From NCBI GenBank assembly GCA_945902735.1, contig CAMDNF010000002.1, positions 1,400 to 65,399 of the forward strand: a stretch of 64,000 bases of DNA, given 5' to 3'. This document shows positions 1-64,000 of the stretch, one piece after another. This DNA comes from Rhizobium sp. Q54 (GTDB lineage Bacteria > Pseudomonadota > Alphaproteobacteria > UBA828). The notes beneath the pieces were generated by a model. The model ran no database searches, had not been told where the DNA came from, and saw only the letters and a list, made by a program, of their open reading frames with translations. Numbering within the stretch: position 1 is the first letter of the stretch; every line of letters begins with the position of its first letter. The position numbers and the translations under genes were made by a program.

Positions 1-177
1 CTCGGCCCGGTGTTGCTGCCGCCGATCCATGACTGGTTGGAAAGCTGGGAGGCGACTGGCGTGGTTTTCGGCGGCATCACGGCGCTCGGCATGGTTGGCG
101 CGGTGGCGCTCAAGCTCGTGACCAAACGAATCCGCGCCGCCGAATCCGCGCTGGCTCACACCATCAGTCGATAGCCG
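1..177 (+). CDS. 3' fragment of an upstream gene running off the window edge (hypothetical membrane protein C-terminus)
   Basis: Frame 1 is open from base 1 to TAG at 175-177 (…GVVFGGITALGMVGAVALKLVTKRIRAAESALAHTISR*). It overlaps the response-regulator gene on the opposite strand by ~20 nt. Too short to judge. Confidence 0.25.
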
Positions 178-845
178 CCACCATCGGTGATCAAGAGCTG
201 AGCGTTCGACGGATCGGTCTCGATCTTTTGGCGCAGGCGATAAATATGCGTTTCGAGCGTGTGCGTCGCGACTTGCGGGTTATAGCCCCACACCTCGTGG
301 AGTAGCACGTCGCGCGGCACGATTTGATCCTTGGCGCGATAAAGAAATTTTAGGATCGCGCTTTCTTTTTCAGTCAAGCGGACCTTGTCCTTGCCGTCGG
401 TGCTGACCAAAATTTTGGCGGCGGGGCGAAAGCTATAGCGACCGATCGTGAAGGTCGCGTCTTCGCTGCGCTCGAATTGGCGCAATTGGGCGCGAATGCG
501 GGCGAGCAAAACGCCGAGCTTAAACGGCTTCGGTACATAGTCATTGGCGCCTGAATCGAGACCGAGGATCGTGTCGGCCTCGCTGTCGGCCCCGGTCAAC
601 ATGAGCACCGGCACTTTGACGCCACTACGGCGAAGCAATTTGCAGAGCTCCCGCCCATCCATATCGGGCAGACCGACATCGAGGATGATCAGATCGAAAC
701 GTTGTTTCTTGACGGCGTCGAGCGCGGCGGCGCCGGTCACCGCCTCGACCACCACAAACTCCTCATGGAGCCGCAGCTGTTCAGCGAGCGCCTGACGCAG
801 CGCATCGTCATCATCCACTAGCAGGATGGTCTGGCCCGTGCTCAT
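156..845 (-). CDS. OmpR-family two-component response regulator (receiver + winged-helix DNA-binding domain; CenR-like)
   Basis: ORF 156..953; the plausible ATG is at 845 (MSTGQTILLVDDDDALRQ…). Receiver motifs LLVDDD / ILDVGLPDMDG / KPF, and a C-terminal winged helix (…LTEKESAILKFLYRA…HTLETHIYRLRQKIE…GGYRL). Confidence 0.85.
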   Translation of the reverse strand: MSTGQTILLVDDDDALRQALAEQLRLHEEFVVVEAVTGAAALDAVKKQRFDLIILDVGLPDMDGRELCKLLRRSGVKVPVLMLTGADSEADTILGLDSGANDYVPKPFKLGVLLARIRAQLRQFERSEDATFTIGRYSFRPAAKILVSTDGKDKVRLTEKESAILKFLYRAKDQIVPRDVLLHEVWGYNPQVATHTLETHIYRLRQKIETDPSNAQLLITDGGGYRLMV

Positions 846-934
846 ACTCGCTCGACTGTTCGTTGATCCTTGAATCGACGCGGAATAATGCGCCAAGCAC
901 AACCATCTGCAAAGCCGCCTGGCGGGCAACGCCC

Positions 935-1543
935 ATGACCAGATGGATAGCACCTACGACACTCGAGGGACGTTTTGTCACGCTTGAGGTGCTAAAGCTG
1001 GCCCATAGCGCCGAATTGCGCCCCTTGGTTGGCGATTCGCGCATTTTTGCCTATTTGTCGGTCGATCTTGGCGCGCCGGGCGCGCTCGACCGCTGGGTCG
1101 ATCAGGCGCTGGAGGCCATGGCGAGCGGCGATCAGCTTGTTTTCGTCAAACGACAGCACGCGACGGGGCAGTTGGTTGGCTCGACCCGCTATATGAACGT
1201 CGTGACGCAACATCGCCGCGTCGAAATCGGTTGGACCTGGCTTACCCCTTCGGCCTGGGGCGGCCCGATCAATACCGAGGCCAAGCTTCTCTTGCTATCC
1301 CATGCCTTTGAGGCTTTGGGGGCGCACCGGGTCGAATTCCGCACCGATTCGCGCAACTTACAAAGCCAAGCCGCGATCGCGGCGCTCGGCGCGACCAGAG
1401 AGGGCGTTTTTCGGCGCCATATGGTGGTGAAGGATGGTTATGTGCGGGATACCGTCCAATTCGCGATTGTCGACCAAGATTGGTCCAACATTCGGCCTCG
1501 CCTCGAGGCTCGTTTGGCCACCAAGGCACTCAAGCCGGCATGA
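935..1543 (+). CDS. GNAT-family N-acetyltransferase
   Basis: ORF 863..1543, internal ATG at 935. Acetyl-CoA-binding-like segment …RVEIGWTWLTPSAWGGPINTEAKLLLL…; diverges from the response-regulator gene. Confidence 0.6.
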   Translation: MTRWIAPTTLEGRFVTLEVLKLAHSAELRPLVGDSRIFAYLSVDLGAPGALDRWVDQALEAMASGDQLVFVKRQHATGQLVGSTRYMNVVTQHRRVEIGWTWLTPSAWGGPINTEAKLLLLSHAFEALGAHRVEFRTDSRNLQSQAAIAALGATREGVFRRHMVVKDGYVRDTVQFAIVDQDWSNIRPRLEARLATKALKPA

Positions 1544-1655
1544 ATCCACCGGCAGGATCTGCCGCAGGCACCGCGTTAACAATATAACGCATTGAAAATA
1601 TTGATAGATTTCTTGGCCTCGAACTTGCATTTAAGAGGGTCGAGGGACCTTCCGT

Positions 1656-2672
1656 ATGGCATTTGATCCAATTGAGCTGATGGGGCCGCGTGAGCGGCTC
1701 GCTTACAACATCAATATGCGACCCCGCGCGGCGGCCGACGGCGCCGCGGTGCCCCCGCCTTCGCATCACGCCAAGCCAAGTGGCGAGAATTATTTCGGCG
1801 AAGACGGTCTCCAGTTCAGCGATTTGGTCGATATTCTCAATCCACTGCAGCATTTGCCGCTGATCTCGATGGCCTATCGCTCGATCACGGGCGACGAGAT
1901 ATCGGCAGGGGCGCGCGTGGTTGGCGGCGCCATCTATGGTGGCGGCGTTGGCGTCTTTGTGGGGGCGATCGAAGCCGCTATTGCCGAAGCCTCGGGCGGC
2001 AAGGATCTTGGTGCCATCGCCTTGGATGCCGTAACCGGCTCCGATAAAACTGAAACCGCGAGTTCGGCCAGCGAACACAAGGAAGCGTCGATAACCGCGC
2101 TGAACGATATCATGCCCGCGGCCGGTGGTGGCGAGACGGCTCCCACGGCGCCTTCATGGATCTATAGAGATGCGCCCTTGGCGCCACTCGCGCCGGAGCC
2201 CGCGCCAACACCGGCATTGGCGAGCCCGGCAATTCAACAAAGTGCGGCGCCTTTGCTTCCGATAGGGCCGATGCCGATCCCGAGCACACCGGAATCCCAA
2301 TTGGATTCGATGCCGGAGCTCTCCCAGGATCAAATCTCGCTCTTGCTGCAATCGGTCGGCCTTGATCCCAAAACCGGCGCTTCAATGCCGAATTCAGCCA
2401 CCGCCCCCCGCTCCGACGGCCGCCATAGCGCCGCAAATACCGACGGCGCATTCGAACACACCGCCCGCCCGCGAGACTGTGCGTTTTGGGCTCGGCCCGA
2501 TGAAGCAAAACGACGTGCGTCCTCCCCCGGCGATCGATCGCGCCTATCCCACGCCGGTGGCACAGACGACACAAGCGCCCGAGACACCGGCGGTCATGAC
2601 CGCGACCACCGAGAACGATGGCGACCTCTCCGCCGCGATGGCGAGCGCCCTCGACAAATACAGACGTGGTAA
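1656..2672 (+). CDS. Pro/Ala-rich hypothetical protein; the 3' part is probably mis-framed and continues in frame +1 to 2727
   Basis: Long ORF whose N-terminus looks protein-like (hydrophobic GG-rich segment) and whose middle is Pro/Ala-rich and low-complexity. After ~2400 this frame looks nonsensical, whereas overlapping ORF 2362..2727 continues the Pro-rich character. Confidence 0.4.
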   Translation: MAFDPIELMGPRERLAYNINMRPRAAADGAAVPPPSHHAKPSGENYFGEDGLQFSDLVDILNPLQHLPLISMAYRSITGDEISAGARVVGGAIYGGGVGVFVGAIEAAIAEASGGKDLGAIALDAVTGSDKTETASSASEHKEASITALNDIMPAAGGGETAPTAPSWIYRDAPLAPLAPEPAPTPALASPAIQQSAAPLLPIGPMPIPSTPESQLDSMPELSQDQISLLLQSVGLDPKTGASMPNSATAPRSDGRHSAANTDGAFEHTARPRDCAFWARPDEAKRRASSPGDRSRLSHAGGTDDTSARDTGGHDRDHRERWRPLRRDGERPRQIQTW

Positions 2673-2713
2673 AGTGATGGAGCAGTCTGGCGAAGTGAAG
2701 GGTTCCCGCTTCA

Positions 2714-3265
2714 ATGGCGCTTACTGATCCGTCGACCAGCGCGACCACGCCCACCCCTATCGATCTCGTCGTCGTTCCGCCCGATATTCTGCACTGGCAG
2801 GACCGGTCGTTCGCTTGCGTGCTCGGCCGCTCGGGCATTCGCGCCGATAAGGTCGAGGGCGACGGCGCGACGCCAAGCGGTTCGTTCGCGTTACGCCGCG
2901 TGCTCTATCGGCCAGATCGGCTGCCGCCGCCGCGCACCGCGCTGCCGGTCGCCGCGCTCAACCCGCATGATGGCTGGTGCGATGACCCTGATGATTTGCT
3001 CTACAACCAACACATAAGGCTGCCATTTTCAGCGCGTCACGAAATTCTGTGGCGCGATGACGGGGTCTATGACGTGATCGTGATTCTCGGGCACAATGAC
3101 GCGCCTGTGGTGCCCCACAAGGGCAGCGCGATCTTCATGCACGTCGCAACCCCAGATCGTACGCCAACGGAAGGGTGCATCGCGCTGGCGCGCCAAGATC
3201 TACTGACGATTCTTGAGACGTGCGACCCGCGCGCACGTCTGATTATTCCGGCGCCACGCTCATAG
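2714..3265 (+). CDS. L,D-transpeptidase catalytic-domain (YkuD/ErfK-like) protein
   Basis: Catalytic-site pattern …GSAIFMHVATPDRTPTEGCIAL… (His … x-G-C) and the DGATPSGSF motif. Confidence 0.7.
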   Translation: MALTDPSTSATTPTPIDLVVVPPDILHWQDRSFACVLGRSGIRADKVEGDGATPSGSFALRRVLYRPDRLPPPRTALPVAALNPHDGWCDDPDDLLYNQHIRLPFSARHEILWRDDGVYDVIVILGHNDAPVVPHKGSAIFMHVATPDRTPTEGCIALARQDLLTILETCDPRARLIIPAPRS

Positions 3266-3958
3266 AGGATGTCGTGCACCGAAGATCGCGGTGCCTACCC
3301 TGACATGCGTCGCGCCGAAGCCGATCGCGATTTCAAAATCCGCCGTCATGCCCATGCTGAGAGAGGGCAAACCATGTCGACGCCCGAGCTCGCGCAGCAA
3401 GGCAAAATGCGGCGCGGGCTCGTCACCGACCGGCGGGATGCACATCAAGCCAATCACTGGTAGCGCCAGGCGTTTTCGACAATCCTCGATGAAGGCGGCG
3501 GCATCGCGCGGGCCGACGCCAGATTTTTGTGGCTCCTCGCCGATGTTGATCTGCACGAATAATTTGGGGCAGCGCTGGCTGCGATCGCGCTCGGCGGCGA
3601 TTGCTTCGGCAAGCTTCGGTCGGTCGAGCGCGTGGATGAACTCAGCGTTCGCAACGGCCTCCCGCACCTTGTTGGTTTGCAGCGGCCCGATCAGATGGAG
3701 CTCGAGATCGGCATGGCGTTCGCGAAGGGCCGGCCATTTCGCGAGCAATTCTTGCACGCGGTTTTCACCAAAAGCGCGCTGCCCGGCGTCGATGGCCGGC
3801 ACAATGCGTTCGACCGGAATCGTTTTCGAAACCGCGATCAAGGAGACGGAATTGGGCCGTCGACCGGTTTCAGCACAAGCCGCCGCAATGCGCGCGCGCA
3901 CCGCGGCCAAGGCCTCGGGCACCGGCGTCTCAATCAAGTTCATCGCGGCGTCGACCAT
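3260..3958 (-). CDS. yggS: YggS-family pyridoxal-phosphate homeostasis protein
   Basis: …SLIAVSKTIPVERI…FGENRVQEL…LIGPLQTNKV…LFVQINIGEE…LSMGMTADFEIAIGFGATHVRVGTAIFG. ATG at 3958 (MVDAAMNLIE). Confidence 0.85.
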   Translation of the reverse strand: MVDAAMNLIETPVPEALAAVRARIAAACAETGRRPNSVSLIAVSKTIPVERIVPAIDAGQRAFGENRVQELLAKWPALRERHADLELHLIGPLQTNKVREAVANAEFIHALDRPKLAEAIAAERDRSQRCPKLFVQINIGEEPQKSGVGPRDAAAFIEDCRKRLALPVIGLMCIPPVGDEPAPHFALLRELGRRHGLPSLSMGMTADFEIAIGFGATHVRVGTAIFGARHPL

Positions 3959-3960
3959 CG

Positions 3961-4599
3961 GTGTATCCTGATCTAATGAGGGGAACGACGCTAGCAAGCC
4001 TGGCCCAAGAGCTCAATTCACGCCACGTGGCACGCACCGAACGCGGGCGTGTTTTGCCGCCGCTTCTACTCATGACCGACGAGGCCCGCTTGCCAGACCC
4101 GTGCGCCGCCGCCGACCGCCTACCGGCGGGGGCCGGGATTATCTTACGCGCCTATGAGGGGCCCGCGCTCAGGCGCTTGGCCTACGCCCTTGCCGAGATC
4201 GCGCGGCAACGGAGGCTCGTGCTCTTGATTGCGCGCGATGCCGAATTGGCCGCGGAAGTGGGGGCCAATGGGGTGCATTTGCCGGAGGCCCTGGCTCACC
4301 TTGGGGCCGCTATGCGGCGCCGCGCCGATTGGTTGATCACCTGCGCCGCCCATTCGCTCCCCGCGCTGCATATGGCCGCCCGTGTCGGCGCCGATGCCGC
4401 GCTGCTCTCGCCGGTCTTCCCGACCGCGAGCCACCCCGATCGGCCAGCCTTGGGACCACATTATTTTGCCGCGCTCGTGGGACGCGCGGGCCTCCCGGTA
4501 TACGCCTTGGGCGGGATTAGCGAGACCAATGCGCCGCTGTTGCTGGCCAGTGGCGCGGTCGGCCTTGCGGGGATCAGCGGGTTTTCAGCGGGCGCTTAG
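3961..4599 (+). CDS. Thiamine-phosphate synthase (ThiE/TenI-family) protein
   Basis: TMP-TENI-like motifs …[10 protein letters not shown]…[12 protein letters not shown]…PVYALGGI…; the start is uncertain (GTG at 3961 or ATG at 3976). Confidence 0.6.
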
Positions 4600-6483
4600 C
4601 CCGAAATGTTTTTCGACATGAGCAACCAACGCAGCCACGCTCGCCTCGATCGATTGCGTGGCGGTGTCGATCACGAGATCAGGTTTGTCGGGCGGCTCAT
4701 AGGGGGCCGAGATGCCGGTAAACTCGCGAATTTCACCGGTACGCGCGCGGCGGTAAAGCCCCTTCGGGTCGCGCGTTTCGCACACGTTGAGCGGCGCATT
4801 GATGTAGATTTCGTGATACGCGCTTTGGTCGATACGCTCGGCCGCCGCGCGGGCCCGTTCGCGATCGGCGCGATAGGGTGAGATGAAGGCGGAAATTACC
4901 AACATGCCGGCATCGGCAAACAGCGCGGCAACTTCGCCGACGCGTCGGATGTTTTCTGCCCGGTCCTCGGGCGCGAAACCGAGATTGGCATTGAGGCCTG
5001 CGCGAACATTATCGCCATCCAGCACATAAACTTGATAGCCGCGACGGAACAATTCAGCCTCGACCTCGATCGCGATGGTCGATTTGCCGGCGCCTGAAAG
5101 CCCGGTGAGCCAGATGACGCCACCTTTGTGCGTGTTGCGTCGCGCGCGCTCGGTTCGACCGATGCGATGGCCGACCGCTTGAATATTGCTCGAGCGATCG
5201 GTAATCAGCGCGCGTTGATCGGGATAACCCTCCATGTTGATCTGGCCGCCGCCGGCGATGTCATCACCATCAACGAGCACGAAGCGGCCGGTGCGGGGCA
5301 AAGCGAGGTAGGTGTCGAAGGCCAGCATGGCCGGGCTTCTGAGCACAACCTCGGCAATGCCATTGCGCTCGACAAAGCCCGGCGGTTCGCTTGGAACGCC
5401 ATTTGCTTCAAGCACATCAATGTCAATCACGCGTTCGATCGACTGCACTTCAACCGGCACTTCGCGCGTGGCGAGTCGAAGCTTGTAGCGTCTGCCTGCT
5501 TCAAGCGGCGAGCGGCCGAGCCAAAAAATTGTCGCGCGGAACACATTGCTTTCGATCGGCGGGTGCGCGGCATGACTGGCGAGCCCACCGCGCTCGATGA
5601 AGAGTTGCTCGTCGAGTTGAATGCCGATCGATTCACCGGCCTCCGCATGATCCCGCGCCGGCGCATGCCAACGTTCGATGCTTGTTACACGCGCGGTTTT
5701 GTTCGATGGCGAAAAAAGCAGCGTGTCACCTTTTGCCAGACGCCCGCTTTCAATGCGGCCGACGAGAATGCGCCGCTCGTCAAAATGATAGACATCTTGA
5801 ATTGGAAAGCGGAGCGGCGCATCGGGCTGCAATGCAATCGATGTTAGGGCATCGAGTGCTTGAATGAGCGTTGGGCCCTTGTACCAAGGCGTCGCGGCCG
5901 AGCGCGCGATGAGATTGTCGCCGCCGCGCGCCGAGGTCGGCACGATTTGGGCTACATGCAGACCAAGCAATTTCAAATAAGCCGCGATCTCGTCGCCAAC
6001 CGCGCGAAACCGCGCCTCATCGAAGTTGATGAGATCTATTTTGTTGATCGCGACAATGACCTGATTGACGCCGATCAGACTCAGCAGATAGCCGTGACGG
6101 CGCGATTGCTCGCGCACGCCCTCCTTGGCGTCGATGACCAAAAGCGCGGCATCGGCGCTCGAGGCGCCGCTGACCATGTTCTTGATGAATTCCCGATGAC
6201 CGGGCGCATCGACCACGACATAGCGTCGCGCGGGCGAGGCGAACCAGACATGCGCGGCATCGATCGTGATGGTTTGATCGCGTTCGGCTTGAAAGGCATC
6301 GAGCGCGAAGGCCCATTCGAACGGCATGCCGCGCTTCTCGCTCATGGCTCGAATGGCCTCGAGCTTGCCCTCGGGCAGGGCCCCGGTATCGGCAAGAAGG
6401 CGGCCGAGCAACGACGATTTGCCATGATCGACATGGCCGACGATGACGAGCCGGAAAGGAGGTTTTGTTGGCGATGCGCTCAT
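4585..6483 (-). CDS. cysNC: Bifunctional sulfate adenylyltransferase subunit 1 / adenylylsulfate (APS) kinase (CysN/CysC fusion, NodQ-like)
   Basis: N-terminal GTPase ([25 protein letters not shown]) and a C-terminal APS-kinase P-loop ([11 protein letters not shown]…YVLDGDNVR). ATG at 6483 overlaps the cysD stop. Confidence 0.9.
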
Positions 6484-6490
6484 GGCGGAG

Positions 6491-7288
6491 TCACATATAA
6501 CCTTCGGCGCGCAGGCGCTCGAACGAATCTTCCGCCTCATGATCCATGGCGCGGCCAGCGCGTTCGGCGGTGCGGATGGTTTCTAGCTCGGTGATGATTT
6601 CATCGATCGACGCGGCGTTGCTGGCGATTGGATTGGTGATATCGGAGTCGCCAAGCGAGCGATAACGCTTGCCGCCGCGCGCGAGATAGAGCGGCACGAT
6701 GGGGATATTTTCACGCTTGGTGTAGCGCCAGATATCGAGCTCGGTCCAATGCAGCAAGGGGTGGATGCGGACATGGACGCCGGGCGGCATGTTGGCCTTG
6801 TAATAATCCCAGAATTCGGGCGGTTGATCGCGAAAATCCCATTGGCCTGATTCAGCGCGTGGGCTGAAGACGCGCTCCTTGGCGCGCGTCGATTCCTCAT
6901 CGCGCCGGATGCCGGCGAAGATGCCGGTGAATTTGTGTTCGCTGAGTACGGCCTTGAGACCATGGGTTTTGCGCGCGGCGGCGCGCGCGGCGGGCGGCAG
7001 GCTTTGGTCGACCGTTTCAATCGGCGGGCAGCCGCCAATGAGGAGCTTAAGACCCCATTCGCCGGCATAGCGGTCGCGGAAGTCATACATCTCGGGAAAT
7101 TTTTTGCCGGTGTCGACATGAATGACCGGAAACGGCACGGGGCCCAGGAACGCCTTGCGGCAGAGCCAGACCATGACGTTCGAATCCTTGCCGAGCGACC
7201 AGAGCAGGCCGGGCCGTTCAATCCGCGCATAGGCCTCGCGGATGATGAAGAGGCTTTGGCTTTCAAGTTGGTCAAGATGGTCGAGCAT
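6491..7288 (-). CDS. cysD: Sulfate adenylyltransferase subunit 2 (CysD/NodP)
   Basis: PAPS-reductase-fold motifs [11 protein letters not shown]…[21 protein letters not shown]…[15 protein letters not shown]…WTELDIWRY. Confidence 0.9.
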
Positions 7289-7296
7289 GACGCTGA

Positions 7297-8133
7297 TTAT
7301 CGACCTTCAGGCAGATAGTTGAAGCGTTTCATTTGCTCGCGGTGGCGTTTTACCAGGCGGTCGATTTGCGCGGCGGATAATTTCTCTCGCCATTCGCCCG
7401 ACTTGCCGGACCGGAAGAAACGATCTTGCACCGGCGTGCGCTCGACAAAGCCGGTTTTTTCCTCCTGCCCGCGTAGGGCGTCGAACGAAGAGAAGCGGAT
7501 AGCTTTTTCGAGACGCGCTTGATCGGGCGGCACGCCGAGAAATTGCGCAATGGCACCGAAATACCGCGCGGGGTCGGCTTGGAGATCTTCATAGCGTACC
7601 ACGTAAAGGGCCGGGCTTGGCGTTTGTGTCCAGCTTTTCACATGGGTCGACCAATCGCTTTGGTGTTCGGGTACGTGGGTTGCGCTCGCCGGCGTTTCAA
7701 ACCCGACGCGGCCCATGAGTTCGATGATGTCGTCAAACGAAACACCGAGATGATGTGCATAAGACAACGCGACATCGAGCGGGTTGCGCACGACATAGAT
7801 CGCGCCGGCGGTGAGCTCGAGCGTAATCATGCTTACACCCGCGACCGCGATTAGCGCGTTGTGGGTTTTTACCATGACGGTGTTGGGCGAACTTTCAGCG
7901 ATCAGACGATGCACGTGCGGGCGGAGCCTGGTGAGATCGGCGAGTGAGAGTGCCGTTGGGGGCCGCGGGTCGAGACGGGCATACCAATGCGCTTGCGAAT
8001 CACCGACCGTGAGTGCCGACATGCGATTGATCTCAAACGGCGCATCGGGATTCGACAGCAGATTATGAAGAAACGCGCGGACCCAGGTGTTGCCCGATTT
8101 CGGATAGGACGCGAGCCAAAGAAGATTAGCCAC
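7297..8133 (-). CDS. PAPS-dependent sulfotransferase (Sulfotransfer_1, StaL/Teg-like)
   Basis: 5'-PSB motif LWLASYPKSGNTW and 3'-PB motif VVRNPLDVALS. ORF 7297..8226, but the GTG at 8133 is the likely start because upstream sequence overlaps the paralog ending at 8139. Confidence 0.8.
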   Translation of the reverse strand: MANLLWLASYPKSGNTWVRAFLHNLLSNPDAPFEINRMSALTVGDSQAHWYARLDPRPPTALSLADLTRLRPHVHRLIAESSPNTVMVKTHNALIAVAGVSMITLELTAGAIYVVRNPLDVALSYAHHLGVSFDDIIELMGRVGFETPASATHVPEHQSDWSTHVKSWTQTPSPALYVVRYEDLQADPARYFGAIAQFLGVPPDQARLEKAIRFSSFDALRGQEEKTGFVERTPVQDRFFRSGKSGEWREKLSAAQIDRLVKRHREQMKRFNYLPEGR

Positions 8134-8138
8134 GGGGT

Positions 8139-9005
8139 CTAAATTCGGTAGCCGAATCTGGCCATCTGCGCGCCATGGCGGCCGACAATCTGCGCGGCCT
8201 GAGCCGGGGTTAGTACATCGCGCCAACCGTCCGCTTTGCCTTGGCGAAAAACTCTCTTCTGCGCCACTGTGCGCTCACGAAAATCTTCCTCAGCCTCTTG
8301 ACGGCTTAGTTGATCGAACGACGAAAACTCGATCGCTTTCATGAGTCGTTCCCGCGGCGGATCGAGCCCAAGGAAACGGCATAGAGCCCCGAATGCCTCA
8401 ACAGGCTGGGCCATCAAATCTTCGTACCGGACGACATGGAGGCCTGGGTGACTCACCTTGGTCCAACTATCGACATGGAGCGACCAGCTGCCGCGATATT
8501 CGTAAATGAACTTCTCGGTGTTCTCGGTCTGAACGTTTTGACCCAGTCGCATAATCGCTTCATCGATCGACATGCCGCTATGATCGGCATAGGAAATGAC
8601 CACGTCGAGGGGATAGCGCACGACGTAAATTGCCACGCCGGTATGCTCCATCGTAATCAAAGGCGTGCCGCGGTCGACAATAAGGGCGTTGTGGGTCTTA
8701 ACGAAAACGGAATCAGGATAAGTTCGCGTCAGCCTTTCATGAATTAAGGGGCGCAATTTCGCGATTTCATCCTTTGAAAGACTGTCTGCGCGTCGAACCG
8801 ACAATTTTTGATCGGATTCGTCAGCTTCCGCGCGGCTATCCAACACAGCCTGACACCAATCCGCATTCGAATCTTGGTGACAGAAGCGCACAAGGTTATT
8901 CAGCGGCACTGGCCGCTCTGGGTTCATGAAAAGATTGTGCAAGAACGCACGGAGCCACGTATTGCCGGATTTCGGATAGCTCGCGAGCCAAAGAATTTTT
9001 CCCAT
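8139..9005 (-). CDS. PAPS-dependent sulfotransferase (Sulfotransfer_1, StaL/Teg-like), tandem paralog
   Basis: Begins MGKILWLASYPKSGNTWLRAFLHNL; 3'-PB-like VVRYPLDVVIS. Same strand as, and directly upstream of, the first sulfotransferase, cysD and cysNC. Confidence 0.8.
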   Translation of the reverse strand: MGKILWLASYPKSGNTWLRAFLHNLFMNPERPVPLNNLVRFCHQDSNADWCQAVLDSRAEADESDQKLSVRRADSLSKDEIAKLRPLIHERLTRTYPDSVFVKTHNALIVDRGTPLITMEHTGVAIYVVRYPLDVVISYADHSGMSIDEAIMRLGQNVQTENTEKFIYEYRGSWSLHVDSWTKVSHPGLHVVRYEDLMAQPVEAFGALCRFLGLDPPRERLMKAIEFSSFDQLSRQEAEEDFRERTVAQKRVFRQGKADGWRDVLTPAQAAQIVGRHGAQMARFGYRI

Positions 9006-9121
9006 GACGTGTACGTTAGCAAATGACCCTTCTTAGGAGGAAAGATTCAGACAGGGAAAACCAAGGCGGTAAAAGGCAATAGAGCGCTTTCAAAGTTGGT
9101 TGAATCAGTCCAACTAACGTC

Positions 9122-9272
9122 GTCATTCCGGCCGCTAGGCGAGCCCGAAAGCCAACGGCTTTCGGACGCGAGCCCCCGATCCAGTCGGGGGCAGGCTCTT
9201 GAGAGCCGGAATCCATGATTGAGCGGCATGAGATCACGTCACGATGGATACCCGCTTTCGCGGGCATGACGA
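9122..9272. repeat. REP/RIME-like mosaic palindromic element (GTCAT…CCGG-palindromes…ATCCATG type)
   Basis: Nested inverted repeats: cattccggc(9124)…gccggaatc(9215) enclose hairpins ccgaaagcc-aac-ggctttcgg and cccccga…tcggggg. A second unit gtcacgatggatacccgctttcgcgggcatgacg follows. Spurious ORFs (MPAKAGIH…, MDTRFRGHDE…) read through it. Confidence 0.5.
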
Positions 9273-9332
9273 AAAATGGGAAGTGCGTACAACCAAACTG
9301 AAAACGGCCTCGTCGAGCGAACGTGCTCTACG

Positions 9333-9368
9333 ACAAAAAAAGACGGGAGCGGCATTGCCGCTCCCGTC
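9333..9368 (-). terminator. Rho-independent terminator downstream of the porin gene
   Basis: Perfect 12-bp GC-rich stem gacgggagcggc-att-gccgctcccgtc (9342-9368), followed on the minus strand by a T7 run (A-run 9335-9341 on the plus strand). It lies 23 nt past the porin stop. Confidence 0.65.
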
Positions 9369-9390
9369 CTCAAGAAACAAGACCTTGCGA

Positions 9391-10548
9391 TTAGAACGAC
9401 AGGGACGAGCCGATCATGAAGCTCGTGTAAACGTTGTCCAACGCGCCAGCCGTCTCATTTTCGAAATCGCCATGGTCGATCTGCGCCTGAATGCTCACGC
9501 CCGGCCCAAGGATATAGGTGCCGTTGAGCGCCATGATATCAAACGCCAGATCGTCGACTGCCGCCACGGTCGCTCCTTCGATCTCGGCCCGGCCATATTG
9601 AATGCCGATGCCCCACATGGCGTCCCAATAGGCCACGCCGATATCGAAGTCCTTACGATCACGACCGGGGCCAACTAGGCCTGTCACCGGCGTTGCATTG
9701 GCGACCAGGTCAGCATCGAGATAGCCGCCGCCGACTGAGAACTTCCCGAATGTGAGCGTGCCACCCACATTAAACGAGGCGGGCGAGTCTTCGCAATTAA
9801 CTACCGTGGGCGTCGCACCGCAACGATCGAGGTTGTAGGTCTCGTAACCAGCGGAGGCGCGGAGCTTAACGGCGCCGAAATCGTGATCAAACGCCGCGGC
9901 GACCGACAGCTGGTCGAGCAGCTGGCCGTTCACTTCGCGAGCGTTGGCACCATATTGGCTCTGGCCCTGATCTGACGGCGCATAACTCGCCGCGAAGCTG
10001 ACGCCACCGAATGAAGGCGAGAAATACACGATCTTCTGCGAATCTTCCGAGCCCAAACCATCGTTATAGGTGCGGACGTTGTAGATGTTTGAGCCGTTGC
10101 CCGGATTGCCGAAGATGAAGAACGGCGTGTTGACACCGAAAATGCCCGAGCCGCCCGGCGCCCATGAGATGAACTCTTGGCGCGCGCTCTCGGTTGCACC
10201 AACGCGGATTTGACCGAAATTGCCGCGGAAGAACACGAAGCGTTCGTCCATCGATTCGGAGTCGTCGCCGGTGGGGTTGCCTTCGATCACGGCCTTGAAG
10301 CCCGCGGTCAGGCCGTTATCGAACGTGGCGCTGCCGCCAATGTTGATTTCGACGTCTTGGCCCATCGCGCTTGAATTGAAGTTATTGGCGTATTCGTTAT
10401 CATTGCTCTGTTGGTCGATGATCGCGAACGCGCTCTGATAATAGCCACCGACGCTGACCGCAATCGGCTCGTCTTTGGCCTGCGCGGTGCCACCGGCAAT
10501 CATGCCCGCCGCTACAAGTGCGGTCGAACCCAAAAGAATCTTCTTCAT
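9391..10548 (-). CDS. Outer-membrane porin (alphaproteobacterial Porin_2/RopA-like β-barrel)
   Basis: Signal peptide MKKILLGSTALVAAGMIAGGTAQA, a Gly/Asn/Ser/Tyr-rich β-strand composition, and a C-terminal …SSLSF aromatic terminus. Confidence 0.8.
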   Translation of the reverse strand: MKKILLGSTALVAAGMIAGGTAQAKDEPIAVSVGGYYQSAFAIIDQQSNDNEYANNFNSSAMGQDVEINIGGSATFDNGLTAGFKAVIEGNPTGDDSESMDERFVFFRGNFGQIRVGATESARQEFISWAPGGSGIFGVNTPFFIFGNPGNGSNIYNVRTYNDGLGSEDSQKIVYFSPSFGGVSFAASYAPSDQGQSQYGANAREVNGQLLDQLSVAAAFDHDFGAVKLRASAGYETYNLDRCGATPTVVNCEDSPASFNVGGTLTFGKFSVGGGYLDADLVANATPVTGLVGPGRDRKDFDIGVAYWDAMWGIGIQYGRAEIEGATVAAVDDLAFDIMALNGTYILGPGVSIQAQIDHGDFENETAGALDNVYTSFMIGSSLSF

Positions 10549-10829
10549 TAGCGAACCTCCTCGGGAGAATTGTGTTTACTCGGTTACGCCCAAAAACCCG
10601 AACTAAAGTGTCTTGATCTCGTTTCGGCCATTCCAGTCCAGGCTTGCAGCCGGGGCGCCACTGATGACGCGGCCCCTTCCCCCCAGTAACGCTGGAGGGC
10701 TTGCAACGGGGCGACGGTAACCAAAACCGGTTAACGAGCAAACCGTAAAAATGTGCTCGCGCTTACAATCCCGTGCCTATGTGGCAGAAAAGCCGCAATG
10801 TTGCGTGGTTGCGGTTTGTAACCAAAGGG

Positions 10830-12449
10830 TCATGGCGCGAGGGCGTTTTGGCCCTCAGGGCCAAGGGCCTCGATGAGCGCACCAAGATAGGGTCTGTAGC
10901 GGGCCGCGCGACCAATCGATTCGGCATGAAGCGGTTGGCGCACCTGGGTTGCGCTCGCGGTCGCAACCCGTCCTTTATTGCGGTGGAAATCGAGGCAAAC
11001 GGCGTCCCATTTCAGGCCGCAATGGGCCAGCAGGGCCCGGATTTCGCGTTCCGGGTGGGCGATCAGGGCTTCGTAGTGAACGTCGTAAACTCGGCCAGGA
11101 AGCACGGCCTGCCAGTGCCGCATGGTCTCGGCATAAAGGCGGTAGCGCCGGCCAAGCGCGGCGAGATCATAAGACCACGCATTCCCTTCGGCGAAGCGTG
11201 TGCGATAGCAAGAGAGGCAAATATCCAACGGGTTCCGCCGGCAATGGATGATGATCGCGTTCGGCAGAATCAAGTGAATTAACCCGATATAGCGGAAATT
11301 GTCGGGCATTTTGTCGACCACGCGAGACGCGGCCGGATCGGCCAGGCGTGATAAGTCGGCCGCATAGGCCTCCCCTCGCTCGAATGCTGTGCTGCCGATC
11401 GTCAAGTCGATGCCCGTGGGCCCAATCCAACCTTCGAGGCAACGGCCAAGCACCTTAAGTTCGCCGGCACCCACAACTTCTGGGTGTGCCGCCAGAATTT
11501 GCTCTATCAATGTGGTGCCGGAGCGCGGCATGCCGACCACAAAAATCGGCCGGGTGGAGGGGCAGCCCTCGGCCGCTCGACCGAGAATTTCAGGCATCAA
11601 GGCCGCCTTGATGGCGTCAATCAACGCGATTTCCACCACCTCATCATAGGGATGACGGGCGTGTTGAAGCGCCGCGCCATCGGCAAAATGGGTTATGGCC
11701 TGCGCGGGATCGTCGAGGTCGTCGTAGATTTTGCCGAGGGCAAAAGCGAGCTCGATTCGGGCTGGCGGCGGAAGATCGGCCCGGCGCGACTCCACCGTCC
11801 GCACCAGGCCAAGGAGCGCATCATCGAGTCGAAAACGATGCACATTCGCCAGATTGGCGAACGCCGCGCTCGAGCGAGGATCAAGCTCGAGAGCCTGTCG
11901 AAAAGCATTTTCGGCGCCCGCAATATCCCCAAGTTCGCGCAGCACGACCCCGAGACCGTTGTGACTATCGCTGTGCTTGGGGCGAAAACGGATGGCCGTG
12001 CGATAGGCGGCGGCTGCTTCCTGGGCCCGGCCCAAACGGCGCAGCGTATTTGCCAGATTATATTGCGCCGCAGCGAAATTCGGCTTCGACGCCAAGGCCG
12101 ACGCAAAATAATGCACCGCATCCGCGTCACGCCCCAAATCGACCAGAGCACATCCCAGGTTGAACGCGGCTTCGACCAATTTGGGGTCACGGTCGAATGC
12201 TTCCCGATAGGCGGTGATGGCGTCTTCATGGCGGCCGAGGCCCTGGAAGGCCGCACCGAAATTGAGCCAGAGACGGGAATCGGTCGGATCGGCCGCAAGC
12301 AGGGCCTGGTAGCGCGGGATTACGGCTTGCAACGCGCCCTCGGCGTGGAGAGCCAGAACGGCCGCAATATCTCGCTTGCGCGCCGAGGTGGTCGTTCCGA
12401 GCCTTGTCTCGCTCTTGCCAGGCCGTTGGCCCGACCTATTTGTCGGCAT
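10830..12449 (-). CDS. TPR-repeat protein fused to a PAPS-dependent sulfotransferase domain (Sulfotransfer_3-like)
   Basis: N-terminal TPR repeats (…AITAYREAFDRDPKLVEAAFNLGCAL…AAAQYNLANTL…). C-terminal sulfotransferase motifs: 5'-PSB FVVGMPRSGTTL and 3'-PB CRRNPLDICLS. Confidence 0.8.
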   Translation of the reverse strand: MPTNRSGQRPGKSETRLGTTTSARKRDIAAVLALHAEGALQAVIPRYQALLAADPTDSRLWLNFGAAFQGLGRHEDAITAYREAFDRDPKLVEAAFNLGCALVDLGRDADAVHYFASALASKPNFAAAQYNLANTLRRLGRAQEAAAAYRTAIRFRPKHSDSHNGLGVVLRELGDIAGAENAFRQALELDPRSSAAFANLANVHRFRLDDALLGLVRTVESRRADLPPPARIELAFALGKIYDDLDDPAQAITHFADGAALQHARHPYDEVVEIALIDAIKAALMPEILGRAAEGCPSTRPIFVVGMPRSGTTLIEQILAAHPEVVGAGELKVLGRCLEGWIGPTGIDLTIGSTAFERGEAYAADLSRLADPAASRVVDKMPDNFRYIGLIHLILPNAIIIHCRRNPLDICLSCYRTRFAEGNAWSYDLAALGRRYRLYAETMRHWQAVLPGRVYDVHYEALIAHPEREIRALLAHCGLKWDAVCLDFHRNKGRVATASATQVRQPLHAESIGRAARYRPYLGALIEALGPEGQNALAP

Positions 12450-12625
12450 ATCGATCGACTCTATCTAGCCGTGTCATGGACACCCTAGAACCCATGCTGA
12501 CTGCGACGCAATCACGCGGCGGTTTTCCCACAGGGCGGTATATTGTAGAGTTATAGGCATGGAAAAGGCGGTCTCGCCGCAATCGGCGCGCCGCCTAATG
12601 ACGATCAGCTCAGGATAATGTCGCG

Positions 12626-13186
12626 ATGGTCTCTTGGATTGGCGGCCTTAGGGCGGCGCGGACTTGGCTTATTGCGTTGAGCGGCGTAGCGCTGCTCGCC
12701 GCGTGCGGCGATGCCGACCTCGCCGGCACCGCCGGGCCGGACCCCAAATATTCCGACAATAAGAAGGCCCGCGATCCGGTCTATAAGCAGAGCGTCTTTG
12801 GCGAAGGCGGGCTTAGCCTCGGTGGATCTTCCGGGCCGGTCGGCCAAGAGGGCGCGACGGGGCTAGGCGTCAATACGTTCCTCTGGCGCGCCACGTTGGA
12901 CACGCTGTCTTTCATGCCGCTTGCCTCGGCCGATCCGTTTGGCGGGGTCATCATCACCGATTGGTACGCCCCACCCGATGCCCCCGAAGAGCGCTTCAAG
13001 GCGACCGCCTATATTCTCGACCGCACTTTAAGGTCTGACGGGATCAGGGTGGCGCTTTTCCGGCAGGTTCGCGGTTCGGCCGGCGATTGGATCGATGCGG
13101 CGACCAACCCCCGCACCTCGACCGACCTCGAAGAGAAAATTCTGGAGCGGGCGCGGCAGCTCAAAATCTCCAGCGTCGGCGAATAG
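12626..13186 (+). CDS. Lipoprotein (DUF3576-like, conserved upstream of leuS in alphaproteobacteria)
   Basis: Lipobox LLAACG after a signal sequence. Confidence 0.55.
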   Translation: MVSWIGGLRAARTWLIALSGVALLAACGDADLAGTAGPDPKYSDNKKARDPVYKQSVFGEGGLSLGGSSGPVGQEGATGLGVNTFLWRATLDTLSFMPLASADPFGGVIITDWYAPPDAPEERFKATAYILDRTLRSDGIRVALFRQVRGSAGDWIDAATNPRTSTDLEEKILERARQLKISSVGE

Positions 13187-13234
13187 TCGAGCGCGCTTGC
13201 CGCGCGCGCGGCCGTGCGGTAGGAACCGGCGGCC

Positions 13235-15802
13235 ATGAGCGAGCGATATAATCCGCGCGAAATCGAGGCGAGTTGGCAGGCCTTCTGGGAACAGGAGGGT
13301 CTGTTCCATGCGCGCGAGGACGACAGCCGTCCAAAATATTACGTGCTCGAGATGTTTCCCTATCCGTCGGGACGCATCCACATGGGCCATGTGCGCAATT
13401 ACACGTTGGGCGATGTGGTGGCCCGCTATAAGCGGGCGCTCGGCTTTAATGTGCTGCACCCGATGGGGTGGGATGCCTTCGGCCTGCCGGCGGAGAATGC
13501 CGCGCGCGATCAAAAGACCCACCCGGCAACCTGGACCTACGCCAATATCGCGACGATGCGCGCCGAGCTCAAGCGCATGGGGCTCTCGCTCGATTGGAGT
13601 CGCGAGATTGCGACGTGCCATCCGGGCTATTACAAGCACGAACAAAAGCTGTTCCTCGATTTCCTCAAGGCTGGGTTGGTCTATCGCAAGGAATCCTTCG
13701 TCAATTGGGACCCGGTCGACCACACCGTGCTCGCCAATGAGCAGGTGATCGAGGGGCGCGGCTGGCGCTCGGGCGCGTTGGTCGAACGGCGCAAATTGTC
13801 GCAATGGTTTCTCAAGATCACGGCCTTCTCCGACGATCTATTGGCCGCGTTGAACGGGCTCGAACGCTGGCCCGAGCGCGTGCGCCTGATGCAGGAAAAT
13901 TGGATCAATCGATCCGAGGGCCTGCGCGTGGCGTTCGACCTCGATGCCCGCGACGAGACGATCGAAATTTTCACGACGCGCCATGACACGCTATTTGGTG
14001 CAAGCTTCCTCGCGCTTTCACCCAATCATCCGTTTGCCGAAAAGCTTGCCGCGAAGGATGCCGCACTCGCGTCTTTTATTGCCGAATGCAATCGGCTCGG
14101 CACGTCGGAAGCCGCGATCGAGCATGCCGAAAAGAAGGGTTATGATACCGGGCTGAAGGTGCGCCACCCGTTGATGCCGGGCCGGCTATTGCCGCTCTAT
14201 GTCGCCAATTTCGTGTTGATGGATTATGGCACGGGCGCGATTTTCGGCTGTCCGGCGCATGACCAGCGCGACCTCGATTTCGCGCGCAAATATAAACTCG
14301 ACGTGATTCCCGTCGTGGCGCCACCGGGCAGCGATCCGAGCGCGGTTACGATCGGCGATGAGGCCTATGTCGGCGAGGGCGTTCATATCAATTCGGGCTT
14401 TATCGACGGCACGAGCGTCGCCGACGGCAAAGAACGCGTCGCGGCGAAACTCGAAGGCGAGCGCCGCGCGAAGCGCGAAGTATTGTTTCGCCTGCGCGAT
14501 TGGGGCGTCTCGCGCCAACGCTATTGGGGCTGCCCGATCCCGATCGTGCATTGCGGTGCTTGCGGCATCGTGCCCGTCGCCGAGACCGATTTGCCGGTGA
14601 TCCTGCCGGAGGATGTGAGCTTCGATCGGCCGGGCAATCCGCTCGATCATCACCCGCGCTGGAAACATGTGGCCTGCCCATCATGCGGCAAGCCGGCGAC
14701 GCGCGAGACCGATACGTTCGACACCTTCGTCGATTCGTCGTGGTACTTCGCGCGCTTCTGTTCGCCGCGCGCCGATCAACCGGTGGTGCAAAGCGCGGTC
14801 GATTATTGGTTGCCGGTCGATCAATATATCGGCGGCATCGAGCATGCGATTTTGCATTTGCTCTATTCGCGCTTCTTCACGCGCGCCATGCGATTGACCG
14901 GGCATGTCAAACTCGACGAACCGTTCGATGGTTTGTTCACCCAGGGCATGGTGTGTCACGAATCCTATCAGAGCGAAGACGGCAAATGGCTTTATCCGGA
15001 GGACGTGACGAAACGCGATGATGGCAGCGCGGTGCAAACCGAGACCGGGCGACCGGTCAAGGTGGGGCGGCGCGAAGTGATGAGCAAATCGAAGAAAAAT
15101 GTGGTGGCGCCGTCGGTCATCATCGATGGCTATGGCGCCGATACCGCGCGGCTTTTCATGCTCTCCGACAGCCCGCCGGAACGCGATCTCGATTGGTCGG
15201 ATGCCGGCGTCAAAGGGGCGTGGCGTTATCTGGGTTCGCTCTGGCGCATGGTCGCGCTACCCGCGGTCGCCTTGCCGCCGCCCGATATGGCGATCGTCGA
15301 TGGTCTCGACCCGCGGCTAAATGAGGTTCGACGCTTGGTTCATCGCACCATCGTGGGCGTGACCGGCGATCTCGATCGCTTTCATTTCAATCGCGCGGTC
15401 GCGCGCGTTCGCGAATTGACCAATGGTCTGCTCGAAATGCCGACCGATGCGGCGGGGGCGGGGAGCGTGCTGCGCGAGGGCCTGGAGATTGTCACGCGCT
15501 TGATCGGGCCGATGACGCCGCACATCGCCGAATCATTGTGGCGTATGCTGGGTCATTCGGAGTCTTTGGCGTTGGTGCCTTGGCCGAAAGCCGATGAGGC
15601 GCTTGTCGCGGCCGAGACCGTGACGCTCGCGGTGCAAGTGAACGGTAAATTGCGCGCCACGATCATGTTGCCGAAGACGCATGAGAAAAAGGAAGCGGAA
15701 GATGCGGCGATCGCCTCAGCCCAGGTACAACGCGCGATTGAGGGCCGCCCGATTAAGCGGGTCATCGTCGTGCCAGGGAAGATCGTCAATGTGGTGGTCT
15801 GA
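13235..15802 (+). CDS. leuS: Leucine--tRNA ligase
   Basis: 855 aa with the HIGH motif ([15 protein letters not shown]) and KMSKS (VMSKSKKN); typical LeuS N-terminus [15 protein letters not shown]. Confidence 0.95.
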
Positions 15803-16361
15803 TCGACGCGCCTTGGTCGTCGCCCTCGCGCTCCTATCGATTGTCGGGCTTAGCGCCTGCGGTTTCGAGCCGGTCTATGGGCGCGGCAATGGAGCGGCTC
15901 GTCACGCCGAACTCTCAGCGATCGAAATTGGGGCGATCAATGGCAAGGCTAGTCCGGGCGCGATTTCCGATGGCAATAGCGAGCTCGGCCGTGCCGGCCT
16001 CGAAATGCGTAAACGGCTGCTCGAATCGCTCAGCTCGGAACGGGCCGAGCCTCGCTATCGGCTTGGCGTTGTGCTTGAAGAATCGCAAGGTGCCTTCGCT
16101 ATTCAAGCCGACGACCGGGTGACACGCTATCAACTTTCCCTGACGGCGGCGTTTAGTTTGGTCGAGATCGGTTCGGATAAAGCCGTCTATTCGGGTTCGA
16201 GGCGCTCGATCGGCAGCTACAATGTGGTGTCGTCGGATTTCGCGACGGTGGTGTCCGAAGCGGACGCACGCAAGCGCGCCGCGCTCGATTTGGCGGACAA
16301 TATTCGGGAGCTCCTGATCGCCTATTTTTCGCGTGAACCCGCCGCCGCGGCGACCCCGTGA
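15789..16361 (+). CDS. lptE: LPS-assembly lipoprotein LptE
   Basis: ATG at 15789 overlaps the leuS stop. [26 protein letters not shown] lipobox, sitting in the conserved leuS-lptE-holA context. Confidence 0.7.
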
Positions 16362-17404
16362 AAATCGACGGCCGCAAGGCCGACGGGTTTTGCCGCGCGC
16401 CGGGCAAAGAGATCAGAGCGATTCTCTGTTACGGACCGAATGAGGGCCTTGTGCGCGAGCGCGCCGAGGCGGCGGCGCGGGCCGTGGTGCCCGATGCGCG
16501 CGATCCGTTTCGTCTGTGCACGCTGAGCCCGGCTACCCTCAAAGACGACCCAGCCCGTCTTGCCGACGAAATTGGCGCGTTGGCGTTTGGCGGCGGTCGG
16601 CGTGTCGTACAAATCAGCGGCGCGGGGGATGGGTTGTCGGCCGCGATTCAATCGGCGCTCGGTATCGTTGGCGATGCGTTGTTGATCGTCGAGGCCGGTG
16701 AACTCAGCCCACGGTCGAGTTTGCGCAAATTGTTCGAGGCCGCGGACAAAGCCGTGGCCGCGGTGCCTTGCTATGACGACACAAGCCAAAACGCGGCCGC
16801 ATTGATCGAGACTCATCTGGGTGCTCTGGGCGGCGCGATCGACGATGATGCCGCGGCCTGGCTGATCGAGCGTTTGAGCGGCGATCGTGCGCAGATTCGG
16901 GGCGAACTCGACAAATTGATGCTCTATGTCGGCTCGAACGGCGGCGGGCGCCTGGTGATCGACAAGGCATCGGCGCAGGCCGTGGTCGGTGATGGTGGAG
17001 AGCTTTCGCTCGATGCGGTTTGCGATGCGATCGCGCTCGGCGATCTGGCCGCGCTCGATCGCGCTATTATGCGTGCGGAGACCCAGGGGATGAATGCGAT
17101 CACCATGCTGCGCGCGGTGGCGCGTCATTTGATGCGGCTGCATGGGGCGGCCGGCCGTGTCGCGGCGGGACAATCGGTCGATGCGGTGATGGCGAGTTTG
17201 CGCCCGCCGGTCTTTTTTACCGCGCAAGCAGCGTTTCGTCGTCAGATCGCGCAATGGTCGCCCGCGCGATTGGCGGAGGCGCTGCAACTCGTGCTCGAGG
17301 CCGAGGCCGACTGCAAGACCACCGGCATGCCGGCCGATGCAGTAGCGGCGCGTGCCCTATTGCGTTTGGCCGGCGCCGCCCGGAGTGGCCGCGCCTCGGG
17401 ATAA
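16358..17404 (+). CDS. holA: DNA polymerase III delta subunit
   Basis: Position after leuS-lptE, with delta-subunit-like N-terminal (…ILCYGPNEGLVRERAEA…) and C-terminal helical regions. Confidence 0.8.
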   Translation: MKIDGRKADGFCRAPGKEIRAILCYGPNEGLVRERAEAAARAVVPDARDPFRLCTLSPATLKDDPARLADEIGALAFGGGRRVVQISGAGDGLSAAIQSALGIVGDALLIVEAGELSPRSSLRKLFEAADKAVAAVPCYDDTSQNAAALIETHLGALGGAIDDDAAAWLIERLSGDRAQIRGELDKLMLYVGSNGGGRLVIDKASAQAVVGDGGELSLDAVCDAIALGDLAALDRAIMRAETQGMNAITMLRAVARHLMRLHGAAGRVAAGQSVDAVMASLRPPVFFTAQAAFRRQIAQWSPARLAEALQLVLEAEADCKTTGMPADAVAARALLRLAGAARSGRASG

Positions 17405-17409
17405 GGGGT

Positions 17410-18315
17410 TCAGCGCGGGCCGAGCCGGCGCAATAATTCGTCGAGTTGCTCGGCGCTCCGATAGCGAAAAATCATTTCACCCGAACCATCGGCCTTGGTT
17501 TCGATGCTGACCTTAAGACCGAGGCTGGTGGAGAGCTTTAGCTCAAGATCACGCACATTGGGGTCTCGCGCCGCGCGAACGCGGGGCGGCCGGGGCACCC
17601 GCGTCGCCTCGCGAGCCAATGCTTCGGTCTGCCGCACATTCAAGTTCCGCGCGACGATGGTTTCGGCGAGCGCGACCGGATCGCGGGCGTTCAGAAGCGC
17701 GCGCGCATGACCCATGCTGAGCTGGCCATTGCCGAGCAGTGTTTTGACATAGGGCGGTAATTCCAAAAGCCGGATCATGTTGGTGACATGGCTGCGGCTC
17801 TTGCCGATCGCTTGGGCGACGGCATCTTGGGTATGGCCGAAGCGCGCGATGAGGCGCTGAAAGGCTTCGGCCTCTTCCAGGGGATTCAAATCCTCGCGCT
17901 GGATATTTTCAACGAGCGCTACCTCGAGCGCCTGATCATCGTCGAACTCGCGCACGATGGCCGGCAATTCATGGATCCCGGCGCGTTGCGCCGCGCGCCA
18001 ACGGCGCTCGCCGGCAATGATTTCATAACCACCGCCACTACGCTGACGCACCAGGATCGGCTGAAGCACACCGTTTTGTTTGATGGATTGGGCGAGCTCA
18101 TCGAGCTCCGCCTCGTCAAACACGGTGCGCGGTTGGATTGGGCTTGGGCGCAGCGAATCGATCGGGAGCGTGCGTAAATTTCCGGTGGTGCGCGGCTCCG
18201 CCTCGGCGCGCGCCGTCGCGCTATTGGCCGGCGCCACATCGCCAAGCAGCGCCGCGAGCCCCTTGCCGAGTCCGCCGCGCGGTTTCAATCCGCCATCACC
18301 TTGGGGGGCACTCAT
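17410..18315 (-). CDS. parB: Chromosome-partitioning protein ParB
   Basis: ParB box …GVLQPILVR…YEIIAGERRWRAAQRAG… and HTH (…SRSHVTNMIRLLELP…). Confidence 0.9.
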   Translation of the reverse strand: MSAPQGDGGLKPRGGLGKGLAALLGDVAPANSATARAEAEPRTTGNLRTLPIDSLRPSPIQPRTVFDEAELDELAQSIKQNGVLQPILVRQRSGGGYEIIAGERRWRAAQRAGIHELPAIVREFDDDQALEVALVENIQREDLNPLEEAEAFQRLIARFGHTQDAVAQAIGKSRSHVTNMIRLLELPPYVKTLLGNGQLSMGHARALLNARDPVALAETIVARNLNVRQTEALAREATRVPRPPRVRAARDPNVRDLELKLSTSLGLKVSIETKADGSGEMIFRYRSAEQLDELLRRLGPR

Positions 18316-19199
18316 GACGGTCTCTCCTCGGCCCCTTCGCGGCGCAACATTTCGCTCGCCAAGTGCGCATAGGCTTGGGCGCCGGCGCAGCTGATGTCGT
18401 AGAGCAGCACGGGCATGCCGAAGGACGGCGCCTCGGAGACGCGCACATTGCGCGGGATCACGGTGTCATAAACTTGGGCGCCGAAATGCGCGCGGACATC
18501 GGCCGCGACCTGGCCCGATAGCCGGTTACGATTATCGTACATCGTCAGGACGATTCCTTGGATTTTCAACTTAGCGTTGAAATTGCTACGGACTACATCA
18601 ACCGTGTGGAGGAGCTCGCTCAGGCCATCGAGGGCGAGAAATTCGCACTGCAGCGGCACGATGAGTGAGTCCGCCGCGACGAGGGCGTTGAGGGTCAAAA
18701 GGGTGAGGGAGGGCGGGCAATCGATCAGAACGTAATCGAAGCCCGGTCTCGAAGTTTCAGAGGGGCCATCGGGAAACGCGAATTCGCCTAATATATCAAT
18801 GGCTTCAGTTAAGCGGTGGGCGCGGTGCTCGGCGTCGACCAATTCGATTTCGGCACCCGACAAATCGCGGTTGGCCGGGACCAAAAAGAGATTGGGAACC
18901 GATGAGGTAACCATCGCTTCGCTGAGGCTCGCGCGGCCGATCAAGACCCCATAGGAGCCCGGTTGGCGCGCGGTTTTGTCAATGCCGAGGCCGGTTGACG
19001 CGTTGCCCTGGGGATCGAGGTCGATCAACAGCACGTGGCGGCCGGTGGCGGCCAGGGCCGTGCCGAGGTTGATTGCCGTGGTGGTCTTACCAACACCGCC
19101 TTTTTGATTGACCACCGCGATGACGCGGGGTCGTTGCGGCGCCGATGTGGTGATCGGCGTCAGACTGTCGGATTCACTGCTAAGTACTTGAGACACCAA
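18312..19199 (-). CDS. parA: Chromosome-partitioning ATPase ParA
   Basis: Deviant Walker A VIAVVNQKGGVGKTTTAINLGTALA. It overlaps the parB start by 4 nt; the start codon is non-ATG (TTG/GTG). Confidence 0.9.
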   Translation of the reverse strand: MVSQVLSSESDSLTPITTSAPQRPRVIAVVNQKGGVGKTTTAINLGTALAATGRHVLLIDLDPQGNASTGLGIDKTARQPGSYGVLIGRASLSEAMVTSSVPNLFLVPANRDLSGAEIELVDAEHRAHRLTEAIDILGEFAFPDGPSETSRPGFDYVLIDCPPSLTLLTLNALVAADSLIVPLQCEFLALDGLSELLHTVDVVRSNFNAKLKIQGIVLTMYDNRNRLSGQVAADVRAHFGAQVYDTVIPRNVRVSEAPSFGMPVLLYDISCAGAQAYAHLASEMLRREGAEERPS

Positions 19200-19761
19200 T
19201 CAAATTACTCAGTATGAGGATGACCCCTTTGGGGTCGGTGAGGCTCGGGGCCGTTAGAAGACGAAAATGCCAGCGCTTGCGCGCTGCGTCTAGCTCGGCC
19301 TCGGCTCTCGATCCTTTTAACATAACGCAAAGGGTCTGACTGTCAATCAAAGGACGAGCGAAATCGAGGAAGAGATCAAGCGGCGCGACCGCGCGCGCGA
19401 CAATCACCCGTCGTACTGGCCATCCGGCGGGCGGCGGGGTGAGGGCTTCGGCTCGGCAGGGGATGATATTGACCGTGGCGCCGGTCAGACGCGCGGCCTC
19501 GCGCAGAAAAGTGCATTTTCGTTGATCGCTCTCGACGAGATTTACAGCGGGCGAGCCCAAGAGCGCGAGGATAAGGCCAGGGAATCCCGCGCCGCTGCCG
19601 ATGTCGTAGAGCGCGTCATAGGATTGCGGGAGATGACGGAGAATCTGGCCGCTATCGAGGAAATGGCGGCGCCAAAGATCGTCTAAGGTTGATTCCCCGA
19701 TAAGGTTAATGGATTTTTGCCATCGTCGGAGCAGCGCCTCATAGGCGTCGAAGCTCGCCAA
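19180..19761 (-). CDS. rsmG: 16S rRNA (guanine527-N7)-methyltransferase RsmG (GidB)
   Basis: SAM-binding DIGSGAGFPGLILALL; gidA-gidB-parAB context. Confidence 0.9.
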   Translation of the reverse strand: MASFDAYEALLRRWQKSINLIGESTLDDLWRRHFLDSGQILRHLPQSYDALYDIGSGAGFPGLILALLGSPAVNLVESDQRKCTFLREAARLTGATVNIIPCRAEALTPPPAGWPVRRVIVARAVAPLDLFLDFARPLIDSQTLCVMLKGSRAEAELDAARKRWHFRLLTAPSLTDPKGVILILSNLIGVSST

Positions 19762-19777
19762 GGTTTCACGTGAAACA
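19762..19777. promoter_or_regulatory. parS: parS centromere-like site (ParB binding)
   Basis: gGTTTCACGTGAAACa matches the 16-bp parS palindrome tGTTTCACGTGAAACa at 14/16 positions, with a perfect palindromic core. It sits directly at the rsmG start, upstream of parAB. Confidence 0.7.
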
Positions 19778-19829
19778 TTGAGGTCCCGGGCGAAGGATTC
19801 ACGGCCGTAGGTCGACGTCAGAGCCTCCT

Positions 19830-21716
19830 CTAGGCTGTTCCGCGAGACCCTTGGGCTCGAGTCCGCCTCACATGCCCGAGCAACGCCGTGACCGCCGCAG
19901 GCGTTATCCCCGACATCCGCGAGGCCGCGCCAAGCGTTGCCGGCCGGGCCAGGCTCAGCTTCTCCCGCACCTCGGTCGACAGGCTCGGGATATGGTGATA
20001 GTCCAAATCGCCGGGCAGCGCCAAATCCTCGTCGCGCCTAAAGGCCGCGATGTCGGCCGCCTGGCGCTCCACGTAGCTCGTGTAATGCGATTCAATTTCA
20101 AGGCTTTCCGCGATATCTGGCGGCGCGGTCGCGAACTCCGGCCAGAGCCGGGTTATGGTCCGCCAGCCGGTCTCCGCCTGGCCCAGCAGGGTAAAGCCGT
20201 CCCGCCGCTGGCCGTCCAAATTAACCATGAGGCCCTTGGCCCGTAGCTCGCTCGGCGTTAGGCTCGCGGCCTTCAAACGCGCGCGGGTCGCCGCTACATC
20301 TGTCCGCTTCCGCTCATAGACGGCGCGGCGGATCGGGCCGACACAGCCGATCTCGATGCCTCGGTCGGTCAACCGAAGGTCGGCATTATCGGGGCGGAGA
20401 GTCAGACGATATTCCGCGCGCGAGGAAAACATTCGATAGGGCTCGGTCACGCCCTGGGTCACCAGATCGTCGATCATCACGCCCAACATGGCGTCCGCCC
20501 GATCTGGCACGAAGGGCGCGCTACCCCCCACCGCTAGAGCTGCATTTAGGCCAGCCACAAGACCTTGTGCTCCGGCTTCTTCATAACCGGTCGTGCCATT
20601 AATCTGGCCGGCGAAATAGAGGCCGCGCACACGCTTGGTTTCAAGCGTCGGGTGCAATTCGCGCGGATCGACATAATCATATTCGATCGCATAGCCCGGT
20701 CGGATGATCGTCGCGCGCTCAAGGCCCGGTATGGTGGCGAGGAAAGCCGCCTGAATTTCCCGCGGCAGCGAGGTCGAAAGCCCGTTGGGATAGACGGTGT
20801 GGTCGTTCAGCCCTTCAGGCTCCAGGAAGATTTGGTGCCGATCGCGCTCGGCGAAGCGCACCACCTTATCCTCGATCGAGGGGCAATAGCGGGGCCCGCG
20901 ACCCTCGATCTGGCCGGAATAAATAGGGGCCCGATGTAAATTCGCGCGGATTAGGTCATGGGCCTTGGGCCCCGTCGCCGTGATGTGGCAGGCGATCTGC
21001 GGCTGGGTGATCGCTTCGGTCAGATAGGAAAACGGCACGGGCGGTTGGTCGCCCGGTTGGGCCTCGAGCGCGGCCCAATCGATGGTGCGCCCGTCGAGCC
21101 GGGGCGGCGTGCCGGTTTTCAGGCGCCCAAGACGAAATCCCTTGTCATACAAATACTTAGATAGGCCCATCGCGGGCGCTTCGCCAACCCGGCCGGCGGG
21201 GATTTTCTCTTCGCCGATATGAATCAAACCGCGCAAAAAAGTGCCCGTGGTCAAGATCACGCGATTGGCCGCGATGGTCTCGTCCGCCGCCGTGATCACC
21301 CCGGCAATGCCGCCTGAGGCGTCGAACGCCAGGGCCTCGATTGCGGACGCGCGGATTTCGAGATTGGGCTGGACGGCCAACGCCGCTTGCATGGCGGTCT
21401 TATAGAGCTGCCGATCCTGCTGGGCGCGGGGCCCGCGTACGGCCGGCCCTTTGCTCCGGTTCAGCACACGAAATTGAATGCCGCCGGCATCGGCGACGCG
21501 GCCCATCAGCCCATCCAACGCATCGATCTCGCGCACCAGCGTGCCTTTGGCCAGGCCGCCAATCGCCGGGTTGCACGACATTTCACCGATCGTATCGAGC
21601 CGGTGGGTCACCAAAAGCGTGCGCGCGCCAAGGCGCGCCGAGGCGGAAGCGGCTTCGCAGCCCGCATGGCCCCCGCCGATTACGATGACGTCGAAAGAAT
21701 TCGCGCGATTTGGCAT
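19830..21716 (-). CDS. mnmG: tRNA uridine 5-carboxymethylaminomethyl modification enzyme MnmG (GidA)
   Basis: FAD-binding [16 protein letters not shown]; 628 aa. Confidence 0.95.
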
Positions 21717-21774
21717 GAGAGGAGGGACGCGTCCTTATTGCGCGCCCTCTCCTAGCAAAACCCGGCGGGTACCG

Positions 21775-23115
21775 CTACTTGCCGATGCAGAACGAGCGAA
21801 AAACCTCGTCCAGCACATCCTCGACATCGACCCGGCCCGTGATCCGGCCCAGCGCACGCGCGGCGAGGCGAAGATCCTCGGCGCAGAGCTCAACCCCCGT
21901 CGCGTCGCGGGCACGTTGCAACGCCGCCCGCGCCTCTTCCAGCGCGCGGCGATGGCGTATTTGCGTCAAGGCCGGCGAAGCCGCCTCCGCCATCAATTTC
22001 GCGGCCTCGGTTGCGAGCCGTGCGATCAAACCGTCCAGGCCAGAGCCGGTTATGCAAGATACTGGTTCGATGGGGATTCCTTGAACCGATCGCGGCGCGG
22101 CGGCGGCCAAGAGATCGGCTTTGTTGAGAATGATCATTGCCTTGCTATCTATTAGCGCCTCGGCCTTTGGGTCGATCGTCGGCCAGGTCGCGCCATCGAG
22201 CACGATCAGCTTGAGATCGGCCCGTTCCGCCCGCGCCAAAGCGCGTTTGATGCCCTCGGCCTCAATCTCGTCGGTCGCCTCGCGCAGGCCGGCGGTATCG
22301 GCAAGCAGCACGGGATAACCGCCGAGATCGAGCCTGATCTCGACCACATCGCGCGTGGTGCCAGCGGTTGCCGCCACAATCGCCACATCGCGTCGCGCGA
22401 TCGCGTTCAGAAGGCTAGACTTCCCGGCATTGGGCGGACCCAGAATGGCGATCTCCAAGCCATCGCGCACCAGCTCGCCCCGTCGCCCATCGTCGAGATG
22501 GGCTGAAAGGGCCGCGACCAGGCGGTCGATGCCTCGCTTTATCTTTTCCTCCAGCCCGGCGGGTAAATCCTGGTCGGAAAAGTCGAGCCCGGCCTCGGCC
22601 AGGGCCATCACCTCGATGATACCGGCGCGCCAGCCGTCATAGAGCGCGCCAAGTGCGCCGCCCATTTGGCCGAGGGCCTGGCGGCGCTGGGCCCCGGTTT
22701 CCGCCGCGATAAGATCGGCCAAACCTTCCGCCGCGACCAAATCGAGCCGCCCCTGATCGAAGGCGCGACGCGCAAACTCCCCGGGCTCCGCCGGGCGGAG
22801 ACCCTCGATCTCGCTCAAGGATTCCAGCACCCCGGCGATCACGGCGCGACCGCCATGGACATGGAGCTCCGCCATATCCTCGCCGGTAAAGCTCGACGGC
22901 GCGGGGAAGTAGAGGGTCAAGGCCTGATCGAGCGCCTCGCCAGTACGCGGGTGGCGCAGCGCCCGCACAATCGCCTGACGTGCCGCCCCCAGGGGCCGAC
23001 CGCTCAGCAGTGTGAGCGATTCGCCCGCTTTCGGGCCCGATAGTCGAATAACCGCGATCGCGCCGCGCCCCGGCCCGGTCGATAGCGCAAAAATCGTATC
23101 GAGCGCCGAACCCAC
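21775..23115 (-). CDS. mnmE: tRNA modification GTPase MnmE (TrmE)
   Basis: DTIFALSTGPGRGAIAVIRLSG N-domain, G-domain GPPNAGKSSLLN…DTAG, and a C-terminal …FCIGK. Confidence 0.9.
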   Translation of the reverse strand: MGSALDTIFALSTGPGRGAIAVIRLSGPKAGESLTLLSGRPLGAARQAIVRALRHPRTGEALDQALTLYFPAPSSFTGEDMAELHVHGGRAVIAGVLESLSEIEGLRPAEPGEFARRAFDQGRLDLVAAEGLADLIAAETGAQRRQALGQMGGALGALYDGWRAGIIEVMALAEAGLDFSDQDLPAGLEEKIKRGIDRLVAALSAHLDDGRRGELVRDGLEIAILGPPNAGKSSLLNAIARRDVAIVAATAGTTRDVVEIRLDLGGYPVLLADTAGLREATDEIEAEGIKRALARAERADLKLIVLDGATWPTIDPKAEALIDSKAMIILNKADLLAAAAPRSVQGIPIEPVSCITGSGLDGLIARLATEAAKLMAEAASPALTQIRHRRALEEARAALQRARDATGVELCAEDLRLAARALGRITGRVDVEDVLDEVFRSFCIGK

Positions 23116-23121
23116 CGCCTC

Positions 23122-23490
23122 TTAGCCGCTCGCGGCCTTATCGGGCAGCTTTTGCTCCGGCTGAAGAATCAGGCGTTTGACCCGCCCGCCATCACGCAAA
23201 TGGGTGCTCAGGATCTCGTCGATATCGGCGGTGGTCCGATAGCTATACCAAACGCCTTCGGGGTAGATCACCAAGGTCGGGCCGAGCTCGCACCGATCAA
23301 GACAGCCGGCGATGTTGACCCGGACGCCATCAAGCCCGAGCTCCTTTGCCCGCGCCTTCATGTGATCGCGCAATTTGACCGCGCCCTTCTCGGCGCAGCA
23401 GCCCCGTGTATGCCCGGGCGGGCGCACATTGGTGCAGCAAAACACATGGGCGTCGTAATAGGGCTTCGGGTCATCCGGCCGGCTTGCCAT
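23122..23490 (-). CDS. Thioredoxin-like [2Fe-2S] ferredoxin-family protein
   Basis: Cys pattern HVFCCTN…GCCAE…AGCLDRCELGP, typical of thioredoxin-like [2Fe-2S] ferredoxins. Confidence 0.65.
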   Translation of the reverse strand: MASRPDDPKPYYDAHVFCCTNVRPPGHTRGCCAEKGAVKLRDHMKARAKELGLDGVRVNIAGCLDRCELGPTLVIYPEGVWYSYRTTADIDEILSTHLRDGGRVKRLILQPEQKLPDKAASG

Positions 23491-23499
23491 GGCGAGTGC

Positions 23500-23754
23500 T
23501 CAGTCCTTCTTGTTGTCTTTCATGCCGAGGCCGCCCATGCCGCCCCAAAACGTCTTTTGCAGCTCCTCGAAGCCTTTCATCATTGATGGGCCCCAATTGC
23601 GCATCAAGGCCTCGGGCTCCATACCGGCGATCGCGGTGCGCATGCGCTGTTCGATATCGGCCATCACGGCCTTTTGCATGGGCTCAACATCGGGCAGGCC
23701 GAAGAAGGCGCGCGCCTCTTGGGGCGAGCATTCGATATCAATATGAAATTTCAT
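23500..23754 (-). CDS. Small hypothetical protein (84 aa)
   Basis: ORF 23500..23865, likely ATG at 23754 ([22 protein letters not shown]…). Gly/Met-rich C-terminus; no recognised family. Confidence 0.4.
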
Positions 23755-23821
23755 GGCGCTCTCCGGCATTGGCGCGGGTGACTCAACGAGGCGCCCGCCT
23801 ATATTGTGGGCGAGGCCCGGC

Positions 23822-25891
23822 ATGACTGCAAGCCGCGCACCCAAGGAGTCTCCTTTGAGCCGCAACCGCCTCGCCGAAGAAGCCAGCCCCTATCTCCAAC
23901 AGCACAGCGACAACCCCGTGCACTGGCAGGCCTGGGGCCCCGAGGCGCTCGCGGAATCGAAGGCAAGCGGCAAACCCATATTGCTGTCGGTCGGCTATTC
24001 CTCATGCCATTGGTGCCATGTCATGGCGCATGAAAGCTTCGAGGACGCCGAGACCGCGGCGCTCATGAACAAGCTCTATATCAACATCAAGGTCGACCGC
24101 GAGGAACGCCCGGATCTCGACGCGGTCTATCAGCGCGCCCTCGCGCTGATGGGTCAACAGGGCGGTTGGCCGCTCACCATGTTTTTGACGCCCGAGGGCG
24201 AGCCATTTTGGGGCGGCACGTATTTTCCGCCCGAGGCGAAATGGGGCCGGCCGAGTTTTCGCGACGTCCTCGCGATGGTCGATGAGGCCTATCACAACGA
24301 GCCCGAGAAGATCGACAAGAACCGCGGCGCGCTCAAGAACGGCCTCGCCGCGATGGGCCAATCGCGCCCGGGCGGCGAGATCACCAAGGTTCAGATCAAT
24401 TCCTGCGCCGACACCATGCTGCATGAAATCGACGGCAAGCATGGCGGCATTGGTGGCGCGCCGAAATTTCCCAACACCACGATGTTGGACATGCTTTGGC
24501 GCAATTACAGGCGCACCGGCTCCCAGCTGATGCGCACCGCCGTGCTGCTCACCATGGAACGAATGAGCCAGGGCGGTATTTACGATCATCTCGGCGGCGG
24601 CTATGCGCGCTATTCGACCGATGAGCGCTGGCTCGCGCCGCATTTTGAGAAAATGCTCTACGACAACGCGCAGATTCTCGATTTGCTCGGCCAGGTCTGG
24701 CTCGATACCGAGAACGCGCTGTTCCGCCGGCGCGCACGAGAGACCGTCGAATGGCTGTTGCGCGAAATGCTGACGGGGGAAGGGGCCTTCGCCTCCGCAC
24801 TCGATGCCGATAGCGAGGGCGAGGAAGGCACATTCTATGTCTGGGGCGAGGCCGAGATCGACGCGGTTTTGGGCGCGGACGCGGCTGTCTTCAAAGCGGT
24901 CTATGATGTTTCCGCGCACGGCAATTGGGAGCACGCCAATATTTTGAACCGGCTACGCCCGCCGCGTCTTGGCGCGAAGGTCGATGAAGCCGCGCTCAAA
25001 ACAATGCGCGCCAAATTGTTGGCCGAGCGCGCCAAGCGCGAACGCCCATCGTGGGACGATAAAGTCCTCGCCGATTGGAATGGCCTGATAATCGCCGCGA
25101 TGGCGGAGACCTCGCAAATTTTCGCTGAACCAACTTGGCTCGCGGCCGCGCGCAAGGCCTATCATTATGTCGTCAATGTGATGGGCGAGGGCGGGCGGCT
25201 GCGCCATGCGGCGCGCCACGGCAAGGTCAAGCCCGCCGAATTTCTCGATGATTACGCCAATATGGCGCGCGCGGCGCTTGCACTTTATGAGGCCACGGGC
25301 GAAGCGGTTTATATCGATGATGCGCGGCGCTTCGTGCTCCACCTCGATCAAGATTATTGGGATAATGCGAGCGGCGGTTATTTTTATGCGCCGACCGGCG
25401 CCGAAACGATTTTGGTGCGCACCAAAACAGCGCATGACAGCGCCACGCCGGCCGGCAATGGCACCATGGTCGGTGTGCTCGCGCGGCTCTTTTTTCTCAC
25501 TGGCGACAATGCCTATGGCAAACGCGCCGAGGCTTTGATGAAGGCGTTCTCGGGCGAACTTGAAGGCAATTTCGCGCCGATCGCCTGCTTGATCAATAAT
25601 GCCGAGCTCCTGATGGGCGCGGTGCAAGTGGCGATTATCGGCCGACGTGGCGAAGCAGGCACGGACGCGCTGATCCGCGCGGCCTATTCGGTCGCGGCGC
25701 CCAACCGCGTGCTCTTGGTCGCGGCGCCCGATGCCACGCTGCCGATCGGCCATCCCGCCAGTTTCAAACCGCAGATCGATGGCAAACCGACCGCCTATGT
25801 GTGCGTGGGCACCACATGCTCGCTTCCGGTGACTGATGAAGCCTCGCTCAAGGCCGAAATCGAGGCGGCCTCAGAGCGTGTGTTGGGGTGA
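23822..25891 (+). CDS. Thioredoxin-domain protein YyaL (DUF255 + six-hairpin glycosidase-like domain)
   Basis: N-terminal [22 protein letters not shown]…[22 protein letters not shown] (thioredoxin-like CxxC), followed by the long α/α-toroid region typical of YyaL. Confidence 0.85.
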
Positions 25892-25914
25892 GAAGGCGCG
25901 ACATCATCTGCTGC

Positions 25915-25940
25915 CCCCTCTCCCGCACGCGGGAGAGGGG
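25915..25940. repeat. GC-rich palindromic hairpin (REP-like unit)
   Basis: cccctctcccg-cacg-cgggagagggg between yyaL and ogt. Same stem family as the hairpins at 28384-28408 and 27266-27293. No flanking T-tract. Confidence 0.4.
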
Positions 25941-25952
25941 AAAAGCAAGTTC

Positions 25953-26474
25953 ATGCATGCCATGGCTACGCGGCTGATTTCTTCACCGATTGGGCCGATC
26001 GAGCTGCGCACCCAAGATGGGGCGTTGGTCGCGCTCACCATGTTGCCGAAGGCGGCAAAGCCCACGCCGCGTTTGGACAATGAGCCCATGTCGCCCGACG
26101 ATCGTGCGGTGCTGGATGAAGCCGAACGCCAATTGGTTGATTACTTCGCCGGTAGAAGGCGTGACTTTGACTTACCGCTCAAGCCCGAGGGCACCGCGTT
26201 TCGCCTGCGTGTATGGCGGGCCTTGAGCGAAATCCCCTATGGCGAGGTGCGCACCTATGGCGACCTTGCCATAAAACTCAAAACCGCGCCGCGCGCGGTC
26301 GGCGGTGCGTGTGGCGCCAACCCGATCGGGATCGTGGTGCCGTGCCATCGCGTGGTTGGCGGCAAAGGCGCGCTTGTCGGGTTTTCCGCCGGCGATGGCT
26401 GTGATACCAAAAAGGTGCTGCTCGCGCTCGAAGCGCAGGGCCCCTTGTTTGAACAACAACACGCACGGAATTAG
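25953..26474 (+). CDS. ogt: Methylated-DNA--protein-cysteine methyltransferase
   Basis: Active-site PCHRVVG, and the …YGEVRTYGDLA…NPIGIVVPCHRVVGGKGALVGF… region. Confidence 0.85.
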   Translation: MHAMATRLISSPIGPIELRTQDGALVALTMLPKAAKPTPRLDNEPMSPDDRAVLDEAERQLVDYFAGRRRDFDLPLKPEGTAFRLRVWRALSEIPYGEVRTYGDLAIKLKTAPRAVGGACGANPIGIVVPCHRVVGGKGALVGFSAGDGCDTKKVLLALEAQGPLFEQQHARN

Positions 26475-26486
26475 GGAGAACAGTGC

Positions 26487-27188
26487 ATGCCCGGACGCAT
26501 GATCACGATCAAGGCCAAGGACGGCGGTAGTTTTCAAGGGTTCCTCGCGACGCCCGATTCCGGCAAGGGTCCCAGCATTGTCGTGTTGCAGGAAATCTTC
26601 GGCGTCAATTATGTGATGCGTGAGATTTGCCACACGCTCGCGGCGCAAGGCTATATCGCGCTCTGCCCTGATCTCTTTTGGCGCATGGAGCCGAATTGCG
26701 AGCTATCCGACCGCACCGAAGGCGAGTGGGGTCGCGCGTTCAAATTCTATCAGGGTTTCGATGTGGCGAAGGGCGTTGACGATATCGCGGCTGGCGTCGA
26801 GGCCGCGCGCAAAGTGAAGGGCGCGACCGGCAAGGTTGGTGCGGTGGGTTATTGTTTGGGCGGCAAGCTCGCTTATTTGACCGCCACGCGCACCAATGCC
26901 GATTGCTCGGTCAGCTATTACGGCGTCGGCATCGAGGAATTGCTCAGCGAGGCCAAGACCATCAAATCGCCGCATATGCAGCACATCGCCGAGCAGGACA
27001 AATTCGTGCCGCCCGAGGCGCAAGCCAAAATCAAGGACGGTCTGAAGGGCAACAAGCTCGTCACGCTGCACAGTTATGCGGGCTGCGATCATGCCTTCGC
27101 GCGCTGGGGCGGCGAGCATTACGACGCCAAAGCGGCCAAGACGGCGAACGATCGGACGTACGAATTCTTCAAGACGCATTTAAGCTGA
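26487..27188 (+). CDS. Dienelactone hydrolase-family protein
   Basis: …GPSIVVLQEIFGVNYVMREICHTLAAQGYIALCPDLF…GYCLGG… nucleophile elbow. Confidence 0.8.
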   Translation: MPGRMITIKAKDGGSFQGFLATPDSGKGPSIVVLQEIFGVNYVMREICHTLAAQGYIALCPDLFWRMEPNCELSDRTEGEWGRAFKFYQGFDVAKGVDDIAAGVEAARKVKGATGKVGAVGYCLGGKLAYLTATRTNADCSVSYYGVGIEELLSEAKTIKSPHMQHIAEQDKFVPPEAQAKIKDGLKGNKLVTLHSYAGCDHAFARWGGEHYDAKAAKTANDRTYEFFKTHLS

Positions 27189-27192
27189 ATAT

Positions 27193-27293
27193 CCTTCCCC
27201 CGATATGGGGGAGGGGTGAGCCTAGAGCGGGCTACGCCCGCTTTCGTATCCACCCTCCAACCCAACCCTTCCTCCCGCCAGCGGGAGGAAGGG
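27193..27293. repeat. Mosaic REP-like element, copy 1 (three hairpins)
   Basis: Hairpins ccttccccc-gatat-gggggaggg, gagcgggc-tac-gcccgctt and cccttcctcccgc-ca-gcgggaggaaggg (a 13-bp stem followed by cttttcc). It is homologous, with compensatory stem changes, to 28301-28408. Confidence 0.6.
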
Positions 27294-27315
27294 CTTTTCC
27301 AGCGGAGTAGTTTTT

Positions 27316-28290
27316 ATGGTCAAGGCTGTTCGCATCCATAAACCCGGCGGTCCTGAGGCCATGGTCTATGAAGACGTTGACCTCGCGCCGCCGGGCGCGG
27401 GCGAGGCGCGAATCGTGCACAAGGCGATCGGCATCAACTTCATCGATGTCTATCACCGCACGGGGCTCTATCCGCTCGCGGCCTATCCCGGCGTGATCGG
27501 CATGGAGGGGGCGGGCCTTGTCGAGGCCGTTGGCACTGGTGTGACTGAAGTAAAAGCCGGTGATCGCGTCGCCTATGCCTCGCCGCCGCCCGGTGCCTAT
27601 GCCGAGGCGCGCAATCTCAAAGCCGCTTCTTTGGTCAAACTGCCGGCCGAAATTCCGTTCGAGAACGCCGCCGGCATGATGCTGCAAGGCATGACCGTCG
27701 AATATCTCCTGCGCCGCACCTATCAGGTGAAAGCGGGCGAGACGATTTTGATTCATGCCGCGGCCGGTGGCGTTGGGCTCATTCTTTGCCAATGGGCCAA
27801 GCATATCGGCGCGACGGTGATCGGCACGGTATCGAGCGAAGCCAAGGCTGAGCTCGCGCGCGCCCATGGCTGTCATCACCCGATCATCTACACCAAGGAA
27901 AATTTCGTCGAGCGCGTCAAGGAGATCACCAACGGGAAATTGCTCCCCGTGGTCTATGATTCGATTGGCAAGGATACGCTGATGAAATCGATGGAGTGCC
28001 TGCGCACGCGGGGGCTTCTGGTCAGCTTCGGTCAGGCCTCAGGCAAGCTCGACAATTTCGATACCGCCTCGCTCGCGCCGCGCTCGCTTTATTTAACGCG
28101 CCCGGGCCTGTTCAATTACATCGCGACACGGGCCGAGCTCGACGAATCGGCGAACGCGCTGTTCGATGTGGTGCGCGCGGGCAAGGTGAAAATCGACATC
28201 CATCACAAATATGCGCTGAAGGACGTGCGCCGAGCCCATATCGAGCTCGAGAGCCGCAAGACCACCGGCGGGCATATTTTGGTGCCGTGA
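27316..28290 (+). CDS. qor: NADPH:quinone oxidoreductase (zinc-type alcohol dehydrogenase superfamily)
   Basis: MVKAVRIHKPGGPEAMVYEDVDLAPPGAGEARIVHKAIGINFIDVYHRTGLYP…AAGGVGLILCQWAKHIGATVIG. Confidence 0.85.
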   Translation: MVKAVRIHKPGGPEAMVYEDVDLAPPGAGEARIVHKAIGINFIDVYHRTGLYPLAAYPGVIGMEGAGLVEAVGTGVTEVKAGDRVAYASPPPGAYAEARNLKAASLVKLPAEIPFENAAGMMLQGMTVEYLLRRTYQVKAGETILIHAAAGGVGLILCQWAKHIGATVIGTVSSEAKAELARAHGCHHPIIYTKENFVERVKEITNGKLLPVVYDSIGKDTLMKSMECLRTRGLLVSFGQASGKLDNFDTASLAPRSLYLTRPGLFNYIATRAELDESANALFDVVRAGKVKIDIHHKYALKDVRRAHIELESRKTTGGHILVP

Positions 28291-28300
28291 GAACACCCAT

Positions 28301-28408
28301 CCGCCCTTGAGGGCGGAACGGCCGGGGATGGTGGGTGACCTTAGAGCGGCCGAAGGCCGCTATGCTTCAACCCCACTCCCAACCCTCTCCCCGCTCACGG
28401 GGAGAGGG
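28301..28408. repeat. Mosaic REP-like element, copy 2
   Basis: ccgccc-ttga-gggcgg, gcggcc-gaa-ggccgc and ccctctccccg-ctca-cggggagaggg, with the shared backbone tgaSCYtagagcgg…ccgct…cc.ccctcccaaccc. The DMT gene's stop codon lies in the last hairpin. Confidence 0.6.
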
Positions 28409-29300
28409 CTCTCCGCTTCATCAGCATCGCCTCTCTTCGCGCGATATAGAGCCCACTGCCGATCAGTAGGGCCGCGCCGATCCAGGTCCAGAGATCGGGA
28501 AATTCGGCGAACACCAAATAGCCGAGAAAGGTCGCCCCGATCAGCTGGCCATAATCGAACGGCCCGACGATCGAGGCCTGGCCCAGCTGATAGGCCTTGA
28601 CCATGAAATAATGACCTATCCCGCCCGCCACACCCATTGAGGCGAACAGGCCCCAATCGACGAGATTGTGCGGCGTCGTCCAGAAAAACGGCACGGCGAT
28701 CGCGGATGCGACGAGGCTTACGGTGATGGTGTAGATGCCGGTCGTGCGCGGCGAATCATAGAGCGCGATGCGGCGCGTCAAAAGTTGATAGGCGGCATAA
28801 CAAAGCGCCGAACCGATGACGAGAAAATCCGCCCAATGCATCACCTCGCCACCGGGGCGAATGATCACAATCGCGCCGATGAACCCGACCATCACGGCGG
28901 CCCAGCGGCGGGGACCAACTTTTTCGCCAAGCATCGGGCCCGATAGAGCGACCACCAGTAGCGGCGCGGTGAAGGCGACGGTGGTTGCGGTCGTGAGCGG
29001 AATGAAGGTGAGCGCGACGGTATAAAACCCGGTCGAGGCGCATTGCAGGCTCGAGCGGCCAAGTTGCCAGCCAAGCCGCCTGGTGCGAAAGATCGCGAGA
29101 CCATGGCCCGGCAAGAGCATGGCAAGCATGACCAATAAATGCCCGGCCGAGCGCATGAAGACGACTTCGACCACGCCATATTCGATCGCGAGATGTTTCA
29201 TCGCCGTGTTGAGACACGGAAACATCACGATCGTGGTCGCGCACATGAACAAAATCGCGACGAGCGGGCGATTCAGCGCGGGGCGCAGGGGATCGACCAT
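28395..29300 (-). CDS. DMT-superfamily (EamA-like) transporter
   Basis: About 10 predicted TM segments and duplicated EamA-like halves. ATG at 29300 (MVDPLRPALNRPLVAILFM…). Confidence 0.75.
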   Translation of the reverse strand: MVDPLRPALNRPLVAILFMCATTIVMFPCLNTAMKHLAIEYGVVEVVFMRSAGHLLVMLAMLLPGHGLAIFRTRRLGWQLGRSSLQCASTGFYTVALTFIPLTTATTVAFTAPLLVVALSGPMLGEKVGPRRWAAVMVGFIGAIVIIRPGGEVMHWADFLVIGSALCYAAYQLLTRRIALYDSPRTTGIYTITVSLVASAIAVPFFWTTPHNLVDWGLFASMGVAGGIGHYFMVKAYQLGQASIVGPFDYGQLIGATFLGYLVFAEFPDLWTWIGAALLIGSGLYIARREAMLMKRRALSP

Positions 29301-29356
29301 GGGATCAGTCCAAGACCCTTCCGTCCCGCGCCCCGCGGGCAAAGGATTCGGCCTTT

Positions 29357-30613
29357 TTAGGTATTCATGCTTTCGAAGAAATCGCTATTGCCCTTGGTGC
29401 TCTTGAGCTTATCGACCAGGAATTCCATGCCGTCGATCGTGCCCATGGGCATCAAGATACGCCGCAGCACCCACATTTTGGAGAGCGTTGCCTTATCGAC
29501 CAAGAGCTCTTCCTTGCGTGTGCCCGAGCGCGCGATGTCGATCGAGGGGAAGGTGCGCTTATCGGCGAGCTTGCGATCCAGAATGATTTCCGAATTGCCG
29601 GTGCCCTTGAACTCTTCGAAAATTACTTCATCCATGCGCGAGCCGGTATCGATCAGGGCCGTCGCGATGATGGTGAGTGAGCCGCCCTCTTCGATGTTGC
29701 GCGCGGCACCAAAGAAGCGCTTCGGCCGTTGCAACGCATTGGCGTCAACACCGCCGGTCAACACCTTGCCCGATGACGGCACGACGGTGTTATAGGCGCG
29801 AGCCAAGCGCGTAATTGAATCCAAAAGGATTACCACGTCGCGTTTGTGCTCGACCAGGCGCTTCGCCTTATCGATCACCATTTCGGCGACCTGAACATGG
29901 CGCGTTGCCGGTTCGTCGAAGGTCGAGGACACCACTTCGCCCTTCACCGAGCGAATCATGTCGGTCACTTCTTCGGGCCGCTCATCGATCAACAACACGA
30001 TCAGGAAACATTCGGGATGATTGACTTCGATCGAGCGCGCGATGTTTTGTAACATCACGGTCTTGCCGGTGCGGGGCGGCGCCACGATCAACCCGCGCTG
30101 ACCCTTGCCCAAGGGCGCGACGAGATCGATGATGCGGCAGGTCATATCCTTGATGGTCGGTTTTTCGATTTCGAGCTTGAATCGCTCGTCCGGATACAGC
30201 GGCGTCAGATTGTCGAAATTGACCTTGTGCCGGGTTGCCTCCGGATTGTCGAAATTGATCGAATTCAGCTTCAGGAGCGCGAAATAGCGCTCGCCATCCT
30301 TAGGCGCGCGGATCTGGCCATCGAGTGTATCGCCGGTGCGGAGCGCAAAACGGCGGATCTGGCTCGGGCTGACATAAATATCATCCGGCCCGGGCAGATA
30401 ATTCGCTTCCGGTGAGCGCAGGAAGCCGAAACCATCCTGCAGAATTTCGAGCACGCCATCGCCGAAGATGCCCTCATCCTTCTCGGCGAGCTGCTTCAGA
30501 ATGGCGAACATCAGATCCTGTCGCCGCATCGTATTGGCGTTCTCGATCTGCAGCCGCTCGGCGAACTCCAAGAGCTCGGTCGGTGGCTTTTTCTTCAATT
30601 CTTTCAATTGCAT
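29357..30613 (-). CDS. rho: Transcription termination factor Rho
   Basis: N-terminal [25 protein letters not shown], Walker [15 protein letters not shown] loops; 418 aa. Confidence 0.95.
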
Positions 30614-30871
30614 GGGGATTCAACGCGCAATGGTGGAAGGGACCTGGCGTGAGCCTGGATGGAACCGGCGGAAGGGCTGACGCACGGTAGAGGCGGGGAG
30701 GAAACCGAGTGGAGGAGAGACGCCGTTCTTGGGCTACCGGGTCTTTGCGCCCGGCTAACGCGCCTCCAGGACTAGATTTATCGACCCAGAGGGCTGAAAG
30801 TCAAGCCGCCCGCCAATCGTCTGTCCGGAGCACGCCGATTTAACGGCACGCTCAGTCTGTCGCGGGATTGG
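30614..30871 (-). promoter_or_regulatory. Long rho leader / promoter region
   Basis: ~258-nt untranslated region upstream of rho. Long structured leaders mediating Rho autoregulation are established in other bacteria; nothing specific was verified here. Confidence 0.3.
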
Positions 30872-31312
30872 TTAAAAGGGTCTTACCACAACAAAAATCA
30901 CGATGCCGATCATGAGAACAGCGGGGGCCTCGTTGAGGATTCTGAAATAGCGCGTGCTCTTAGTGTTGCGGTCCTCCGCGAATTCGCGGCGATGACGCGA
31001 TAGAAGGCCGTGAAGACCGCCCAGCGCCGCAACGAAGGCAAGCTTTGCGTAAATCCAGCCCGCCGACCAATCAACCAAATCCGAGACGAACAGAAGCGCG
31101 ACGCCAAGCGCGACACTCGCGATCATCGCCGGGTTCATGATAGCGCGCATCAAGCGCCGTTCCATCACCTTGAGCCGTTCGGAGAGTTCCGACTCTTTCG
31201 CTGCGTCGACGTGGTAGACGAAAAGCCGCGGCAAATAGAGCATGCCCGCCATCCACGCGATGACCGCGATGATATGCAAGGCCTTGAGCCACAAATAATC
31301 CGCGTCCATCAC
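30872..31312 (-). CDS. hemJ: Protoporphyrinogen IX oxidase HemJ (CopD-like, UPF0093)
   Basis: MMDADYLWLKALHIIAVIAWMAGMLYLPRLFVYH… 4-TM protein, adjacent to hemH-hemE. Confidence 0.75.
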   Translation of the reverse strand: MMDADYLWLKALHIIAVIAWMAGMLYLPRLFVYHVDAAKESELSERLKVMERRLMRAIMNPAMIASVALGVALLFVSDLVDWSAGWIYAKLAFVAALGGLHGLLSRHRREFAEDRNTKSTRYFRILNEAPAVLMIGIVIFVVVRPF

Positions 31313-32355
31313 GGCCGCTCAAGCGCGCAGCCGCGATGCACGGACGGACAAAGTCTGCCGCCGCGCGCCGAGCAAATCTTTGTTCCGCTGTTTGGCATCT
31401 TCGTGAGTGCGCCGCGCACCAAATCGGCGAGCGCATTGATGAACGGATCCCACGTGCCAACGGTGGCGACGCGCGCATAATGGGGCACGCCGTGTTCGAG
31501 TGCGAGCTTGCGATATTCGATGTCGAGCTCGACCAGCGTTTCAGAATGTTCCGAAACAAACGCAATCGGCACGATCACCACCGGCCGCTTCTCCGCGCCG
31601 GCGCGTTTGATTTCATCGTCGGTCGACGGGCCGATCCACTCGAGCGGGCCGACGCGGCTTTGATAGCACACGCGCCAATCCAAATCCTCCCTGTCGAGAC
31701 GCTCGACGATGTGGCGTGCCGTCTCCTCGATTTGCCATTGATAAGGATCGCCGGCCTCAACGATTTTCTTCGGCAGGCCATGGGCGGATAGCAGGAGACG
31801 CGGCGTGCCATGCGCACGCGCGCCTTCAAGCGCAGGCTTGATCAACGCTACCAGCGCCTCGATAAATCCGTCTTCCGCAGGATAGCAACACAGGGCAACG
31901 CTGGGCTGCGTCAGGCCGACTTTGCGCGCCGCTTTCTTCCAGGCGGTGAGCGATGAGGCCACGGTCGTCGTTGAATATTGCGGGTAAAGCGGCAAGAGCA
32001 CGATCCGATCCGGTGCAAAGGCGCTTACTTGGAACGCGGTCTCCTCGCTCATCGGGTGCCAATAGCGCATGGCGATAAAGATCTTCACCGTGCCGAGATC
32101 CGTCAGCGCGCGTTCGAGCGCGCGGGCCTGTGCCTGGGTTTGCGGCAGAATCGTCGAGCTACCGCCCATTTGCTGGTAGATCGCGCGTGCGATCGGGGCG
32201 CGACGGCGTGAAATCAATTTCGCGATCAAATAGCGGATTGGTTTGGGCGCCTGGATGATCGCACGGTCGTTGAACAGATTGAACAAGAACGGCTTGACCG
32301 CATCGAGCGCGTTCGGTCCGCCAAGGTTAAACAACACGATCGCGGTTTTGGTCAT
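31309..32355 (-). CDS. hemH: Ferrochelatase
   Basis: …TAIVLFNLGGPNALDAVKPFLFNLFND…; the ATG at 32355 (MTKTAIVL) is more likely than the TTG at 32361. Confidence 0.9.
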   Translation of the reverse strand: MTKTAIVLFNLGGPNALDAVKPFLFNLFNDRAIIQAPKPIRYLIAKLISRRRAPIARAIYQQMGGSSTILPQTQAQARALERALTDLGTVKIFIAMRYWHPMSEETAFQVSAFAPDRIVLLPLYPQYSTTTVASSLTAWKKAARKVGLTQPSVALCCYPAEDGFIEALVALIKPALEGARAHGTPRLLLSAHGLPKKIVEAGDPYQWQIEETARHIVERLDREDLDWRVCYQSRVGPLEWIGPSTDDEIKRAGAEKRPVVIVPIAFVSEHSETLVELDIEYRKLALEHGVPHYARVATVGTWDPFINALADLVRGALTKMPNSGTKICSARGGRLCPSVHRGCALERP

Positions 32356-32357
32356 GT

Positions 32358-33389
32358 TCAATCGCGCCGAAAATCGCGAATGAATTGGCTAAGCGCGCCG
32401 ACATTCTCGGGCGGCGTTTCCGGCACCACGCCGTGACCGAGATTAAAGATCAGCGGTCCGTTGTTCAGACCGCGCAAAATACGTTCAGCGTCAGCCAGCA
32501 TCGCAGCGCCACCGAGGATAACAAGCAAGGGATCGAGATTACCCTGCACGACGCATGTCGGTTGCAGCTCATTCGCGGCCCAATCAATTGGCACGGTGGT
32601 GTCGAGCCCGATCGCATCCGCCCCGGCGTGTTTCGCGGCATTCACATAATTGGCGCCGGCCCCGCGCGGAAACGCAATGATAGGGATGGTCGGGTGGCGG
32701 TGTTTTACGGCATCCACGATGGCGCGTATGGGTCTGGTCGACCAGCGCTCAAATTGCTGGTCCGATAACACGCCGGCCCAGCTATCGAAGAGTTGCACAA
32801 CTTCGGCGCCGGCGCTGATTTGTGCCGAAAGGTGTTCAATCGTCGCGTTGACAATCACATCGATGAGCCGCTCAAAGCCCTTTGGGTTGCCATAGGCCCA
32901 GGCCTTGGTTCGGGCAAAGTCGCGGCTCGAGCCGCCCTCAACCATATAAGTTGCAACGGTCCAGGGCGCACCGGCAAAGCCGATCAAGGTTGTTTCGGGC
33001 TCAAGACGCGACGCGATCAACGAAACGGCTTCGTAGACCGGGTCTAGTTTGGTCTTGAACTGGTCGGTTTCTAGGGTGGGAAGTCGATCGAGCGTTTCGA
33101 GCCGATCAAGTTTGGGGCCTTCGCCCTCTTCGAACCTTACCCCCATGCCAAGCCCATAAGGTACGACGAGAATATCGGAGAACAGGATCGCCGCATCCAT
33201 GCCAAAGCGGCGGACCGGTTGCAGCGTCACGTCCGTCGCGAGCTCAGGATTAAAACAGAGATCGAGGAATCCGCCGGCCTGTGCCCGGACCTGGCGATAT
33301 TCAGGCAAATACCGCCCAGCCTGACGCATGTACCAAAACGGCACACGAGCCGAGCGTTCACCTCGCAGCGCCGCGAGCAATGGTTTCAT
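32358..33389 (-). CDS. hemE: Uroporphyrinogen decarboxylase
   Basis: …VPFWYMRQAGRYLPEYR…; the ATG at 33389 (MKPLLAALRGE) is more likely than the TTG at 33407. Confidence 0.9.
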   Translation of the reverse strand: MKPLLAALRGERSARVPFWYMRQAGRYLPEYRQVRAQAGGFLDLCFNPELATDVTLQPVRRFGMDAAILFSDILVVPYGLGMGVRFEEGEGPKLDRLETLDRLPTLETDQFKTKLDPVYEAVSLIASRLEPETTLIGFAGAPWTVATYMVEGGSSRDFARTKAWAYGNPKGFERLIDVIVNATIEHLSAQISAGAEVVQLFDSWAGVLSDQQFERWSTRPIRAIVDAVKHRHPTIPIIAFPRGAGANYVNAAKHAGADAIGLDTTVPIDWAANELQPTCVVQGNLDPLLVILGGAAMLADAERILRGLNNGPLIFNLGHGVVPETPPENVGALSQFIRDFRRD

Positions 33390-33407
33390 GGGGTATGAGC
33401 CGGGCAA

Positions 33408-33816
33408 ACCGAGCCAATTTGTCGGTGCATAGTGGGTTTAGGGTTCGCCCTTCTTCTACTTCTAACTAGATTCTTAGGAAAGGATGATGTTGTAGATGGT
33501 GGCCTCGAATACGGTGATCCCCGCAATGGGTGAAAAGATGCAGGTTTGTGGACCTGAAACGCCATGCGATGCCAGAATGAGGACAATAGATAGGACCTAA
33601 TCTGAAGAGGCTTGGTGAGTGTGGCGTTTGGGTGCAAGGAATTATGGGGACTGATTATAGGATTCAAAGACGATGCCCGTGATTCACCCTGTCCAAACGA
33701 TCCTGCTCCGGATCTCTAACCCGGTACATGAAAGGACATGAACCTGCGGATAACTCGGCCCATGATTTCACCCCCATGGTCATCGGGCTCTTATCCACAG
33801 ACATTGTTCAGTTCCT
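33408..33816. other. oriC: Candidate chromosomal replication origin (oriC) between hemE and the DUF299/PSRP gene
   Basis: The only long non-coding gap (~410 bp) in the hem/maf/dnaQ neighbourhood. GC is markedly below flanks (AT-rich block 33430-33480). Perfect DnaA box TTATCCACA at 33791-33799, one-mismatch box TTATCCGCA on the reverse strand at 33745-33753, and three GANTC sites. The conserved hemE-oriC-DUF299 arrangement is described for alphaproteobacteria. Confidence 0.55.
33791..33799 (+). promoter_or_regulatory. Consensus DnaA box TTATCCACA
   Basis: Exact 9-mer match, 18 nt upstream of the DUF299 gene start, inside the AT-rich gap. Confidence 0.5.
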
Positions 33817-34644
33817 ATGGTTGATCAAAACCGCACGCTCCACCTCCATCTAGTTTCCGATGCGACAGGCGAAACCGCGATGGTGCTGGCGCGCGCGGCG
33901 CTCGCCCAGTTTGAAGGTGTTGCGCCGGTCGAGCATTTATGGCCGCTCGTGCGCAGTCAAAGCCAATTGCGCCGCGTCCTGGCCGGCATCGAGGCCAATC
34001 CCGGTGTCGTGTTCTATACCTTTGTCGAGGGCGAGCTAAGGCGAGATCTCGAGACCGGTTGCCGCATGGTGAGCGCCCCGTGTCTCGGTCTCCTTGATCC
34101 GATCATCGATGTGTTGCGCGGCTATCTCGGTATTGAGAGCCGCAATCTGCCCGGGCGACAACATGTGATGGATGCGCAATATTTCCAGCGTATCGAAGCG
34201 ATGAATTTCGCGCTGACGCATGATGATGGCCAAGCTGTTTCGACGCTTGATGACGCCGATATCGTGCTGGTGGGCGTTTCCCGCACGTCGAAAACACCGA
34301 CCTGCTTCTATCTTGCCAATCGTGGCCTCAAGGCCGCCAATGTGCCGATCGTGCCTGATTGTCCGCCGCCGGAGGCTTTGCTTCAACTGAGCAAACCGCT
34401 CATCGTTGGTCTAACGCGCGGCGCGGACCAACTCGTCGATATTCGCCGCTCGCGCTTGCGCACGCTTGGTCGCGATGACGAAACCGCTTATGTCGATCCC
34501 GAGGCGGTTGGTACGGAGGTTAAAGAGGCCCGGCGTCTGTTCGCCCGCGCGGGCTGGCCGGTGATCGATGTCAGCCGGCGCTCGATTGAGGAGACTGCGG
34601 CCGCTATTCTGCAATTGCATACGCGCCGGCTCGGGGAAGCCTGA
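33817..34644 (+). CDS. Pyruvate,phosphate dikinase / PEP synthase regulatory protein-family (DUF299 kinase/pyrophosphorylase)
   Basis: P-loop VGVSRTSKTPTCFYLANRGLKAANVPIV; 275 aa. Confidence 0.85.
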   Translation: MVDQNRTLHLHLVSDATGETAMVLARAALAQFEGVAPVEHLWPLVRSQSQLRRVLAGIEANPGVVFYTFVEGELRRDLETGCRMVSAPCLGLLDPIIDVLRGYLGIESRNLPGRQHVMDAQYFQRIEAMNFALTHDDGQAVSTLDDADIVLVGVSRTSKTPTCFYLANRGLKAANVPIVPDCPPPEALLQLSKPLIVGLTRGADQLVDIRRSRLRTLGRDDETAYVDPEAVGTEVKEARRLFARAGWPVIDVSRRSIEETAAAILQLHTRRLGEA

Positions 34645-34684
34645 TGCCCCGTCTATCCACCACCAGCGATATGAGAAACCTATA

Positions 34685-35284
34685 ATGCGTGTGGTTCTCG
34701 CCTCGGCCAGTAAAACGCGTGCCCAATTGTTGCGCAATGCCGGGATCGATTTCGATGTCGTGCCCGCCCATGCCGATGAGGCCTCGCTGAAAGAGGCGTT
34801 AAGGGCAGAGGGTGCAAACGCGCGCGGCGTTGCACTCGCGCTCGCCGAACTCAAGGCATCGCGTATCAGTGTCGCGCAGCCGAGTGATTTGGTGATCGGC
34901 TGCGATCAGTTGCTGGATTGTCAGGGCGCGTGGTTCGATAAGGCGGTCGACCGTGCCGATGCGGGGCGGCAGATCGCTCGGCTTCAGAGCAAAAGCCACG
35001 AACTCGCGACCGCTGTGTGTGTTCTGCGCGATGGCCGCCGGCTTTGGCATCGGGTCGAAGCCCCGGCGCTCACCATGCGCGTGTTCGATGCGGCGGGGAT
35101 CGAAGGTTATCTCAGCGCCGCCGGCGATGAAGTGATTGGTTGTGTCGGCGGGTACAGGCTCGAAGGGATCGGCATTCAGTTGTTCACAAAAATAGAGGGC
35201 GATTATTTTTCGATCCTCGGCCTGCCGCTTCTGCCACTGCTCGATTTTTTGCGTGACCAAGGGATCGGCGCATGGCGATCCTAA
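34685..35284 (+). CDS. maf: Maf-like nucleoside-triphosphate pyrophosphatase
   Basis: MRVVLASASKTRAQLL… N-terminus and Maf fold motifs; ATG at 34685. Confidence 0.85.
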   Translation: MRVVLASASKTRAQLLRNAGIDFDVVPAHADEASLKEALRAEGANARGVALALAELKASRISVAQPSDLVIGCDQLLDCQGAWFDKAVDRADAGRQIARLQSKSHELATAVCVLRDGRRLWHRVEAPALTMRVFDAAGIEGYLSAAGDEVIGCVGGYRLEGIGIQLFTKIEGDYFSILGLPLLPLLDFLRDQGIGAWRS

Positions 35285-36123
35285 GCGGTCGTGCCAAACT
35301 TGCCGGCGTCATGGGCTGGCCGGTTAGCCATTCGCGTTCACCGCGTTTACACGGCTATTGGCTCGAACATTATGGCGTTGACGGCGCCTATGTGCCGCTC
35401 GCGGTCGCGCCTGACCGGCTGCGCGACGCGATCGGCGGGCTTGTTGCGCTGGGTTTTCGCGGCGTCAATCTGACGCTGCCGCACAAAGAAGCGGCGCTTG
35501 ATCATGTCGACGACTTGTCGGCCACCGCGCGGCGGATCGGCGCGGTCAACACGATTGTTGTTGGGGCCGATGGCAAGCTCCGTGGCGACAACACCGATGC
35601 ATTCGGCTTTCTCGAACATTTGAAAGCCAGTGCCCCGCAATGGCGCGCCGACGCCCACCCGGTCGCGGTGCTCGGGGCTGGCGGAGCGGCGCGCGCGGTG
35701 ATCGTCGCTCTGCTTGATGAGGGCGTCAAAGAGCTACGCTTGATCAATCGGTCGCCCGAGCGCGCGTCCAAGCTCCGCGAGGCGTTTGGCCCTGCAATCA
35801 CAGTCGTCAATTGGGCCGCGCGTTCAACCGCGTTGTCCGATGTTTCCCTATTGGTCAATGCCACGAGCCTTGGCATGAGCGCTCAGGCGCCGCTCGATCT
35901 CGCGCTCGATCGGCTGAACCAAACCACCGTGGTTTATGATCTGGTCTATGCGCCGCTCGACACGCCGCTTCTGAAGGCTGCGCGTCAACGCGGCAATGCG
36001 GTGGTCGATGGGTTGGGCATGCTCTTGCACCAGGCGCGGCCGGGCTTTCAAGCCTGGTTTGGCGTCGAGCCCGAGGTGACGGCGGCGTTGCGCGCCTTCG
36101 TGCTCGACGATCTCAAGGCGTGA
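35272..36123 (+). CDS. aroE: Shikimate dehydrogenase
   Basis: …LAGVMGWPVSHSRSPRLHGYWL…NLTLPHKE…VLGAGGAARAV…. Confidence 0.85.
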   Translation: MAILSGRAKLAGVMGWPVSHSRSPRLHGYWLEHYGVDGAYVPLAVAPDRLRDAIGGLVALGFRGVNLTLPHKEAALDHVDDLSATARRIGAVNTIVVGADGKLRGDNTDAFGFLEHLKASAPQWRADAHPVAVLGAGGAARAVIVALLDEGVKELRLINRSPERASKLREAFGPAITVVNWAARSTALSDVSLLVNATSLGMSAQAPLDLALDRLNQTTVVYDLVYAPLDTPLLKAARQRGNAVVDGLGMLLHQARPGFQAWFGVEPEVTAALRAFVLDDLKA

Positions 36124-36752
36124 CCCAAATGGTCGTCCTTGGATTGACCGGATCGATCGGCATGGGCAAAAGCACGGCCGCGCGCGCGTTCGTCAAAATG
36201 GGTGCTGCGCTGTGGGACGCCGATGAGGCGGTACATCGCGCGCTCGGGCCGGGTGGCGCCGCGGTCAATGCTGTGATCGCGGCATTCCCCTCAACGCGGC
36301 GCGACACGCCGGACGGCCCCTCGGTCGATCGACGGGCGCTCGGGCAAATCGTGTTCAAGAACGAGGCCGCGTTGAGGCGGCTCGAGGCGATCGTGCATCC
36401 CTTGGTCCGCCGCGAACAAAGAGCGTTTCTCGCGGCCGCGCGGCGAAGCCGCAAGAAACTCGTCGTGCTCGATATTCCTCTGTTGTTCAAATCATCCAAT
36501 CGCACGCGCATCGACGCGTCAGTCGTCGTGTCGGCGCCGATGCGGATTCAGCGCACGCGCGTGATGAAGCGCGCCGGCATGACGGCGGCGAAGTTCGACG
36601 GTATACTGCGCCAGCAATTGGCCGATGGCGAAAAACGCCGACGCGCGGATTTTGTCGTGCCGACCGGCCTCGGCAAGCGTGACTCTCTCCGCGCCGTGCG
36701 CCGCATCGTCAAACGCGTCGCGCCGCGCCGTCAGGATTTAGGATTGGATTGA
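36120..36752 (+). CDS. coaE: Dephospho-CoA kinase
   Basis: P-loop [12 protein letters not shown]; it overlaps the aroE stop and the dnaQ start. Confidence 0.85.
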
Positions 36753-37441
36753 CCGTCATGCGTGAAATCGTGCTCGATACGGAAACGACCGGCCTCGATC
36801 CATCGTCCGGCCACCGCATTGTCGAGATCGGCTGCATCGAGCTCGACAACCATGTACCGACCGGCGCGAGCTATCAACAATATCTCAATCCCGAGCGCGA
36901 TATGCCGATCGAGGCTGAACGCGTGCACGGTCTCTCGAGCGCCTTCTTGCGCGAGAAACCGAAATTCGCCGAGATCGTCGACGGGTTGATGAGTTTTGTC
37001 CGCGATTCCCCGCTCGTCATCCACAACGCGTCATTCGACCTTGGCTTTCTGAATATGGAGCTTGGGCGCCTTGGCCGGGCGCCGATCGCCATGACACGCG
37101 CGCTCGATACGGTCGGCCTGGCGCGGCGCAAAATCCCGGCGGGCGCGCCGGCGAGCCTCGATGCGCTGTGCCGGCGCTTCGGGATCGATAACGCCGGGCG
37201 GGAACTTCATGGCGCGTTGCTCGATGCGAGGCTGCTTGCGGATGTCTATTTAAGTTTGCTCGGCGGGCGGCAGGCGACGCTCGCGCTCGATCGCGGCCCG
37301 CGCGCCATGGCCGCCGCCGCCGAGGCCGCGCGCGTTCGCTCCGCCACGCGCACGCCGCGTGCCCACGCGCCAACGGCCGACGAAGAAGCGGCTCATGCCG
37401 CCTTCATTGGCACCATCAAGAACGCAATCTGGAAAACTTGA
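36749..37441 (+). CDS. dnaQ: DNA polymerase III epsilon subunit (3'-5' exonuclease)
   Basis: Exo [15 protein letters not shown], Exo [14 protein letters not shown], Exo [17 protein letters not shown]. Confidence 0.9.
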
Positions 37442-37450
37442 TCGAGAGAA

Positions 37451-37972
37451 TTAGGTTGGTGGCGCACTCTGCGGTGCTTTGCCCTGAGCGGCGGTGCGTT
37501 GCTGGCGATAGAGCGAGATAAAATCGATCGGGCTCAGTAACAAGGGCGGGAAGCCGCCATCGCGCGTCGCGTCGGCGATCACGCGTCGGGCGAAGGGAAA
37601 CAACATGCGCGGGCACTCAACCAACAGGATCGCCGGCAACACTTCGCGTGACGCGTTGGTGATGGCGAATTGACCGGCATAGACAAGATCGGTCACGAAG
37701 GCGGTCGTCTCGCCTGAATGCGCCGTGGCTGAAATATGCAGCACGACTTCGTACGTGCCGTCCTTTAAGGCCTCGGCATTGACCGCGACATTGACCTTGA
37801 TTTCGGGTTGTGTCGAAGCGAGCTGCAGACTCGCCGGCGCGTTCGGGTTCTCGAACGAGAGGTCTTTGACATATTGTGACACGACATTGATGAGCGGGCG
37901 CACCTCTCCGCCGGTGTTAGTGCCATTCGTCGAACTTGTGCCGGGACTTGGCTGTGCGTCGTTGTCGCTCAT
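37451..37972 (-). CDS. secB: Protein-export chaperone SecB
   Basis: …INVVSQYVKDLSFENPNAP…; ATG at 37972 (MSDNDAQ…). Confidence 0.85.
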   Translation of the reverse strand: MSDNDAQPSPGTSSTNGTNTGGEVRPLINVVSQYVKDLSFENPNAPASLQLASTQPEIKVNVAVNAEALKDGTYEVVLHISATAHSGETTAFVTDLVYAGQFAITNASREVLPAILLVECPRMLFPFARRVIADATRDGGFPPLLLSPIDFISLYRQQRTAAQGKAPQSAPPT

Positions 37973-38037
37973 TGGGCGGTCCTCCATCGGAACGAAGGGC
38001 AACCGCTAACACGGGCCATCCCACCCGGCAAGCTGGC

Positions 38038-38511
38038 TCAGTTTCTTTCGGGTGGTGTTGGGCCTCCTGAATCAATGGACGGCGGGCGCTCGGGCGGCAC
38101 CTCGGAAAAGGTCGCGTCAATGGTCGTCGTATTGTTCGCCGCCGCGCTTGCGCCGCCGCGACGAAGGCGCGCCGCGATGGATTTGGCGACCACGCCGATC
38201 AACGCGCGGCGCACCGGCGGCACCAGCAATAAGAGCCCAAGCGCATCGGTGATCATGCCGGGCGCGATCAACAAAAGGCCCGCGAGCAAGACCGCGACGC
38301 CCTCGATGATCGGGCCAGCAGGCTCTTTGCCTTCAAGGAGCGATGAACGGGCCCGCAATAGCAGCGCGAAACCCTGAAATCTCAGGATCGCCGAGCCGGC
38401 CACAATGGCGCCCAGAACCGCGCCCAAGGTCGACCAGGCGCCAATCGAGCCGCCCAAAAGGACGTAAAGGTAAACTTCGAGCGCCGGAAAGAGCAGAAAG
38501 AGTAGCGGCAC
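38038..38511 (-). CDS. fxsA: FxsA-family membrane protein
   Basis: …VPLLFLLFPALEVYLYVLLGGSIGAW…. GTG at 38511 is preferred, because the longer ORF would abut the divergent Tim44 gene with no room for a promoter. Confidence 0.65.
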   Translation of the reverse strand: MPLLFLLFPALEVYLYVLLGGSIGAWSTLGAVLGAIVAGSAILRFQGFALLLRARSSLLEGKEPAGPIIEGVAVLLAGLLLIAPGMITDALGLLLLVPPVRRALIGVVAKSIAARLRRGGASAAANNTTTIDATFSEVPPERPPSIDSGGPTPPERN

Positions 38512-38600
38512 GAGTCCCTCATCTTGCGATGCCCCAATGGAGGGGCTATCTAGTGTTAGACTGTGCGTCGGAAAGCGGCGCTGCTTCAAGGATTGCGGCT

Positions 38601-39371
38601 ATGTCCGACGGTTTTCAGTTCTGGGATATTCTATTTTTCGCCTTGATCGCGATTTTCGTGATCCTGCGCCTGCGGGCGGTTTTGGGCCGGCGCACCGGCA
38701 ATGAGCGGAAACCGACCGATATCTTCACACGGACACCCGAGGGCCAGCGCGAGCGGCCGGGCCAGGTCGTGCACCTGCCCGGGCGCGGGACCGGGGCCGA
38801 GCAAGCGGGCGCGCCCGACGATATTCTCGAGCGCGATCAATCTCCTAGAGGTTTTGGCCGGGACGAAGAGCCGGCCAATGACATAGATGAGACCCCAAAG
38901 GCCGGCAGCGCCAGCCAGGATATTCGGGCCGGCTTCACCCAAATCAAACTGGCGGATCCGAGCTTCGATGCGCGTGATTTTGCCCAAGGCGCCCGTGCCG
39001 CCTATGGCATGATCGTCGAGGCCTTCGCCAAAGGCGATACCGCGACGCTCCGGCCGCTTTTGGGCGATGAGGCCTATGATCGCTTCTCCGCTGAGGTCCG
39101 CACCCGCCTTGCCGCGGGCAAGACCCAGGACACCAAGATCAACGATATCAAATCGGCTGAGATCATCGCGGCGCGCATGACTGGTCGTACCGCCTTCGTT
39201 ATCGTTCGGTTTGTGAGCCAGCAAACCAGCGCGACGCGCGCGGCGACCGGCGAGGTCATCTCGGGCGATCCCGATAAATCCGTCGAGGTGGTCGAAGAGT
39301 GGACCTTCTCGCGTAACACGCGCTCGCGCGACCCCAATTGGTCGCTGGTCGAAACCCGCGCGGTGGCATGA
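38601..39371 (+). CDS. Tim44-like domain protein
   Basis: N-terminal TM helix MSDGFQFWDILFFALIAIFVILRL and a C-terminal Tim44/NTF2-like region. Confidence 0.7.
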   Translation: MSDGFQFWDILFFALIAIFVILRLRAVLGRRTGNERKPTDIFTRTPEGQRERPGQVVHLPGRGTGAEQAGAPDDILERDQSPRGFGRDEEPANDIDETPKAGSASQDIRAGFTQIKLADPSFDARDFAQGARAAYGMIVEAFAKGDTATLRPLLGDEAYDRFSAEVRTRLAAGKTQDTKINDIKSAEIIAARMTGRTAFVIVRFVSQQTSATRAATGEVISGDPDKSVEVVEEWTFSRNTRSRDPNWSLVETRAVA

Positions 39372-40606
39372 GGGCGCCCTTGCGTGTCCTCGGGCTTAGT
39401 TTGGCCCTCGGTTCTTTGCTGTTGGTCGGCGCGTGTGCGCCCGGCGTGGTGCCAAAACCGCCGGAGACCAAACCAGTCCACAAATTATCCTTGGCACGCG
39501 CGAGCTTCGCCGATCTCGATGGCTGGGCGGAGGATCGGCAGAGCGCCGCGCTCGGCACGTTTTTGAAAAGCTGCGTGCGGATTGAAAAGCTGCCCGATGA
39601 GCGCTCAATGGGCGGCTTGGCCCTGAAAGACTCGGAGGGCGGTTTCGCCGGCACGATCGCGGCGTGGAAACCACTTTGTGCCGAAGCGCGCAAGATTGCA
39701 CAGAATGACGACGGCGCGGCACGGGGCTTTTTCGAGGCACGCTTCGCGCCCTTCGAGGTGCGGGGCGATGACAAGCCCGAGGGTCTCTTCACCGGCTATT
39801 ACGAGCCCGAGCTCAAGGCCGCGCTCAAAAAAGATGCGCGCTTTCGCGTGCCGCTTCATGGCAGACCGAGCGATCTGGTGACGGTCGATCTCGGCCAGTT
39901 TCGCGACGCCTGGAAGGGCGAACGCATCGCGGGGCGCGTCGATCAGGATCGCCTTGTGCCCTATGAGGCGCGGGCTGAGATCGAGGCCGGCGCGCTCGAT
40001 GGCCGCGCGCCCGTGCTCGCCTGGGTCGATGATCCGGTCGATGCGTTTTTCTTGCAAATCCAGGGTTCGGGCCGGCTCGCGCTGGCTGATGGGTCGATGC
40101 GGCGGATCGGCTATGAGGTGGCCAATGGCCGGCCCTATGTCGCGGTCGGCAAGGTGCTTTTGGATGATGGCGCGCTCGAAAAGGGCAAGGTCTCGATGCA
40201 GACCATTCGCGCCTGGCTCGCGCAACACCCGGCCAAGGCGCCGGGGGTGATGAACAAGAACCCGTCCTATGTGTTTTTCCGCTGGCAGGACGGGCTCAAT
40301 GCGAGCGATGGGCCGATTGGCGCGCAAGGTATTCCGCTCACCGCCGGGCGCTCGCTCGCGGTCGATCGTAAGCTCATGCCGTTCGGCGCGCCGCTCTGGC
40401 TCGAAACCTCATCGCTCGAGGCGCCCGATGGCAAATTACGGCGGCTGATGATCGCGCAAGATACTGGCGGCGCGATTGTGGGCCCGGTGCGTGGCGATAT
40501 CTTCTTCGGCACCGGCGATAAAGCCGGCGAGCACGCGGGGGTGATGAACGCGCCGGGGCGGTATTATGTGTTGCTGCCGAAGGGCGTTGGGGTGGCGGCC
40601 GAGTAG
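39368..40606 (+). CDS. mltA: Membrane-bound lytic murein transglycosylase A
   Basis: Lipobox LLLVGACAP, and MltA/3D-domain motifs (…GYYEPELKA…QDTGGAIVGPVRGDIFFG…). Confidence 0.8.
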   Translation: MRAPLRVLGLSLALGSLLLVGACAPGVVPKPPETKPVHKLSLARASFADLDGWAEDRQSAALGTFLKSCVRIEKLPDERSMGGLALKDSEGGFAGTIAAWKPLCAEARKIAQNDDGAARGFFEARFAPFEVRGDDKPEGLFTGYYEPELKAALKKDARFRVPLHGRPSDLVTVDLGQFRDAWKGERIAGRVDQDRLVPYEARAEIEAGALDGRAPVLAWVDDPVDAFFLQIQGSGRLALADGSMRRIGYEVANGRPYVAVGKVLLDDGALEKGKVSMQTIRAWLAQHPAKAPGVMNKNPSYVFFRWQDGLNASDGPIGAQGIPLTAGRSLAVDRKLMPFGAPLWLETSSLEAPDGKLRRLMIAQDTGGAIVGPVRGDIFFGTGDKAGEHAGVMNAPGRYYVLLPKGVGVAAE

Positions 40607-40672
40607 CTTGCCTTCCGTCCCCTCGCGGGCCATTGTCTCGGCCTTCGCACCCACCAGTGAATTGCCAACGCC

Positions 40673-41491
40673 ATGACCGAGAAAAAGCCCCGTGTCGGGC
40701 TGTTCGTCACCTGCCTCGTGGATCTGTTTCGCCCGAGCGTCGGTTTCGCCGCCGTCACGCTGATCGAGCGCGCCGGCTGCACGGTCGAGGTGCCCGAGGC
40801 GCAAACCTGCTGCGGCCAGCCGGCCTATAATTCGGGCGCGCGCCAGCACACGAAGGATATCGCCCGCCAGGTTATCGCGCTGTTCGAGGGTTATGACTAT
40901 GTGGTCGCGCCGTCCGGCAGTTGCGGCGGCATGATCAAGGCGCATTACCCCGATCTGTTCTCCGACGAGCCGTCATGGCACGCGCGCGCGGAGAAACTCG
41001 CGGCCAAAACCCATGAGCTGATCTCGTTCCTGGTCGATGTGCGCGGCATGAAAACGGTCGAGGCGCGCTTCGATGGCGCGGTCACCTACCATGATTCATG
41101 CTCAGGGCTGCGCGAGCTCAACGTTCACGCCCAACCGCGTAAGTTACTGGCGAGCGTCACCGGCCTCGCGCTGAAAGAATTGCCCGGCGCGCACATCTGC
41201 TGCGGCTTTGGCGGCACGTTTTGTATCAAATATCCTGAAATCTCGACTCGCATGGTGTCGGACAAGACCGCCGATATCGCCGCGACCGGCGCCGGCACGG
41301 TGCTTGCGGGTGATCTCGGCTGTTTGATGAACATGGCCGGGCGCTTGAGCCGCGAGGGCCGGCCGATCAAGGCGCGCCATGTCGCCGAAGTGCTGGCCGG
41401 CATGGGCGACCGTCCCGCGATCGGCGAGCCGGTTGTTCCTAATTCGCCGCATAAGCGGCGCGGCGCGGTCGCGCCGGCCAAATCTCGATGA
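40673..41491 (+). CDS. lutA: Lactate utilization protein A (Fe-S oxidoreductase, CCG domains)
   Basis: Duplicated Cys-rich CCG motifs (…VGLFVTCLVD…TCCGQPAYNSG… / …YHDSCSGLRELN…CCGFGG…). Confidence 0.8.
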   Translation: MTEKKPRVGLFVTCLVDLFRPSVGFAAVTLIERAGCTVEVPEAQTCCGQPAYNSGARQHTKDIARQVIALFEGYDYVVAPSGSCGGMIKAHYPDLFSDEPSWHARAEKLAAKTHELISFLVDVRGMKTVEARFDGAVTYHDSCSGLRELNVHAQPRKLLASVTGLALKELPGAHICCGFGGTFCIKYPEISTRMVSDKTADIAATGAGTVLAGDLGCLMNMAGRLSREGRPIKARHVAEVLAGMGDRPAIGEPVVPNSPHKRRGAVAPAKSR

Positions 41492-41537
41492 GTCAGGCTC
41501 ATCGAGATTTGGTGTAGGACCATACACGCACGCCGCC

Positions 41538-42938
41538 ATGGAGCCGCACAGCATCGACTTCAAAGAAGCCGCGAAGCGCGCGCTCGCCGATACCGAGCTG
41601 CAAAAATCGCTGAGCAGTTTCAAAGTCGGCTTTTCGCTGAAGCGTCTCGAAGCGATTCAAAAACTGCCGGAATTCGAAAATTTGCGCGATGAGGGCATCG
41701 CGATCAAACAACACACGCTCGCGCATCTCGATTTTTATTTGGGGCGCTTTGCCGAGAAGGTCGAAGCGGCCGGCGGCACGGTGCATTGGTGCCCGACACC
41801 CGATGATGGCCGCCGCGCGATTCTGGAAATCCTCCGCACCCATGGCGCCAAGACCGCGACCAAATCGAACTCGATGGTGGCGGAGGAATTGGGCCTCAAC
41901 GAATTCCTCGAAGCCAATGACATCGAGCCGGTCGAAACCGATCTCGGCGAATATATTATTCAACTCGCACATGAGCGGCCGAGCCACATTTTGGCGCCCG
42001 CCGTGCACAAGACCAAGGAGCAGGTCTCCGATCTTTTCTTCGAGCATCACAAGACGCGGCATTTGACCGAAGCGAGCGACATGGTGGCCGAGGCGCGGCA
42101 GTTTTTGCGCCCGCGTTATCTCGCGGCCGGCGCCGGTATTACGGGCGCGAATTTTCTGGTCGCCGAAACCGGCTCGATCGTGCTCGTGACCAATGAGGGT
42201 AATGCTGAGCTGACGCAGATTCTGCCCAAGGTTCATATTGTGCTCGCGACCGTCGAGAAGGTTGTCCCGACGCTCGAAGACGCCGCGACGCTGCTGCGGC
42301 TCCTCGCGCGCTCGGCCACGGGCCAGGAATTCGGCACCTATACGACGCTGGCGACCGGGCCGAAACAAATTGGCGATCAAGATGGGCCTGAGGCGTTTCA
42401 TGTCATTCTGCTCGACAATGGGCGCACGAAGATTCTTGGTGGCGAGTTTCGTGAGGTGCTGCGCTGTATCAAATGCGCGGCGTGCATGAACCATTGCCCG
42501 GTCTATTCCGCGGTCGGCGGCCATGCCTATGGCTGGGTCTATCCGGGGCCGATCGGCGCCGCGCTCGCGCCCAATTTGATCGGCCTCGAAGAAGCGCGCC
42601 ATTTGCCCAATGCCTCGACCTTTTGCGGGCGCTGCGAATCGGTCTGCCCGATGCGTATTCCGCTGCCCAAATTGATGCGCCAATGGCGCGAGCAGGAGCA
42701 CGAGAAAAAACTTTCGCCGCCGCGCTTTCGGCTCGGGCTCGATGCTTGGGCGTTCCTCGCCAAGCGCCCGGCGCTCTATGCTCTCGCGACCAAATTTGGC
42801 ATTGGTGTGTTGAGCGTCTTTGGCGGCGCCGGTCGCTTCAGCGCGCTGCCGCTGGCCTCGGGGTGGACCGCGACGCGCGATTTTCCGGCGCCCGAAGGCG
42901 CAACGTTCCGCGCCGCCTGGAAGAAGGCACGGGGCTGA
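41538..42938 (+). CDS. lutB: Lactate utilization protein B (Fe-S cluster-binding, DUF162/LUD + 4Fe-4S)
   Basis: …CIKCAACMNHCPVY…FCGRCESVCPM… ferredoxin motifs; ATG at 41538. Confidence 0.85.
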   Translation: MEPHSIDFKEAAKRALADTELQKSLSSFKVGFSLKRLEAIQKLPEFENLRDEGIAIKQHTLAHLDFYLGRFAEKVEAAGGTVHWCPTPDDGRRAILEILRTHGAKTATKSNSMVAEELGLNEFLEANDIEPVETDLGEYIIQLAHERPSHILAPAVHKTKEQVSDLFFEHHKTRHLTEASDMVAEARQFLRPRYLAAGAGITGANFLVAETGSIVLVTNEGNAELTQILPKVHIVLATVEKVVPTLEDAATLLRLLARSATGQEFGTYTTLATGPKQIGDQDGPEAFHVILLDNGRTKILGGEFREVLRCIKCAACMNHCPVYSAVGGHAYGWVYPGPIGAALAPNLIGLEEARHLPNASTFCGRCESVCPMRIPLPKLMRQWREQEHEKKLSPPRFRLGLDAWAFLAKRPALYALATKFGIGVLSVFGGAGRFSALPLASGWTATRDFPAPEGATFRAAWKKARG

Positions 42939-42939
42939 G

Positions 42940-44346
42940 ATGCCGGGATTGACCAGCGAGAATTTCCGCGCCAATTCGGTCAAGGCGCTGGCCAATCCGC
43001 AGCTGCAACGCGCGCTCGACAATATTCGGCGTGATTTCGTCGATTTTCGCGGCCGCGCGGTTGGTGAATTGCCGGAATATGATGAATTGAAGCGCCAGGC
43101 CATCGCGCTCAAGGATCATACGCTCGAAAACCTGGATTTCTATCTCGATGCCTTCGCGAACAATGTCGAGGCTTCGGGCGGTCATGTCCATTGGTGTCAG
43201 ACGGCGGGCGAAGCGCGCGAGGCGATCGTCGCGATTTGCAAGAAGCGCGGCGCCAAGACCATGGCCAAAGGCAAATCCATGGTCGGCGAGGAGATCGGGC
43301 TCAACGCCTATCTCGAGGCCGCCGGGTTGACCCCAATCGAAACCGATCTCGGCGAATATATCATTCAGATGCGCGGCGAAACGCCGAGCCATATCACGGC
43401 GCCCGCGATCCATCTGACCAAGGAAGATGTTGCCGATCTGTTTGCCGAGCGGCACAAGCGCCCGCGCAAGACCGAAATCCCGGCGCTGATCGCCGAGGCG
43501 CGAGAAATGTTGCGCCCGCGTTATCACGAGGCCGATATCGGCCTCACGGGCGCGAATTTTTTGATCGCAGAAACCGGCTCAAGCATGATCATCACGAACG
43601 AGGGCAATGGCGATCTGTCGCAAGTCTTGCCGCACACACACATCGTGCTGGCCAGCATCGACAAAATCGTGCCGACCATTGAGGACGCGCTAACGGTCGC
43701 GCGCATTTTGGCGCGTACCTCATCGGGCCAGGAATTCACGGTCTACAACACGTTTTCAACCGGCGCGCGCCAGCCCGGCGATTTGGACGGGCCGGAGGAA
43801 TTCCACGTCGTGTTGCTCGATAATGGTCGCAGCGCCCTGATGGGCACCAAGCAACAGGCGATGTTGCGGTGCATAAGGTGCGCGGCGTGCCTCAATCATT
43901 GCCCGGTCTATAAATCAGTCGGCGGGCACGCTTATGGCGCGGTCTATACCGGGCCGATGGGCGCGGTTCTGACGCCCACCATGGTCGGCCTCGACAAAGC
44001 GGGGCCGCTGCCCAATGCCTCGACCTTTTGCGGGCGCTGCGAATCGGTGTGCCCGATGGGCATTCCGCTGCCGGCTCTCATGCGCGATTGGCGCGAGCGC
44101 GAATTCGAACGCGCCGAGGCGCTGGCCACATTGCGAAAAGGCATCAATGCGTGGGCCTATTTGGCCAAACGCCCGATGCTCTATGCGCTCGCGACGCGGT
44201 TTGCCGCTGTCGCGCTCAAACTATTGGGCGGGCAACGTGGACGATTGGCCAGCCTGCCGCTCGGCGCGGGGTGGACCGCGACGCGTGATTTTCCGGCGCC
44301 CGAGGGCGCAACATTTCGCGCGCAATGGCGGCGCGCCAGGGGGTGA
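42940..44346 (+). CDS. Second LutB paralog (Fe-S cluster-binding lactate utilization protein B)
   Basis: Collinear with the upstream LutB and clearly similar (…CIRCAACLNHCPVY…FCGRCESVCPM…WTATRDFPAPEGATFRA…). It starts 2 nt after the first lutB stop. Confidence 0.85.
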   Translation: MPGLTSENFRANSVKALANPQLQRALDNIRRDFVDFRGRAVGELPEYDELKRQAIALKDHTLENLDFYLDAFANNVEASGGHVHWCQTAGEAREAIVAICKKRGAKTMAKGKSMVGEEIGLNAYLEAAGLTPIETDLGEYIIQMRGETPSHITAPAIHLTKEDVADLFAERHKRPRKTEIPALIAEAREMLRPRYHEADIGLTGANFLIAETGSSMIITNEGNGDLSQVLPHTHIVLASIDKIVPTIEDALTVARILARTSSGQEFTVYNTFSTGARQPGDLDGPEEFHVVLLDNGRSALMGTKQQAMLRCIRCAACLNHCPVYKSVGGHAYGAVYTGPMGAVLTPTMVGLDKAGPLPNASTFCGRCESVCPMGIPLPALMRDWREREFERAEALATLRKGINAWAYLAKRPMLYALATRFAAVALKLLGGQRGRLASLPLGAGWTATRDFPAPEGATFRAQWRRARG

Positions 44347-44348
44347 GT

Positions 44349-45017
44349 ATGAGTAGCGGTCGAGCGGCGATCCTCGGCAATATTCAACGCGCGCTCGGGC
44401 GCGGCGAATTGAAGGGCGAGGCGCGCGCCTCATGCGAGGCGCGGCTGAAGAATCACGCGCGAAATCTTATTCCCGCGCGTGGGCAATTGCCGCGAGAGGA
44501 ACAAATCGCGTTGTTCATTCGCATGGCCCTGGCGGTGAAGGCCAGCGTCTCGCGCGTCGCCAAGGCTGACGACGTGCCCGAGGCGGTGGTCGCTTATTTG
44601 AAGGGCCAGAATCTGCCGGCCGATGTGATCATGGCGCCAGACCCCGCGCTTGATCGCTATGGTTGGTCGAGCCAGAAAATGCTCGCGATCCGCCGCGGCA
44701 AGCCCTTGGATGCGGATCAAGTTGGCGTCACCGGCGCGGTATGCGGCATTGCCGAAACCGGCACGTTGATGATGGCATCAAGCCCTGAGCACCCGACCAC
44801 GCTCAATTTCATGCCCGAGACGCATGTGGTCGTGCTGCGCGCCGCGCAAATGGTTGGCGCTTATGAAGAAGGATTCGATATGTTGCGCGCCAAGGGCGCC
44901 ATGCCGCGCACGGTGAATTTGATCACCGGCCCATCGCGCACCGGCGACATCGAGCAAAAGATCGAGCTCGGCGCGCACGGCCCGCGCCGGCTGCATATTG
45001 TGATCGTGGATGATTGA
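44349..45017 (+). CDS. lutC: Lactate utilization protein C (LUD domain)
   Basis: MSSGRAAILGNIQRALGR…; position after lutB. Confidence 0.75.
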   Translation: MSSGRAAILGNIQRALGRGELKGEARASCEARLKNHARNLIPARGQLPREEQIALFIRMALAVKASVSRVAKADDVPEAVVAYLKGQNLPADVIMAPDPALDRYGWSSQKMLAIRRGKPLDADQVGVTGAVCGIAETGTLMMASSPEHPTTLNFMPETHVVVLRAAQMVGAYEEGFDMLRAKGAMPRTVNLITGPSRTGDIEQKIELGAHGPRRLHIVIVDD

Positions 45018-45023
45018 TGGTGT

Positions 45024-45575
45024 ATGGGGAAGCGGAAACTCAGTGATGAAGACCGCGCGCTTTGGCAGCGTATCGCGGCCAATGTCGAGCCGCTGAAGCG
45101 CGTCACCACGCGCGTCGCGACCAAACCACCGGCACCATCAATCACGCCGGCAAAACCGTCGCGCGCCCGTCTCAAGCCCGATCTCGCGCCGGCAACGCCA
45201 ATTCGTGCGCCCTCACCGCCGCCGGCGGTCGTGATCAGCGCGCCGCCCAATGCGTCCGGTATTGACCGACGCACTACGTCGAAACTCCGAAGGGGCCACA
45301 TCGCGATCGAAGGCAAGCTCGATCTGCACGGCATGACTCAGCGCGAAGCGCATGACGCGCTCAACCGCTTCATCGCCGGAAGCCAGGAGCGCGGCAAACG
45401 CTGCGTGCTGGTGGTGACGGGCGTTGGCAAATCGGGCGTCGGCGTGTTGCGCGGCGCCGTGCCACGTTGGCTCGCCGAGGCTTCTTTATGCGACGCCGTG
45501 ATGAGCTTCGCGCCGGCCGAGCCCAATCATGGCGGCCAAGGCGCGCTCTATGTGTTGCTCCGGAAGAAGCGGTAG
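45024..45575 (+). CDS. Smr-domain protein
   Basis: …LDLHGMTQREAHDALNRFIAGSQERGKRCVLVVTGVG… Smr (MutS2 C-terminal-like) domain. Confidence 0.75.
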   Translation: MGKRKLSDEDRALWQRIAANVEPLKRVTTRVATKPPAPSITPAKPSRARLKPDLAPATPIRAPSPPPAVVISAPPNASGIDRRTTSKLRRGHIAIEGKLDLHGMTQREAHDALNRFIAGSQERGKRCVLVVTGVGKSGVGVLRGAVPRWLAEASLCDAVMSFAPAEPNHGGQGALYVLLRKKR

Positions 45576-45601
45576 CGCACCAAGCCAACCAAACTCTCAG
45601 C

Positions 45602-45677
45602 CGTCATGCCCGGCCTTGAGCCGGGCATCCAGGCCAACAGAAATCCTGGATTGCCGGGTCGAGCCCGGCAATGACGA
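45602..45677. repeat. Inverted pair of REP-like units (GTCATGCCCGGC…GCCGGGCATCCAGG / CCTGGATTGCCGGG…CCCGGCAATGACG)
   Basis: Two ~32-bp units in opposite orientation, separated by ccaacagaaat. Each unit is itself a hairpin (atgcccggc-cttga-gccgggcat; ttgccggg-tcga-gcccggcaa). The units differ by compensatory substitutions. Confidence 0.55.
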
Positions 45678-45735
45678 ATGAGGGAAGGGGACGTCTACAA
45701 AATAAAATTGCTCAGAATGAAAGAAGTGTAGGGCG

Positions 45736-46347
45736 TCAACCGCCCTTAAGCTCAAGCATGATCTCATTGCGCCGCAGGAACCACGGCGTAAACGGCGGGT
45801 CGTAGCGCGCCCAGATGGGCTCTCCGACCGTTTCAAGATTTTCGCGCGCCATCGCCGCCCTGAGCTTGGCGAGTTGCTCCTCATAGAGGCTCTGCGACGA
45901 TGTGCCGGAATAACGGATCGCGGCAAAGCGCTGTGCCGGCATGGCCCGAAGCGTGATGGTGGGGTCATCCGGCTTCGGCAATGTGGAAAGCGTGAATGAA
46001 CCGGGCATGACGAACTGCATCACAATGCCGCCATCGCGGTTCTGTTGGGTGACCGGGGCGGTCATGGCGATTTTCTGTGGCGTCGTGGTCACCGGCGCGG
46101 TCATCGAAATTTCCTGCGCGCCCGAATTCTTGCCGCTGATATAGTCGAACAACCGACGGAACCCGGCATTGCTGGCAGTCTCGACGTCGCCTTGCATCAC
46201 CGTCTCGGCCGCGACATAGGGCGCGTAATCGCGCAGCTCGAAATCCTCGAACGCGCGGCTCACAGTATAGGCCGGCTGCTCATAGGCCGAGCTACAGCCC
46301 ACCAGCGCCAAGACAAACGCAAACACGATGGAGGTCCTTTTGCCCAT
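45736..46347 (-). CDS. SOUL heme-binding-family lipoprotein
   Basis: Signal peptide + lipobox (FVLALVGCSS), and SOUL/HBP-family sequence (…YEQPAYTVSRAFEDFELRDYAP…). Confidence 0.75.
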   Translation of the reverse strand: MGKRTSIVFAFVLALVGCSSAYEQPAYTVSRAFEDFELRDYAPYVAAETVMQGDVETASNAGFRRLFDYISGKNSGAQEISMTAPVTTTPQKIAMTAPVTQQNRDGGIVMQFVMPGSFTLSTLPKPDDPTITLRAMPAQRFAAIRYSGTSSQSLYEEQLAKLRAAMARENLETVGEPIWARYDPPFTPWFLRRNEIMLELKGG

Positions 46348-46460
46348 GACGGGGCTCCGATCCTATAGGCGATATAGGTGATAGGCCCTGCCCCGGCGAG
46401 CGGATCACCAAAATTTCAAAATCAGACATGTGTCGCGCGAGCTTAACCGGACAGCCGTGG

Positions 46461-46530
46461 GTCAAGCCTGGCAATGACGAAAAGCAGAACGAAGAAGAGA
46501 GGGCCGACCTCTACAAAATAAACTTGCTCA
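46461..46530. repeat. Partial REP unit + hslU 3'-end motif (second copy of the segment at 45664-45717)
   Basis: …gcctggcaatgacgaa…gagggccgacctctacaaaataaacttgctca (it encodes the hslU C-terminus KFIL*), versus 45664-45717 …gcccggcaatgacgaatgagggaaggggacgtctacaaaataaaattgctca. Confidence 0.5.
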
Positions 46531-47827
46531 AATCCGCGTTCTTGGCGAGCGCGCCGACATGCTCGCGCACATAGGCGCCATCGATCAGCGCGATGGTGCC
46601 GCTCTTCTCGCTGGCATCGAAACTGACGTCTTCCAGCAGTTTTTCCATCACGGTGTGGAGCCGTCGCGCGCCGATATTCTCGACCGAGCGATTCACCTCG
46701 GCGGCCAGGTCGGCGATCGTATCGAGCGCGTCAGCCGTGATGTCGAGCGTGACCTCCTCGGTCTTCATCAGGGCGACATATTGCTTGAGCAAACTATTCT
46801 CGGGCTCGGTCAGAATGCGCTTCAGATCGTCGCGGCTGAGCGCCTTCAGCTCCACGCGGATGGGCAGGCGCCCTTGAAGTTCCGGCAATAGGTCGGACGG
46901 CTTGGCGAGGTGAAACGCGCCCGAGGCGATGAAGAGAATATGATCGGTTCTCACCGTGCCGTGCTTGGTCGAGACCGGCGTGCCTTCGATCAGGGGCAAC
47001 AGATCGCGCTGCACGCCCTCGCGGCTAACGTCGCCGCCAATGCGATGCTCGCCGCCACGGCCGCAAATCTTGTCGATCTCATCGATGAAGACGATGCCGT
47101 GATTCTCGACCCGCTCGATCGCCGCGCGCACCACGCGCTCATTGTCCAACAGCTTGTCGCTCTCCTCGGCGATCAACAGCTCATAGGAATCGGCGACGCT
47201 GAGCTTTTTCTTTTTGGTGCGCCCGCCAAAGGCTTTGCCGAGCATATCGCCCAGATTCAGCATGCCCATCTGCGCGCCCGGCATGCCGGGCACTTCGAAG
47301 GTGGGGAGAGTCGGTGCGGTGTTATCGCCGACCTCAAGCTCGATCTCCTTTTCGGCGAACTCGCCATCGCGTAGGCGTTTCCTGAATTTCGTGCGGGTCT
47401 CGGCGCTGGCGCCCTCGCCGACCAGCACGTCAAGCACGCGCTCCTCGGCGGCAAGCTCGGCCTTGGCGGTCACTTCCCTCCGCATCGAATCGCGCTGCAT
47501 ATGGATGCCGATTTCGAGAAGGTCGCGCACGATCTGCTCAACATCGCGGCCGACATAACCAACCTCGGTGAATTTGGTCGCCTCGACCTTGATGAACGGC
47601 GCCTGGGCGAGCCGTGCGAGGCGCCGCGCGATTTCGGTTTTGCCCACGCCGGTCGGCCCGATCATCAGAATATTTTTCGGCATCACCTCTTCGCGCAATT
47701 CGGGCATGAGCTGCTGGCGGCGCCAGCGATTGCGTAGCGCGATGGCGACCGCGCGTTTGGCCTCGCGCTGGCCAACGATGAAGCGGTCGAGCTCGGAAAC
47801 GATCTCGCGGGGGCTGAATGAACTCAC
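46511..47827 (-). CDS. hslU: ATP-dependent protease ATPase subunit HslU
   Basis: …[15 protein letters not shown]…, Walker [19 protein letters not shown]-terminal …KFIL. Probable GTG start at 47827, 14 nt after the hslV stop. Confidence 0.9.
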
Positions 47828-47841
47828 GGTTTTTGCTTGTC

Positions 47842-48396
47842 CTATTTGGGCAGGCGCTCGATCAGGATCGAGCGATTGGTGTAGATGCAAAGATCGGCGG
47901 CGATGCCCATGGCCTTTTTGGCGATGGTCTCGGCATCGAACGAATCGATATCAATCAAGGCGCGCGCGGCGGCCAACGCATAGGCGCCGCCCGACCCAAT
48001 GCCGATCAAGCCATCCTCGGGCTCCAGCACGTCGCCCATGCCGGTCAGAACGAGCGAGGTGCCCTCATCGGCGACCGCCATCATGGCTTCGAGCCGGCGC
48101 AGATAACGATCCGTGCGCCAATCCTTGGCGAGCTCGACACAGGCGCGGGTGAGTTGGGCCGGGTATTGTTCGAGCTTGGCCTCGAGCCGCTCGAAGAGGG
48201 TGAAGGCATCGGCGGTTGCGCCGGCAAAGCCCGCGATCACCGAGCCATCGCCCAAGCGCCGCACTTTCCGCGCGTTCGATTTGAGCACGATCGTGCCGAG
48301 CGTGACCTGGCCATCGCCCGCGATCACCACCTCGCGGCCCTTGCGGATGGAGAGGATGGTGGTGCCGTGGGCGACGGGCGGGCGGTTTTCCGACAT
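47842..48396 (-). CDS. hslV: ATP-dependent protease subunit HslV
   Basis: …[25 protein letters not shown]… with the catalytic Thr after the propeptide. ATG at 48396. Confidence 0.9.
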
Positions 48397-48588
48397 GGCG
48401 ACTCCTGGGCGACTCCTGGGCGACACCCGGGGGTGGGCGAGGCCCTAGGATGTAGAGGGGCGGGCCGCCGCATTCAAGGCCAAGGCCGCGACGCTGGGCC
48501 GGAGGGGGTGGCGCGGCGGGGCGCGACTTGGTACAAGGAGCCCTCTTTAAAGCCCCGATCCGAGCGGGTGCCAACCGATTCCTGTGCC

Positions 48589-49206
48589 ATGACCGTCACA
48601 TCACGCCGGGCCCGCGTCGAGCGGGTCACCAAGGAAACCAATATTTCGGTCGAGCTCGATCTCGACGGCACCGGCCGTTATGAGATTTCGACCGGCATCG
48701 GCTTTCTCGATCACATGCTGGAGCAGCTCTCGCGCCACAGCCTGATTGACCTTGTGTGTCGCGCGAAGGGCGATCTACACATCGATTTCCACCACACGAC
48801 CGAAGATACCGGCATCGCGATTGGCGAGGCGGTCTCGCAGGCGCTCGGCGATCGGCGCGGCATCAGGCGCTATGGCGCGGCCATCATTCCGATGGATGAA
48901 ACCTGCTCGCGCGTCTCGCTCGATGTGTCGAACCGGCCCTATTTGATTTGGAAGGTACGGTTCGAGCGGCCAAAGCTCGGCGAAATGGATACGGAACTGT
49001 TCAAGGAATGGTTCCAAGCTTTCGCACAGGCCGCCGGCATCACGCTCCACATTGAAAATATCTATGGCGAGAATGCCCATCACATCGTCGAATCCTGCTT
49101 CAAGGGGCTGGCGCGCGCGTTGCGCGAGGCAACCGAGCTCGATCAGCGGGCGCTCGCCGCGGTGCCCTCGACCAAAGGCACGCTGACCGGCTCGCTCAAG
49201 AGCTAG
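48589..49206 (+). CDS. hisB: Imidazoleglycerol-phosphate dehydratase
   Basis: [29 protein letters not shown]…GFLDHML…[10 protein letters not shown]… The ORF-track entry 47818..49206 is this gene with a spurious upstream extension antisense to hslV. Confidence 0.9.
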
Positions 49207-49210
49207 GTCC

Positions 49211-49705
49211 ATGCGCCTTTACGCGATCTACCGCCCGAGCTTCGCCCGAAGCAGCGGCGTGGGTGCCGAAGGCCCCATTGACGCCACCTCAGCGCGCGAC
49301 CTTGTGCTGGTGCGCGAGGGCTTCGATTGGCTCGCGTTTTTCTTTGCGCCCTTTCATGCGATTGGCTGCGGCGCGTGGACGGCCGCCCTCGGCACACTTG
49401 CCCTGCTGGCGGTCACGATTGGCGTGCCTGAGCTGCTCGACCTCGATCCGCTCGCGCGCGTTCTGGCCGTGCTGGGCGGGCAAATTCTCTGCGGTGTATC
49501 GGCCCATGATGTGCGGCGTCTTTCGCTCGAGGCGCGTGGTTTCACGCTGATTGATGTGATCGCCGGGGCGGATCGCGCGCACGCGCTCATCCGCTTGGTC
49601 GAGCGCCAGGTCAGCCCGCCATCGATGCCGCCCGAAGCGCCGCATGTACCAACACGGCGATCGCCGCCGTTCGATCTCGGCCCATCGCCGGGTTTCTGGT
49701 CATGA
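49211..49705 (+). CDS. DUF2628-like membrane protein (conserved between hisB and hisH in alphaproteobacteria)
   Basis: Two hydrophobic segments; position inside the his cluster. Confidence 0.5.
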
Positions 49706-50346
49706 AGGTCGCGATCATCGATTATGGCTCGGGCAATCTGCGGTCGGCGGCGAAGGCGTTTGAGCGCGCGGCGCGCGATAGTGCGCGTGACGCCGCGATC
49801 GAGGTGACGGGCGATGCCGCGGCCTTGAAAAACGCGAGCCATATCGTGCTGCCCGGCGTCGGCGCGTTCGCCGATTGTCGCGCCGGGCTCAAACGCTTGC
49901 CCGGCCTGTGGGAAGCGCTCGACGAAGCCGTGACGCGCCAGGGCAAACCTTTTCTCGGAATCTGCGTTGGCATGCAATTGATGGCGCGCGTCGGGCGCGA
50001 ACATGGCATGCATCAGGGCTTCGGTTGGATCGATGGCGAGGTGATCCACCTCCAGCCCAGCGATGCCTCGCTCAAAGTGCCGCATATGGGTTGGAACGAT
50101 CTCAAGATCGCGGCGCCCAATCATCCGGTGCTGCGTGGTATTGCGAGTGGTGAACACGCCTATTTCGTGCACAGCTATCACCTCGCAATGACGACCGGCT
50201 CGGCCGCGTTGGCGAACGTGGATTATGGCGGTTCGGTCACGGCGATCGTGGGACGCGATAATATGGTGGGTACACAATTTCACCCCGAGAAAAGCCAAGC
50301 GCTCGGACTAAAACTGATCGCGAATTTCTTGGCCTGGCAGGCCTGA
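49702..50346 (+). CDS. hisH: Imidazole glycerol phosphate synthase, glutamine amidotransferase subunit
   Basis: [15 protein letters not shown]…, catalytic GICVGMQ, and …[10 protein letters not shown]. Confidence 0.9.
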
Positions 50347-50357
50347 GGGTTGGATCG

Positions 50358-50891
50358 ATGGCGGAACAGGAAACCAAGGCAAAAATAAGCGTCGAGAAGG
50401 TCACGACGCTCAATCGGCGTGATCTTAGCGACCTCTGCGACGCGGCGGCCGCGGCGATCATGGATGGCGCGGGCTTTGGCTGGGTGCGCGCGCCCGAGCG
50501 CGATATTTTCGAACGCTATTGGCGCGGCGTGTTGATCATTCCCGAACGCACGTTGTTTTTGGCGAAGCTCGATGATGTGGTCGCCGGCTCGATCCAATTG
50601 GTCAGCCCGCCGCGTCAGAAAGAAGCCTGGGCGCATGCCTGCCTGGTCGATACGCATTTCGTCGCGCCCTGGGCGCGCGGCCATGGTTTGGCCCGCGCTT
50701 TGCTCGAGGCCGCCATCGCCGACGCCCGTGAACGCGGCTTTGAAGTGATGAACCTCTCGGTGCGTGAAACGCAAAGCGCCGCGATCACGCTCTATGAGGG
50801 CATGAGCTTCAAACGCTGGGGCCGGCATTCCCAATATGCCAAGGTCGGCGGCGCGTTGATCGCCGGCCTCTATTATTCAAAAGACCTCTGA
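50358..50891 (+). CDS. GNAT-family N-acetyltransferase
   Basis: …[34 protein letters not shown]… acetyl-CoA-binding motif; inserted between hisH and hisA. Confidence 0.7.
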
Positions 50892-50910
50892 CACGGTACG
50901 TGGTCGCGCG

Positions 50911-51660
50911 ATGATCCTGTTTCCCGCCATTGATTTGAAAGACAACGCCTGTGTGCGCCTGGTGCAGGGCGACATGGCGCAGGCGACCGTGTTTTCCAAC
51001 GACCCCGCGCAACAGGCGAGCGACTTTCAAGCCCAAGGCTTCGAATGGCTCCATATCGTCGATCTCAATGGTGCGTTCGCGGGCCGGCCGTTGAACGGCC
51101 CGGCGGTCGCGGCGGTCCTGGGCGCCGTTCAGATTCCGGTTCAGCTCGGTGGTGGCATTCGCGATCTGGCGACGATCGAAGCCTGGCTCGAACACGGCGT
51201 GGCGCGCGTCATTCTCGGCACCGCGGCGGTGAAGAATCCGGACCTCGTGCGCGAAGCCTGCCGTTTGTTTCCAGATCGGATCGCGGTCGGGATCGATGCG
51301 CGCGCCGGGCTTGTCGCGGTCGGGGGCTGGGCAGAGAGTTCAACCATCACCGCGCTTGAGCTCGCCAAGGCGTTCGAAGATGCTGGCGTCGTGGCCGTTA
51401 TCTATACCGACATCGAACGCGATGGCGCGCTCGAAGGCCTGAATGTCGAGGCCACCGCCGAACTCGCGCGGGCGATCAAAACGCCGGTGATCGCGTCGGG
51501 CGGGCTCTCCAGCCTCGGTGATTTGCACCGGCTCAAGGCAGTGGAATCCACCGGCATCATCGGCGTGATCTCGGGCCGCGCGCTTTATGATAGGCGGATC
51601 GACCCGGCAGAGGCGTTGCGGATCCTCAAGCATCCCTCCCCCCGAGGGAGCAAGGCTTAG
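50911..51660 (+). CDS. hisA: ProFAR isomerase
   Basis: [22 protein letters not shown]…. Confidence 0.9.
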
Positions 51661-51668
51661 GCGCGGCC

Positions 51669-52421
51669 ATGTTGAAGATGCGCGTCATTCCTTGTTTGGA
51701 TGTTCATGCCGGCCGCGTGGTCAAAGGCGTGCGCTTCGTCGATTTGAAGGACGCGGGCGATCCGGTCGAGCAGGCCACGCTTTATGACGCGCAAGGCGCG
51801 GACGAGCTCTGCTTCCTCGACATCACGGCAAGCCATGAGGCGCGCGATATTCTCTATGACGTGGTCAAACGCACCGCCGAGGCGTGCTTTATGCCGTTGA
51901 CGGTGGGCGGCGGCGTGCGCGTGATCGAGGATGTGAGAAAATTATTGCTGGCCGGCGCCGACAAGGTTTCGATCAACACCGAGGCAGTTCGCCGGCCTGA
52001 GTTCGTCAAGGAGGTGGCCGAGAAATTCGGCAGCCAATGCATCGTCGTCGCGATTGATGCCAAGCGCGCGGGCGAACGCTTCGAGATCTTCACCCATGGC
52101 GGGCGCAACGCGACTGGGCTCGATGCGATCGACTGGGCGCGCCGCATGGTGGCGGCCGGGGCAGGCGAGCTCCTCATCACTTCGATGGACCGCGACGGCA
52201 CCAAGGCAGGCTATGACATTCCGCTCACGCGCGGCATCGCCGATGCCGTTCCCGTGCCGGTGATCGCCTCGGGTGGTGTGGGCACGCTCGATCACATGAT
52301 CGCCGGTATTCGCGACGGCCATGCCACCGCGGTGTTGGCGGCGTCGATCTTTCACTTCGGTACGTATTCGATTCAGCAAGCCAAACAGCACATGCAACGC
52401 GCCGGTATTCCGGTACGCTGA
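51669..52421 (+). CDS. hisF: Imidazole glycerol phosphate synthase, cyclase subunit
   Basis: [26 protein letters not shown]…. Confidence 0.9.
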
Positions 52422-52447
52422 GACGTCTTTGTCGGAGAGAGGCAATC

Positions 52448-53842
52448 ATGGCGCTGAACGATGCCCGCGGCGAACCCACCAGTAGCAGCAACCACGCCGC
52501 GCTCGATGGTTTTGAGACAGCCTTGGCCGAGCTCAATGCCTATGTCGGTGATCCGCTCGCCACCATCAATGGCGTGATCGAGGCCGATCCTTCCTTTGTG
52601 CTCGGGCCTATATTGAAGGCACATATTCTCTCGCTCTCGACCGAGCGTGCCGCCGAACCTGAATTGAGACGTACGGTCGAAGCCGCCGAGGCGCTCGACA
52701 ACAACGCCAATGCGCGCGAGCGCGGGCATATCCGCGCTGTGCGCGCCTGGCTCGATGGCCAATATCACGAGATGCCCAATCTTTTGGAAAAGGTGTTGAT
52801 CGACCACCCGCGCGATCTATTGGCGCTGCAAATCGCGCATATCGGTGACTTTTTTGTCGGCGACGCGCTGAATTCGCGCGATCGCATCGCGCGCGTGCTG
52901 CCGCTGTGGGACGATCGGGTGCCGGGCTATGGTTATGCCCTCAGCATGCACGCCTTTGGCCTCGAAGAGATGGGCGATTATGGCGCGGCCGAGAAAGCGG
53001 CGAAGCGCGCCATCGCGCTCAACCCGAAAGATGCCTGGGGCATCCACGCTTTTGCCCATGTGTGCGAAATGCAGGCGCGTCACGCCGATGGCGTTGCCTG
53101 GCTCGAAAGCCGGGAGAAGGATTGGGCGCCGGGTAATTTTTTTCAAATCCACAATTGGTGGCACTTGGCGCTCTATTATCTCGATCGCGGCGATATCGCG
53201 AAGGTTCTGGCGCTCTATGACGGGCCGATTCGGAGCGGCCACTCCAAAATCGCGCTCGATATGTTGGATGCCGCGGCGCTTTTGTGGCGCCTCCATCTGC
53301 TCGATGTCGATTGCGGCGCGCGCTGGGACGAGCTTGCCACGCTTTATTCGCCATTGACCGATGATGCCTATTACGCCTTCAACGACATGCACGCGATGAT
53401 GTGCTTTACCGCGAGCGGGCGCGCGGCCGAGGCCGCCAAATTGCTCGCCGCGCAAGAAACCCTCGCGCGCGAATGGTCTGGCACCAATGCCATGATGACG
53501 CGTGAAATTGGCTTGCCTGTGTGTCAGGCGATGCATGCCTTCGGTCATGGCGATTATGCGAAAGCGGTCGATCTATTGTTGAGCCTTCGCTCGAAGGCCA
53601 ATCGCTTCGGCGGCAGCCATGCGCAACGCGATGTGTTGACGCAAACGCTGATCGTCGCAGCCTTGAAAAGCGGTCAACACCGGCTCGCGCGCGCGCTTGG
53701 CCATGAACGGATCGCCTTGAAGCCCGCGAGCGCGAGCGGTCATGGTTTTCTCGCGCGGGCTTTGGCGGCGCTCGGCGATCAGGCCGGTGCCGCGCGAGAA
53801 GAAGCCAAAACGGCCTCGCTGCGCGGCCCGATCAAACACTAG
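52448..53842 (+). CDS. TPR-like protein (TTC38-family)
   Basis: 464 aa, helical-repeat composition, no catalytic motifs recognised; sits between hisF and hisE. Confidence 0.55.
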   Translation: MALNDARGEPTSSSNHAALDGFETALAELNAYVGDPLATINGVIEADPSFVLGPILKAHILSLSTERAAEPELRRTVEAAEALDNNANARERGHIRAVRAWLDGQYHEMPNLLEKVLIDHPRDLLALQIAHIGDFFVGDALNSRDRIARVLPLWDDRVPGYGYALSMHAFGLEEMGDYGAAEKAAKRAIALNPKDAWGIHAFAHVCEMQARHADGVAWLESREKDWAPGNFFQIHNWWHLALYYLDRGDIAKVLALYDGPIRSGHSKIALDMLDAAALLWRLHLLDVDCGARWDELATLYSPLTDDAYYAFNDMHAMMCFTASGRAAEAAKLLAAQETLAREWSGTNAMMTREIGLPVCQAMHAFGHGDYAKAVDLLLSLRSKANRFGGSHAQRDVLTQTLIVAALKSGQHRLARALGHERIALKPASASGHGFLARALAALGDQAGAAREEAKTASLRGPIKH

Positions 53843-53855
53843 AGAGGAACGGTCG

Positions 53856-54194
53856 ATGGCTGGAGAAAAATCCAACGCCGCGATTTTGGACGAGCTTTAT
53901 GCCGTGATCGAAAGCCGCAGAGGCGGCGACCCCGCCACCTCATACACCGCCAAATTGTTCGCCAAGGGGCGCGACCATATCGCGAAGAAATTTGGCGAGG
54001 AGGCGGTTGAGGCCGTAATTGCCGCGACCAGCCAGAGCAAGCCCGAACTCATTGCCGAAAGCGCCGACGTGTTGTTCCATTTGCTCGTGCTTTGGGCCGA
54101 GCGCGACATCAAACCGGCCGAGGTGTTCGCCGCGCTTGCGATACGCAAAAGCCAGTCCGGGATCGAGGAAAAGAAAAACCGGAAGAATACTTAG
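53856..54194 (+). CDS. hisE: Phosphoribosyl-ATP pyrophosphatase
   Basis: MAGEKSNAAILDELYAVIESRRGGDPATSYTAKLFAKG…EAADVLFHLLVLW…. Confidence 0.85.
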   Translation: MAGEKSNAAILDELYAVIESRRGGDPATSYTAKLFAKGRDHIAKKFGEEAVEAVIAATSQSKPELIAESADVLFHLLVLWAERDIKPAEVFAALAIRKSQSGIEEKKNRKNT

Positions 54195-54243
54195 TTCCTC
54201 GCCGCCTTCGCTGGCGGGCGAGCGTTTTCGAGGGAGCGTGCCG

Positions 54244-54606
54244 ATGCGCTATGACACGACCAACATCTTCGCTCGCATTTTGCGTGGGGAGTTGCCGGCG
54301 ACGAAGGTTTATGAGGATGACCATGTGCTCGCCTTCAACGACATCGCGCCCAAGGCGCCGGTGCATGTGTTGGTGATTCCGAAGCAGCCTTTTGTCTCGA
54401 TGGATGATTTTTCGCGCATTGCCGGGCCGGAGGAGGTCGGGCGCTTTTTCAAAACGGTCGGCGAGATCGCGCGCCAATTGGGCCTCGCCCCAAACGGCTA
54501 TCGCCTGATCCTCAATATCGGCGGTCATGGCGGCCAGGAAGTGCCCCACATCCATGTCCATATTCTGGGCGGTCGGCCGATCGGCCCCATGGTGATGGTG
54601 CGCTAA
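54244..54606 (+). CDS. HIT-family (histidine triad) protein
   Basis: …IFARILRGELPATKVYEDDHVLAFNDIAPKAPVHVLVIPK… and the HIHVHILGG triad. Confidence 0.85.
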   Translation: MRYDTTNIFARILRGELPATKVYEDDHVLAFNDIAPKAPVHVLVIPKQPFVSMDDFSRIAGPEEVGRFFKTVGEIARQLGLAPNGYRLILNIGGHGGQEVPHIHVHILGGRPIGPMVMVR

Positions 54607-54666
54607 TCCGATTTGACGAACGCGCCTAGGCGCGCTCAAACAGGCGACGCAAAAAGGAAACCCGCC

Positions 54667-56178
54667 ATGAAGGTTGCGTTGCCCACGCCTGAGGAAATCG
54701 CACACATCGCCGCGCAATGCGGCTTTCACCTGACAGCCGACGAGATCGCGGCCTATCGCGGCCTGATGCCGATTTACATCGCGAGCTATAATTACGTCGA
54801 TGGCCTGGCCGAGGATCCGCCGCGCGTGAAATACCCGCGCGGGCGAGGGCACCGGCCAGCTGCGGCCGAGAACAAATATGGCGCCTGGGCCTGGAAGGCG
54901 CGGGTCGAAGGGGCGGCGAATGGTCCGCTCAAGGGCAAGACGGTCGCGTTGAAGGATAGCGTGATGCTCGCCGGCGTGCCGATGATGAATGGCGCGCGCC
55001 CGCTCGAAGGCTTCGTGCCGGACCATGACGCGACGGTGGTCGAGCGCCTGCTCGATGCCGGCGCGACGATTTTGGGCAAGGCGGAGTGCGAGGCGCTTGG
55101 CCTTTCCGGCGCGAGCCACACGAGCCCCTTCGGCCCCGTGCATAACCCGCGCAAATTCGGCTATTCGGCGGGCGGCTCGTCCTCCGGTTGCGCGACGCTG
55201 GTTGGGCTCGGCGAGGTGGATATGGCGCTCGGCGGCGATCAGGGTGGCTCGATCCGCATGCCGGCGTCCTATTCCGGCGTATGCGGCATGAAGCCGACCT
55301 ACGGCCTCGTGCCCTATACCGGCATCATGCCGATGGAAATCACGGTCGATCATGCCGGGCCGATCACAGCGACCGTGCGCGACAATGCGCTGATGCTCGA
55401 GGCCATCGCGGGGCCCGATGGCATCGACCCGCGCCAGCGCGATGTGATCGTGCATCCTTATGCCGCGATGCTCGATGGTGGGGTGAAGGGCTTGCGCATC
55501 GGCGTCGTGAAGGAGGGCTTCGGATGGCCGACCTCGGAGCCCGATGTCGATGACAGCGTGCGCCGCGCCGCAGAATTGTTCCGCAAGCTCGGCGCCAATG
55601 TGCATGAGATTTCAATTCCGCTGCATCGGAATGGCATCGATATTTGGCAGCCGGTCGCGCTTGATGGAATCATGGCGACCGCGATGTGGGGCGAGGGCCA
55701 GGGCGCGAGCCGCCTCGACCGCTACGCGGTCGGTCTCATGGCGCGCATGCGCGATTGGCCCAAACGCGGCGATGAGCTGCCCCACACGGTCAAAATGATG
55801 ACCGTGCTCGGCACCTATATCAAACAACGCCATGGCCTGCATTTTTATGGCAAGGCGATGAATCTGTGGGACCGTTTGCGCGGCGCCTATGATGCGGCGC
55901 TGAACGAGTGCGATCTGTTGCTGATGCCGACGCTGCCCTTGAAGGCAACCAAGCTGCCGACGGCTGATGCCGGCCCGACCGAAATCGTGCGCCGCGCGCA
56001 TGAGATGCTCTTGAACGTAGCGCCGTTCGACGCGAGCCATCATCCGGCGATGTCAATCCCGTGCGGCCTGAGCGACGGTCTGCCGATCGGGGTGATGCTG
56101 ATCGCCAAGCATTTCGACGAGCCGACGATCTATCGCGCGGCTTATGCGTTCGAGCAGGCCGAGGATTGGACGCGCTAA
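54667..56178 (+). CDS. Amidase (amidase-signature family)
   Basis: AS-family signature …GGSSSGCATLVG… with the Ser-cisSer-Lys context; ATG at 54667. Confidence 0.85.
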   Translation: MKVALPTPEEIAHIAAQCGFHLTADEIAAYRGLMPIYIASYNYVDGLAEDPPRVKYPRGRGHRPAAAENKYGAWAWKARVEGAANGPLKGKTVALKDSVMLAGVPMMNGARPLEGFVPDHDATVVERLLDAGATILGKAECEALGLSGASHTSPFGPVHNPRKFGYSAGGSSSGCATLVGLGEVDMALGGDQGGSIRMPASYSGVCGMKPTYGLVPYTGIMPMEITVDHAGPITATVRDNALMLEAIAGPDGIDPRQRDVIVHPYAAMLDGGVKGLRIGVVKEGFGWPTSEPDVDDSVRRAAELFRKLGANVHEISIPLHRNGIDIWQPVALDGIMATAMWGEGQGASRLDRYAVGLMARMRDWPKRGDELPHTVKMMTVLGTYIKQRHGLHFYGKAMNLWDRLRGAYDAALNECDLLLMPTLPLKATKLPTADAGPTEIVRRAHEMLLNVAPFDASHHPAMSIPCGLSDGLPIGVMLIAKHFDEPTIYRAAYAFEQAEDWTR

Positions 56179-56741
56179 TCGATCAGATGGTCGGATTGGT
56201 TTCTATGGTCAGACACGCATTCGATGCAAGATACATGCTGCCCAATATCGTAAAGAATGTAGCACTCCCCCGGCTCTGTGTTCCTGAATCTTTTTATGTG
56301 TTCGACCAATTCGTATAAAATCTCTCCTGACTTTAAAGTTGTCTTGTGATGAGATTCGTATCCCGGCGCTGAAAATACGAAAAACTTGAGGGGCGCCTTG
56401 CCGATCAGAAGCTTATTAAAATCCTTCATTATTTCGTCTTTTTTTCGCGCCAGCTCTATTTCACAAATCAATAATACATCACGAAATATGTCACCTTTAG
56501 ATCGTGCCCACACAACGTCAAATAAGAACTCGCGCTTACCTCTTTCGCCCGATGCAAAAAACTCTGAATCGTTAGGAGAATGGTCTCGGAATACGCCCTT
56601 AATTTCTGAGGTGTTCGCTTTTGTTTTATCGAGCGCTGATATGATGGAATTTATATTAGAAAATAATCCCTCTCGCCGCCACGAAGTCAAAGTTAAAAAT
56701 TCCAGATCTTCGTCCTCGTACAGATCGTCATCGTCGTCCAT
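56175..56741 (-). CDS. Orphan hypothetical protein encoded on an AT-rich islet (poly-acidic N-terminus; possible restriction-endonuclease-like core, unverified)
   Basis: 188-aa ORF uninterrupted through a ~40% GC segment, against ~65% in flanks. N-terminus MDDDDDLYEDEDLEF. Segment …GERGKREFLFDVVW…DVLLICEIELARKKDE… weakly resembles a PD-(D/E)xK β-β-α core. C-terminal C/H cluster C-x10-H-x2-C-x2-C-x3-H. No family recognised by eye. Confidence 0.55.
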   Translation of the reverse strand: MDDDDDLYEDEDLEFLTLTSWRREGLFSNINSIISALDKTKANTSEIKGVFRDHSPNDSEFFASGERGKREFLFDVVWARSKGDIFRDVLLICEIELARKKDEIMKDFNKLLIGKAPLKFFVFSAPGYESHHKTTLKSGEILYELVEHIKRFRNTEPGECYILYDIGQHVSCIECVSDHRNQSDHLID

Positions 56742-56817
56742 CTAATTGCTCCACTAAGATGCGAATGCTCCCCGCTGCTCCAGTTAGCGTATCTTGCGAG
56801 ACAAGTGACGAACAACG

Positions 56818-57315
56818 ATGAATGCAATGCAGCTGCAAATCCGCCCCGCCACACGCGCGGACGACGAAGCGGTTTGGCGCGTGATCGAACCGATGATCCG
56901 CGAGGGCGAAACCTATCCGCTGCCGCACGACATGACGCGGGACGCCGCGCTCGCGCATTTCCACCAGCCGGGTCATGAGATGTTCGTGGCCGAGGTCGAT
57001 GGCATCGTTCTCGGCACGTATTATTTGCGGCGCAATACCGGGGGTGGCGGCAGCCATGTGGCGAATTGCGGCTATGTCACCTTGCCAGCGTCGCGCGGGC
57101 TTGGCGTCGCGCGCGCCATGTGCCTCCATTCGCTCGATCACGCAAGAACGCACGGTTACCGTGCGATGCAATTCAATTTCGTGATCAGCACCAACGAGGC
57201 CGCCGTGCATTTGTGGCAGGCCTGCGGCTTTGCCATTGTCGGGCTCTTGCCCGGCGCGTTTCTCTCTCCCCGTCATGGCTATGTCGATGCGCTGGTGTTT
57301 TATCAGGCGCTATAG
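56818..57315 (+). CDS. GNAT-family N-acetyltransferase
   Basis: …VTLPASRGLGVARAMCLHSLDHARTHGYRAMQFN…. Confidence 0.75.
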   Translation: MNAMQLQIRPATRADDEAVWRVIEPMIREGETYPLPHDMTRDAALAHFHQPGHEMFVAEVDGIVLGTYYLRRNTGGGGSHVANCGYVTLPASRGLGVARAMCLHSLDHARTHGYRAMQFNFVISTNEAAVHLWQACGFAIVGLLPGAFLSPRHGYVDALVFYQAL

Positions 57316-57330
57316 GATTAGAGGCCTGCC

Positions 57331-58440
57331 ATGAAGACCATCAAGATCGACCGCGCTAGTCATCTCTGCGAGCAGCCCGAGACCGGGCACAATCGCTGGC
57401 ACCCCGATCTCGCGCCGCTGTTCGAGGTTGCAGAGGGCGAGGAGCTCAGTATCGAAACCCGCGATTCGAGCGATGGCTATCTGCCGGCGGGCGCGACGGT
57501 GGCCGATATGACCAAGTTCTCACCCAACGTGGTGCACCCCTTGACCGGGCCGATCGCGATCAAGGGGGCCAAGCCCGGCGATCTGTTGGAAATCGAGTTT
57601 CTCGACATCATCCCACGGGCGCGCGGCTTCTCGGTCATCGTGCCGGGCCTGGGCTATTTGCCCGATTTGTTTCCTGAGCGCTTTCTGGTGCATTGGACGC
57701 TGAAAGACGGCTTCGCGATCTCGGCGCAAATTCCGGGTGTGCGCATTCCCGCCGCGCCGTTCATGGGCATATCGGGCGTTGCGCCTTCGCATGACCAACT
57801 GGCGGCCTGGACCAAACGCGAGGCGGCGCTGGTCAAGGCCGGTGGCCACGCCTTCCCGCCCGAGCCCGAGGCTGCGGTGCCGGCGGGTGGGACGATCGCG
57901 ACGCATGGTCTCCGCACCGTGCCGCCGCGCGAGAATGGCGGCAATTTCGACGTCAAGCAGCTGACCAAGGGCGCCAAGCTTTTTTTGCCGGTCGCGGTCG
58001 AGGGCGCGCTGTTCTCGACCGGCGATAGCCATTTCGCGCAGGGCGATGGCGAGGTTTGTTTGAGCGCGATCGAAATGGGGGCGACCTGCGTGGTGCGGTT
58101 CAAGCTGCACCAGGGGGCGGCCGAGCGGCGCAAAATAAAATGGCCGATGTTCGCGCGCGACAGCTATTTCGCCGAGCCGCGCTTCGCCATGCCGGAGCGC
58201 TTCACCGCGACCATGGGCATGCCGATCGACGATGATGGCGTCAATCACAATGGCGATCTCAGTCTCGCCACGCGCAATGCGCTCATCGCCATGCTCGCGC
58301 TGTTGCAGGAGCGCGGCTATTCCAAAGAACAGGCCTATGTGATTTGCAGCGTCGCGGTCGACCTCAAAATCTCGAACGTGGTCGACGGGCCGAACTTCGT
58401 GGTCAGCGCCTTCCTGCCCGAGGCGATTTTCGACGCTTGA
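57331..58440 (+). CDS. Acetamidase/formamidase-family protein (FmdA/AmdA)
   Basis: MKTIKIDRASHLCEQPETGHNRWHPDL… and the conserved …GGNFDVKQLTKGAKLFLPV… region. Confidence 0.85.
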   Translation: MKTIKIDRASHLCEQPETGHNRWHPDLAPLFEVAEGEELSIETRDSSDGYLPAGATVADMTKFSPNVVHPLTGPIAIKGAKPGDLLEIEFLDIIPRARGFSVIVPGLGYLPDLFPERFLVHWTLKDGFAISAQIPGVRIPAAPFMGISGVAPSHDQLAAWTKREAALVKAGGHAFPPEPEAAVPAGGTIATHGLRTVPPRENGGNFDVKQLTKGAKLFLPVAVEGALFSTGDSHFAQGDGEVCLSAIEMGATCVVRFKLHQGAAERRKIKWPMFARDSYFAEPRFAMPERFTATMGMPIDDDGVNHNGDLSLATRNALIAMLALLQERGYSKEQAYVICSVAVDLKISNVVDGPNFVVSAFLPEAIFDA

Positions 58441-58463
58441 GCGATCGGCCCGCGCGGCAGGAT

Positions 58464-59984
58464 TCATCGCGGCAATTCGATGCGCCGATAGGAAACCGCT
58501 TCGGCGATGTGGACGCGGCGAAGGCCATCCATGCCTTCCAGATCGGCCAGGGTGCGGGCCAGGCGCAACACGCGGTGATAGCCGCGCGCGGAAAGTTTCA
58601 AGCGCTCGACCGCCTCGGATAATAGCGTCTTGCCCTTGTCGTCGGGCTGCGCGATCTGGTCGAGCAATTCGCCCTCGGCCTCGGCATTGGTGCGCACGCG
58701 CGGCCAGGCGCCGAGCGATTTGAAGCGCGAGGCCTGCACCTCGCGCGCTTTTGCGATGCGCGCGGCGACCATGGCGGAATTTTCCTTCGGTGGCGGCAGA
58801 GCGAGATCGTTCGCTGAAAGCTCGCCAACCTCGACATGCTGGTCGATGCGGTCATAAAGCGGGCCCGAGATGCGGGTTTGATAGTCGCCCGCGCATTTGG
58901 GTGCGCGCGTGCAAGCGCGCGAGGGGTCCGACAAATAGCCGCAGCGGCAGGGGTTCATCGCGGCGATCAATTGAAACCGCGCGGGGTAGGTGACGTGCGC
59001 ATTGGCGCGTGCGATCGAAACACGCCCCGCCTCGATCGGCTGGCGCAGCGCGTCCAACACCTGGCGCGGGAATTCGGGCAGCTCATCCAAAAACAACACG
59101 CCCTTATGCGCGAGCGACACCTCGCCGGGTTTCGCGCGCAAGCCGCCGCCGACCATCGCCGGCATCGATATGCCATGATGCGGGTCGCGAAAGGGCCGGC
59201 GGCGCGTGAGCTTGCCATCGGTCAATTGCCCGGCGACCGAGGCGATCAAACTCACCTCCAGGGCCTCGGTCGGATCAAGCGGCGGCAAGAGGCCTGGCAG
59301 GCGTTGCGCCAACATGGATTTACCCGCACCGGGCGGCCCGATCATCAAGAGGTTATGCGCGCCGGCGGCGGCCACTTCGAGCGCGCGCTTGGCGCTCTCC
59401 TGGCCCTTCACATCGGCGAGATCCGGATAGCGCGTCGCGTCATCGGCGAGCAGCGGCTTGGGCGCGGCCAATAGCTGGGTGCCCTTGAAATGATTGATCA
59501 GGGCTAGGAGCGAGGGCGCCGCGATCACCTCGGCGCCGCCGGCCCAGGCCGCCTCGCCGCCATTGCCCGCCGGGCAGATCAGACCCAGTCCCTTGGCGTG
59601 GGCGGCCATGGCCGCCGGCAATGCACCGGCGACCGGGATCAACGCGCCGTCCAGGCCCAGCTCACCCAGCGCGGCATAGCCCGCGATTTCCTCTTCGGGC
59701 AAAACGGCCATGGCGGCCAGAAGACCAAGCGCGATTGGCAGGTCGTAATGGCTGCCCTCTTTCAAAATATCGGCTGGTGCGAGGTTGACCGTGATGCGCC
59801 GCGTCGGGAGCGATAGCCCGAGCGCCGAAATCGCCGCGCGCACGCGTTCGCGCGATTCGCCCACCGCCTTGTCGGGCAGGCCGACCACCCTGAAATTCGG
59901 CATGCCGGCGCCGATGTGGACCTGCACGTCGACCGGCTCGGCCTCGATGCCGATGAAGGCGACGGTGTTGATATGCGCGACCAT
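58464..59984 (-). CDS. YifB/ComM-family Mg-chelatase-like AAA+ ATPase
   Basis: N-terminal Lon-like domain, Walker A LLMIGPPGAGKSMLA, and a C-terminal Mg-chelatase ChlI-like region. Confidence 0.85.
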   Translation of the reverse strand: MVAHINTVAFIGIEAEPVDVQVHIGAGMPNFRVVGLPDKAVGESRERVRAAISALGLSLPTRRITVNLAPADILKEGSHYDLPIALGLLAAMAVLPEEEIAGYAALGELGLDGALIPVAGALPAAMAAHAKGLGLICPAGNGGEAAWAGGAEVIAAPSLLALINHFKGTQLLAAPKPLLADDATRYPDLADVKGQESAKRALEVAAAGAHNLLMIGPPGAGKSMLAQRLPGLLPPLDPTEALEVSLIASVAGQLTDGKLTRRRPFRDPHHGISMPAMVGGGLRAKPGEVSLAHKGVLFLDELPEFPRQVLDALRQPIEAGRVSIARANAHVTYPARFQLIAAMNPCRCGYLSDPSRACTRAPKCAGDYQTRISGPLYDRIDQHVEVGELSANDLALPPPKENSAMVAARIAKAREVQASRFKSLGAWPRVRTNAEAEGELLDQIAQPDDKGKTLLSEAVERLKLSARGYHRVLRLARTLADLEGMDGLRRVHIAEAVSYRRIELPR

Positions 59985-60012
59985 GGCGGCCTCAAAATTC
60001 GGCGCGCGCCGC

Positions 60013-60849
60013 TCAGGTGCGGTGCGCGGTCACGCCCGTGTCGCGATAATAGATTTGGCGCTGCTGCTCTTCGGCGCGCCGATGAAAGGCCACCGCCTCG
60101 TCATCGAAATCGCCTTTAGGCAGCGGCTCGTGCGTGACATGGTTGTAGCGGTCTTGGCCACGCACCAGCGCCGCGCTATCCCAGGCGGAGAGGGTCTGGC
60201 GCGTCTCGGGCGGGATATAGCGCAGCACGATCGCGATGCGCCGGTCGTCGCTCTGGTTGGGCGGCGAGCTATGCGCGATGCCAAAGGCAAACAACGCCGC
60301 CTCGCCGGTGTCGAGCGTGATATCGACGGCCTTCGCTTCATCGACCGTCACCGCGATCTCCTGGCCGCGCGTCAGCATGTTGTCCTGATGAAAGGTATCC
60401 TTGTGCGGCAGAGTCGGCCCGACATGGCTGCCGGGCACGAGCCGCATACAGCCGCTCATCACGGTTGCCGGCGATAAGGCGATCCACACGCTCACGAGCT
60501 TTTTGGTGTCGAGGCCCCAATAATTATTGTCCTGGTGCCATGAGACGAAATTGGCCGAGCGCGGCTCCTTGATGAACCAATTGGTGTTCCAACACAGAAT
60601 GTCGGGGCCGATCAAATCCTCAACCATATCGAGGATAGTGGGCGCGCGGATCAGGTCGGCCAGCCATTTGAAGAGCAGATGACTTTTGAACCGATAGGCG
60701 CCCTTGAGCGCGCCGCCATGCGCCGCCTCGAAGGCTTCGAGGTGTTGGCGGTAGGACAAGGCCGTGGTCGCGTCGAGCGCGCGGATCGGGAAGATCACGC
60801 CGTCGCGCCGATATCGCTCAATCGCTTGAGGCGCCAGGCTTCGGGGCAT
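60013..60849 (-). CDS. Phytanoyl-CoA dioxygenase (PhyH)-family Fe(II)/2OG oxygenase
   Basis: …SWHQDNNYW… HxD motif region; PhyH-family N-terminus. Confidence 0.75.
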   Translation of the reverse strand: MPRSLAPQAIERYRRDGVIFPIRALDATTALSYRQHLEAFEAAHGGALKGAYRFKSHLLFKWLADLIRAPTILDMVEDLIGPDILCWNTNWFIKEPRSANFVSWHQDNNYWGLDTKKLVSVWIALSPATVMSGCMRLVPGSHVGPTLPHKDTFHQDNMLTRGQEIAVTVDEAKAVDITLDTGEAALFAFGIAHSSPPNQSDDRRIAIVLRYIPPETRQTLSAWDSAALVRGQDRYNHVTHEPLPKGDFDDEAVAFHRRAEEQQRQIYYRDTGVTAHRT

Positions 60850-60927
60850 GGCTCGCTCCCTGCTGTGGCCATCATCATGCCGCGCCGGCCCCGCCCCGTC
60901 GAGGGGTAGGGGCGGGGCCCTGGCCGC

Positions 60928-61440
60928 CTAAACGAACAAAGACGGGTTGATTTTGAGGCCCCGGTCGCGGCAATAGCTCGTGTAGTGGTTGATCATCCAG
61001 AAGACGTCGAGCACGAGCGTGAGGTTATCGGCCTCGTCGAAGAATTCGAGCGCGCCCTGAATGCGGAAATAGGTCTTCATGCCGGGCTCGGCCACGAGTG
61101 TGTGGATCACGCCCGGGCTCTCATGAATGAAGCTGCCGGGCCGTGCCACCCAATCATATTCCAAATAGCGCCAACTGCCCTCGAGCACAAGCCCATCGAC
61201 CGGCCCCCGGTGGCGATGACGGCCGATCATGCCGCCGTCCGGCACATAGGTGATGTTGGTGAAGGCGTTGTTGCGCACGTCGAAACTGAGGTGGCGCACA
61301 AAGACGCCGGGAAAAATCGGCATCATCAGGCCATCATTGCCATCAGGCGCGATGTGCACGTCGGGCTGGCCATAGGCCTGGGTGATGCGCGCGATCTCGT
61401 CGCCGCCGAATGCCGCCGAGGGTTCCGGTGTGGTTGTCAT
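60928..61440 (-). CDS. Cupin-domain protein (2,4'-dihydroxyacetophenone dioxygenase-like)
   Basis: Cupin His cluster …[18 protein letters not shown]…; ATG at 61440 overlaps the gshB stop (ATGA). Confidence 0.65.
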
Positions 61441-62408
61441 GCGCGAATGCCGCCCGCGCGCTTTTGCGTCTTGCGCCGGTTTTCGATCGCGTCCCACACC
61501 TTGGCGGCGAGGTTGGTGCCATCGAAGCGCGAGATTTCCTGAAGGCCGGTCGGCGAGGTGACGTTGATCTCGGTTAGATAATCGCCGATCACGTCGATGC
61601 CGACGAAAACAAGCCCACGCGATTTCAGCGCCGGGCCGATCGCCGCGCAAATATCGTGGTCGCGCCGCGTCAGCTTGGCGGGCTCGGCCCTGGCGCCGAC
61701 ATGAAGATTGGCGCGCGCCTCGCCCGGCGGCGGCACGCGCATGACCGCGCCAACCGGCTCGCCATCGACCAGAATGATGCGCTTGTCACCCTGGCGCACC
61801 GCCGGCACATAACGCTGCACGATGATCGGTTCGCGCGAGCGGCTGGTGAACATTTCGATCAAGGCGTTCAGATTCTCATCATCGGGCATGATGTGAAACA
61901 CGCCGGCGCCACCATTGCCGAACAAGGGCTTGACCACAATGTCCTTGTGAACGCCGCGGAATTCATGGATCAGCGATGGATCAGCGGTGATCAAGGTCGG
62001 CGGCATCAGGTCGGAAAAATGGGTGACGTAGAGCTTCTCGGGCGCGTTCCTGACATGCACGGGATCGTTGATCACGAGCGTCGTGCGTTTGACGTGCTCC
62101 AACAAATGCGTTGCGGTGATATAGGCCATATCGAAAGGCGGGTCCTGACGCATCAGGATCACATCGAAGGTCTCGAGCTCGATCACGCGGGGCGCGCCGA
62201 GCGTGAAATGATCACCCTTCACGCGGCGCACTTCGAGCGGGTGAGCGCGGGCCACGACGCGGCCTTCCCGGAGCGCCAGCGCGCTTGGCAAATAGTGGTA
62301 CAGCAAATGGCCGCGCGCGGTTGCTTCAAGCGCCAGCGCGAAAGTCGAATCGCCGTCGATGTTGATGGAATCCATTGGGTCCATCTGAATGGCAATTGCG
62401 AGGCTCAT
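61437..62408 (-). CDS. gshB: Glutathione synthetase
   Basis: …[25 protein letters not shown]… N-domain and an ATP-grasp C-domain. Confidence 0.9.
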
Positions 62409-62409
62409 G

Positions 62410-63243
62410 TCAATTCAGGCTCCCCTTCAGGCGCTTCAAGAGCGCCGCAGCCTTTTCGGCTTCTTTGGTTTCCGGCGCGAGCGAGAGAAATTTTTCAAGC
62501 GCGGTCATCGCGTGACGAATATTGCCGACATGGGCTTCCACCATGCCGAGCTCGCGCCAGGTCTCGGGCGTGTCGGGCGCGATCATCGTCATGCGTTTCA
62601 AAATCGTCGCGGCGCGCGGCGGATCGTTGTTTTGTAGCGCGCGGGCTTTGAGGTTGTTCTGAAGGCGCAGCAGAATGTCTCGGTTGGTTATCGCGGCATA
62701 GTGCTTCGGCCCAAGCTCGGCCGCGGCACCCTGAAATTGCTTCAACAAATCGCGCAAATGACCGGCCTCGAGCGGTTGGCCTGCGTGGAACGGATCGATA
62801 ATCAGACGCCGCGCCTCGAAATCGAGCCTGACCAAAAAATGGCCGGGAAAGGCGAGACCGGCGATCGGCCAACCTTGCGCATTGGCGAGGTGAATATAGA
62901 GAATCCCGAGGCTCACCGGCAGGCCGACCCGGCGGTCGATCACGCGAATTAGATTGGCATTGTCCGGGTCGTCATAGGATTCGGTATCGCCGCCATAACC
63001 AAAGCGGCGATAGAGCACATCATTGATGCTTTGGGCGCGGGCATCAATGCGTTCCGCCTCGGTGCCGATCGATTCAGCGACCGCCTCGACCAACACCGCC
63101 AAATGAGCCCGATAGGGTGTGAGATCAACCGACGGTTTGTCGAGCGCGCCGAGGAGAAGCGCCGCTTCGGCGAGATCGATCGAATCGGCAGGCAATTTTC
63201 CAATTTCAGTGAGCGCGGCCTCGATGGCGGCGACACCCCTCAC
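62410..63243 (-). CDS. Transglutaminase-like/TPR protein (SirB1/UPF0162-family)
   Basis: N-terminal transglutaminase-like region (…[13 protein letters not shown]…GHFLVR…) plus C-terminal TPR-like helices. Confidence 0.6.
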
Positions 63244-63881
63244 GGTTTTTTTCCCCGCGATGGATCGTTCTTGGTGATGACGTGGCTAACCACTTCGACG
63301 ACGTTGGGCACCTCGCGGGCGATCGCGATCACGCGATCAATCTCTTTTTGATTTTGCGCGATGCCCATCAGGTAGATCGTGCCATTCACGGTCTCGACGC
63401 TGTAATTGACTGACTGCACGTCCTTCGCAAATAACATTTTGGTTTTGAGCTGCGTGGAAATCCAGGTGTCCTTGGCATAATCGACTACGCCGCCTTGATC
63501 GGTCACCTGAATTTCGTTGATCACCTCGCGCACGCCGGCGGCGCGCCAGGCGAGCTTGGTTGCGGTGATGCGATGTTCGGGTTTTTCGACCGAACCTTTC
63601 AACAACACACGGCCTTCGACCACGCTAAAGCTGATATCGTTGTAAAGGCCAAGACTCTCATCGAGGAATAGTTTGTTCAAGGTGGTCCGTATGGTCAGAT
63701 CATCGACTGCCTCGCCGACCGAACGTTCCTGCGCAACCACCGCGACACCGGTTGCCGCCGCGCCAACCGCAGCCACAACGCAGCCGCTGAGCGCCACCAC
63801 AAGGAGAAGCGGCACGGCCAGTCGCATGGCGACGACATTGAGCGGAAGATTTTGAAGGGCGGGCAATCGTCTATTGGTCAT
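63240..63881 (-). CDS. BON-domain (OsmY-like) periplasmic protein
   Basis: Signal sequence, two BON-like repeats (…VEGRVLLKGSV…, …TVNGTIYLMGIAQNQ…). ATG at 63881, with GGAG 8 nt upstream. Confidence 0.7.
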   Translation of the reverse strand: MTNRRLPALQNLPLNVVAMRLAVPLLLVVALSGCVVAAVGAAATGVAVVAQERSVGEAVDDLTIRTTLNKLFLDESLGLYNDISFSVVEGRVLLKGSVEKPEHRITATKLAWRAAGVREVINEIQVTDQGGVVDYAKDTWISTQLKTKMLFAKDVQSVNYSVETVNGTIYLMGIAQNQKEIDRVIAIAREVPNVVEVVSHVITKNDPSRGKKP

Positions 63882-64000
63882 AATTGGCTCCGTGTTGACG
63901 TTAGGGCCGCTCTGGGCGCCAGGCATCTTTGAGATGACGTGGCAGGCGCCACGGGCGAAGGACCATGACGTCGAATCGTGGCGAAACTTTGCTCCATTCG

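Follow-up and report, generated by a model that had tools for sequence, protein, structure and literature searches.

Does the cysD-cysNC pair that lies beside sulfotransferase genes at this locus supply PAPS to a dedicated sulfation pathway, as the preliminary description proposed, or is it ordinary sulfate activation that shares an operon with them? We addressed this question in a window of 64,000 nucleotides, the whole stretch of DNA that was analysed; the genome data at hand comprise one 75.6-kb contig. All six open reading frames lie on the minus strand where they had been placed (Table 1), and an independent gene caller predicts the same six genes with the same starts on the source contig (ENA ERZ27280224 k141_2287887). 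Profile searches bear out the six gene families, together with matches to solved structures and one confident structure model. The joint evidence is probably best explained by a chromosomal sulfation island of an uncultured alphaproteobacterium.

Table 1. Features of the locus, in window coordinates.
Feature	Positions	Strand	Description
cysNC	4585-6483	minus	632 aa; CysN-type GTPase + APS kinase fusion; last gene of the predicted operon
cysD	6491-7288	minus	265 aa; small (PP-loop) ATP sulfurylase subunit, short form
ST-A	7297-8133	minus	278 aa, GTG start; cytoplasmic SULT/Teg12-type, predicted PAPS-dependent sulfotransferase
ST-B	8139-9005	minus	288 aa; second SULT/Teg12-type sulfotransferase; first gene of the predicted operon
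Spacer/leader upstream of ST-B	9006-9338	minus	333 nt; structured, several perfect hairpins
Intrinsic terminator of the porin gene	9371-9339	minus	15-bp stem, 10 of its pairs G-C, and a T run after it
Porin	9391-10548	minus	385 aa; Porin_4 outer-membrane porin; signal peptide, C-terminal Phe
TPR-ST	10830-12449	minus	539 aa; N-terminal OGT-like TPR array + TPST-like sulfotransferase domain

The junctions ST-B/ST-A, ST-A/cysD and cysD/cysNC measure 5, 8 and 7 nt, respectively, so that the four genes form one operon, in agreement with the original proposal. They had been described as short or overlapping; they are indeed short, but none overlaps when cysNC starts at 6483, a start supported by homolog alignments, which begin at residues 2-12 of the protein. 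The 3' end of cysNC overlaps a convergent thiE-like gene by 15 nt. The porin and the TPR-fused sulfotransferase are found upstream on the same strand, as reported, but the distance of about 1.8 kb does not hold for the porin, the 3' end of which is only 386 nt upstream of ST-B. The strong terminator between the porin gene and ST-B sets the porin apart as a transcript of its own, outside the sulfotransferase operon; TPR-ST likewise forms a transcription unit separate from the operon. The spacer that follows folds with a minimum free energy of -122.4 kcal/mol (z = -3.63) and has no Rfam match, no sigma-70 consensus match on the operon strand and no further copy in the window or in the compared loci. 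It is the probable site of the promoter of the operon and of an insertion that resembles a palindromic repeat.

The translations of cysD and cysNC contain all the components of CysD/CysN-CysC sulfate activation, namely, the CysD PP-loop (SLGKDS), CysN domains II and III and the APS kinase motifs. CysNC matches the GTP_EFTU (4.9e-42), GTP-eEF1A_C and APS_kinase (2.9e-65) profiles. Among NCBIfam models, it passes the CysN cutoff marginally (TIGR02034, 339.2 versus 336.1) and that of apsK clearly (242.8 versus 138.7), and scores 595.5 against the bifunctional model PRK05506, under its cutoff of 715. The GTPase motifs G1, G3 and G4 are intact, as are the P-loop and the DGD motif of the APS kinase; a stretch of 26 residues and LDGDNVR were recognized in the translation. 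The fusion thus appears competent to form PAPS, as had been claimed. CysD matches PAPS_reduct (7.9e-38) and the subfamily CysD model NF003587 (345.9, cutoff 195), and falls under the cutoff of the CysD equivalog models. Compared with Pseudomonas syringae CysD (1ZUN_A, 2e-66), it lacks chain residues ~232-265. The pair had been called nodPQ-like, a label which turned out to be too specific: the G1 motif of CysN reads GHVDHGKS, and archaeal EF-1alpha (291 bits) outscores P. syringae CysN (260 bits).

Both small sulfotransferases are confidently assigned to Sulfotransfer_1 (PF00685, cutoff 22), with 105.7 bits (3.5e-30) for ST-A and 90.7 bits (1.3e-25) for ST-B. Their attribution to the SULT/StaL/Teg type is corroborated, since Teg12 is the best match in sequence (5.6e-17) and, for the ST-A model, also in fold. 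The AF2 model of ST-A (pLDDT 90.6) retrieves from the PDB with Foldseek the Teg12 ternary complex 3mgb as the top hit (E 2.9e-13, TM 0.67), followed by Teg14, StaL and SULT1E1. The PAPS motifs, comprising the 5'-phosphosulfate loop PKxGxTW, the KTH histidine, the 3'-phosphate R...S and the C-terminal RxGxxGxW loop, align to those of Teg12, and the roles of these residues are known from published SULT and Teg12 structures. The sulfotransferase motifs quoted previously were recovered, and in an alignment of 19 sequences K12-S13-G14-N15-T16-W17, H91 of KTH, R116...S124 and R241/G243 are invariant. The PKxGNTW loop, the catalytic histidine of KTH and the RNPxD...S 3'-phosphate motif are common to Teg12, Teg13, Teg14, StaL and the window enzymes, yet the identity of ST-A and ST-B to the former is only 18-24%. 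Moreover, unlike Teg and StaL, the locus lies in a housekeeping part of a Gram-negative chromosome, near the origin, and no glycopeptide cluster with NRPS and P450 genes was found around the sulfotransferases, the neighbours being the porin, cysDNC, leuS, lptE, parAB, rho and hem genes. ST-B is 47% identical to ST-A, carries a 14-aa insertion and belongs to a different subclade; G+C is lower (0.53-0.54) over 8001-9500, the region of ST-B. In relatives, the orthologs directly upstream of cysD are those of ST-A. Two other identities were rejected: that of LpsS, annotated as a member of the Stf0 family (PMC12445080), since the window enzymes match PF00685 and PF13469 only, and that of NoeE, to which only the P-loop of TPR-ST is similar (36.6 bits over 29 residues, cutoff 500).

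The third sulfotransferase, TPR-ST, matches Sulfotransfer_3 (PF13469, 3.6e-45) in addition to TPR repeats, in line with its first description, and has no signal peptide. At E<=1e-3, its catalytic domain finds no solved structures other than those of protein tyrosine sulfotransferases (6.9e-11 to 1e-8), and its PRSGTTL, an aligned Glu, DKMP and RRNPLDICLS occupy the positions of PRSGTTL, GEE, NKDP and RDGRAVVHS in TPSTs, with the Lys of DKMP and the R...S motif conserved. Judged by its sequence, the domain is specifically TPST-like, a point that the preliminary description had missed. Neither a precursor peptide gene nor one for a type I secretion/peptidase transporter, the neighbours that mark a RaxST-type context, occurs in 4-13 kb of the window.

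The evolutionarily conserved unit at this locus is not cysDNC, but a porin followed by one or more sulfotransferases in a fixed chromosomal slot. In many Alphaproteobacteria, a porin and then one to four SULT-like sulfotransferases are found between leuS-DUF3576 and a thiE-like gene, and some genomes add TPR-fused enzymes of the sulfotransferase, methyltransferase or OGT-like kind to this core. The cultured Parvibaculum indicum DSM 25305 (L029) carries a minimal form of the island. As the porin-linked loci mostly go back to a single ancestral slot, the counts are not independent events: a Porin_4 gene is immediately upstream on the same strand in 32 of the 79 sulfotransferase runs for which 1.6 kb or more of upstream sequence was available, and the porin is present in 29 of 31 DUF3576-bearing loci. 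In four loci (L005, L036, L040 and L044), the porin and sulfotransferase genes have been duplicated together, as a pair. The reciprocal test from the side of the porin (1.8e-34 to Porin_4 in the window) placed three of four homologs, chosen solely for the length of their contigs, in the same slot, two of them with sulfotransferases and one with TPR-GT41 and 2OG oxygenases. The porin gene ends in a terminator of its own, so that its position beside the operon could in part reflect inherited synteny rather than function. On inspection, 54 island porins looked like ordinary general porins and showed no evident motif for sulfation. By contrast with this conserved core, cysD-cysNC is a clade-specific addition, joined only in the closest relatives of the window.

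It is possible, if somewhat doubtful, that cysD-cysNC represents the only sulfate activation system of the organism and serves cysteine synthesis, either via PAPS or via APS, the kinase then being a side branch, and that the sulfotransferases do no more than share its operon. The preliminary description read the fusion of cysN and cysC as pointing away from assimilation. This argument is weak, because the same type of pair stands alone elsewhere: three alphaproteobacterial contigs selected for their length alone (L094-L096) encode a short CysD (264-265 aa) and a CysNC (621-625 aa), 63-70% identical to those of the window. The window copy may thus itself be the housekeeping one, and the stand-alone pairs suggest such an origin for it. 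In two of the three contigs, a cysQ-like Inositol_P gene follows, as in PAPS-based assimilation; the window pair has no cysQ. The contig carries a single cysD-cysNC copy, and none of cysH, cysI and cysJ, which would indicate the type of reductase, is within the window. Against a purely assimilatory role, the operon begins with two sulfotransferases at junctions of 5-8 nt. A link to PAPS is favored by six further loci (L004, L006, L007, L011, L034 and L086), in which cysD-cysNC comes after the ortholog of ST-A. In L087, only CysN domains II-III and an intact APS kinase are kept next to the sulfotransferase, and L012 and L028 retain a cysNC-like gene without cysD. Since the kinase-bearing part cannot activate sulfate alone, a second system is implied elsewhere in those genomes. 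These remnants suggest redundancy, and the retention of the APS-kinase part beside the sulfotransferase lends some support to a role in PAPS supply. In the CysNC tree, all nine proteins sharing a contig with a sulfotransferase fall into one major clade and all three stand-alone ones into the other.

In the sulfation island that we favor, CysD and CysN would act as a GTP-driven ATP sulfurylase and, with the fused APS kinase, convert sulfate to PAPS, which would be spent by the two cytoplasmic SULT/Teg12-type O-sulfotransferases; the operon would thereby couple PAPS supply to its consumption. As candidate acceptors, we consider hydroxyl groups, with phenolic or Tyr-like ones the most plausible, and expect them on a peptide, a protein or some other molecule bound for the envelope, and less on a classical secondary metabolite. 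Teg12 and StaL transfer sulfate to the phenols of peptides. Homologs of the same family, ~35% identical over the full length, occur on plasmids of other Alphaproteobacteria (Tistrella mobilis pTM1 and a Thalassobaculum plasmid) in lasso-peptide clusters, for which putative sulfotransferase genes have been recorded (PMC8498205); those loci differ in encoding a lasso cyclase, PqqD/B2, an HPr-like kinase and a nucleotidyltransferase, none of which is present in the window island. Bacterial TPST genes often adjoin genes for extracytoplasmic proteins (Stewart & Ronald, PMC9372746). The porin may be functionally linked, either because the substrate or product passes through it or because it is itself sulfated; an envelope-directed peptide or protein, possibly this porin, is a candidate target. 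No gene related to an acceptor is present in the island, be it for a precursor peptide, an exporter, a glycosyltransferase or an enzyme of lipid synthesis or modification.

It is unlikely that the SULT-like enzymes instead sulfate diffusible phenolics, sterol- or hopanoid-like lipids, signals or xenobiotics, in the manner of animal SULTs and Bacteroides BT_0416, with the porin as the route for substrate entry or exit of the sulfated product. SULT1/2, plant SOTs and retinol dehydratase match the ST sequence and fold almost as well as Teg12, the one to four paralogs per locus resemble detoxification families, and a PAPS cluster adjoining a steroid sulfotransferase offers a precedent (PMC9417993). 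In Gammaproteobacteria, the gene ahead of the sulfotransferase array encodes a TonB-dependent receptor, which is an importer; however, such receptors are numerous in Lysobacterales, making their adjacency weaker evidence. Genes for an inner-membrane transporter, a regulator or catabolism are absent from the island, and the TPR-fused enzymes that accompany it (TPST-like sulfotransferase, methyltransferase, GT41) point to macromolecules as substrates. It is quite improbable that the enzymes sulfate LPS, capsule or a different glycolipid of the envelope at the cytoplasmic side, prior to export, as in Sinorhizobium, with the porin linked through a shared outer-membrane function. This reading agrees with the envelope-related surroundings (lptE, DUF3576 lipoprotein, YkuD L,D-transpeptidase, porin), with the location of one stand-alone cysD-cysNC-cysQ unit (L096) inside a NeuB/DegT glycan cluster and with the LPS sulfation known in Sinorhizobium meliloti (PMC12445080), but the island lacks a glycosyltransferase or flippase, the Stf0 and NoeE identities were rejected, and plasmids, including symbiotic ones, yielded no NodH-type match to ST-A at E<=1e-3.

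In its way of working, the locus resembles NodPQ-NodH, RaxPQ-RaxST and Bacteroides BT_0411-BT_0416, but is a member of none of these systems. In S. meliloti Nod-factor sulfation, alphaproteobacterial CysD/CysN-APS kinase genes (NodP/NodQ) likewise supply PAPS to a neighbouring sulfotransferase, NodH, the common logic being that the donor is made where it is spent. Unlike NodPQ-NodH, the window locus is neither symbiotic nor plasmid-borne, its enzymes are SULT/Teg-type rather than NodH-like, its CysN has the EF-1alpha-like G1 and its CysD the short form, and this type of CysD/CysNC is also found alone. RaxP/RaxQ and RaxST-RaxX of Xanthomonas combine PAPS supply with a cytoplasmic TPST-like sulfotransferase, as TPR-ST is by its matches, which modifies a tyrosine-sulfated peptide before export (PMC9372746, PMC6637879). 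However, neither a raxX-like precursor nor RaxA/RaxB type I secretion genes are present at the locus, the OGT-like TPR array is absent from RaxST, and raxPQ is unlinked to raxST, whereas cysDNC of the window is operonic with SULT-type enzymes. The Bacteroides cluster belongs to another phylum, has a host sterol as acceptor, includes a sulfate importer that is missing at the window locus and has no porin or TPR-ST partner; as in the window, it places a sulfotransferase of a Gram-negative bacterium, in Bacteroides one that acts on cholesterol, directly beside putative PAPS-biosynthesis genes (PMC9417993).

The six genes of the sulfotransferase locus lie on the minus strand in the same orientation (ORF listing and translation). 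Their identities and positions agree with the preliminary description, and the family of every gene is supported by Pfam and NCBIfam profile searches, with Sulfotransfer_1 recovered for the two small sulfotransferases (ST-A and ST-B), Sulfotransfer_3 for the TPR-fused enzyme (TPR-ST) and APS_kinase for CysNC. An independent gene caller produced the same six calls on the 75.6-kb metagenomic source contig (ENA ERZ27280224). The ST-B/ST-A, ST-A/cysD and cysD/cysNC junctions, inspected directly in the DNA, measure 5, 8 and 7 nt, respectively. A terminator with a 15-bp stem (9371-9339) is located immediately 3' of the porin gene; thus, the operon consists of ST-B, ST-A, cysD and cysNC, and the porin gene forms a unit of its own. 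The remaining window sequence is housekeeping DNA from near the origin (parAB, gidAB, trmE, rho, hemE/H, holA, lptE, leuS, his operon, hslUV), and cysH, cysI and cysJ are absent from its gene content.

Genes of the sulfotransferase locus and their profile matches
Gene	Position	Strand	Profile matches and remarks
cysNC	4585-6483	-	GTP_EFTU 4.9e-42, GTP-eEF1A_C, APS_kinase 2.9e-65
cysD	6491-7288	-	PAPS_reduct 7.9e-38; CysD subfamily model 345.9 bits
ST-A	7297-8133	-	Sulfotransfer_1 3.5e-30; GTG start at 8133
ST-B	8139-9005	-	Sulfotransfer_1 1.3e-25
porin	9391-10548	-	Porin_4 1.8e-34
TPR-ST	10830-12449	-	Sulfotransfer_3 3.6e-45 plus TPR repeats

ST-A and ST-B are 47% identical to each other. Among proteins of solved structure, they best match Teg12 (5.6e-17 for ST-A), Teg14, the cytosolic SULT1 family and StaL. 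The residues for PAPS binding and catalysis (PKSGNTW, KTH, RNPLDV..S and RxGxxGxW) do not vary among 19 family members. The AlphaFold model of ST-A is confident (pLDDT 90.6) and has the Teg12 ternary complex as its top fold match (E 2.9e-13, TM 0.67), followed by other SULT-fold enzymes. The StaL/Teg type proposed from the DNA alone is therefore borne out by both sequence and fold. Membership in the LpsS group was rejected, LpsS being a member of the Stf0 family (PMC12445080). Membership in the NodH/NoeE group was likewise rejected for the sulfotransferases of the window. In ST-A and ST-B the PAPS loop starts at residue 9, leaving no signal peptide and indicating that the enzymes are cytoplasmic. 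The SULT-like family is large, with 1,318 representatives (clusters at 50% identity) at E≤1e-30 and 3,329 at E≤1e-10. The catalytic domain of TPR-ST has protein tyrosine sulfotransferases (TPSTs) as its sole solved relatives at E≤1e-3, with conservation of PRSGTTL and of the aligned Glu, Lys and R...S positions, and its TPR portion is similar to the TPR superhelix with which O-GlcNAc transferase (OGT) binds substrates. A search for anti-phage defence families (PADLOC) returned a single generic TPR match and nothing else.

The preliminary description missed that porin and sulfotransferases form a conserved core. A scan with one genome per species yielded 80 loci with ST-A relatives, most of them from Alphaproteobacteria (Rhodospirillales, Parvibaculum, Kiloniella, Sneathiella, Acidiphilium, Pelagibius) and some from Gammaproteobacteria. 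Mapping of the window proteins onto these loci gave the backbone order gidB-parAB-holA-lptE-leuS-DUF3576, variable island, thiE-like-yggS-ykuD. Outside the window, 31 loci include DUF3576, and a Porin_4 gene is present in the island of 29; of these, 13 encode two to four sulfotransferases and nine a TPR-ST. Among the 79 sulfotransferase runs with enough upstream sequence, 32 have a porin immediately upstream on the same strand, at gaps of 7-945 nt, mostly 100-250 nt. Porin-sulfotransferase units have been duplicated jointly in L005, L036, L040 and L044, and the genes are arranged in another order in L009, L010 and L031. The thiE-like TMP-TENI gene (3961-4599, plus strand), which is conserved in relatives as the right-hand boundary of the island, is convergent with cysNC in the window; their 3' ends share 15 nt (4585-4599), and a terminator-like hairpin is present on the plus strand at 4589-4603.

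The association was also examined reciprocally, from four porin homologs for which position on long contigs was the sole criterion. The same slot is occupied in L090 by a porin, TPR-ST, a sulfotransferase, a TPR-methyltransferase and then an ST-A ortholog; in L092 by three porins and one sulfotransferase; and in L093 by three TPR-GT41 (OGT-like) genes and two 2OG oxygenases with no sulfotransferase. The porin of L091, 30% identical, lies elsewhere and has no sulfotransferase beside it. The porin is thus the anchor of a variable island gathering cytoplasmic modifying enzymes, many of them TPR-fused. The methyltransferase of L090 is 868 aa long and flanked by two sulfotransferases, and the slot with 2OG-Fe(II) oxygenases in L093 (1-8850; JGI 3300082978 contig, 1.48 Mb) also encodes a 248-aa protein without a Pfam match. 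Gammaproteobacteria have an analogous arrangement, in which two to five TPR-STs and then a SULT-like sulfotransferase are encoded downstream of a TonB-dependent receptor, all on one strand. This link is real in L055, L057, L060, L068 and others, and is weighted lightly, given how abundant these receptors are there. Lysobacterales-like cases of a TonB-dependent receptor with a TPR-Sulfotransfer_3 array are found in L055 (3496-10831), L057, L060, L063, L068 and L071. A literature search for porin-sulfotransferase or TonB-dependent receptor/TPR-sulfotransferase modules found nothing relevant. Most island porins (that of the window and 54 homologs) have a short acidic motif, e.g. A|(A/E/S)(D/E)(E/D)P(I/L), after the signal peptide and before the first strand, and a gene for a YkuD L,D-transpeptidase (2714-3265 in the window) is conserved nearby. 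The island porins may in this resemble the peptidoglycan-anchored porins of Rhizobiales.

The locus had been described as a dedicated sulfation locus with nodPQ-like PAPS genes. Its parts and general function stand; both epithets overreach. The GTPase and APS-kinase motifs of CysNC are intact in the translation, CysD lacks ~35 residues present in Pseudomonas syringae CysD, and archaeal EF-1alpha scores above P. syringae CysN against the CysN part. An ST-A ortholog is followed by cysD-cysNC in L004, L006, L007, L011, L034 and L086. In L087, a 444-aa gene adjoining the sulfotransferase (8904-10238) encodes an intact APS kinase joined to CysN domains II-III, with no G domain and no cysD; it resembles a PAPS-supply gene that has decayed or been streamlined. 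A cysNC-like gene is also present without cysD in L012 and L028. These remnants argue that PAPS formation is what selection retains beside the sulfotransferase. On the other side, three homologs (63-64% identity), selected for the length of their contigs (L094-L096), are stand-alone short-CysD/CysNC units, with a cysQ-like gene next in two of the three, showing that the pair is not peculiar to sulfotransferase loci. Inference of a specialised paralog from the short CysD, the EF-1alpha-like CysN and the sub-cutoff NCBIfam scores was dropped, since the same type occurs alone in these contigs. A neighbour-joining tree places all nine CysNCs encoded on the same contig as a sulfotransferase in one major clade and all three stand-alone ones in the other, a split that would fit a specialised lineage or plain species phylogeny alike. 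Thus, dedication of cysD-cysNC to sulfation is plausible but unproven. The locus resembles NodPQ-NodH, RaxPQ-RaxST and Bacteroides BT_0411-0416 (PMC9417993) in placing donor supply beside donor use. By contrast, it differs from glycopeptide tailoring clusters in having no NRPS and from raxX-raxSTAB in having neither a precursor peptide nor a type I secretion system.

As for the acceptor, Teg12 and StaL act on phenolic hydroxyls of peptides. ST-A homologs of ~35% identity are found in apparent lasso-peptide clusters of Tistrella mobilis pTM1 (L088, 6241-12732) and a Thalassobaculum plasmid (L089, 2195-14358), with an HPr-like kinase, a nucleotidyltransferase, an Asn-synthase-like cyclase, PqqD, B2 proteins and an ABC exporter. 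Their gene content suggests that these clusters may produce sulfated lasso peptides; putative sulfotransferase genes of lasso-peptide clusters have been described before (PMC8498205). The window itself has no cyclase, PqqD, protease or exporter, so a RiPP/lasso reading of it was rejected. Bacterial TPST genes are sparse and often adjoin genes for extracytoplasmic proteins (Stewart & Ronald, PMC9372746). Taken together, the Teg12/StaL chemistry, the lasso-cluster relatives, the TPST-like TPR-ST and the TPR-methyltransferase and OGT-like neighbours favour a peptide or protein, or at least envelope-directed, acceptor.

We consider it improbable, if conceivable, that the island is a post-translational modification system for exported envelope proteins, with tyrosine O-sulfation of the porin or another Sec-exported protein. 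Tyrosines of the target, the adjacent major porin or some other Sec-exported protein, would then be sulfated prior to export by cytoplasmic TPST-like (TPR-guided) and Teg12-like sulfotransferases, and the TPR-fused methyltransferases, OGT-like GT41 enzymes and 2OG oxygenases of sister genomes would have similar modifying roles. The outcome would be a variable surface charge, which could, e.g., adjust channel selectivity or allow escape from phages with the porin as receptor. The island contains no precursor peptide, exporter or glycan gene, and its porins appear to be ordinary general porins, which makes the porin as substrate a speculation; inspection of 54 island porins revealed no distinctive sulfation-like Tyr/acidic motif. 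If true, the island would be the first bacterial system that sulfates outer-membrane proteins and would take bacterial tyrosine sulfation past the single RaxX case. If the acceptor is instead a common metabolite, the locus is merely a tidy example of a donor-supply operon.

To our knowledge, PAPS-dependent sulfation has been described in bacteria for Nod factors, RaxX, mycobacterial sulfolipids, glycopeptide antibiotics and, in Bacteroides, sterols, and for little else. The locus adds a large uncharacterised SULT-like family, whose alphaproteobacterial members are linked to a porin at a fixed chromosomal site near the origin, often together with TPST-like TPR enzymes. What is new here is the protein family and its setting, the porin linkage and the co-occurrence with the latter enzymes. 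Because cultured species carry a minimal island (e.g. Parvibaculum indicum DSM 25305, L029, and Kiloniella spongiae, L070), the targets of sulfation in free-living bacteria, and whether these include proteins, are directly testable.

The 333-nt spacer between the porin gene and ST-B (9006-9338, minus strand) is strongly structured (z = -3.6) and contains several perfect hairpins, e.g. CCCGCGAAAGCGGG and CCCCCGACTGGATCGGGGG, as well as a probably spurious 83-aa ORF (9016-9267). It has the look of an inserted palindromic repeat element, but neither the window nor the comparison loci contain a second copy. A riboswitch or other known RNA upstream of ST-B was rejected, with no Rfam match in an E-value scan of 4000-13300. 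Sigma-70 promoter matches were no more numerous than in shuffled sequence, and none lies upstream of ST-B.

Elsewhere in the window, a ~400-bp intergenic region of lower G+C (33408-33816), upstream of hemE and divergent from a Kinase-PPPase gene, contains a perfect DnaA box (TTATCCACA) near 33791. The window also has parAB, gidAB, trmE and rho. This region may represent the chromosomal origin, although a clear switch in GC skew is lacking. The histidine operon includes, between hisF-like (His_biosynth) and hisE-like (PRA-PH) genes, a 464-aa ORF without a Pfam match (52448-53842, plus strand); the gene calls for the source contig include it as well. Finally, at ~41379-45017 (plus strand), a LutC-like gene lies downstream of two tandem LutB-like genes (466 and 468 aa; LUD_dom and Fe-S domains), apparently the result of a duplication in a lactate-utilisation-type cluster.

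Follow-up and report, generated by a model that had tools for sequence, protein, structure and literature searches.

The gene qor is flanked by two homologous elements of about 100 bp, copy 1 in the spacer between DLH and qor and copy 2 in the spacer between qor and a DMT transporter gene. The locus raises the question of what these elements are, and of what keeps the arms of their hairpins complementary when the arm sequences differ between the copies. A first-pass annotation had reported the flanking pair, the compensatory arm differences and a third related stem at some distance, and had attributed the pattern to selection on secondary structure, at the level of RNA or DNA. We found the pair, the compensated differences and the additional stem in the window (the whole 64-kb stretch of DNA that was analysed).

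Anatomy of the elements around qor

Both copies contain GGGTGA-NCN-TAGAGCGG (27223-27230 in copy 1 and 28342-28349 in copy 2), and their central hairpins differ by a single G:C to C:G swap. After the central hairpin follow, in both copies, a C-rich stretch and then a perfect terminal hairpin (27266-27293, 12 bp, in copy 1; 28383-28408, 11 bp, in copy 2). The terminal arms differ at three positions, all of which are compensated. The other two matches to TAGAGCGG in the window, at 6687 and 14192, both lie within coding sequence and were rejected as chance occurrences.

Folding z-scores against shuffled sequences were -5.2 and -5.5 for the two copies, with a range of -3.9 to -5.5 over both strands. 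Perfect hairpins of at least 9 bp are rare, with only 10 in the window; three of these are of the pyrimidine/purine type, and all three fall within 2.5 kb. Only two composites, detected with a covariance model, and one lone hairpin occur in the window. Copy 1 was matched at 27223-27293 on the plus strand (75.5 bits) and at 27189-27245 on the minus strand (31.3 bits), copy 2 at 28342-28410 (plus, 63.2 bits) and at 28295-28364 (minus, 44.5 bits). The minus-strand matches come from the right-half model recognising the left halves of the elements, i.e., the elements have two-fold symmetry. A generic repeat finder applied to the whole window missed the pair; the copies carry indels.

We read the full unit as an inverted pair of predicted triplex motifs around a small conserved hairpin, AGCGSSC-N3-GSSCGCT (Table 1). 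As in BoxC-type pairs, a short spacer divides the two motifs, which occupy opposite strands of intergenic DNA. Intact inverted pairs are present in orthologues from the related genomes L032 and L034 and in many metagenome copies. Orthologues of copy 1 were found in L013, L032 and L034, and those of copy 2 in L032, L034 and L162. The window motifs that have the minus strand as G-rich strand are intact, whereas those on the opposite strand are partly decayed. The left module of copy 1 is a decayed left triplex motif; its orthologue in L034 is intact (CCCTCCCCC-GGGAGC-GGGGGAGGG-ATATT-GGGAGGGGG). The orthologue of the degenerate left motif of copy 2 reads CCCTTCCGCCC-TCGA-GGGCGGAAGGG-CTT-GGGATGGTGCG in the same genome. 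Because GC skew showed no switch near the suspected origin, we make no claim about motif orientation relative to replication.

Among 10 local copies of the central hairpin, 95.7% of the positions are paired, with three compensated pairs. For 18 copies pairing reaches 99.2%, a count that is biased by metagenome members preselected for a perfect hairpin. The copy-2 hairpin in L034 carries an orthologous double change from G:C to A:T. These data uphold the part of the earlier proposal that places structure above sequence.

Table 1. Positions of the elements and their parts in the window; triplex motifs are predicted from sequence.
Feature	Position	Strand	Composition
Lone pyrimidine/purine hairpin	25915-25940		CCCCTCTCCCG-CACG-CGGGAGAGGGG; trx-ogt spacer; 11 bp, perfect
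Copy 1, whole composite	27189-27295		Truncated left triplex motif, central hairpin, intact right triplex motif
Copy 1, left module	27193-27219	+	Short hairpin TCCCCC-GATAT-GGGGGA, then GGGGTGA
Copy 1, central hairpin (HP-B)	27226-27242		AGCGGGC-TAC-GCCCGCT, 7 bp
Copy 1, right triplex motif	27253-27293	-	Minus-strand reading CCCTTCCTCCC-GCTGGC-GGGAGGAAGGG-TT-GGGTTGGAGGG
Copy 1, parts of right motif on the plus strand		+	Third segment 27253-27263; loop 27264-27265; pyrimidine arm 27266-27277; purine arm 27282-27293
Copy 2, whole composite	28291-28408		Shares its final 14 nt with the DMT gene 3' end
Copy 2, left triplex motif, degenerate	28296-28335	+	CCCATCCGCCC-TTGA-GGGCGGAACGG-CCG-GGGATGGTGGG; two stem mismatches
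Copy 2, central hairpin (HP-B)	28345-28361		AGCGGCC-GAA-GGCCGCT, 7 bp
Copy 2, right triplex motif	28371-28408	-	Minus-strand reading CCCTCTCCCC-GTGAGC-GGGGAGAGGG-TT-GGGAGTGGGG
Copy 2, parts of right motif on the plus strand		+	Third segment 28371-28380; loop 28381-28382; pyrimidine arm 28383-28393; loop 28394-28397; purine arm 28398-28408
DMT gene end	28395-28408	-	Codons (A)LSP and TGA stop; loop and right arm of the copy-2 hairpin
Candidate decayed pyrimidine/purine hairpin	29316-29345		rho-DMT spacer

A mirror-image third segment co-varies with the hairpin arms

Read on the G-rich strand, each 3' module consists of a pyrimidine arm, a loop, a purine arm, TT and a mirror-image G-rich segment, in that order. 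The C-rich stretch (cc.ccctcc.aaccc), which had been taken for a backbone shared by the copies, is this third segment; it is no spacer, and it co-varies with the hairpin arms. For the right motif of copy 1, the mirror register yields Watson-Crick pairs at 11/11 positions and allowed triads at 11/11, whereas only 9/11 triads are allowed in direct register. For the right motif of copy 2 the values are 10/10 pairs and 10/10 triads, against 6/10.

The window and four orthologous loci together contain 13 perfect pyrimidine/purine hairpins. In 12 of them a segment compatible with triads (8/8 to 12/12) is located 2-5 nt past the purine arm, with triad scores of only 4-6 on the opposite flank. The lone hairpin of the trx-ogt spacer has no third segment on either flank (4-5 of 10 triads). 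Over all loci, a triad-compatible segment accompanies 29 of the 37 hairpins that were not anchored by the search pattern, compared with 7% on the control side. For every asymmetric arm of the motifs tested the mirror register outscored the direct one, and composition-preserving permutation gave p = 0.004-0.11 per motif. Asymmetric arm/segment combinations favoured the mirror register in 22 of 22 cases; the arm variants may derive from few founder elements, so that the covariation events would be fewer than such counts suggest. Terminal-hairpin and triad statistics were computed by script; MAFFT failed to align terminal hairpins of unequal length.

Base usage in the third segment follows the purine-motif rule, since the third base is G for 175 of 176 G-C pairs and either A (34) or T (22) for A-T pairs. 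The third segments of the copy-2 orthologues differ by A/T swaps only, at A-T positions. This mirror covariation of three segments points to a DNA triplex motif of the BoxC/PIT type rather than to an RNA hairpin. The stems of the two copies had been described as having co-varied. The variants CCCTTCCTCCC and CCCTCTCCCC each occur elsewhere with their own matching third segment, and the differences between copies 1 and 2 are those of two pre-existing family variants, not the result of paralogues co-evolving in place.

Judged by its sequence, the 3' module belongs to the class II intrastrand triplex motifs, the kind described as BoxC, PIT or TMECO in E. coli. In the ITxF definition of class II, pyrimidine, purine and reverse-Hoogsteen blocks follow each other on one strand, with stems of 6-15 nt and at most one mismatch, loops of 1-6 nt, and G.G-C, A.A-T or T.A-T triads. 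The right motifs of copy 1 (stem 11, loops 6 and 2) and copy 2 (stem 10, loops 6 and 2), with all their triads allowed, fall within the G/C-rich form of this definition.

E. coli has been known to carry BoxC/PIT triplex motifs since the 1990s. Like the window elements, they have a pyrimidine arm, a purine arm and a G-rich mirror segment in the same order (class II purine motif), they are intergenic and low in copy number, and between relatives copies are lost, mutated or cut down to plain hairpins. The BoxC pairs of E. coli MG1655 resemble our composites in being often inverted, with a spacer of 17-30 nt that holds a small hairpin, and the spacer of the hrpB/mrcB pair (ATCAGCGCGCACGTTCA) resembles half of the window central hairpin plus 'TTCA' (Bachellier; Hoyne and Maher; Holder et al. 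2015, PMC4666352). There are also differences. The central hairpin is well conserved in the present family but vestigial or different in E. coli BoxC, one window copy overlaps a coding 3' end, and the second loop has 2 nt instead of the 3 nt of the TMECO consensus. The strict consensus, 5'-CCCTCNCCC N3-6 GGGNGAGGG N3 GGGNGAGGG-3' (Holder et al. 2015), fits a Rhizobium copy and the E. coli copies. It does not fit copy 1, with arms CCCTTCCTCCC/GGGAGGAAGGG and second loop TT, or copy 2, where the second loop is again TT, GGGAGTGGG serves as third segment and arms of 9 nt are 8 nt apart. As in H-DNA, the purine arm and the mirror segment, with a loop of 2-3 nt between them, make up a classical mirror repeat capable of triplex formation. 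Unlike H-DNA, the motif has the complementary pyrimidine arm on the same strand, so that a triplex could form within a single strand, independent of supercoiling. The elements add a new member to a repeat class that is known, though poorly understood.

Variable spacers and a dispersed family

We compared the window with five related genomes (L013, L032, L033, L034 and L162). At four adjacent spacers, an anecdotal sample without a scored control set, the element is full, half, truncated, replaced, hairpin-only or absent, and this BoxC-like raised variability includes motifs that are lost, mutated or left as a plain-hairpin remnant. The trx-ogt spacer, for example, is empty and about 8 bp long in L013, L033 and L034 and holds a double triplex-motif palindrome in L032. 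The rho-DMT spacer holds full composites in L032, L034 and L162; its window counterpart contains a possible decayed pyrimidine/purine hairpin, which was not picked up by the covariance model. Insertions at the copy-2 site are a PIN/FitA toxin-antitoxin pair in L013 and AMP-ligase and GST genes in L034 and L162. Other changes in gene content in the block (ChaC; a gene near maf in L034) do not adjoin triplex motifs.

The qor gene occupies the same place in relatives that have no elements there (L033 and L164). Since synteny is conserved without the elements, capture of qor by its flanking repeats, for which the first-pass annotation had considered REP-mediated rearrangement, finds no support and was rejected; qor itself is not mobile. 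The EamA/DMT gene (28395-29300, minus strand) does end inside the terminal hairpin of copy 2, as had been noticed, with its TGA stop (the complement of 28395-28397) in the loop and the ...ALSP codons in the right arm. In L032 the gene end is identical. Relatives without the hairpin have a tail of equal length and almost identical residues (ALLP or ALAP before the stop), so that the stop codon may have been borrowed from the hairpin but need not have been.

Copies also exist outside this locus, as had been expected. A strict composite pattern was run on 185,579 species genomes, a collection that does not include the source genome. It gave 24 matches, an estimated chance-level number, of which five are real: L013 and one orthologous Roseiarcus-type locus in four MAGs. 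The remaining matches fell in tRNA arms or in coding sequence, or belonged to an Oscillospiraceae motif that is unrelated. A metagenome pattern returned at least 120 stretches, of which 26 are genuine motifs; about three quarters of the matches were low-complexity polypyrimidine noise and were filtered out. A perfect AGCGSSC hairpin lies 9-12 nt upstream of 12/26 genuine motifs, against 4/86 noise matches. With the covariance model we obtained 71 matches in 290 kb, several per contig. The CCCTCACCCTAACCCTCTCCCCGC...GGGGAGAGGG motif is also present in intergenic DNA of Rhizobium and Sinorhizobium replicons. In BLAST searches against plasmids, copy 1 matched nothing and copy 2 matched through its terminal motif only. 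The elements belong to a dispersed family of non-coding intergenic mosaic repeats. The Rhizobium-specific intergenic mosaic elements (RIME) and other intergenic repeats of Alphaproteobacteria resemble it as intergenic mosaic palindromes of about 100 bp. For the triplex motif, occurrence in Alphaproteobacteria has been reported (PMC4666352).

Possible roles of the elements

It is quite probable, in our view, that the elements are dispersed BoxC/PIT-type pairs of inverted triplex motifs that act as a DNA fold. The hairpin would form once replication, repair or transcription leaves the G-rich strand single-stranded, and the mirror segment would fold back onto the purine arm through reverse-Hoogsteen G.G-C, A.A-T and T.A-T triads. 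The result would be a purine-motif triplex, a fold considered impossible for RNA. Either the triplex itself or an enzyme that recognises it would maintain the three-segment covariation, and the fold would make the site prone to insertion, deletion and replacement. As a side effect, the DLH, qor and DMT messages would carry transcribed hairpins at their 3' ends, which may slow down 3' exonucleases or cause a weak attenuation of read-through.

Oligonucleotides with the E. coli motif form a stable triplex in vitro as single-stranded DNA, according to CD and NMR, and the motif blocks DNA polymerase in vitro (PMC4666352). Its loci are more variable between strains; no triplex was seen with double-stranded DNA, and DMS footprinting in vivo gave a negative result (PMC4666352). 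For the present elements, we infer that triplex folding may take place in the cell, with a role in instability of the sites and an effect on mRNA. A bolder version holds that intrastrand triplex folding itself is the selected feature or a requirement for propagation, and that the composites represent a class of self-propagating single-strand-structured DNA, widespread in Alphaproteobacteria, with the central hairpin as the site of a putative enzyme. We regard this version as tentative and rather improbable.

The changing occupancy of the four spacers, with different variants in the same spacer of close relatives, is also what would be expected of a mobile repeat similar to REP/BIME or MITE elements. 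Such a repeat would be spread by a RAYT-like or IS200/IS605-like single-strand transposase recognising the central hairpin or the inverted outer modules, and the mirror rule would be a by-product. The modular make-up, with one or two central hairpins in L162, the conserved AGCGSSC...GSSCGCT at a fixed distance, the resemblance of the outer modules to terminal inverted repeats and the presence of several copies per contig agree with this. The REP/BIME elements of enterobacteria and pseudomonads are likewise short GC-rich palindromes in gene-end spacers, with mosaic module combinations and compensatory stem changes; they are known to stabilise upstream mRNA and are associated with rearrangements. 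REPs, however, lack a mirror-image third segment, and they are marked by a conserved 5' tetranucleotide, by ties to RAYT transposases and by copy numbers that are usually in the hundreds per genome. No transposase was present among the annotated genes around the locus, and a non-systematic look revealed no GTAG-type REP signature. Filled and empty sites (L032/L033/L034 and window/L033) showed no target-site duplication but are so diverged that one could have escaped notice. The study of the E. coli motif found no connection with mobile elements (PMC4666352). We rate spread by such a transposase, with the mirror rule as a by-product, as somewhat unlikely. A mobile repeat is compatible with the DNA fold.

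The elements could instead serve primarily as terminators or stabilisers of mRNA 3' ends, acting in both directions at the convergent qor/DMT junction, where the first-pass annotation had suggested a bidirectional terminator. Every copy lies just 3' of stop codons, and many hairpins are followed by a short T run (CTTTTCC in copy 1, CTTTTCT in L032, ATTTTCC in L034), with T at positions 2-4 past the hairpin in about 40% of cases versus 21% in the background. Moreover, in every relative a constant distance of about 10 nt separates the hairpin from the ribosome-binding site of qor, even in L033, where only a hairpin is present. Nevertheless, an intrinsic terminator scan of 25500-29600 flagged none of the element hairpins, and at least five T in the next 8 nt were found for only 5/51 family motifs. 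Between the end of copy 1 and the qor start there are 20 nt, too few for a promoter, and promoter-like sites were not detected; a strong terminator at this place would silence qor. Termination also leaves the mirror-image third segment unexplained, and E. coli PIT elements were reported to be without terminator activity (PMC4666352). We consider a primary role in termination or stabilisation unlikely.

Much less probable is a structured RNA, i.e., a cis-regulatory element or small RNA under secondary-structure selection. The strong predicted folds on both strands and the compensatory changes in both hairpins are in agreement with it, as is a weak match to the Caulobacter sRNA CC0196 (RF01519; 18.2 bits versus a threshold of 35, E = 0.56). 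But no Rfam family reached the gathering threshold in the window, RF01519 being the only, sub-threshold, result of a permissive search. The elements are palindromic, occur in both orientations relative to genes and are dispensable in close relatives (two are missing from L033), and the mixture of A and T in the third segment fits a purine-motif DNA triplex and not Watson-Crick pairing in RNA. A pyrimidine-motif RNA triplex was rejected on the A/T usage, as 22/57 positions would be non-canonical. A search for tRNA and tmRNA found none.

The purine arm and mirror segment together also fit a G-quadruplex pattern, with four G3 runs. A G-quadruplex or i-motif as the basis of the elements is the least probable reading and was rejected: the pattern (G3N1-7 four times, e.g. 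GGG-AGGAA-GGG-TT-GGG-TTGGA-GGG) is found in both copies and in E. coli TMECO, but it needs only the outer G runs and leaves unexplained the inner mirror (A-GG-AA versus TT-GG-A) in 22/22 asymmetric variants and the perfectly complementary pyrimidine arm, and NMR of the E. coli motif spoke against it (PMC4666352).

With the DNA fold as the preferred explanation, the locus and its relatives provide a compact natural data set, in which each arm variant comes with a matching mirror segment, orthologous third segments change by triad-preserving A/T swaps, and close relatives offer filled, half and empty sites. With such a data set, it becomes practical to put selection for the triplex fold to a formal test by comparative genomics and simple biophysics. 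For annotation, small-ORF or small-RNA calls in element spacers are to be treated with caution, and the elements account for the odd spacers around qor and for the position of the DMT stop codon within a hairpin.

Anatomy of the elements on either side of qor

The first-pass annotation had described a pair of elements around qor, and when the sequence was re-read all of its described features were found at their positions. Each of the two spacers carries GGGTGA-NCN-TAGAGCGG, a small hairpin of 7 bp, a C-rich run and a terminal hairpin with perfect pairing. Copies 1 and 2, in the DLH-qor and qor-DMT spacers, differ in a compensatory manner, by one pair in the small hairpin and at three positions in the terminal hairpin, and another perfect hairpin of that kind stands alone between the thioredoxin-domain gene and ogt. 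Only ten perfect hairpins of at least 9 bp occur in the window; the three pyrimidine/purine ones lie in consecutive spacers within 2.5 kb. The copy 1 and copy 2 spacers are predicted to fold much more stably than shuffled sequences (z = -5.2 and -5.5). Two more long perfect hairpins, with stems of 15 bp (CCAAATCTCGATGAG, loop TCAGG) and 12 bp (GACGGGAGCGGC, loop ATT), are unrelated to the elements in sequence.

Read on the minus strand, the right part of copy 1 is CCCTTCCTCCC-GCTGGC-GGGAGGAAGGG-TT-GGGTTGGAGGG and that of copy 2 is CCCTCTCCCC-GTGAGC-GGGGAGAGGG-TT-GGGAGTGGGG, i.e., a pyrimidine arm, a loop, a purine arm, a short loop and a G-rich third block. In both copies this last block mirrors the purine arm: G stands opposite G, and A or T opposite A. 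In the mirror register all triads are allowed (11/11 in copy 1, 10/10 in copy 2); the direct register gives 9/11 and 6/10. What the annotation wrote as 'cc.ccctcc.aaccc' thus co-varies with the arms as a third segment and is not a spacer.

The full element consists of a plus-strand triplex motif, the small hairpin AGCGSSC-N3-GSSCGCT and a minus-strand triplex motif. It is intact in copy 2 of L032, in copies 1-3 of L034 and in L162, which are loci of related genomes orthologous to the window block; such loci were retrieved via the DMT protein, and L013 was found by scanning genomes for a pattern. The window's left motifs have decayed: copy 1 has lost the third block and copy 2 has two stem mismatches. 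A covariance model trained on right halves alone still recognises these left halves as opposite-strand matches, with 44.5 bits in copy 2 and 31.3 bits in copy 1; at E < 0.01 it found nothing further in the other 61 kb of the window.

Coordinates of the elements, their neighbours and related features
Feature	Locus	Position	Strand
Hairpin, 12-bp stem	window	9342-9368	
Thioredoxin-domain protein gene	window	23753-25891	+
Lone hairpin	window	25915-25940	
ogt	window	25953-26474	+
Dienelactone hydrolase (DLH) gene	window	26487-27188	+
qor	window	27316-28290	+
CC0196 match	window	28295-28347	-
Arm-C/third-block-T site	window	28311-28335	
DMT stop codon	window	28395-28397	-
EamA/DMT transporter gene	window	28395-29300	-
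rho	window	29357-30613	-
hemE upstream spacer	window	33390-33879	
DnaA box, one mismatch	window	33745-33753	-
DnaA box, perfect	window	33791-33799	+
Hairpin, 15-bp stem	window	41478-41512	
Tandem paralogous gene pair	window	41844-44347	
FitA-like antitoxin and PIN toxin	L013	266-924	-
Arm-C/third-block-T site	L032	3363-3431	
trx-ogt palindrome (with flanks)	L032	6842-6864	
GST and AMP-ligase genes	L034	10924-13256	
Arm-C/third-block-T site	L034	13324-13393	
Composite, rho-DMT spacer	L162	1437-1590	
GST and AMP-ligase genes	L162	2513-4845	

Mirror symmetry of the third block

Across the window and four orthologous loci, 12 of the 13 perfect pyrimidine/purine hairpins are followed, 2-5 nt past the purine arm, by a triad-compatible block, the sole exception being the lone hairpin upstream of ogt, and the opposite flank gives triad scores of 4-6. 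Base shuffling within each third block gave p = 0.004-0.11 per motif; for the six distinct arm types the product is ~1e-10, if they are independent. In all collected sequence, the mirror rule is obeyed by 29/37 hairpins not anchored by the search pattern (control side, 7%), and mirror order fits better than direct order in 22/22 asymmetric arm/block combinations.

G-C pairs are faced by G as third base in 175/176 cases, and A-T pairs by A in 34 cases and by T in 22, which is the rule of the purine motif. Between the copy-2 third blocks of orthologues (GGGAGTGGGG, GGGTGAGGGG, GGGAGAGGGG), the sole differences are A/T swaps at A-T-facing positions. A pyrimidine-motif triplex on the C strand, which RNA could form, was rejected because it would require T only opposite A-T. 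The central hairpin is 95.7% paired over ten local copies, with three compensated pairs; the 99.2% obtained over eighteen copies is biased, as eight are metagenome copies picked for a perfect hairpin. Where a purine arm contains a C (GGGCGGAAGGG), that C faces a T in the third block (GGGTTGGTGGG, GGGATGGTGCG, GGGATGGTGGG), at one site each in L032, L034 and the window. Triads with T facing a C-G inversion are tolerated.

The element is a modular DNA repeat, with both hairpins and the mirror-image third block conserved. The earlier reading of a repeat family with structure under selection holds as to the conserved hairpins and the existence of a family, and missed the triplex-motif nature.

Relation to the E. 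coli motif and family size

In the literature, the arm sequence leads to the work of Holder et al. 2015 (PMC4666352) on the E. coli BoxC/PIT/TMECO motif. This motif, 5'-CCCTCNCCC N3-6 GGGNGAGGG N3 GGGNGAGGG, runs from a pyrimidine arm through a purine arm to another G-rich block, which can form reverse-Hoogsteen triads on the purine arm (class II, purine motif). In vitro, the single-stranded motif adopts a stable triplex and blocks DNA polymerase; neither duplex DNA nor in vivo footprinting revealed a triplex, and no promoter or terminator activity was detected. Its loci are locally more variable and show 'reduction to a hairpin', and counts for Methylobacterium and Micavibrio are given in the supplement (PMC4666352). 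BoxC pairs in E. coli MG1655 are arranged like the window element, as motif, a spacer of 17-30 nt containing a short hairpin, and inverted motif. The window copies deviate from the strict TMECO consensus and agree with the general definition of an intrastrand triplex motif and with the paired layout. It is best classed as a new member of the BoxC/PIT group of intrastrand triplex motifs.

Variants of this layout were seen elsewhere. The trx-ogt spacer of L032 holds a perfect 21-bp palindrome, CCCCCACCCTAACCCTCCCCC-GCAA-GGGGGGAGGGTTAGGGTGGGGG, in which two triplex motifs with the TTA loop of E. coli type-A share one hairpin, giving a complete motif on both strands. Three Roseiarcus-type MAGs (L021, L022, L030), found by pattern match, have a perfect hairpin TAGAGCGGC-loop-GCCGCTCTA, then a triplex motif whose hairpin has one mismatch, in the relative position known from the E. 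coli TMECO 'mm' types, and a second motif further downstream.

The family is large. The strict composite pattern gave real matches in 185,579 species genomes only in L013 and one Roseiarcus-type locus, with a total around chance level, so the exact composite form is no high-copy repeat. A metagenome scan anchored on one motif variant alone returned at least 120 stretches. Among the matches listed, 26 genuine motifs were left after filtering of low-complexity noise; 12/26 have a perfect AGCGSSC-type hairpin 9-12 nt upstream, compared with 4/86 of the noise, and many are full composites. The covariance model gave 71 half-element matches in 290 kb, untrained copies included, with up to three loci per contig, and the terminal motif is also intergenic in Rhizobium, Sinorhizobium and Novosphingobium replicons. 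In two metagenome contigs (L046, L084) a CCCTTCCTCCC-type motif directly follows an apparent protein start (MKIRAQIGMVLNLDKCIGC...) and may have inserted into or next to it.

Turnover among relatives, candidate roles and setting

Four neighbouring spacers vary across five to six related genomes. The trx-ogt spacer, with its lone hairpin in the window and the double-motif palindrome in L032, is empty (~8 bp) in L013, L033 and L034. Between DLH and qor, a composite is present in the window, L013, L032 and L034, and a short hairpin only in L033. The qor-DMT spacer has a composite in the window and L032, measures 8 bp in L033, and in L034 and L162 contains a composite followed by inserted glutathione S-transferase (GST) and AMP-dependent ligase genes. 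In L013 a FitA-like ribbon-helix-helix antitoxin and a PIN-domain toxin occupy exactly the copy-2 site, where only the first hairpin after qor is left. The rho-DMT spacer carries a composite in L032, L034 and L162 and a degenerate one in L033; in the window it has a decayed hairpin at most. The L162 composite has two tandem central hairpins, GAAGCGGGCC-AGG-CCCGCTTTC and AGCGGCC-TCT-GGCCGCT; therefore the number of modules varies, as in BIMEs. This variation, for which no control spacers were scored, matches what has been reported for the E. coli loci. Further gene-content changes in the block do not adjoin motifs. The earlier proposal of a REP-mediated rearrangement around qor was over-read: qor keeps its place in element-free L033 and in the more distant L164, where qor and DMT overlap, so it was not brought in by the repeats.

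As the annotation had noted, the DMT stop codon lies inside the copy-2 hairpin, in its loop, with ...LSP encoded by the right arm. An identical hairpin is present in L032, where the tail reads ...ALSP*; hairpin-free relatives end in ...ALLP* (L033) and ...ALAP* (L013), and the lineage with inserted genes (L034, L162) has ...QVLT*, no hairpin and an unchanged tail length. These tails fit an origin from a hairpin arm left behind after loss of the rest; alternatively, they fit an element that landed on a pre-existing pyrimidine-rich coding end.

All roles proposed for the element are candidates. On the favoured reading, the fold would arise transiently on the G-rich strand while single-stranded, and the fold, or a factor reading it, would keep the three-way match and destabilise the site. 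A mobile repeat driven by a transposase is a possible but doubtful alternative. A terminator or stabiliser role, suggested by the annotation, is unlikely as the primary function and was over-read: a terminator scan of 25500-29600 picks out none of the element hairpins and the T tract after them is weak. If the transcribed hairpins affect message ends at all, this would be secondary to the proposed action of the fold. A structured RNA is very improbable, and a G-quadruplex is the least probable reading. The copy-2 spacer contains a sub-threshold Rfam match to the Caulobacter sRNA CC0196 (RF01519; 18.2 bits vs a threshold of 35, E = 0.56), and that family may overlap a repeat of this triplex-motif kind.

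The window comes from an uncultured alphaproteobacterium (MAG) and has 61.6% G+C. The gene block with the elements is flanked by trmE-gidAB-parAB on one side and hemH-hemE on the other. The hemE upstream spacer, ~5 kb from the elements and with parAB-gidAB-trmE across the locus, is probably the chromosomal replication origin. It contains a perfect (TTATCCACA) and a one-mismatch DnaA box; over the window, DnaA boxes are no more numerous than expected by chance and GC skew shows no switch. Elsewhere in the window, a tandem paralogous gene pair has a period of 1405 nt and 72-80% identity over several blocks.

Follow-up and report, generated by a model that had tools for sequence, protein, structure and literature searches.

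The intergenic region between the divergent genes hemE and DUF299, at 33390-33816 of the 64-kb stretch of DNA analysed here (the window), is a candidate chromosomal replication origin (oriC) of an uncultured alphaproteobacterium and, judged from its sequence, very probably functions as one. An origin next to hemE had been proposed in the initial annotation of this DNA, and the location of the gap, its gene neighbourhood, an AT-rich segment, the DnaA boxes and the comparative tests all argue for that proposal.

The hemE-DUF299 gap and its gene neighbourhood

The gap, its two boundary genes and the nearby centromere site are located as follows (window coordinates).

33390-33816, unstranded: hemE-DUF299 intergenic region, candidate oriC; 427 bp, GC 0.50
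32358-33389, - strand: hemE (uroporphyrinogen decarboxylase), left boundary gene; TIGR01464, 409 bits; start ATG 33389
33817-34644, + strand: DUF299 / PpsR-like kinase-phosphorylase (COG1806), right boundary gene; NF003742, 327 bits; PF03618 on public contigs
19762-19777, unstranded: parS (GGTTTCACGTGAAACA), centromere site; one mismatch from consensus; 13.6 kb from the gap

The two boundary genes are transcribed divergently, hemE on the - strand and DUF299 on the + strand. HemE is a protein of 343 aa starting at ATG 33389, according to the gene calls on identical public contigs; TTG 33407 is merely the first start codon of the mechanical hemE ORF, and the NCBIfam hemE model aligns to that ORF from residue 10 onward. 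A gap between hemE and DUF299 thus exists as originally described, but because hemE starts at ATG 33389 its true limits are 33390-33816, slightly larger than the earlier 33408-33816. It had also been called the largest gap in the neighbourhood, which holds between about 23.5 and 56 kb of the ORF-based gene list but not for the whole window, where 56179-56817 and 60850-61436 seemed larger in the same list. Two apparently large intergenic stretches were rejected as rival origins: 56179-56817 holds an orphan 188-aa ORF, 954-1655 is mostly a GNAT acetyltransferase gene, and neither contains a TTATNCACA box. A 93-aa ORF in the gap (33386-33667, - strand) was treated as spurious, having no Pfam match and sitting over unalignable spacer.

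NCBIfam models bore out the gene order read at the outset, hemJ-hemH-hemE / gap / DUF299 (PpsR-like)-maf-aroE-coaE-dnaQ, with parB-parA-rsmG-mnmG-mnmE (the parAB-gidAB-mnmE group of the initial annotation) and rho also identified in the window. Matches above the curated cut-offs were obtained for hemE, hemH, hemJ, rho, DUF299/PpsR-like, aroE, coaE, dnaQ, secB, Tim44, parB, rsmG, mnmG, mnmE, leuS and holA, while those for maf, mltA and parA fell below the curated cut-off. The parS site reported at 19762 was found again as the sole match with at most 3 mismatches in the window (0.09 expected); parA and parB occupy 17410-19199, which puts parS/parAB 13-16 kb from the gap, and parS marks the origin-proximal domain. 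No dnaA gene is present in the 64-kb window; a dnaA gene located away from the origin region is usual in Alphaproteobacteria.

DnaA boxes, base composition and regulatory sites

Both DnaA boxes noted initially are present in the gap, together with a weaker putative element between them.

33791-33799, + strand: perfect DnaA box TTATCCACA, 17 bp before the DUF299 ATG; 85% conserved over 33790-33800
33745-33753, - strand: DnaA box TTATCCGCA with one mismatch; kept in relatives
33766-33777, + strand: TTTCACCCCCAT, putative weak box-like element (TCACCCCCA, 6/9 matches); partly conserved

DnaA boxes with at most one mismatch number five in the 64 kb, against 5.3 expected, and two of the five lie inside the gap. 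Dinucleotide-preserving shuffles of the gap gave a mean of 0.138 boxes, with P = 0.008 for two or more boxes and P = 0.006 for a perfect box. The highest weighted box score in the window falls in the hemE-DUF299 gap, small as the box cluster is, and none of the other intergenic regions of 200 bp or more in the ORF-based gene list of the window contains TTATNCACA. The DnaA-box cluster of the gap thus exceeds both chance and the other intergenic regions. The GC depression pointed out earlier was also recovered: the GC content of the gap is 0.50 vs about 0.62 for the window, the gap is the second-lowest-GC 400-bp stretch of the window, and its lowest-GC 40-mer (33451-33490) has a GC of 0.325.

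The divergent arrangement of DUF299 and hemE around a gap, with the neighbouring genes in matching order, is common to 53 of 80 distant alphaproteobacterial loci, with a median gap of 428 bp and a GC content 9.5 points below that of the locus. These 53 gaps contain 94 boxes vs 4.7 +/- 2.1 in shuffles (about 20 times enriched), at a density of 4.0 per kb in the gap vs 0.116 per kb in the flanks, and boxes located 0-49 bp from the DUF299 start share the orientation of the + strand box of the window by 14:1. The AT-rich minimum of the relatives lies 50-75 bp from hemE. The AT-rich core and the DUF299-side box of the window agree with those of the relatives in both position and orientation.

For footprinting, relatives at 97, 78, 77 and 70% HemE identity were compared. 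In relatives at 70-78% identity most of the gap is unalignable and both boxes persist; the box at 33745-33753 reads TTATCCGCA, TTATCCGTA or TTATCCGCT in the 97%, 78% and 77% relatives. The hemE-side segment 33448-33498 is 83-87% identical to the relatives, vs just 69-75% for hemE coding DNA and 34-49% for the remaining gap, so that among close relatives the blocks (82-87%) are better conserved than the surrounding spacer (34-49%). The closest relatives, recovered in a large protein search, were GCA_009691045.1 and GCA_009691035.1; genome and metagenome scans with HemE, including species representatives, returned nothing above about 60% identity. Across the gap, public contigs that encode the identical DUF299 protein match the window at 100%, and therefore offer no strain-level variation to exploit.

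All three GANTC (CcrM) sites counted in the initial annotation are present, at 33469, 33661 and 33681, but the count carries no weight as evidence because it is typical of the intergenic regions here: three other stretches of the ORF-based list also have three GANTC each, one of which (954-1655) is mostly the GNAT gene. Only the site at 33469 is conserved, as GATTC or GAATC in all four close relatives, and the equivalent 60-bp low-GC segment contains GANTC in 24 of 53 distant relatives (29 sites vs 9.3 expected from composition). Neither CtrA sites (TTAA-N7-TTAA or TTWW-N7-TTWW) nor half-sites occur in the gap, which has not one TTAA, and the IHF consensus (WATCAN5WTR) has no match in it. As a result, the regulatory layer of Caulobacter is not evident in the gap, and CtrA-mediated silencing, unlike in Caulobacter, is not expected. 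CtrA sites define Caulobacter-style regulation, not the identity of an origin.

The conserved block next to hemE

The elements on the hemE side, with one further conserved block nearer to DUF299, are listed below.

33448-33498, unstranded: most conserved block of the gap, putative unwinding region; C/T-rich run, AT core and G/T-rich period-3 run
33450-33464, - strand: five tandem NAN triplets, a DnaA-trio-like array; 5'-TAG AAG TAG AAG AAG-3', then GC-rich GGGCGAACCC
33465-33480, unstranded: AT-rich core (ACTAGATTCTTAGGAA), holding the sole conserved GANTC (33469-33473)
33481-33501, + strand: period-3 array AGG ATG ATG TTG TAG ATG GTG; C-free, G every third base
33512-33523, unstranded: near-palindrome CGGTGATCCCCG; family motif CGGGGATC perfect on the - strand (CGGGGATCA, 33515-33523), with one mismatch on the + strand
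33718-33736, unstranded: conserved block AACCCGGTACATGAAAGGA; 82% identity over 33718-33731

From hemE toward DUF299 the AT core (33465-33480) is followed by the period-3 array (33481-33501), a 10-nt spacer and the near-palindrome (33512-33523). The order, strand and distance of core, array and site match in relatives, the array standing between AT-rich DNA and the nearest DnaA-type site; the layout of the relatives is an AT core, then a period-3 G-rich run, then CGGGGAT, and the window follows it. The centre of the lowest-GC 40-mer is 81 bp from hemE, a relative position of 0.19 (median of relatives 0.13, 90th percentile 0.19). No run of this kind elsewhere in the 64 kb is as long as the period-3 array, which has a central A in just one triplet and is nearly invariant in the 77-78% relatives. 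Among the relatives, period-3 runs are 7 times enriched in the gap, favour the strand seen in the window by 20:2 and lie at a median of 78.5 bp from hemE. The NAN array of the - strand is conserved in two of the compared loci (L166 and L167) and partly in a third (L168).

The site CGGTGATCCCCG is conserved in all four close relatives, and one further locus (L002) carries cggtaattcccg at the equivalent position. CGGGGAT is 12.6 times enriched in the gaps of the relatives (44 copies on the + strand, 9 on the -) and is found on the + strand 60-200 bp from hemE in 25 of 53 relatives. We predict that CGGTGATCCCCG is likely a weak DnaA site. On the other side of the gap, the L168 sequence aligned to the 33718-33736 block is a one-mismatch DnaA box, TGTGGATGA.

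This part of the gap can be compared with the basal unwinding system (BUS) of Bacillus subtilis, which in work attributed to Richardson (2016/2019) and Pelliciari (2021) reportedly consists of DnaA box(es), DnaA-trios and AT-rich DNA. The likeness lies in the same order of elements, the AT-rich DNA, the tandem three-base repeat, the short GC-rich spacer and the DnaA-box-like site; the - strand TAG AAG TAG AAG AAG with its GC cluster presumably resembles the B. subtilis trio array, a lead rather than a test. The differences are that the repeats of the hemE-gap family keep the outer T and G, not the central A, and that the window has arrays on both strands flanking the AT core; the + strand array adjoining CGGTGATCC has one central A only. 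By the published search rule, a BUS requires three or more NAN triplets and, no farther than 16 nt from them, a box with no more than 2 mismatches (PMC8287927). In the stricter form used here (box with at most 2 mismatches, spacer of 0-16 nt, at least four NAN triplets, correct strand and side) no combination in the gap qualified, the array at 33450-33464 (-) failing for want of a DnaA box in the 16 nt on the expected side, and in relatives the rule was not enriched (4% in gaps vs 3.7% in flanks). In several distant relatives a perfect TGTGGATAA comes immediately after (TAG)n. An nhmmer profile of the relatives' module had no match at the gap of the window.

It is possible, and we suggest it only tentatively, that the hemE-proximal block represents an unwinding module widely shared by alphaproteobacterial origins and not explicitly described: an AT core, often with a CcrM GANTC, between period-3 flanks on opposite strands, (CTN)n / (TNG)n, with a TGTGGATAA box and a near-invariant CGGGGAT(T/C)A at its boundaries. 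Such a module might be a two-sided, central-A-independent variant of the DnaA-trios, working without CtrA sites in this lineage. That many alphaproteobacterial hemE gaps conserve the AT core, the period-3 repeats and CGGGGAT at specific positions is a mildly interesting side result.

Relation to known origins and alternative explanations

In Caulobacter, the origin (Cori) lies between hemE and duf299/CCNA_00001 (PMC6393856; PMC1914354) with parB within 10 kb (PMC5587793); within it are a gene for a small RNA and promoters of hemE, transcription from which affects replication (PMC6393856), and its best boxes are of the G-box type, weaker because of a T-to-G change (PMC4468827). Compared by published description, the gap resembles Cori in having the same divergent boundary genes, a spacer of about 400-450 bp between them, AT-rich DNA on the hemE side, a few DnaA boxes accompanied by weaker sites, GANTC, and parS/parAB within about 10-15 kb. 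It differs in that no counterpart of Cori's five CtrA sites (TTAA-N7-TTAA) or of its IHF site is found in the gap, and in that the window has a perfect TTATCCACA where Cori has weakened G-boxes (PMC4468827). The features used to predict hemE-adjacent origins in Rickettsiales and other Alphaproteobacteria (Brassinga et al.; Ioannidis et al. 2007, PMC1914354) were found in the window as regards boundary genes, size (>300 bp), AT content, DnaA boxes and conservation in close relatives; CtrA and IHF sites were not found, nor was a local GC-skew switch, for which the local test is weak. Since Ioannidis et al. report some origins with zero to one CtrA site (PMC1914354), the lack of CtrA sites in the window is within the known range. 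In position and layout, the gap is probably a homologue of Cori and of the origins predicted beside hemE in other Alphaproteobacteria, and the evidence supports adding it to the known hemE/DUF299 (Cori-type) oriC class as a new member.

The GC-skew check proposed in the initial annotation, as far as the 64-kb window allows, gave no signal at the gap. GC skew is positive on both sides of it, the cumulative curve does not reach a minimum there, and the 64 kb contain no polarity switch. In a regression controlled for gene strand the effect of the side was 0.002 +/- 0.007 (all positions) and -0.003 +/- 0.012 (GC3), and the better fit came from a no-switch model in which the + strand is rich in G to the left and right of the gap alike (RSS 110 vs 145 and 432 vs 493). 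A breakpoint scan based on regressions of GC, GC3 and TA skew placed no switch at the gap, the best-fitting breakpoints lying near 3-5 kb and resting on 3-5 genes. Polarity of KOPS (FtsK-orienting polar sequence), chi and unbiased 6/7-mers located none there either and was uninformative, and an ad hoc scan of the window for flanking-skew signatures did not pick out the gap. The test itself is weak at +/-8.5 kb, because the expected sign on both sides was seen in only 46% of 37 relatives, among which the window stands at the 14th and 30th percentiles; this calibration covers the +/-8.5 kb scale, not the 30 kb scale. Use of the gap as a reference point for strand bias is not yet backed by local data, since no skew switch is seen at the gap.

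These skew results are among the grounds for reading the gap as a mere divergent promoter or regulatory region, or as the relic of an ancestral origin, with DnaA acting as a transcription factor for hemE or DUF299 and the active origin elsewhere, e.g. to the left of the window. The + strand carries an excess of G on either side of the gap, the no-switch model beats a switch at 33.6 kb, the breakpoints fall near 3-5 kb, there are two good boxes only, and the perfect one, 17 bp from the DUF299 ATG, occupies a possible promoter or operator place. However, skew within +/-8.5 kb is equally erratic in relatives, the breakpoints rest on a handful of genes, and gene order and orientation of the left arm are as in relatives, so that no inversion is evident. 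Moreover, what is best conserved is not the boxes but the AT-rich, strand-asymmetric repeat module 60-110 bp from hemE, which keeps its position and polarity in dozens of distant lineages, and the homologous gaps carry boxes at 20 times the density of shuffles. We regard this reading as very unlikely. That the boxes form a functionless chance cluster in an AT-richer intergenic region is extremely improbable: AT-richer spacers do favour AT-rich 9-mers and the window-wide box count equals its expectation, but the shuffles of the gap seldom produced two boxes or a perfect one, both boxes were kept in relatives whose spacer has diverged beyond alignment, and the DUF299-proximal box is position- and orientation-specific in distant relatives.

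The segment 33448-33523 might alternatively be a small RNA, a leader or a 5'-UTR element of hemE, instead of or besides an unwinding element, and its place 60-135 bp upstream of hemE, together with the small RNA gene and replication-influencing hemE promoters of Cori (PMC6393856), would suit such a role. Against it, the gap has no Rfam match even at E <= 1, the fold z-scores are -0.11 (RNA) and +0.47 (DNA), the consensus folding energy is -4.65 kcal/mol with negligible covariation, and a consensus scan detected no sigma-70-like promoter, a scan that alphaproteobacterial promoters may escape. An RNA element is unlikely, and as the main explanation it was rejected for want of an Rfam family and for its weak folds. 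Searched at gathering thresholds, the whole window gave no credible RNA family; the terminator scan returned one terminator-like hairpin, at chance level; and no competing annotation of the gap emerged from Rfam matches, stable RNA or DNA folds, or Pfam matches for the 93-aa ORF.

If the gap is the origin, DnaA would bind the high-affinity boxes on the DUF299 side (33791-33799 and 33745-33753) and also weaker GGGGAT/TCCCC-type sites at 33512-33523 and possibly at 33636-33652 and 33766-33777, and the DnaA oligomer would extend toward hemE. The duplex would be opened at the AT-rich core (33465-33480), where the flanking strand-asymmetric three-base repeats (33450-33464 on the - strand, 33481-33501 on the + strand) might hold single-stranded DNA in the manner of DnaA-trios. 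Two forks would set out from there, one running with transcription of the hemE-hemH-hemJ-rho block and the other with that of the diverging DUF299-maf-aroE-coaE-dnaQ block.

A specialist would expect this result, because hemE is a standard origin indicator gene (it is used as such by Ori-Finder), and the gap is an ordinary but useful landmark, since the hemE gap is the usual place of the origin in Alphaproteobacteria. Local GC skew misses the origin here and in about half of the relatives, which is a warning against short-range skew tests. For an uncultured alphaproteobacterial lineage represented solely by metagenome-assembled genomes, the probable origin, and with it the replichore boundary, can now be placed, which helps in genome orientation, in coverage-based growth-rate estimates and in strand-bias analyses.

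Limits and gene neighbourhood of the gap

The gap is non-coding and is bounded by hemE on the minus strand and a DUF299/PpsR-like kinase-phosphorylase gene on the plus strand, both well above the curated NCBIfam cut-offs. In the mechanical ORF list hemE starts with TTG at 33407; the family alignment runs from ORF residue 10 and identical public contigs carry a called HemE of 343 aa. The start codon is therefore taken to be the ATG at 33389, which makes the gap 33390-33816 (427 bp). Given this ATG, the right end of the interval 33408-33816 in the initial annotation stands and its left end moves to 33390. GC content is depressed as described (0.50 in the gap against ~0.62 in the window; lowest 40-mer 33451-33490, 0.325), and the described gene order hemJ-hemH-hemE / gap / DUF299-maf-aroE-coaE-dnaQ, with parAB, mnmG, mnmE and rho nearby, was recovered:

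Left of the gap, left to right: leuS, holA (+); parB-parA-rsmG-mnmG-mnmE (-); four plus-strand genes; EamA-rho-hemJ-hemH-hemE (-)
Right of the gap: DUF299-maf-aroE-coaE-dnaQ (+); secB, fxsA (-); tim44, mltA (+)

The parS reported earlier corresponds to a near-consensus site at 19762-19777, the only such site, located where mnmG and rsmG meet; it overlaps the start of rsmG or lies immediately upstream of it, away from parB. No dnaA motif was found in the window. Elsewhere, a CCG-domain LutA-like gene is followed by two tandem LutB/LldF-family paralogues (40673-44346; paralogues at 41379-42938 and 42820-44346), an arrangement shared with two close relatives (L166, L167). A 188-aa ORF at 56175-56741 (-), flanked by an amidase gene (54613-56178) and a formamidase-like operon (56818-58440), has the lowest GC of any stretch in the window (~40%, against 62% for the genome). 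Its N-terminus is acidic (MDDDDDLYEDEDLEF...), Pfam gives no match, and it is probably an orphan gene of foreign origin. A PIN-domain gene lies beside the EamA transporter gene in the 97% relative (GCA_009691045.1, 8266-8643) and is absent from the window at ~28290-28395, and another close relative (L168) carries a PIN/FitA-like pair at the EamA-adjoining position; the pattern suggests a toxin-antitoxin insertion/deletion polymorphism near the origin.

DnaA boxes and conservation

Both DnaA boxes of the initial annotation are present, the perfect TTATCCACA at 33791-33799 (+) and the opposite-oriented one-mismatch TTATCCGCA at 33745-33753 (-). Boxes with at most one mismatch show no excess window-wide (5 vs 5.3 in shuffles); two of the five lie inside the gap, dinucleotide-preserving shuffles of which contain 0.138 boxes on average (P = 0.008 for at least two; P = 0.006 for a perfect box). 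The weighted box score has its window maximum at the gap, and among intergenic regions of at least 200 bp in the ORF-based gene list TTATNCACA occurs only there. The three GANTC sites (33469, 33661, 33681) exist as well, and their number is uninformative as origin evidence because three other intergenic stretches of the same list hold three each (one of these, 954-1655, turned out to consist mostly of a GNAT gene). Over the window as a whole GANTC, the CcrM site, is much rarer than expected (154 vs ~319 from dinucleotide-preserving shuffles).

A large protein search gave HemE relatives at 97, 78, 77 and 70% identity, whose contigs share the synteny of the window and have gaps of 407-429 bp.

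Aligned identity between the window and the three more distant of these four relatives
33390-33816, whole gap: 49%
Long spacer stretches of the gap: 34-39%
33448-33498, AT-rich repeat block: 83-87%
33718-33731, block: 82%
33790-33800, perfect box region: 85%
hemE coding DNA: 69-75%
DUF299 coding DNA: 77-83%

Conservation of the AT-rich repeat block thus exceeds that of hemE coding DNA, which argues for a sequence-specific function. The one-mismatch box is kept in the 97, 78 and 77% relatives, and the sole GANTC site to be conserved is the one within the AT core, 33469-33473. That both boxes are kept across unalignable spacer disfavours a chance cluster.

Scanning species-representative genomes with HemE yielded 80 alphaproteobacterial loci with a best identity of ~61%; the source lineage therefore lacks a close relative, whether cultured or representative. 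In 53 of the 80, DUF299 and hemE sit side by side and diverge, with flanking genes as in the window. The median length of these gaps is 428 bp, their GC content is 9.5 points below that of their loci, and they hold 94 boxes (at most one mismatch) where shuffles hold 4.7 +/- 2.1 (4.0 per kb vs 0.116 per kb in flanks). The boundary-gene rule is not universal, since the hemE homologue lies away from DUF299 and all origin-cluster genes in Bradyrhizobium and relatives (L044, L050, L066, L069, L079) and several Rhodobacterales loci, and in L047 and L059 DUF299 is missing, yet maf-aroE-coaE-dnaQ abut hemE.

With hemE on the left, GC in the relatives' gaps is lowest at 50-75 bp from hemE (median relative position 0.13), and this segment is followed on the same strand by a period-3 run, a C-free array with G at every third base (7x enriched; 20:2 strand bias; median distance to hemE 78.5 bp). 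Beyond the run stand a TGTGGATAA-oriented box, whose quality varies, and CGGGGAT(T/C)A, which is almost invariant (12.6x enriched; 44 plus and 9 minus copies). A box in opposite orientation often follows, and a plus-oriented box lies less than 50 bp from the DUF299 start (14:1). GANTC occurs in the segment equivalent to the AT core in 24 of the 53 (29 sites vs 9.3 expected from composition). In many gaps (e.g. L005, L007, L009, L037, L042) the module reads: TTATCCACA-oriented box, C/T-rich three-base repeat, AT-rich core (often with GANTC), (TAG/TGG/TTG)n repeat, TGTGGATAA box, CGGGGAT(T/C)A. The core flanks are C-rich left and G-rich right in 41 of 53, and a strong flank signature marks 40% of the gaps vs 0.28% of random positions. 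The window follows the same element plan:

33465-33480: AT core
33481-33501 (+): period-3 run, the longest of such runs in 64 kb
33502-33511: spacer, 10 nt
33512-33523: near-palindrome CGGTGATCCCCG, with the family motif perfect on the minus strand and one mismatch on the plus strand
33791-33799 (+): perfect box, 17 bp from the DUF299 ATG

Strand composition and alternative readings

Strand composition is the main result discordant with the origin reading. Cumulative GC skew climbs on both sides of the gap (skew +0.021 left, +0.029 right; GC3 skew ~+0.03 on both), and the surplus of G on the plus strand peaks at 10-20 kb (+0.055). A regression that also accounts for gene strand puts the replication-side effect at the gap at 0.002 +/- 0.007 over all positions (third positions, -0.003 +/- 0.012), and a model with the plus strand G-rich throughout fits better. 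We found no explanation beyond local noise. Oligomer polarity (KOPS-like, chi, all 6/7-mers) gave no signal at window scale. Among 37 relatives whose loci reach at least 8 kb to either side of the gap, only 46% have the expected sign on both sides, and the window, at the 14th and 30th percentiles, is no outlier; given that rate the skew neither supports nor refutes an origin, and it is the skew that keeps our confidence from being higher.

The same G-richness on both sides would suit a promoter-only or relic region, a reading that the position-specific conservation of the AT/repeat module and the family-wide box excess make less likely. Neither Rfam nor folding z-scores nor covariation lent support to an RNA element; hemE promoters probably overlap the gap, as in Cori, the Caulobacter origin. 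The gap has no consensus site for CtrA or IHF, which sets it apart from the Caulobacter regulatory model, and origins without them are common outside Caulobacter (PMC4468827; PMC1914354).

A candidate Cori-type origin

The evidence best supports a DnaA-dependent origin, for which we infer DnaA binding, unwinding and firing from sequence. High-affinity boxes near DUF299 and weaker GGGGAT/TCCCC-type sites across the gap would act with an unwinding element adjoining hemE. Cori has the same polarity of elements, its AT-rich side toward hemE. An AT-rich region within Cori has been described (PMC6393856; PMC1914354), and DnaA-trios are located between the unwinding region and the box closest to it (PMC8287927; PMC6727663). 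The three-base repeats on both flanks of the window's AT core resemble such trios. The minus-strand array TAG AAG TAG AAG AAG (33450-33464) satisfies the central-A rule and has no adjoining box; the plus-strand array at 33481-33501 is in the right place, beside a box-like site, with only one central A. Because the published rule for the basal unwinding system (taken here as at least four NAN triplets) finds no match in the window and no enrichment in relatives, we call the repeats trio-like rather than a demonstrated unwinding system of this kind. We found no explicit description of such arrays in hemE-adjacent alphaproteobacterial origins among the open-access papers searched, which is weak evidence of novelty.

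Synteny, conserved boxes, the AT/repeat module and the family-wide box excess support the origin interpretation, with the gap as a further member, in an uncultured lineage, of the known hemE/DUF299 (Cori-type) alphaproteobacterial chromosomal origins. The family-wide gap architecture may merit separate attention.

Follow-up and report, generated by a model that had tools for sequence, protein, structure and literature searches.

In the 64-kb stretch of DNA analysed here (the window), the convergent SOUL and smr genes are separated by a segment that contains a second copy of the hslU 3' end fused to a REP doublet. We tentatively read this distal copy, with a probability of roughly 0.4, as the scar of one illegitimate recombination joint, produced by import of DNA through homology-facilitated illegitimate recombination (HFIR, a term that appears in PMC6382021), and not as the target duplication of a SOUL cassette. 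The scar may derive from DNA of a close relative, via HFIR, or from an older within-genome duplication, and the data do not separate the two. Under the HFIR reading, DNA would have entered the cell from a closely related lineage that had lost SOUL and in which the hslU tail, a spacer and the REP doublet directly abutted smr. A homologous crossover near the smr 5' end (about nt 48-57) and an illegitimate joint at the octamer CTGAGCAA, between the donor hslU tail and the recipient smr 3' end, would then have replaced the recipient smr from about codon 18 on, leaving a ~20-nt stub of the old smr end beside SOUL. That there was a donor, and which way the DNA moved, we infer; a donor without SOUL is plausible because loss or decay of SOUL recurs in this clade (L103, L181 and the P0248 contig). 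The genes that frame the segment are the following.

45024-45575, plus strand: smr, Smr-domain protein of 183 aa, convergent on SOUL (Pfam Smr)
45736-46347, minus strand: SOUL/HBP-family lipoprotein gene, 203 aa, lipobox LVGC (Pfam PF04832)
46511-47827, minus strand: hslU, ATPase subunit of the HslVU protease, 438 aa (ORF list, Pfam AAA_2/AAA, gene calls on identical contigs)

The hslU gene ends with the codons CTG/TTG AGC AAG TTT ATT TTG TAG (LSKFIL*), its stop codon occupying 46511-46513 on the minus strand, and the HslU protein is 97% identical in L100, the closest relative. Judged by its profile match (E=1e-50; a score of 172.5 bits where the cutoff is 27; positions 1-172 of the 173 in the profile), the SOUL gene product is a full-length member of the PF04832 family, and heme binding is predicted from the family. 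The arrangement is not an assembly artefact, because ten contigs from different samples and assemblers (of the 14 recorded with the exact SOUL protein) are 100% identical wherever they cover the region; the variant strain L102 differs from it by one base.

The proximal repeat copy and, in minus-strand order after the SOUL stop codon, the parts of the intervening segment are these.

46459-46530, minus strand: proximal repeat copy, made up of half a REP unit (46459-46481), the CT-rich spacer X' (46482-46510) and the genuine end of hslU (46511-46530)
45716-45735, minus strand: remnant resembling the antisense smr 3' end (CTA stop ... CTTCTT), from alignment and from local alignment against shuffles
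45708-45715, minus strand: junction octamer CTGAGCAA, read directly from the sequences
45695-45714, minus strand: distal pseudo-copy of the hslU terminus, CTG AGC AAT TTT ATT TTG TAG, that is, LSNFIL*
45678-45694, minus strand: spacer X'', 17 nt, from alignments
45602-45677, either strand: intact inverted REP doublet (REPIN-like), from inverted repeat, fold and BLAST match to L091
45576-45601, minus strand: segment Z, 26 nt from the REP doublet to the smr stop codon, from alignment

Read in this order, a ~20-nt stretch resembling the smr end is followed by CTGAGCAA, by TTT ATT TTG TAG, by the spacer, the REP doublet and 26 nt, and finally by the full-length smr. The original prediction had described diverged direct repeats on both sides of SOUL, and these are borne out as two blocks, namely, block 1 (GGGTCGAGCCCGGCAATGACGAA, 45656-45678 versus 46459-46481; 21/23 nt identical) and block 2 (GACGTCTACAAAATAAAATTGCTCA, 45690-45714 versus 46506-46530; 23/25 nt identical), with a 13-nt indel between them such that the inter-block spacer is 11 nt long in one copy and 24 nt in the other. 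Allowing up to three mismatches, each block occurs at only two sites in the 64 kb (45656-45714 and 46459-46530), and matches appeared in 0 of 100 shuffles. Block 1 lies inside a REP unit and is repetitive by nature, so that chance or ordinary REP distribution, with unrelated REP units falling near AT-rich sequence, might be envisaged; block 2, however, is not REP sequence, is confined to the same two sites, is collinear with block 1 at both of them and reproduces the context of the hslU stop codon, and we consider this explanation extremely improbable.

The far-side copy had also been predicted to read ...SNFIL* with no hslU gene before it, and it does indeed encode LSNFIL*, with no hslU-like sequence preceding this pseudo-terminus. 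Both copies contain the Phe codon TTT where L091, L103 and L155 have TTC, and the distal copy retains CTG, as does L091. The proximal copy differs from its counterpart in L100 by 1 mismatch in about 95 nt, and X'' differs from X' (~30 nt) by the 13-nt indel and substitutions. The proximal and distal copies are homologous. The distal one is an hslU 3' end, displaced or duplicated, that has become attached to a REP doublet, and a recombination event therefore took place here. The distal segment is presumably devoid of coding function. Translation of the pseudo-tail through readthrough or frameshift from SOUL, as a mimic of the HslU C-terminus, was considered and rejected, since the tail lies in frame -1, the SOUL lipoprotein is exported and recoding found no support.

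Comparison with relatives locates the novelty. Six contigs from five SOUL-bearing lineages carry SOUL 6-9 nt from the convergent smr, compared to ~160 nt in the window, and the distal hslU-tail copy is absent in all six. With SOUL present and the distal copy missing in these relatives, SOUL must have preceded the ~160-nt segment between it and smr, and that segment is what is new. The relatives' SOUL genes (identity to the window gene 95% in L100 and L180, 83% in L091, and 70-71% in L095, L098 and L099) have the same orientation and position and, wherever enough upstream sequence is available, the same promoter region. Divergence of SOUL (92.6% identity between the window and L100, and 80.6% between the window and L091) tracks that of the neighbouring genes, which fits vertical descent. 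The bracketed 0.8 kb contain SOUL and its promoter region only, with no mobility gene and no recognisable element ends.

On a longer time scale, SOUL appears to be accessory cargo at a variable hslU|smr junction. Among the matches listed, it is absent at all 80 more distant alphaproteobacterial hslU loci (HslU at most 76% identical); in 3 of these, hslU directly converges on smr across gaps of 16-75 nt, and the cargo of the junction varies. SOUL is missing also from the close relatives L103 and L181, both of which have a MazE-Fic module and lack the REP doublet; no remnants of the SOUL promoter or gene were found in the MazE-smr spacer of L103, a lineage that occurs in the same samples as the window organism. 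In sample ERZ1305449, the P0248 contig encodes an HslU 96% identical to that of the window and next to it a split SOUL, and the P0129 contig, from a third lineage, has lutABBC and smr and, beyond a 121-nt gap after smr, part of a convergent gene. The proposal that a SOUL cassette inserted downstream of hslU therefore survives in part: recombination at this place and the accessory status of SOUL over deep time both stand, but the reading of the repeats as an insertion duplication is not supported, given the SOUL-bearing relatives without the distal copy. Nor did an empty site, with SOUL absent and a single repeat, turn up among the relatives, the SOUL-bearing ones carrying the proximal copy only and the SOUL-less L103 and L181 carrying MazE-Fic and no doublet.

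A more elaborate form of SOUL acquisition would yield the same anatomy from a single joint. An ancestor with the hslU tail and doublet next to smr and without SOUL would have gained a promoter-plus-SOUL cassette through a homologous anchor in hslU and an illegitimate joint at CTGAGCAA; the ancestor's own hslU end, displaced together with its doublet, would survive as the distal copy, and the proximal copy would be the imported end. Such an import is compatible with the patchy distribution of SOUL (absent in L103 and L181, decayed in P0248, and absent at the 80 distant loci among the matches listed, some with hslU facing smr) and with the uneven divergence of the copies, in which the coding tail and REP are conserved and the spacer is not, as in orthologues from two lineages. 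We nevertheless regard it as unlikely: in the six contigs of five lineages, SOUL lies 6-9 nt from smr, the distal copy is absent and the promoter motif is the same where the sequence suffices; SOUL is not more similar than its flanks (92.6% to L100, 80.6% to L091) and so gives no sign of recent import; and SOUL would first have had to be lost precisely and then regained at the same place and in the same orientation.

The complete inverted REP pair that had been predicted next to the distal copy was recovered, with arms at 45596-45633 and 45645-45682, 11 nt apart, and a strong DNA fold (-29.9 kcal/mol, z = -5.6) in which two REP hairpins with stems of about 7 bp lie inside a larger structure. 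A counterpart (84.8% identity over 79 nt by BLAST) is at 4767-4845 in L091, just downstream of hslU, and REP-like units follow hslU also in the distant relative L155. This intact doublet of L091, 85% identical and placed directly after hslU, shows that in this clade the hslU tail is natively followed by the spacer and the doublet. At the proximal site of the window, only the half REP unit persists. L100 and L180 retain a second, degenerate REP unit some 110 nt downstream, and comparison with them reveals a 190-nt deletion in the window; segment Z is weakly alignable with the sequence after the doublet in L091 and L100. Alignment with L100 and L180 led us to drop the notion that the proximal half-REP results from a simple 51-nt internal deletion, with segment Z homologous to the bases after it. 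The proximal half-REP and X' are shared nearly base for base by the window and L100, so that the degraded proximal state predates their split, and because this state is ancestral to both, the intact doublet was not copied from the proximal site after the split.

REP sequences, or REPINs, are repetitive extragenic palindromes, doublets of which are mobilised by RAYT (REP-associated tyrosine transposase). The distal element being an intact, strongly folding doublet, and REP-like units following hslU also in L155, a RAYT could conceivably have moved the doublet from the hslU-downstream site to the SOUL-smr junction, with imprecise excision taking along about 36 nt of flank (hslU tail and spacer). 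This seems very unlikely, however, because the left boundary falls at the target microhomology CTGAGCAA and not at the REP end, the carried flank is on one side only, and searches of the 64-kb window and of flanks of about 10 kb in five relatives turned up no further member of the REP family.

The joint itself falls on a microhomology, CTGAGCAA being common to the hslU terminus (gat CTG AGC AAg) and the antisense smr 3' end, which reads ttcCTGAGCAAcac in L103 and CTGAGCAG in L091 and L095; the L103 smr ends exactly in ...cCTGAGCAAcac, and the hslU end of L091 reads gatCTGAGCAAg. The match is perfect over 8 nt with the smr end of the window/L103 type and imperfect (7/9) with that of the L100 type. 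On the SOUL side of the octamer, the putative smr-end remnant lies at the expected position and is marginally better than shuffles (p about 0.03-0.05). The gap there, TGACGC-CCTA, equals the L100 gap TGACGC(GAAGG)CCTA minus 5 nt, and the SOUL-smr gap of L100, TGACGCGAAGGCCTA, resembles the remnant gap of the window, TGACGCCCTA.

We also recorded two terminator-like hairpins next to these sequences; no Rfam family matched in 45400-46700 at E<=1.

46498-46512, minus strand: terminator-like hairpin AGAGG-TCGGC-CCTCT with a T-rich tail, weak, from consensus scan and fold
45730-45746, minus strand: terminator-like hairpin AGGGCG-GTTGA-CGCCCT followed by ACACTTCTTT, from consensus scan

The first overlaps the hslU stop codon and is not kept in the distal copy. 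The second spans the SOUL stop codon and is a candidate terminator; the smr-end remnant forms part of this hairpin, which could explain the sequence of the remnant without common ancestry.

The smr gene is a mosaic. DNA identity between the window and L100 is 93-94% for hslU, SOUL and lutC and 77% for smr, and the low-identity block (77% against 93-97% in the flanks) spans exactly the region from the SOUL stop codon to about nt 50 of smr. The breakpoint lies at about 45071-45080, that is, smr nt ~48-57. Upstream of it, the window groups with L100 (7 versus 2 informative sites, counted by hand); downstream, the window is 87% identical to L103, and L100 is the aberrant one at 71% (summed per-window counts). 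Overall, the L100 smr is 71-75% identical to everything, whereas the window smr is at a normal vertical distance from L103 (about 87%). We had taken the window smr for a foreign allele on the strength of its 77% identity to L100, a view abandoned when the addition of L103 showed that L100 is aberrant. Taken by themselves, the smr data are most simply explained by a replacement of smr in L100 and not in the window lineage.

This comparison weakens the import model, which, because the L100 smr and not the window smr is aberrant, has to assume one more, earlier event by which the common ancestor came to carry an odd smr allele. In favour of import, the initial 45 nt of smr, shared by the window and L100, are unusually distant from L103 (matches at 34/45 positions in the window and 33/45 in L100, compared to ~39/45 expected), and the binomial likelihood ratio for an odd ancestral allele with its 3' part replaced in the window lineage is about 7. 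The L100-type smr end that import assumes for the recipient is the one with the imperfect 7/9 match to CTGAGCAA, which speaks against import. Donor-like sequences were sought as well: an arrangement of hslU tail, X'', doublet and smr was found in none of the collections searched, and a metagenome scan for an hslU stop codon followed after 8-38 nt by TCGTCATTGCC returned 73 matches, of which one is a real hslU end (that of the distant L155) and none has a donor-like arrangement.

The same data bear on a duplication within the genome, a possible although somewhat doubtful origin of the segment. The starting point would be a common ancestor of the window and L100 whose proximal doublet was still intact. 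There, slipped or template-switch replication between the CTGAGCAA octamers of hslU and of antisense smr, about 1 kb apart, would have placed a copy of the hslU tail, spacer and doublet, plus about 26 nt, at the smr end; the copy would have arisen either by templated insertion or from a 1.1-kb tandem duplication whose second SOUL copy was then deleted. Later, the proximal doublet would have decayed, and L100 would have lost the distal copy when a foreign allele replaced its smr block. Such a course accords with the microhomology, perfect over 8 nt, that links the hslU end to an smr end of the window/L103 type, with the derived TTT codon and related spacers of both copies, and with a copy divergence (about 8% in the blocks and more in the spacer) that fits an age somewhat above the window-L100 split; the 121-nt gap after smr in P0129 hints that expanded SOUL-smr spacers are not restricted to the window. 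Moreover, the window smr looks vertically inherited when set beside that of L103, with the L100 smr standing apart, so that the data already point to a separate replacement in L100, which would have erased a distal copy there. Set against this are the fixed order of several steps, all before the window-L100 split, the usual loss of a 1.1-kb tandem by homologous recombination before a second, illegitimate deletion fixes it, the absence of the distal copy from every relative compared, and the likeness of the L100 gap TGACGCGAAGGCCTA to the window gap TGACGCCCTA, unexpected if the L100 junction is foreign.

The region upstream of SOUL contains two overlapping elements.

46382-46407, minus strand: ECF11 (RpoE-ChrR)-type promoter-like motif TGATCC-N16-CCTA, 35 nt upstream of the SOUL ATG
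46362-46390, minus strand: three CCTAT (ATAGG) pentamers overlapping the -10 element and leader of the SOUL promoter region

The RpoE-ChrR (ECF11) promoter consensus is TGATCC-N16-CGTA (PMC5507510, PMC4336711), from which the motifs in the window (CCTA) and in L100 (CGTT) each depart by one mismatch. The exact motif is found upstream of SOUL in L091-L094, L095-L097 and L099 (34-37 nt), as well as in L180, and, among the 179 loci examined, only upstream of SOUL; one-mismatch matches in the window are not rarer than chance (4 found, 3.3 expected). A sigma-70 promoter scan gave no match. As originally predicted, the cluster of TATAGG/GATAGG half-sites is unusual, being the only one in the window and arising in 2 of 300 Markov simulations. 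It overlaps the conserved ECF-sigma-type promoter motif; the triple CCTAT is partly conserved in L100 and L180 and is not conserved in L091 and L095, and the sequence neither supports nor excludes the cluster as a candidate operator. In Chlamydomonas, singlet oxygen induces genes with a SOUL domain (PMC4067076), and we found no literature report of a bacterial SOUL gene in an RpoE-ChrR regulon.

Several implications follow, with different reach. The hslU|smr junction turns over fast in this clade, with SOUL present, lost or decayed, MazE-Fic gained and smr alleles replaced. Bracketing repeats should not be taken as insertion footprints unless relatives have been checked, and gene-end fragments joined to REP doublets record past illegitimate recombination. 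The scar is ordinary genome micro-evolution and matters little beyond this locus; the doublet between the convergent SOUL and smr could serve as a hairpin barrier or terminator. The lead with the widest reach is the promoter, since a conserved RpoE-ChrR-type promoter would tie a bacterial SOUL lipoprotein to photo-oxidative stress. At our most speculative, and with considerable doubt, we suggest that the segment is a natural, datable HFIR footprint between co-occurring uncultivated alphaproteobacteria, that hslU|smr is a recurrent exchange point and that SOUL belongs to an RpoE-ChrR singlet-oxygen regulon. If so, junction cassettes (SOUL, MazE-Fic and smr alleles) would be swapped via microhomology joints beside REP hairpins, and a SOUL gene in the RpoE-ChrR regulon would be a bacterial parallel to the Chlamydomonas SOUL genes that singlet oxygen induces.

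HFIR has been described for naturally transformable bacteria such as Acinetobacter baylyi, Streptococcus pneumoniae and Pseudomonas stutzeri. The segment described here resembles its products in having a breakpoint at one end (smr nt ~50) that may mark a homologous crossover and a microhomology joint, CTGAGCAA, at the other, with displaced or foreign DNA added and a putative stub of the replaced gene left; it differs in that the event is deduced from comparative sequence in an organism known from a metagenome-assembled genome, and in that a within-genome duplication would give the same product. Microhomology-mediated (RecA-independent) duplication or template switching is matched by the 8-nt direct repeat at source points about 1 kb apart and by the end of the segment beside a hairpin-forming REP doublet, which could stall replication, but the product is not a simple tandem, a second deletion or a template switch is needed, and the source must have had the intact doublet that is gone from the proximal site. 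The ~31-nt units (GTCAT-stem-loop-stem-ATCCAGG), arranged as a strongly folding inverted doublet between convergent genes, are like those of known REP/REPIN elements; unlike these, there is one intact doublet in 64 kb, and the duplicated material reaches into unique hslU coding sequence. Target-site duplications share with this locus the direct repeats around a single accessory gene, but the repeats here, at 59-72 nt and diverged, are far longer, the cassette has no transposase or integrase gene, and cassette-bearing relatives lack the second repeat. Finally, the promoter-like motif upstream of SOUL agrees with RpoE-ChrR (ECF11) promoters in sequence and spacing in four relative lineages, at a fixed 34-37 nt before the SOUL ATG (in the three measured), and departs from them in the window, with CCTA in place of CGTA.

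The hslU/smr junction in the window comprises three genes:

46511-47827, minus strand: hslU
45736-46347, minus strand: SOUL-family lipoprotein gene (Pfam SOUL, E=1e-50)
45024-45575, plus strand: smr, convergent on SOUL

The spacers are 163 nt (hslU to SOUL) and 160 nt (SOUL to smr), and upstream of smr lie lutC, lutB, lutB and lutA, in that order. The two tandem LutB-like genes (about 41500-44346, plus strand, between lutA, with its CCG domain, and lutC) encode proteins of 466 and 468 aa, both with LUD and 4Fe-4S domains, share about 70% DNA identity and are kept in tandem in all close relatives. SOUL itself contains a direct repeat (46048-46116; 30 nt, 80% identical, 39 nt apart) that yields the duplicated peptide MTAPVT...MTAPVT.

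According to the original prediction, a SOUL cassette inserted into, or recombined at, the REP region 3' of hslU and duplicated a short stretch of it. The reported repeat exists, with 21/23 identical positions in block 1 (45656-45678 versus 46459-46481) and 23/25 in block 2 (45690-45714 versus 46506-46530). The blocks are collinear at both sites, 11 and 24 nt apart, and are confined to these two sites in the 64 kb; a match appeared in 0/100 shuffles, and the probability that the resemblance is due to chance is negligible. At the proximal site, block 2 forms the genuine end of hslU, LSKFIL*; the distal block 2 would be translated as LSNFIL* and is preceded by sequence without likeness to hslU. 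Joined to the distal copy is an intact inverted pair of REP units (REP doublet; arms 45596-45633 and 45645-45682) with a folding energy of -29.9 kcal/mol (z = -5.6). Only half a REP unit accompanies the proximal copy, and it shows no significant fold. Ten contigs, of 14 recorded with the exact SOUL protein, were 100% identical over the covered parts; given that they come from several samples and assemblers, the arrangement is not an assembly artefact.

SOUL, Smr and HslU served as protein queries to gather relatives, whose gene context was then looked up; the result was a graded series.

Gene arrangement at the hslU/smr junction in relatives (L-numbers denote loci; percentages are identities)
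L100, L180: SOUL 95%, HslU 97%; SOUL-smr gap 9 nt; hslU-SOUL spacer 353 nt (L100)
L103: HslU 96%; without SOUL; order hslU, Fic, MazE, about 190 nt, smr
L091: SOUL 83%, HslU 94%; SOUL-smr gap 6 nt; hslU-SOUL spacer 278 nt
L095, L098, L099: SOUL 70-71%; SOUL-smr gap 6-9 nt
L181: more distant; without SOUL; MazE-Fic module

All SOUL-bearing relatives hold SOUL in the same orientation, 6-9 nt off the smr stop, and the distal copy was found in none of them; wherever upstream sequence suffices, they also have the same motif ahead of SOUL. The flanking-gene tree is ((window, L100) 93-94%, L103 85-88%, L091 78-87%, L095 about 77%), and SOUL divergence ranks the lineages in the same order. The shared placement and the matching divergence indicate that SOUL adjoined smr before these lineages split; the novelty of the window lineage is the 160-nt stretch that separates SOUL from smr. 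A duplication linked to recombination stands, as does the accessory nature of SOUL at depth, but the central claim, that the repeats are the scar of SOUL insertion, is not supported: SOUL-bearing relatives have SOUL beside smr without the distal copy. An updated version, in which SOUL was imported and displaced the native hslU end, is improbable given the six SOUL-bearing relative contigs without the distal copy and the vertical pattern of SOUL divergence.

Among the matches listed for more distant relatives, SOUL occurs at 0/80 alphaproteobacterial hslU loci and hslU directly faces smr in 3/80 (gaps 16-75 nt); other loci have an XRE-type regulator, MFS transporter, FAA hydrolase, DUF1402, PAS or GNAT gene in this position. 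SOUL is accessory cargo at a variable junction, its arrival not marked by the repeats. The XRE-type HTH gene (about 120 aa, MTPFG..R.LR...AYLSALEHG.RG.P) is conserved between hslU and smr in many distant Alphaproteobacteria, lying on the smr strand in L002, L018, L024, L028, L032, L033 and L038; in L100, an HTH_3 gene sits between hisB and hslV instead. A MazE-Fic module (antitoxin and Fic/Doc toxin) occupies the junction in L103 (6750-7400), L095 (29-678), L181 (1322-1972) and L099 (1-240), beside SOUL in L095 and without it in L103 and L181; in L103, the Fic gene and the hslU stop overlap over 11 nt. Two further contigs come from ENA ERZ1305449. In one, marked by protein P0248 (HslU 96% identical to that of the window), SOUL is split into ORFs of 87 and 68 aa and is probably a pseudogene, so that SOUL appears dispensable and repeatedly decaying in the clade. 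The other, marked by P0129, reads lutA-lutB-lutB-lutC-smr, a 121-nt gap and, where the contig ends, part of a convergent gene; it may represent a second lineage with an expanded post-smr spacer, possibly broken at a repeat.

On the minus strand past the SOUL stop, the window reads CGCC CTACACTTCTTTCATT, CTGAGCAA, TTTTATTTTGTAG, a 17-nt spacer, the REP doublet, 26 nt and the antisense smr end (CTA CCG CTT CTT CCG GAG CAA...). Both the hslU terminus (L091: gatCTGAGCAAg) and the smr end in antisense (L103: ttcCTGAGCAAcac) contain the octamer CTGAGCAA, a microhomology of the type that illegitimate joints use. The 20 nt preceding it resemble the smr 3' end (CTA stop, CTTCTT; a marginal match, p about 0.03-0.05), and the window gap TGACGC-CCTA is that of L100, TGACGC(GAAGG)CCTA, shortened by 5 nt. 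A terminator-like hairpin also forms between the smr-end-like bases and the region of the SOUL stop, so the smr-end ancestry of these bases is not certain. We consider the distal copy to be, with a probability of about 0.8, a scar of illegitimate recombination at CTGAGCAA rather than a target duplication from a SOUL cassette. Transposition of the doublet as a REPIN, with the hslU tail attached to it, is very unlikely.

In L091, the doublet just 3' of hslU is intact and shares 85% identity with the distal one, so that hslU tail, spacer and doublet form the native layout in the clade. In a distant relative, L155 (HslU 72% identical and ending in LSRFIL*), several REP-like units (GTCATTGCCGGGCTTGAC..., GGATGCGCGGGTCAAGCCCGCGCATGACC) also directly follow hslU at 1240-1450, so REP elements recur at this position across lineages. 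The proximal region is degraded alike in the window and L100 (half a unit each, 1 mismatch in about 95 nt). L100 keeps about 110 nt more, together with a second, degenerate REP unit, and the window has a further 190-nt deletion. Once the two had split, this degraded region could not have served as template for an intact doublet. Both copies share a derived TTT codon (TTC in L091, L103 and L155) and related spacers, so the source was either this genome in an earlier state or a very close relative.

The smr gene is mosaic. Identity between window and L100 is 94.0% for hslU, 92.6% for SOUL and 93.9% for lutC and drops to 77% for smr (window 45024-45575 versus L100 5622-6191); the edges of the low-identity block are sharp, one at the stop codon of SOUL and the other close to where smr starts, and the neighbours of smr in L100 are about 93-97% identical to those of the window. 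A five-way alignment places a clean breakpoint at smr nt ~48-57; the mosaic is direct evidence for recombination at the locus. On its 5' side, the window groups with L100 (informative sites 7 versus 2, counted by hand); on its 3' side, the window is at a normal distance from L103 (87%) and L100 at an aberrant one (71%). Set against every other lineage, the L100 allele is the aberrant one; it also has a tandem duplication of 27 nt, in frame (ANVVPLKRAANIEPLKR). The smr data alone point to L100 as the replaced genome. The first 45 nt of smr, common to window and L100, match L103 at 33-34/45 positions (expected ~39), modestly favouring (likelihood ratio about 7) an odd ancestral allele with the 3' part later replaced in the window. 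Downstream of lutC, L100 (6192-6375), L103 (5961-6000) and L091 (6177-6216) retain a GC-rich hairpin (GGGGCC...GGCCCC); the window lost it by an about 34-nt deletion that left 6 nt between lutC and smr (45018-45023), and L100 has a MITE-like insert of about 145 nt after lutC with two TCTCGATGA...TCATCGAGA inverted repeats.

Among the routes to such a scar, we tentatively favour import by homology-facilitated illegitimate recombination, whereby hslU tail, doublet and smr segment would have come from a SOUL-less close relative. This single event would account for the joint and the stub as well as for the intact doublet and the smr block, but no donor turned up in the collections searched, and the window smr looks vertically inherited. 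An older within-genome duplication would entail later loss of the distal copy by L100 and seems somewhat less probable.

Upstream of SOUL, the CCTAT/ATAGG cluster is statistically unusual, and its conservation stops at L100 and L180. The conserved element is TGATCC-N16-CGTA, present 34-37 nt from the ATG in L091-94, L095-97 and L099, also upstream of SOUL in L180, and nowhere else among 179 loci compared:

window 46382-46407, minus strand: one-base variant, CCTA
L091 4940-4965; L095 798-823; L099 266-291; L180 about 203-228: motif in relatives

L100 has CGTT in place of CGTA. This motif is the RpoE-ChrR (ECF11) promoter consensus (PMC5507510, PMC4336711), and singlet oxygen induces SOUL-domain genes in Chlamydomonas (PMC4067076); our literature search found no paper connecting bacterial SOUL genes with ChrR. 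The motif suggests, as a lead rather than a result, that the SOUL lipoprotein may belong to a photo-oxidative/singlet-oxygen stress regulon.

The feature between SOUL and smr, small and non-coding, is what recombination left behind at a junction that changes fast; the event is of a known kind and of low general interest.
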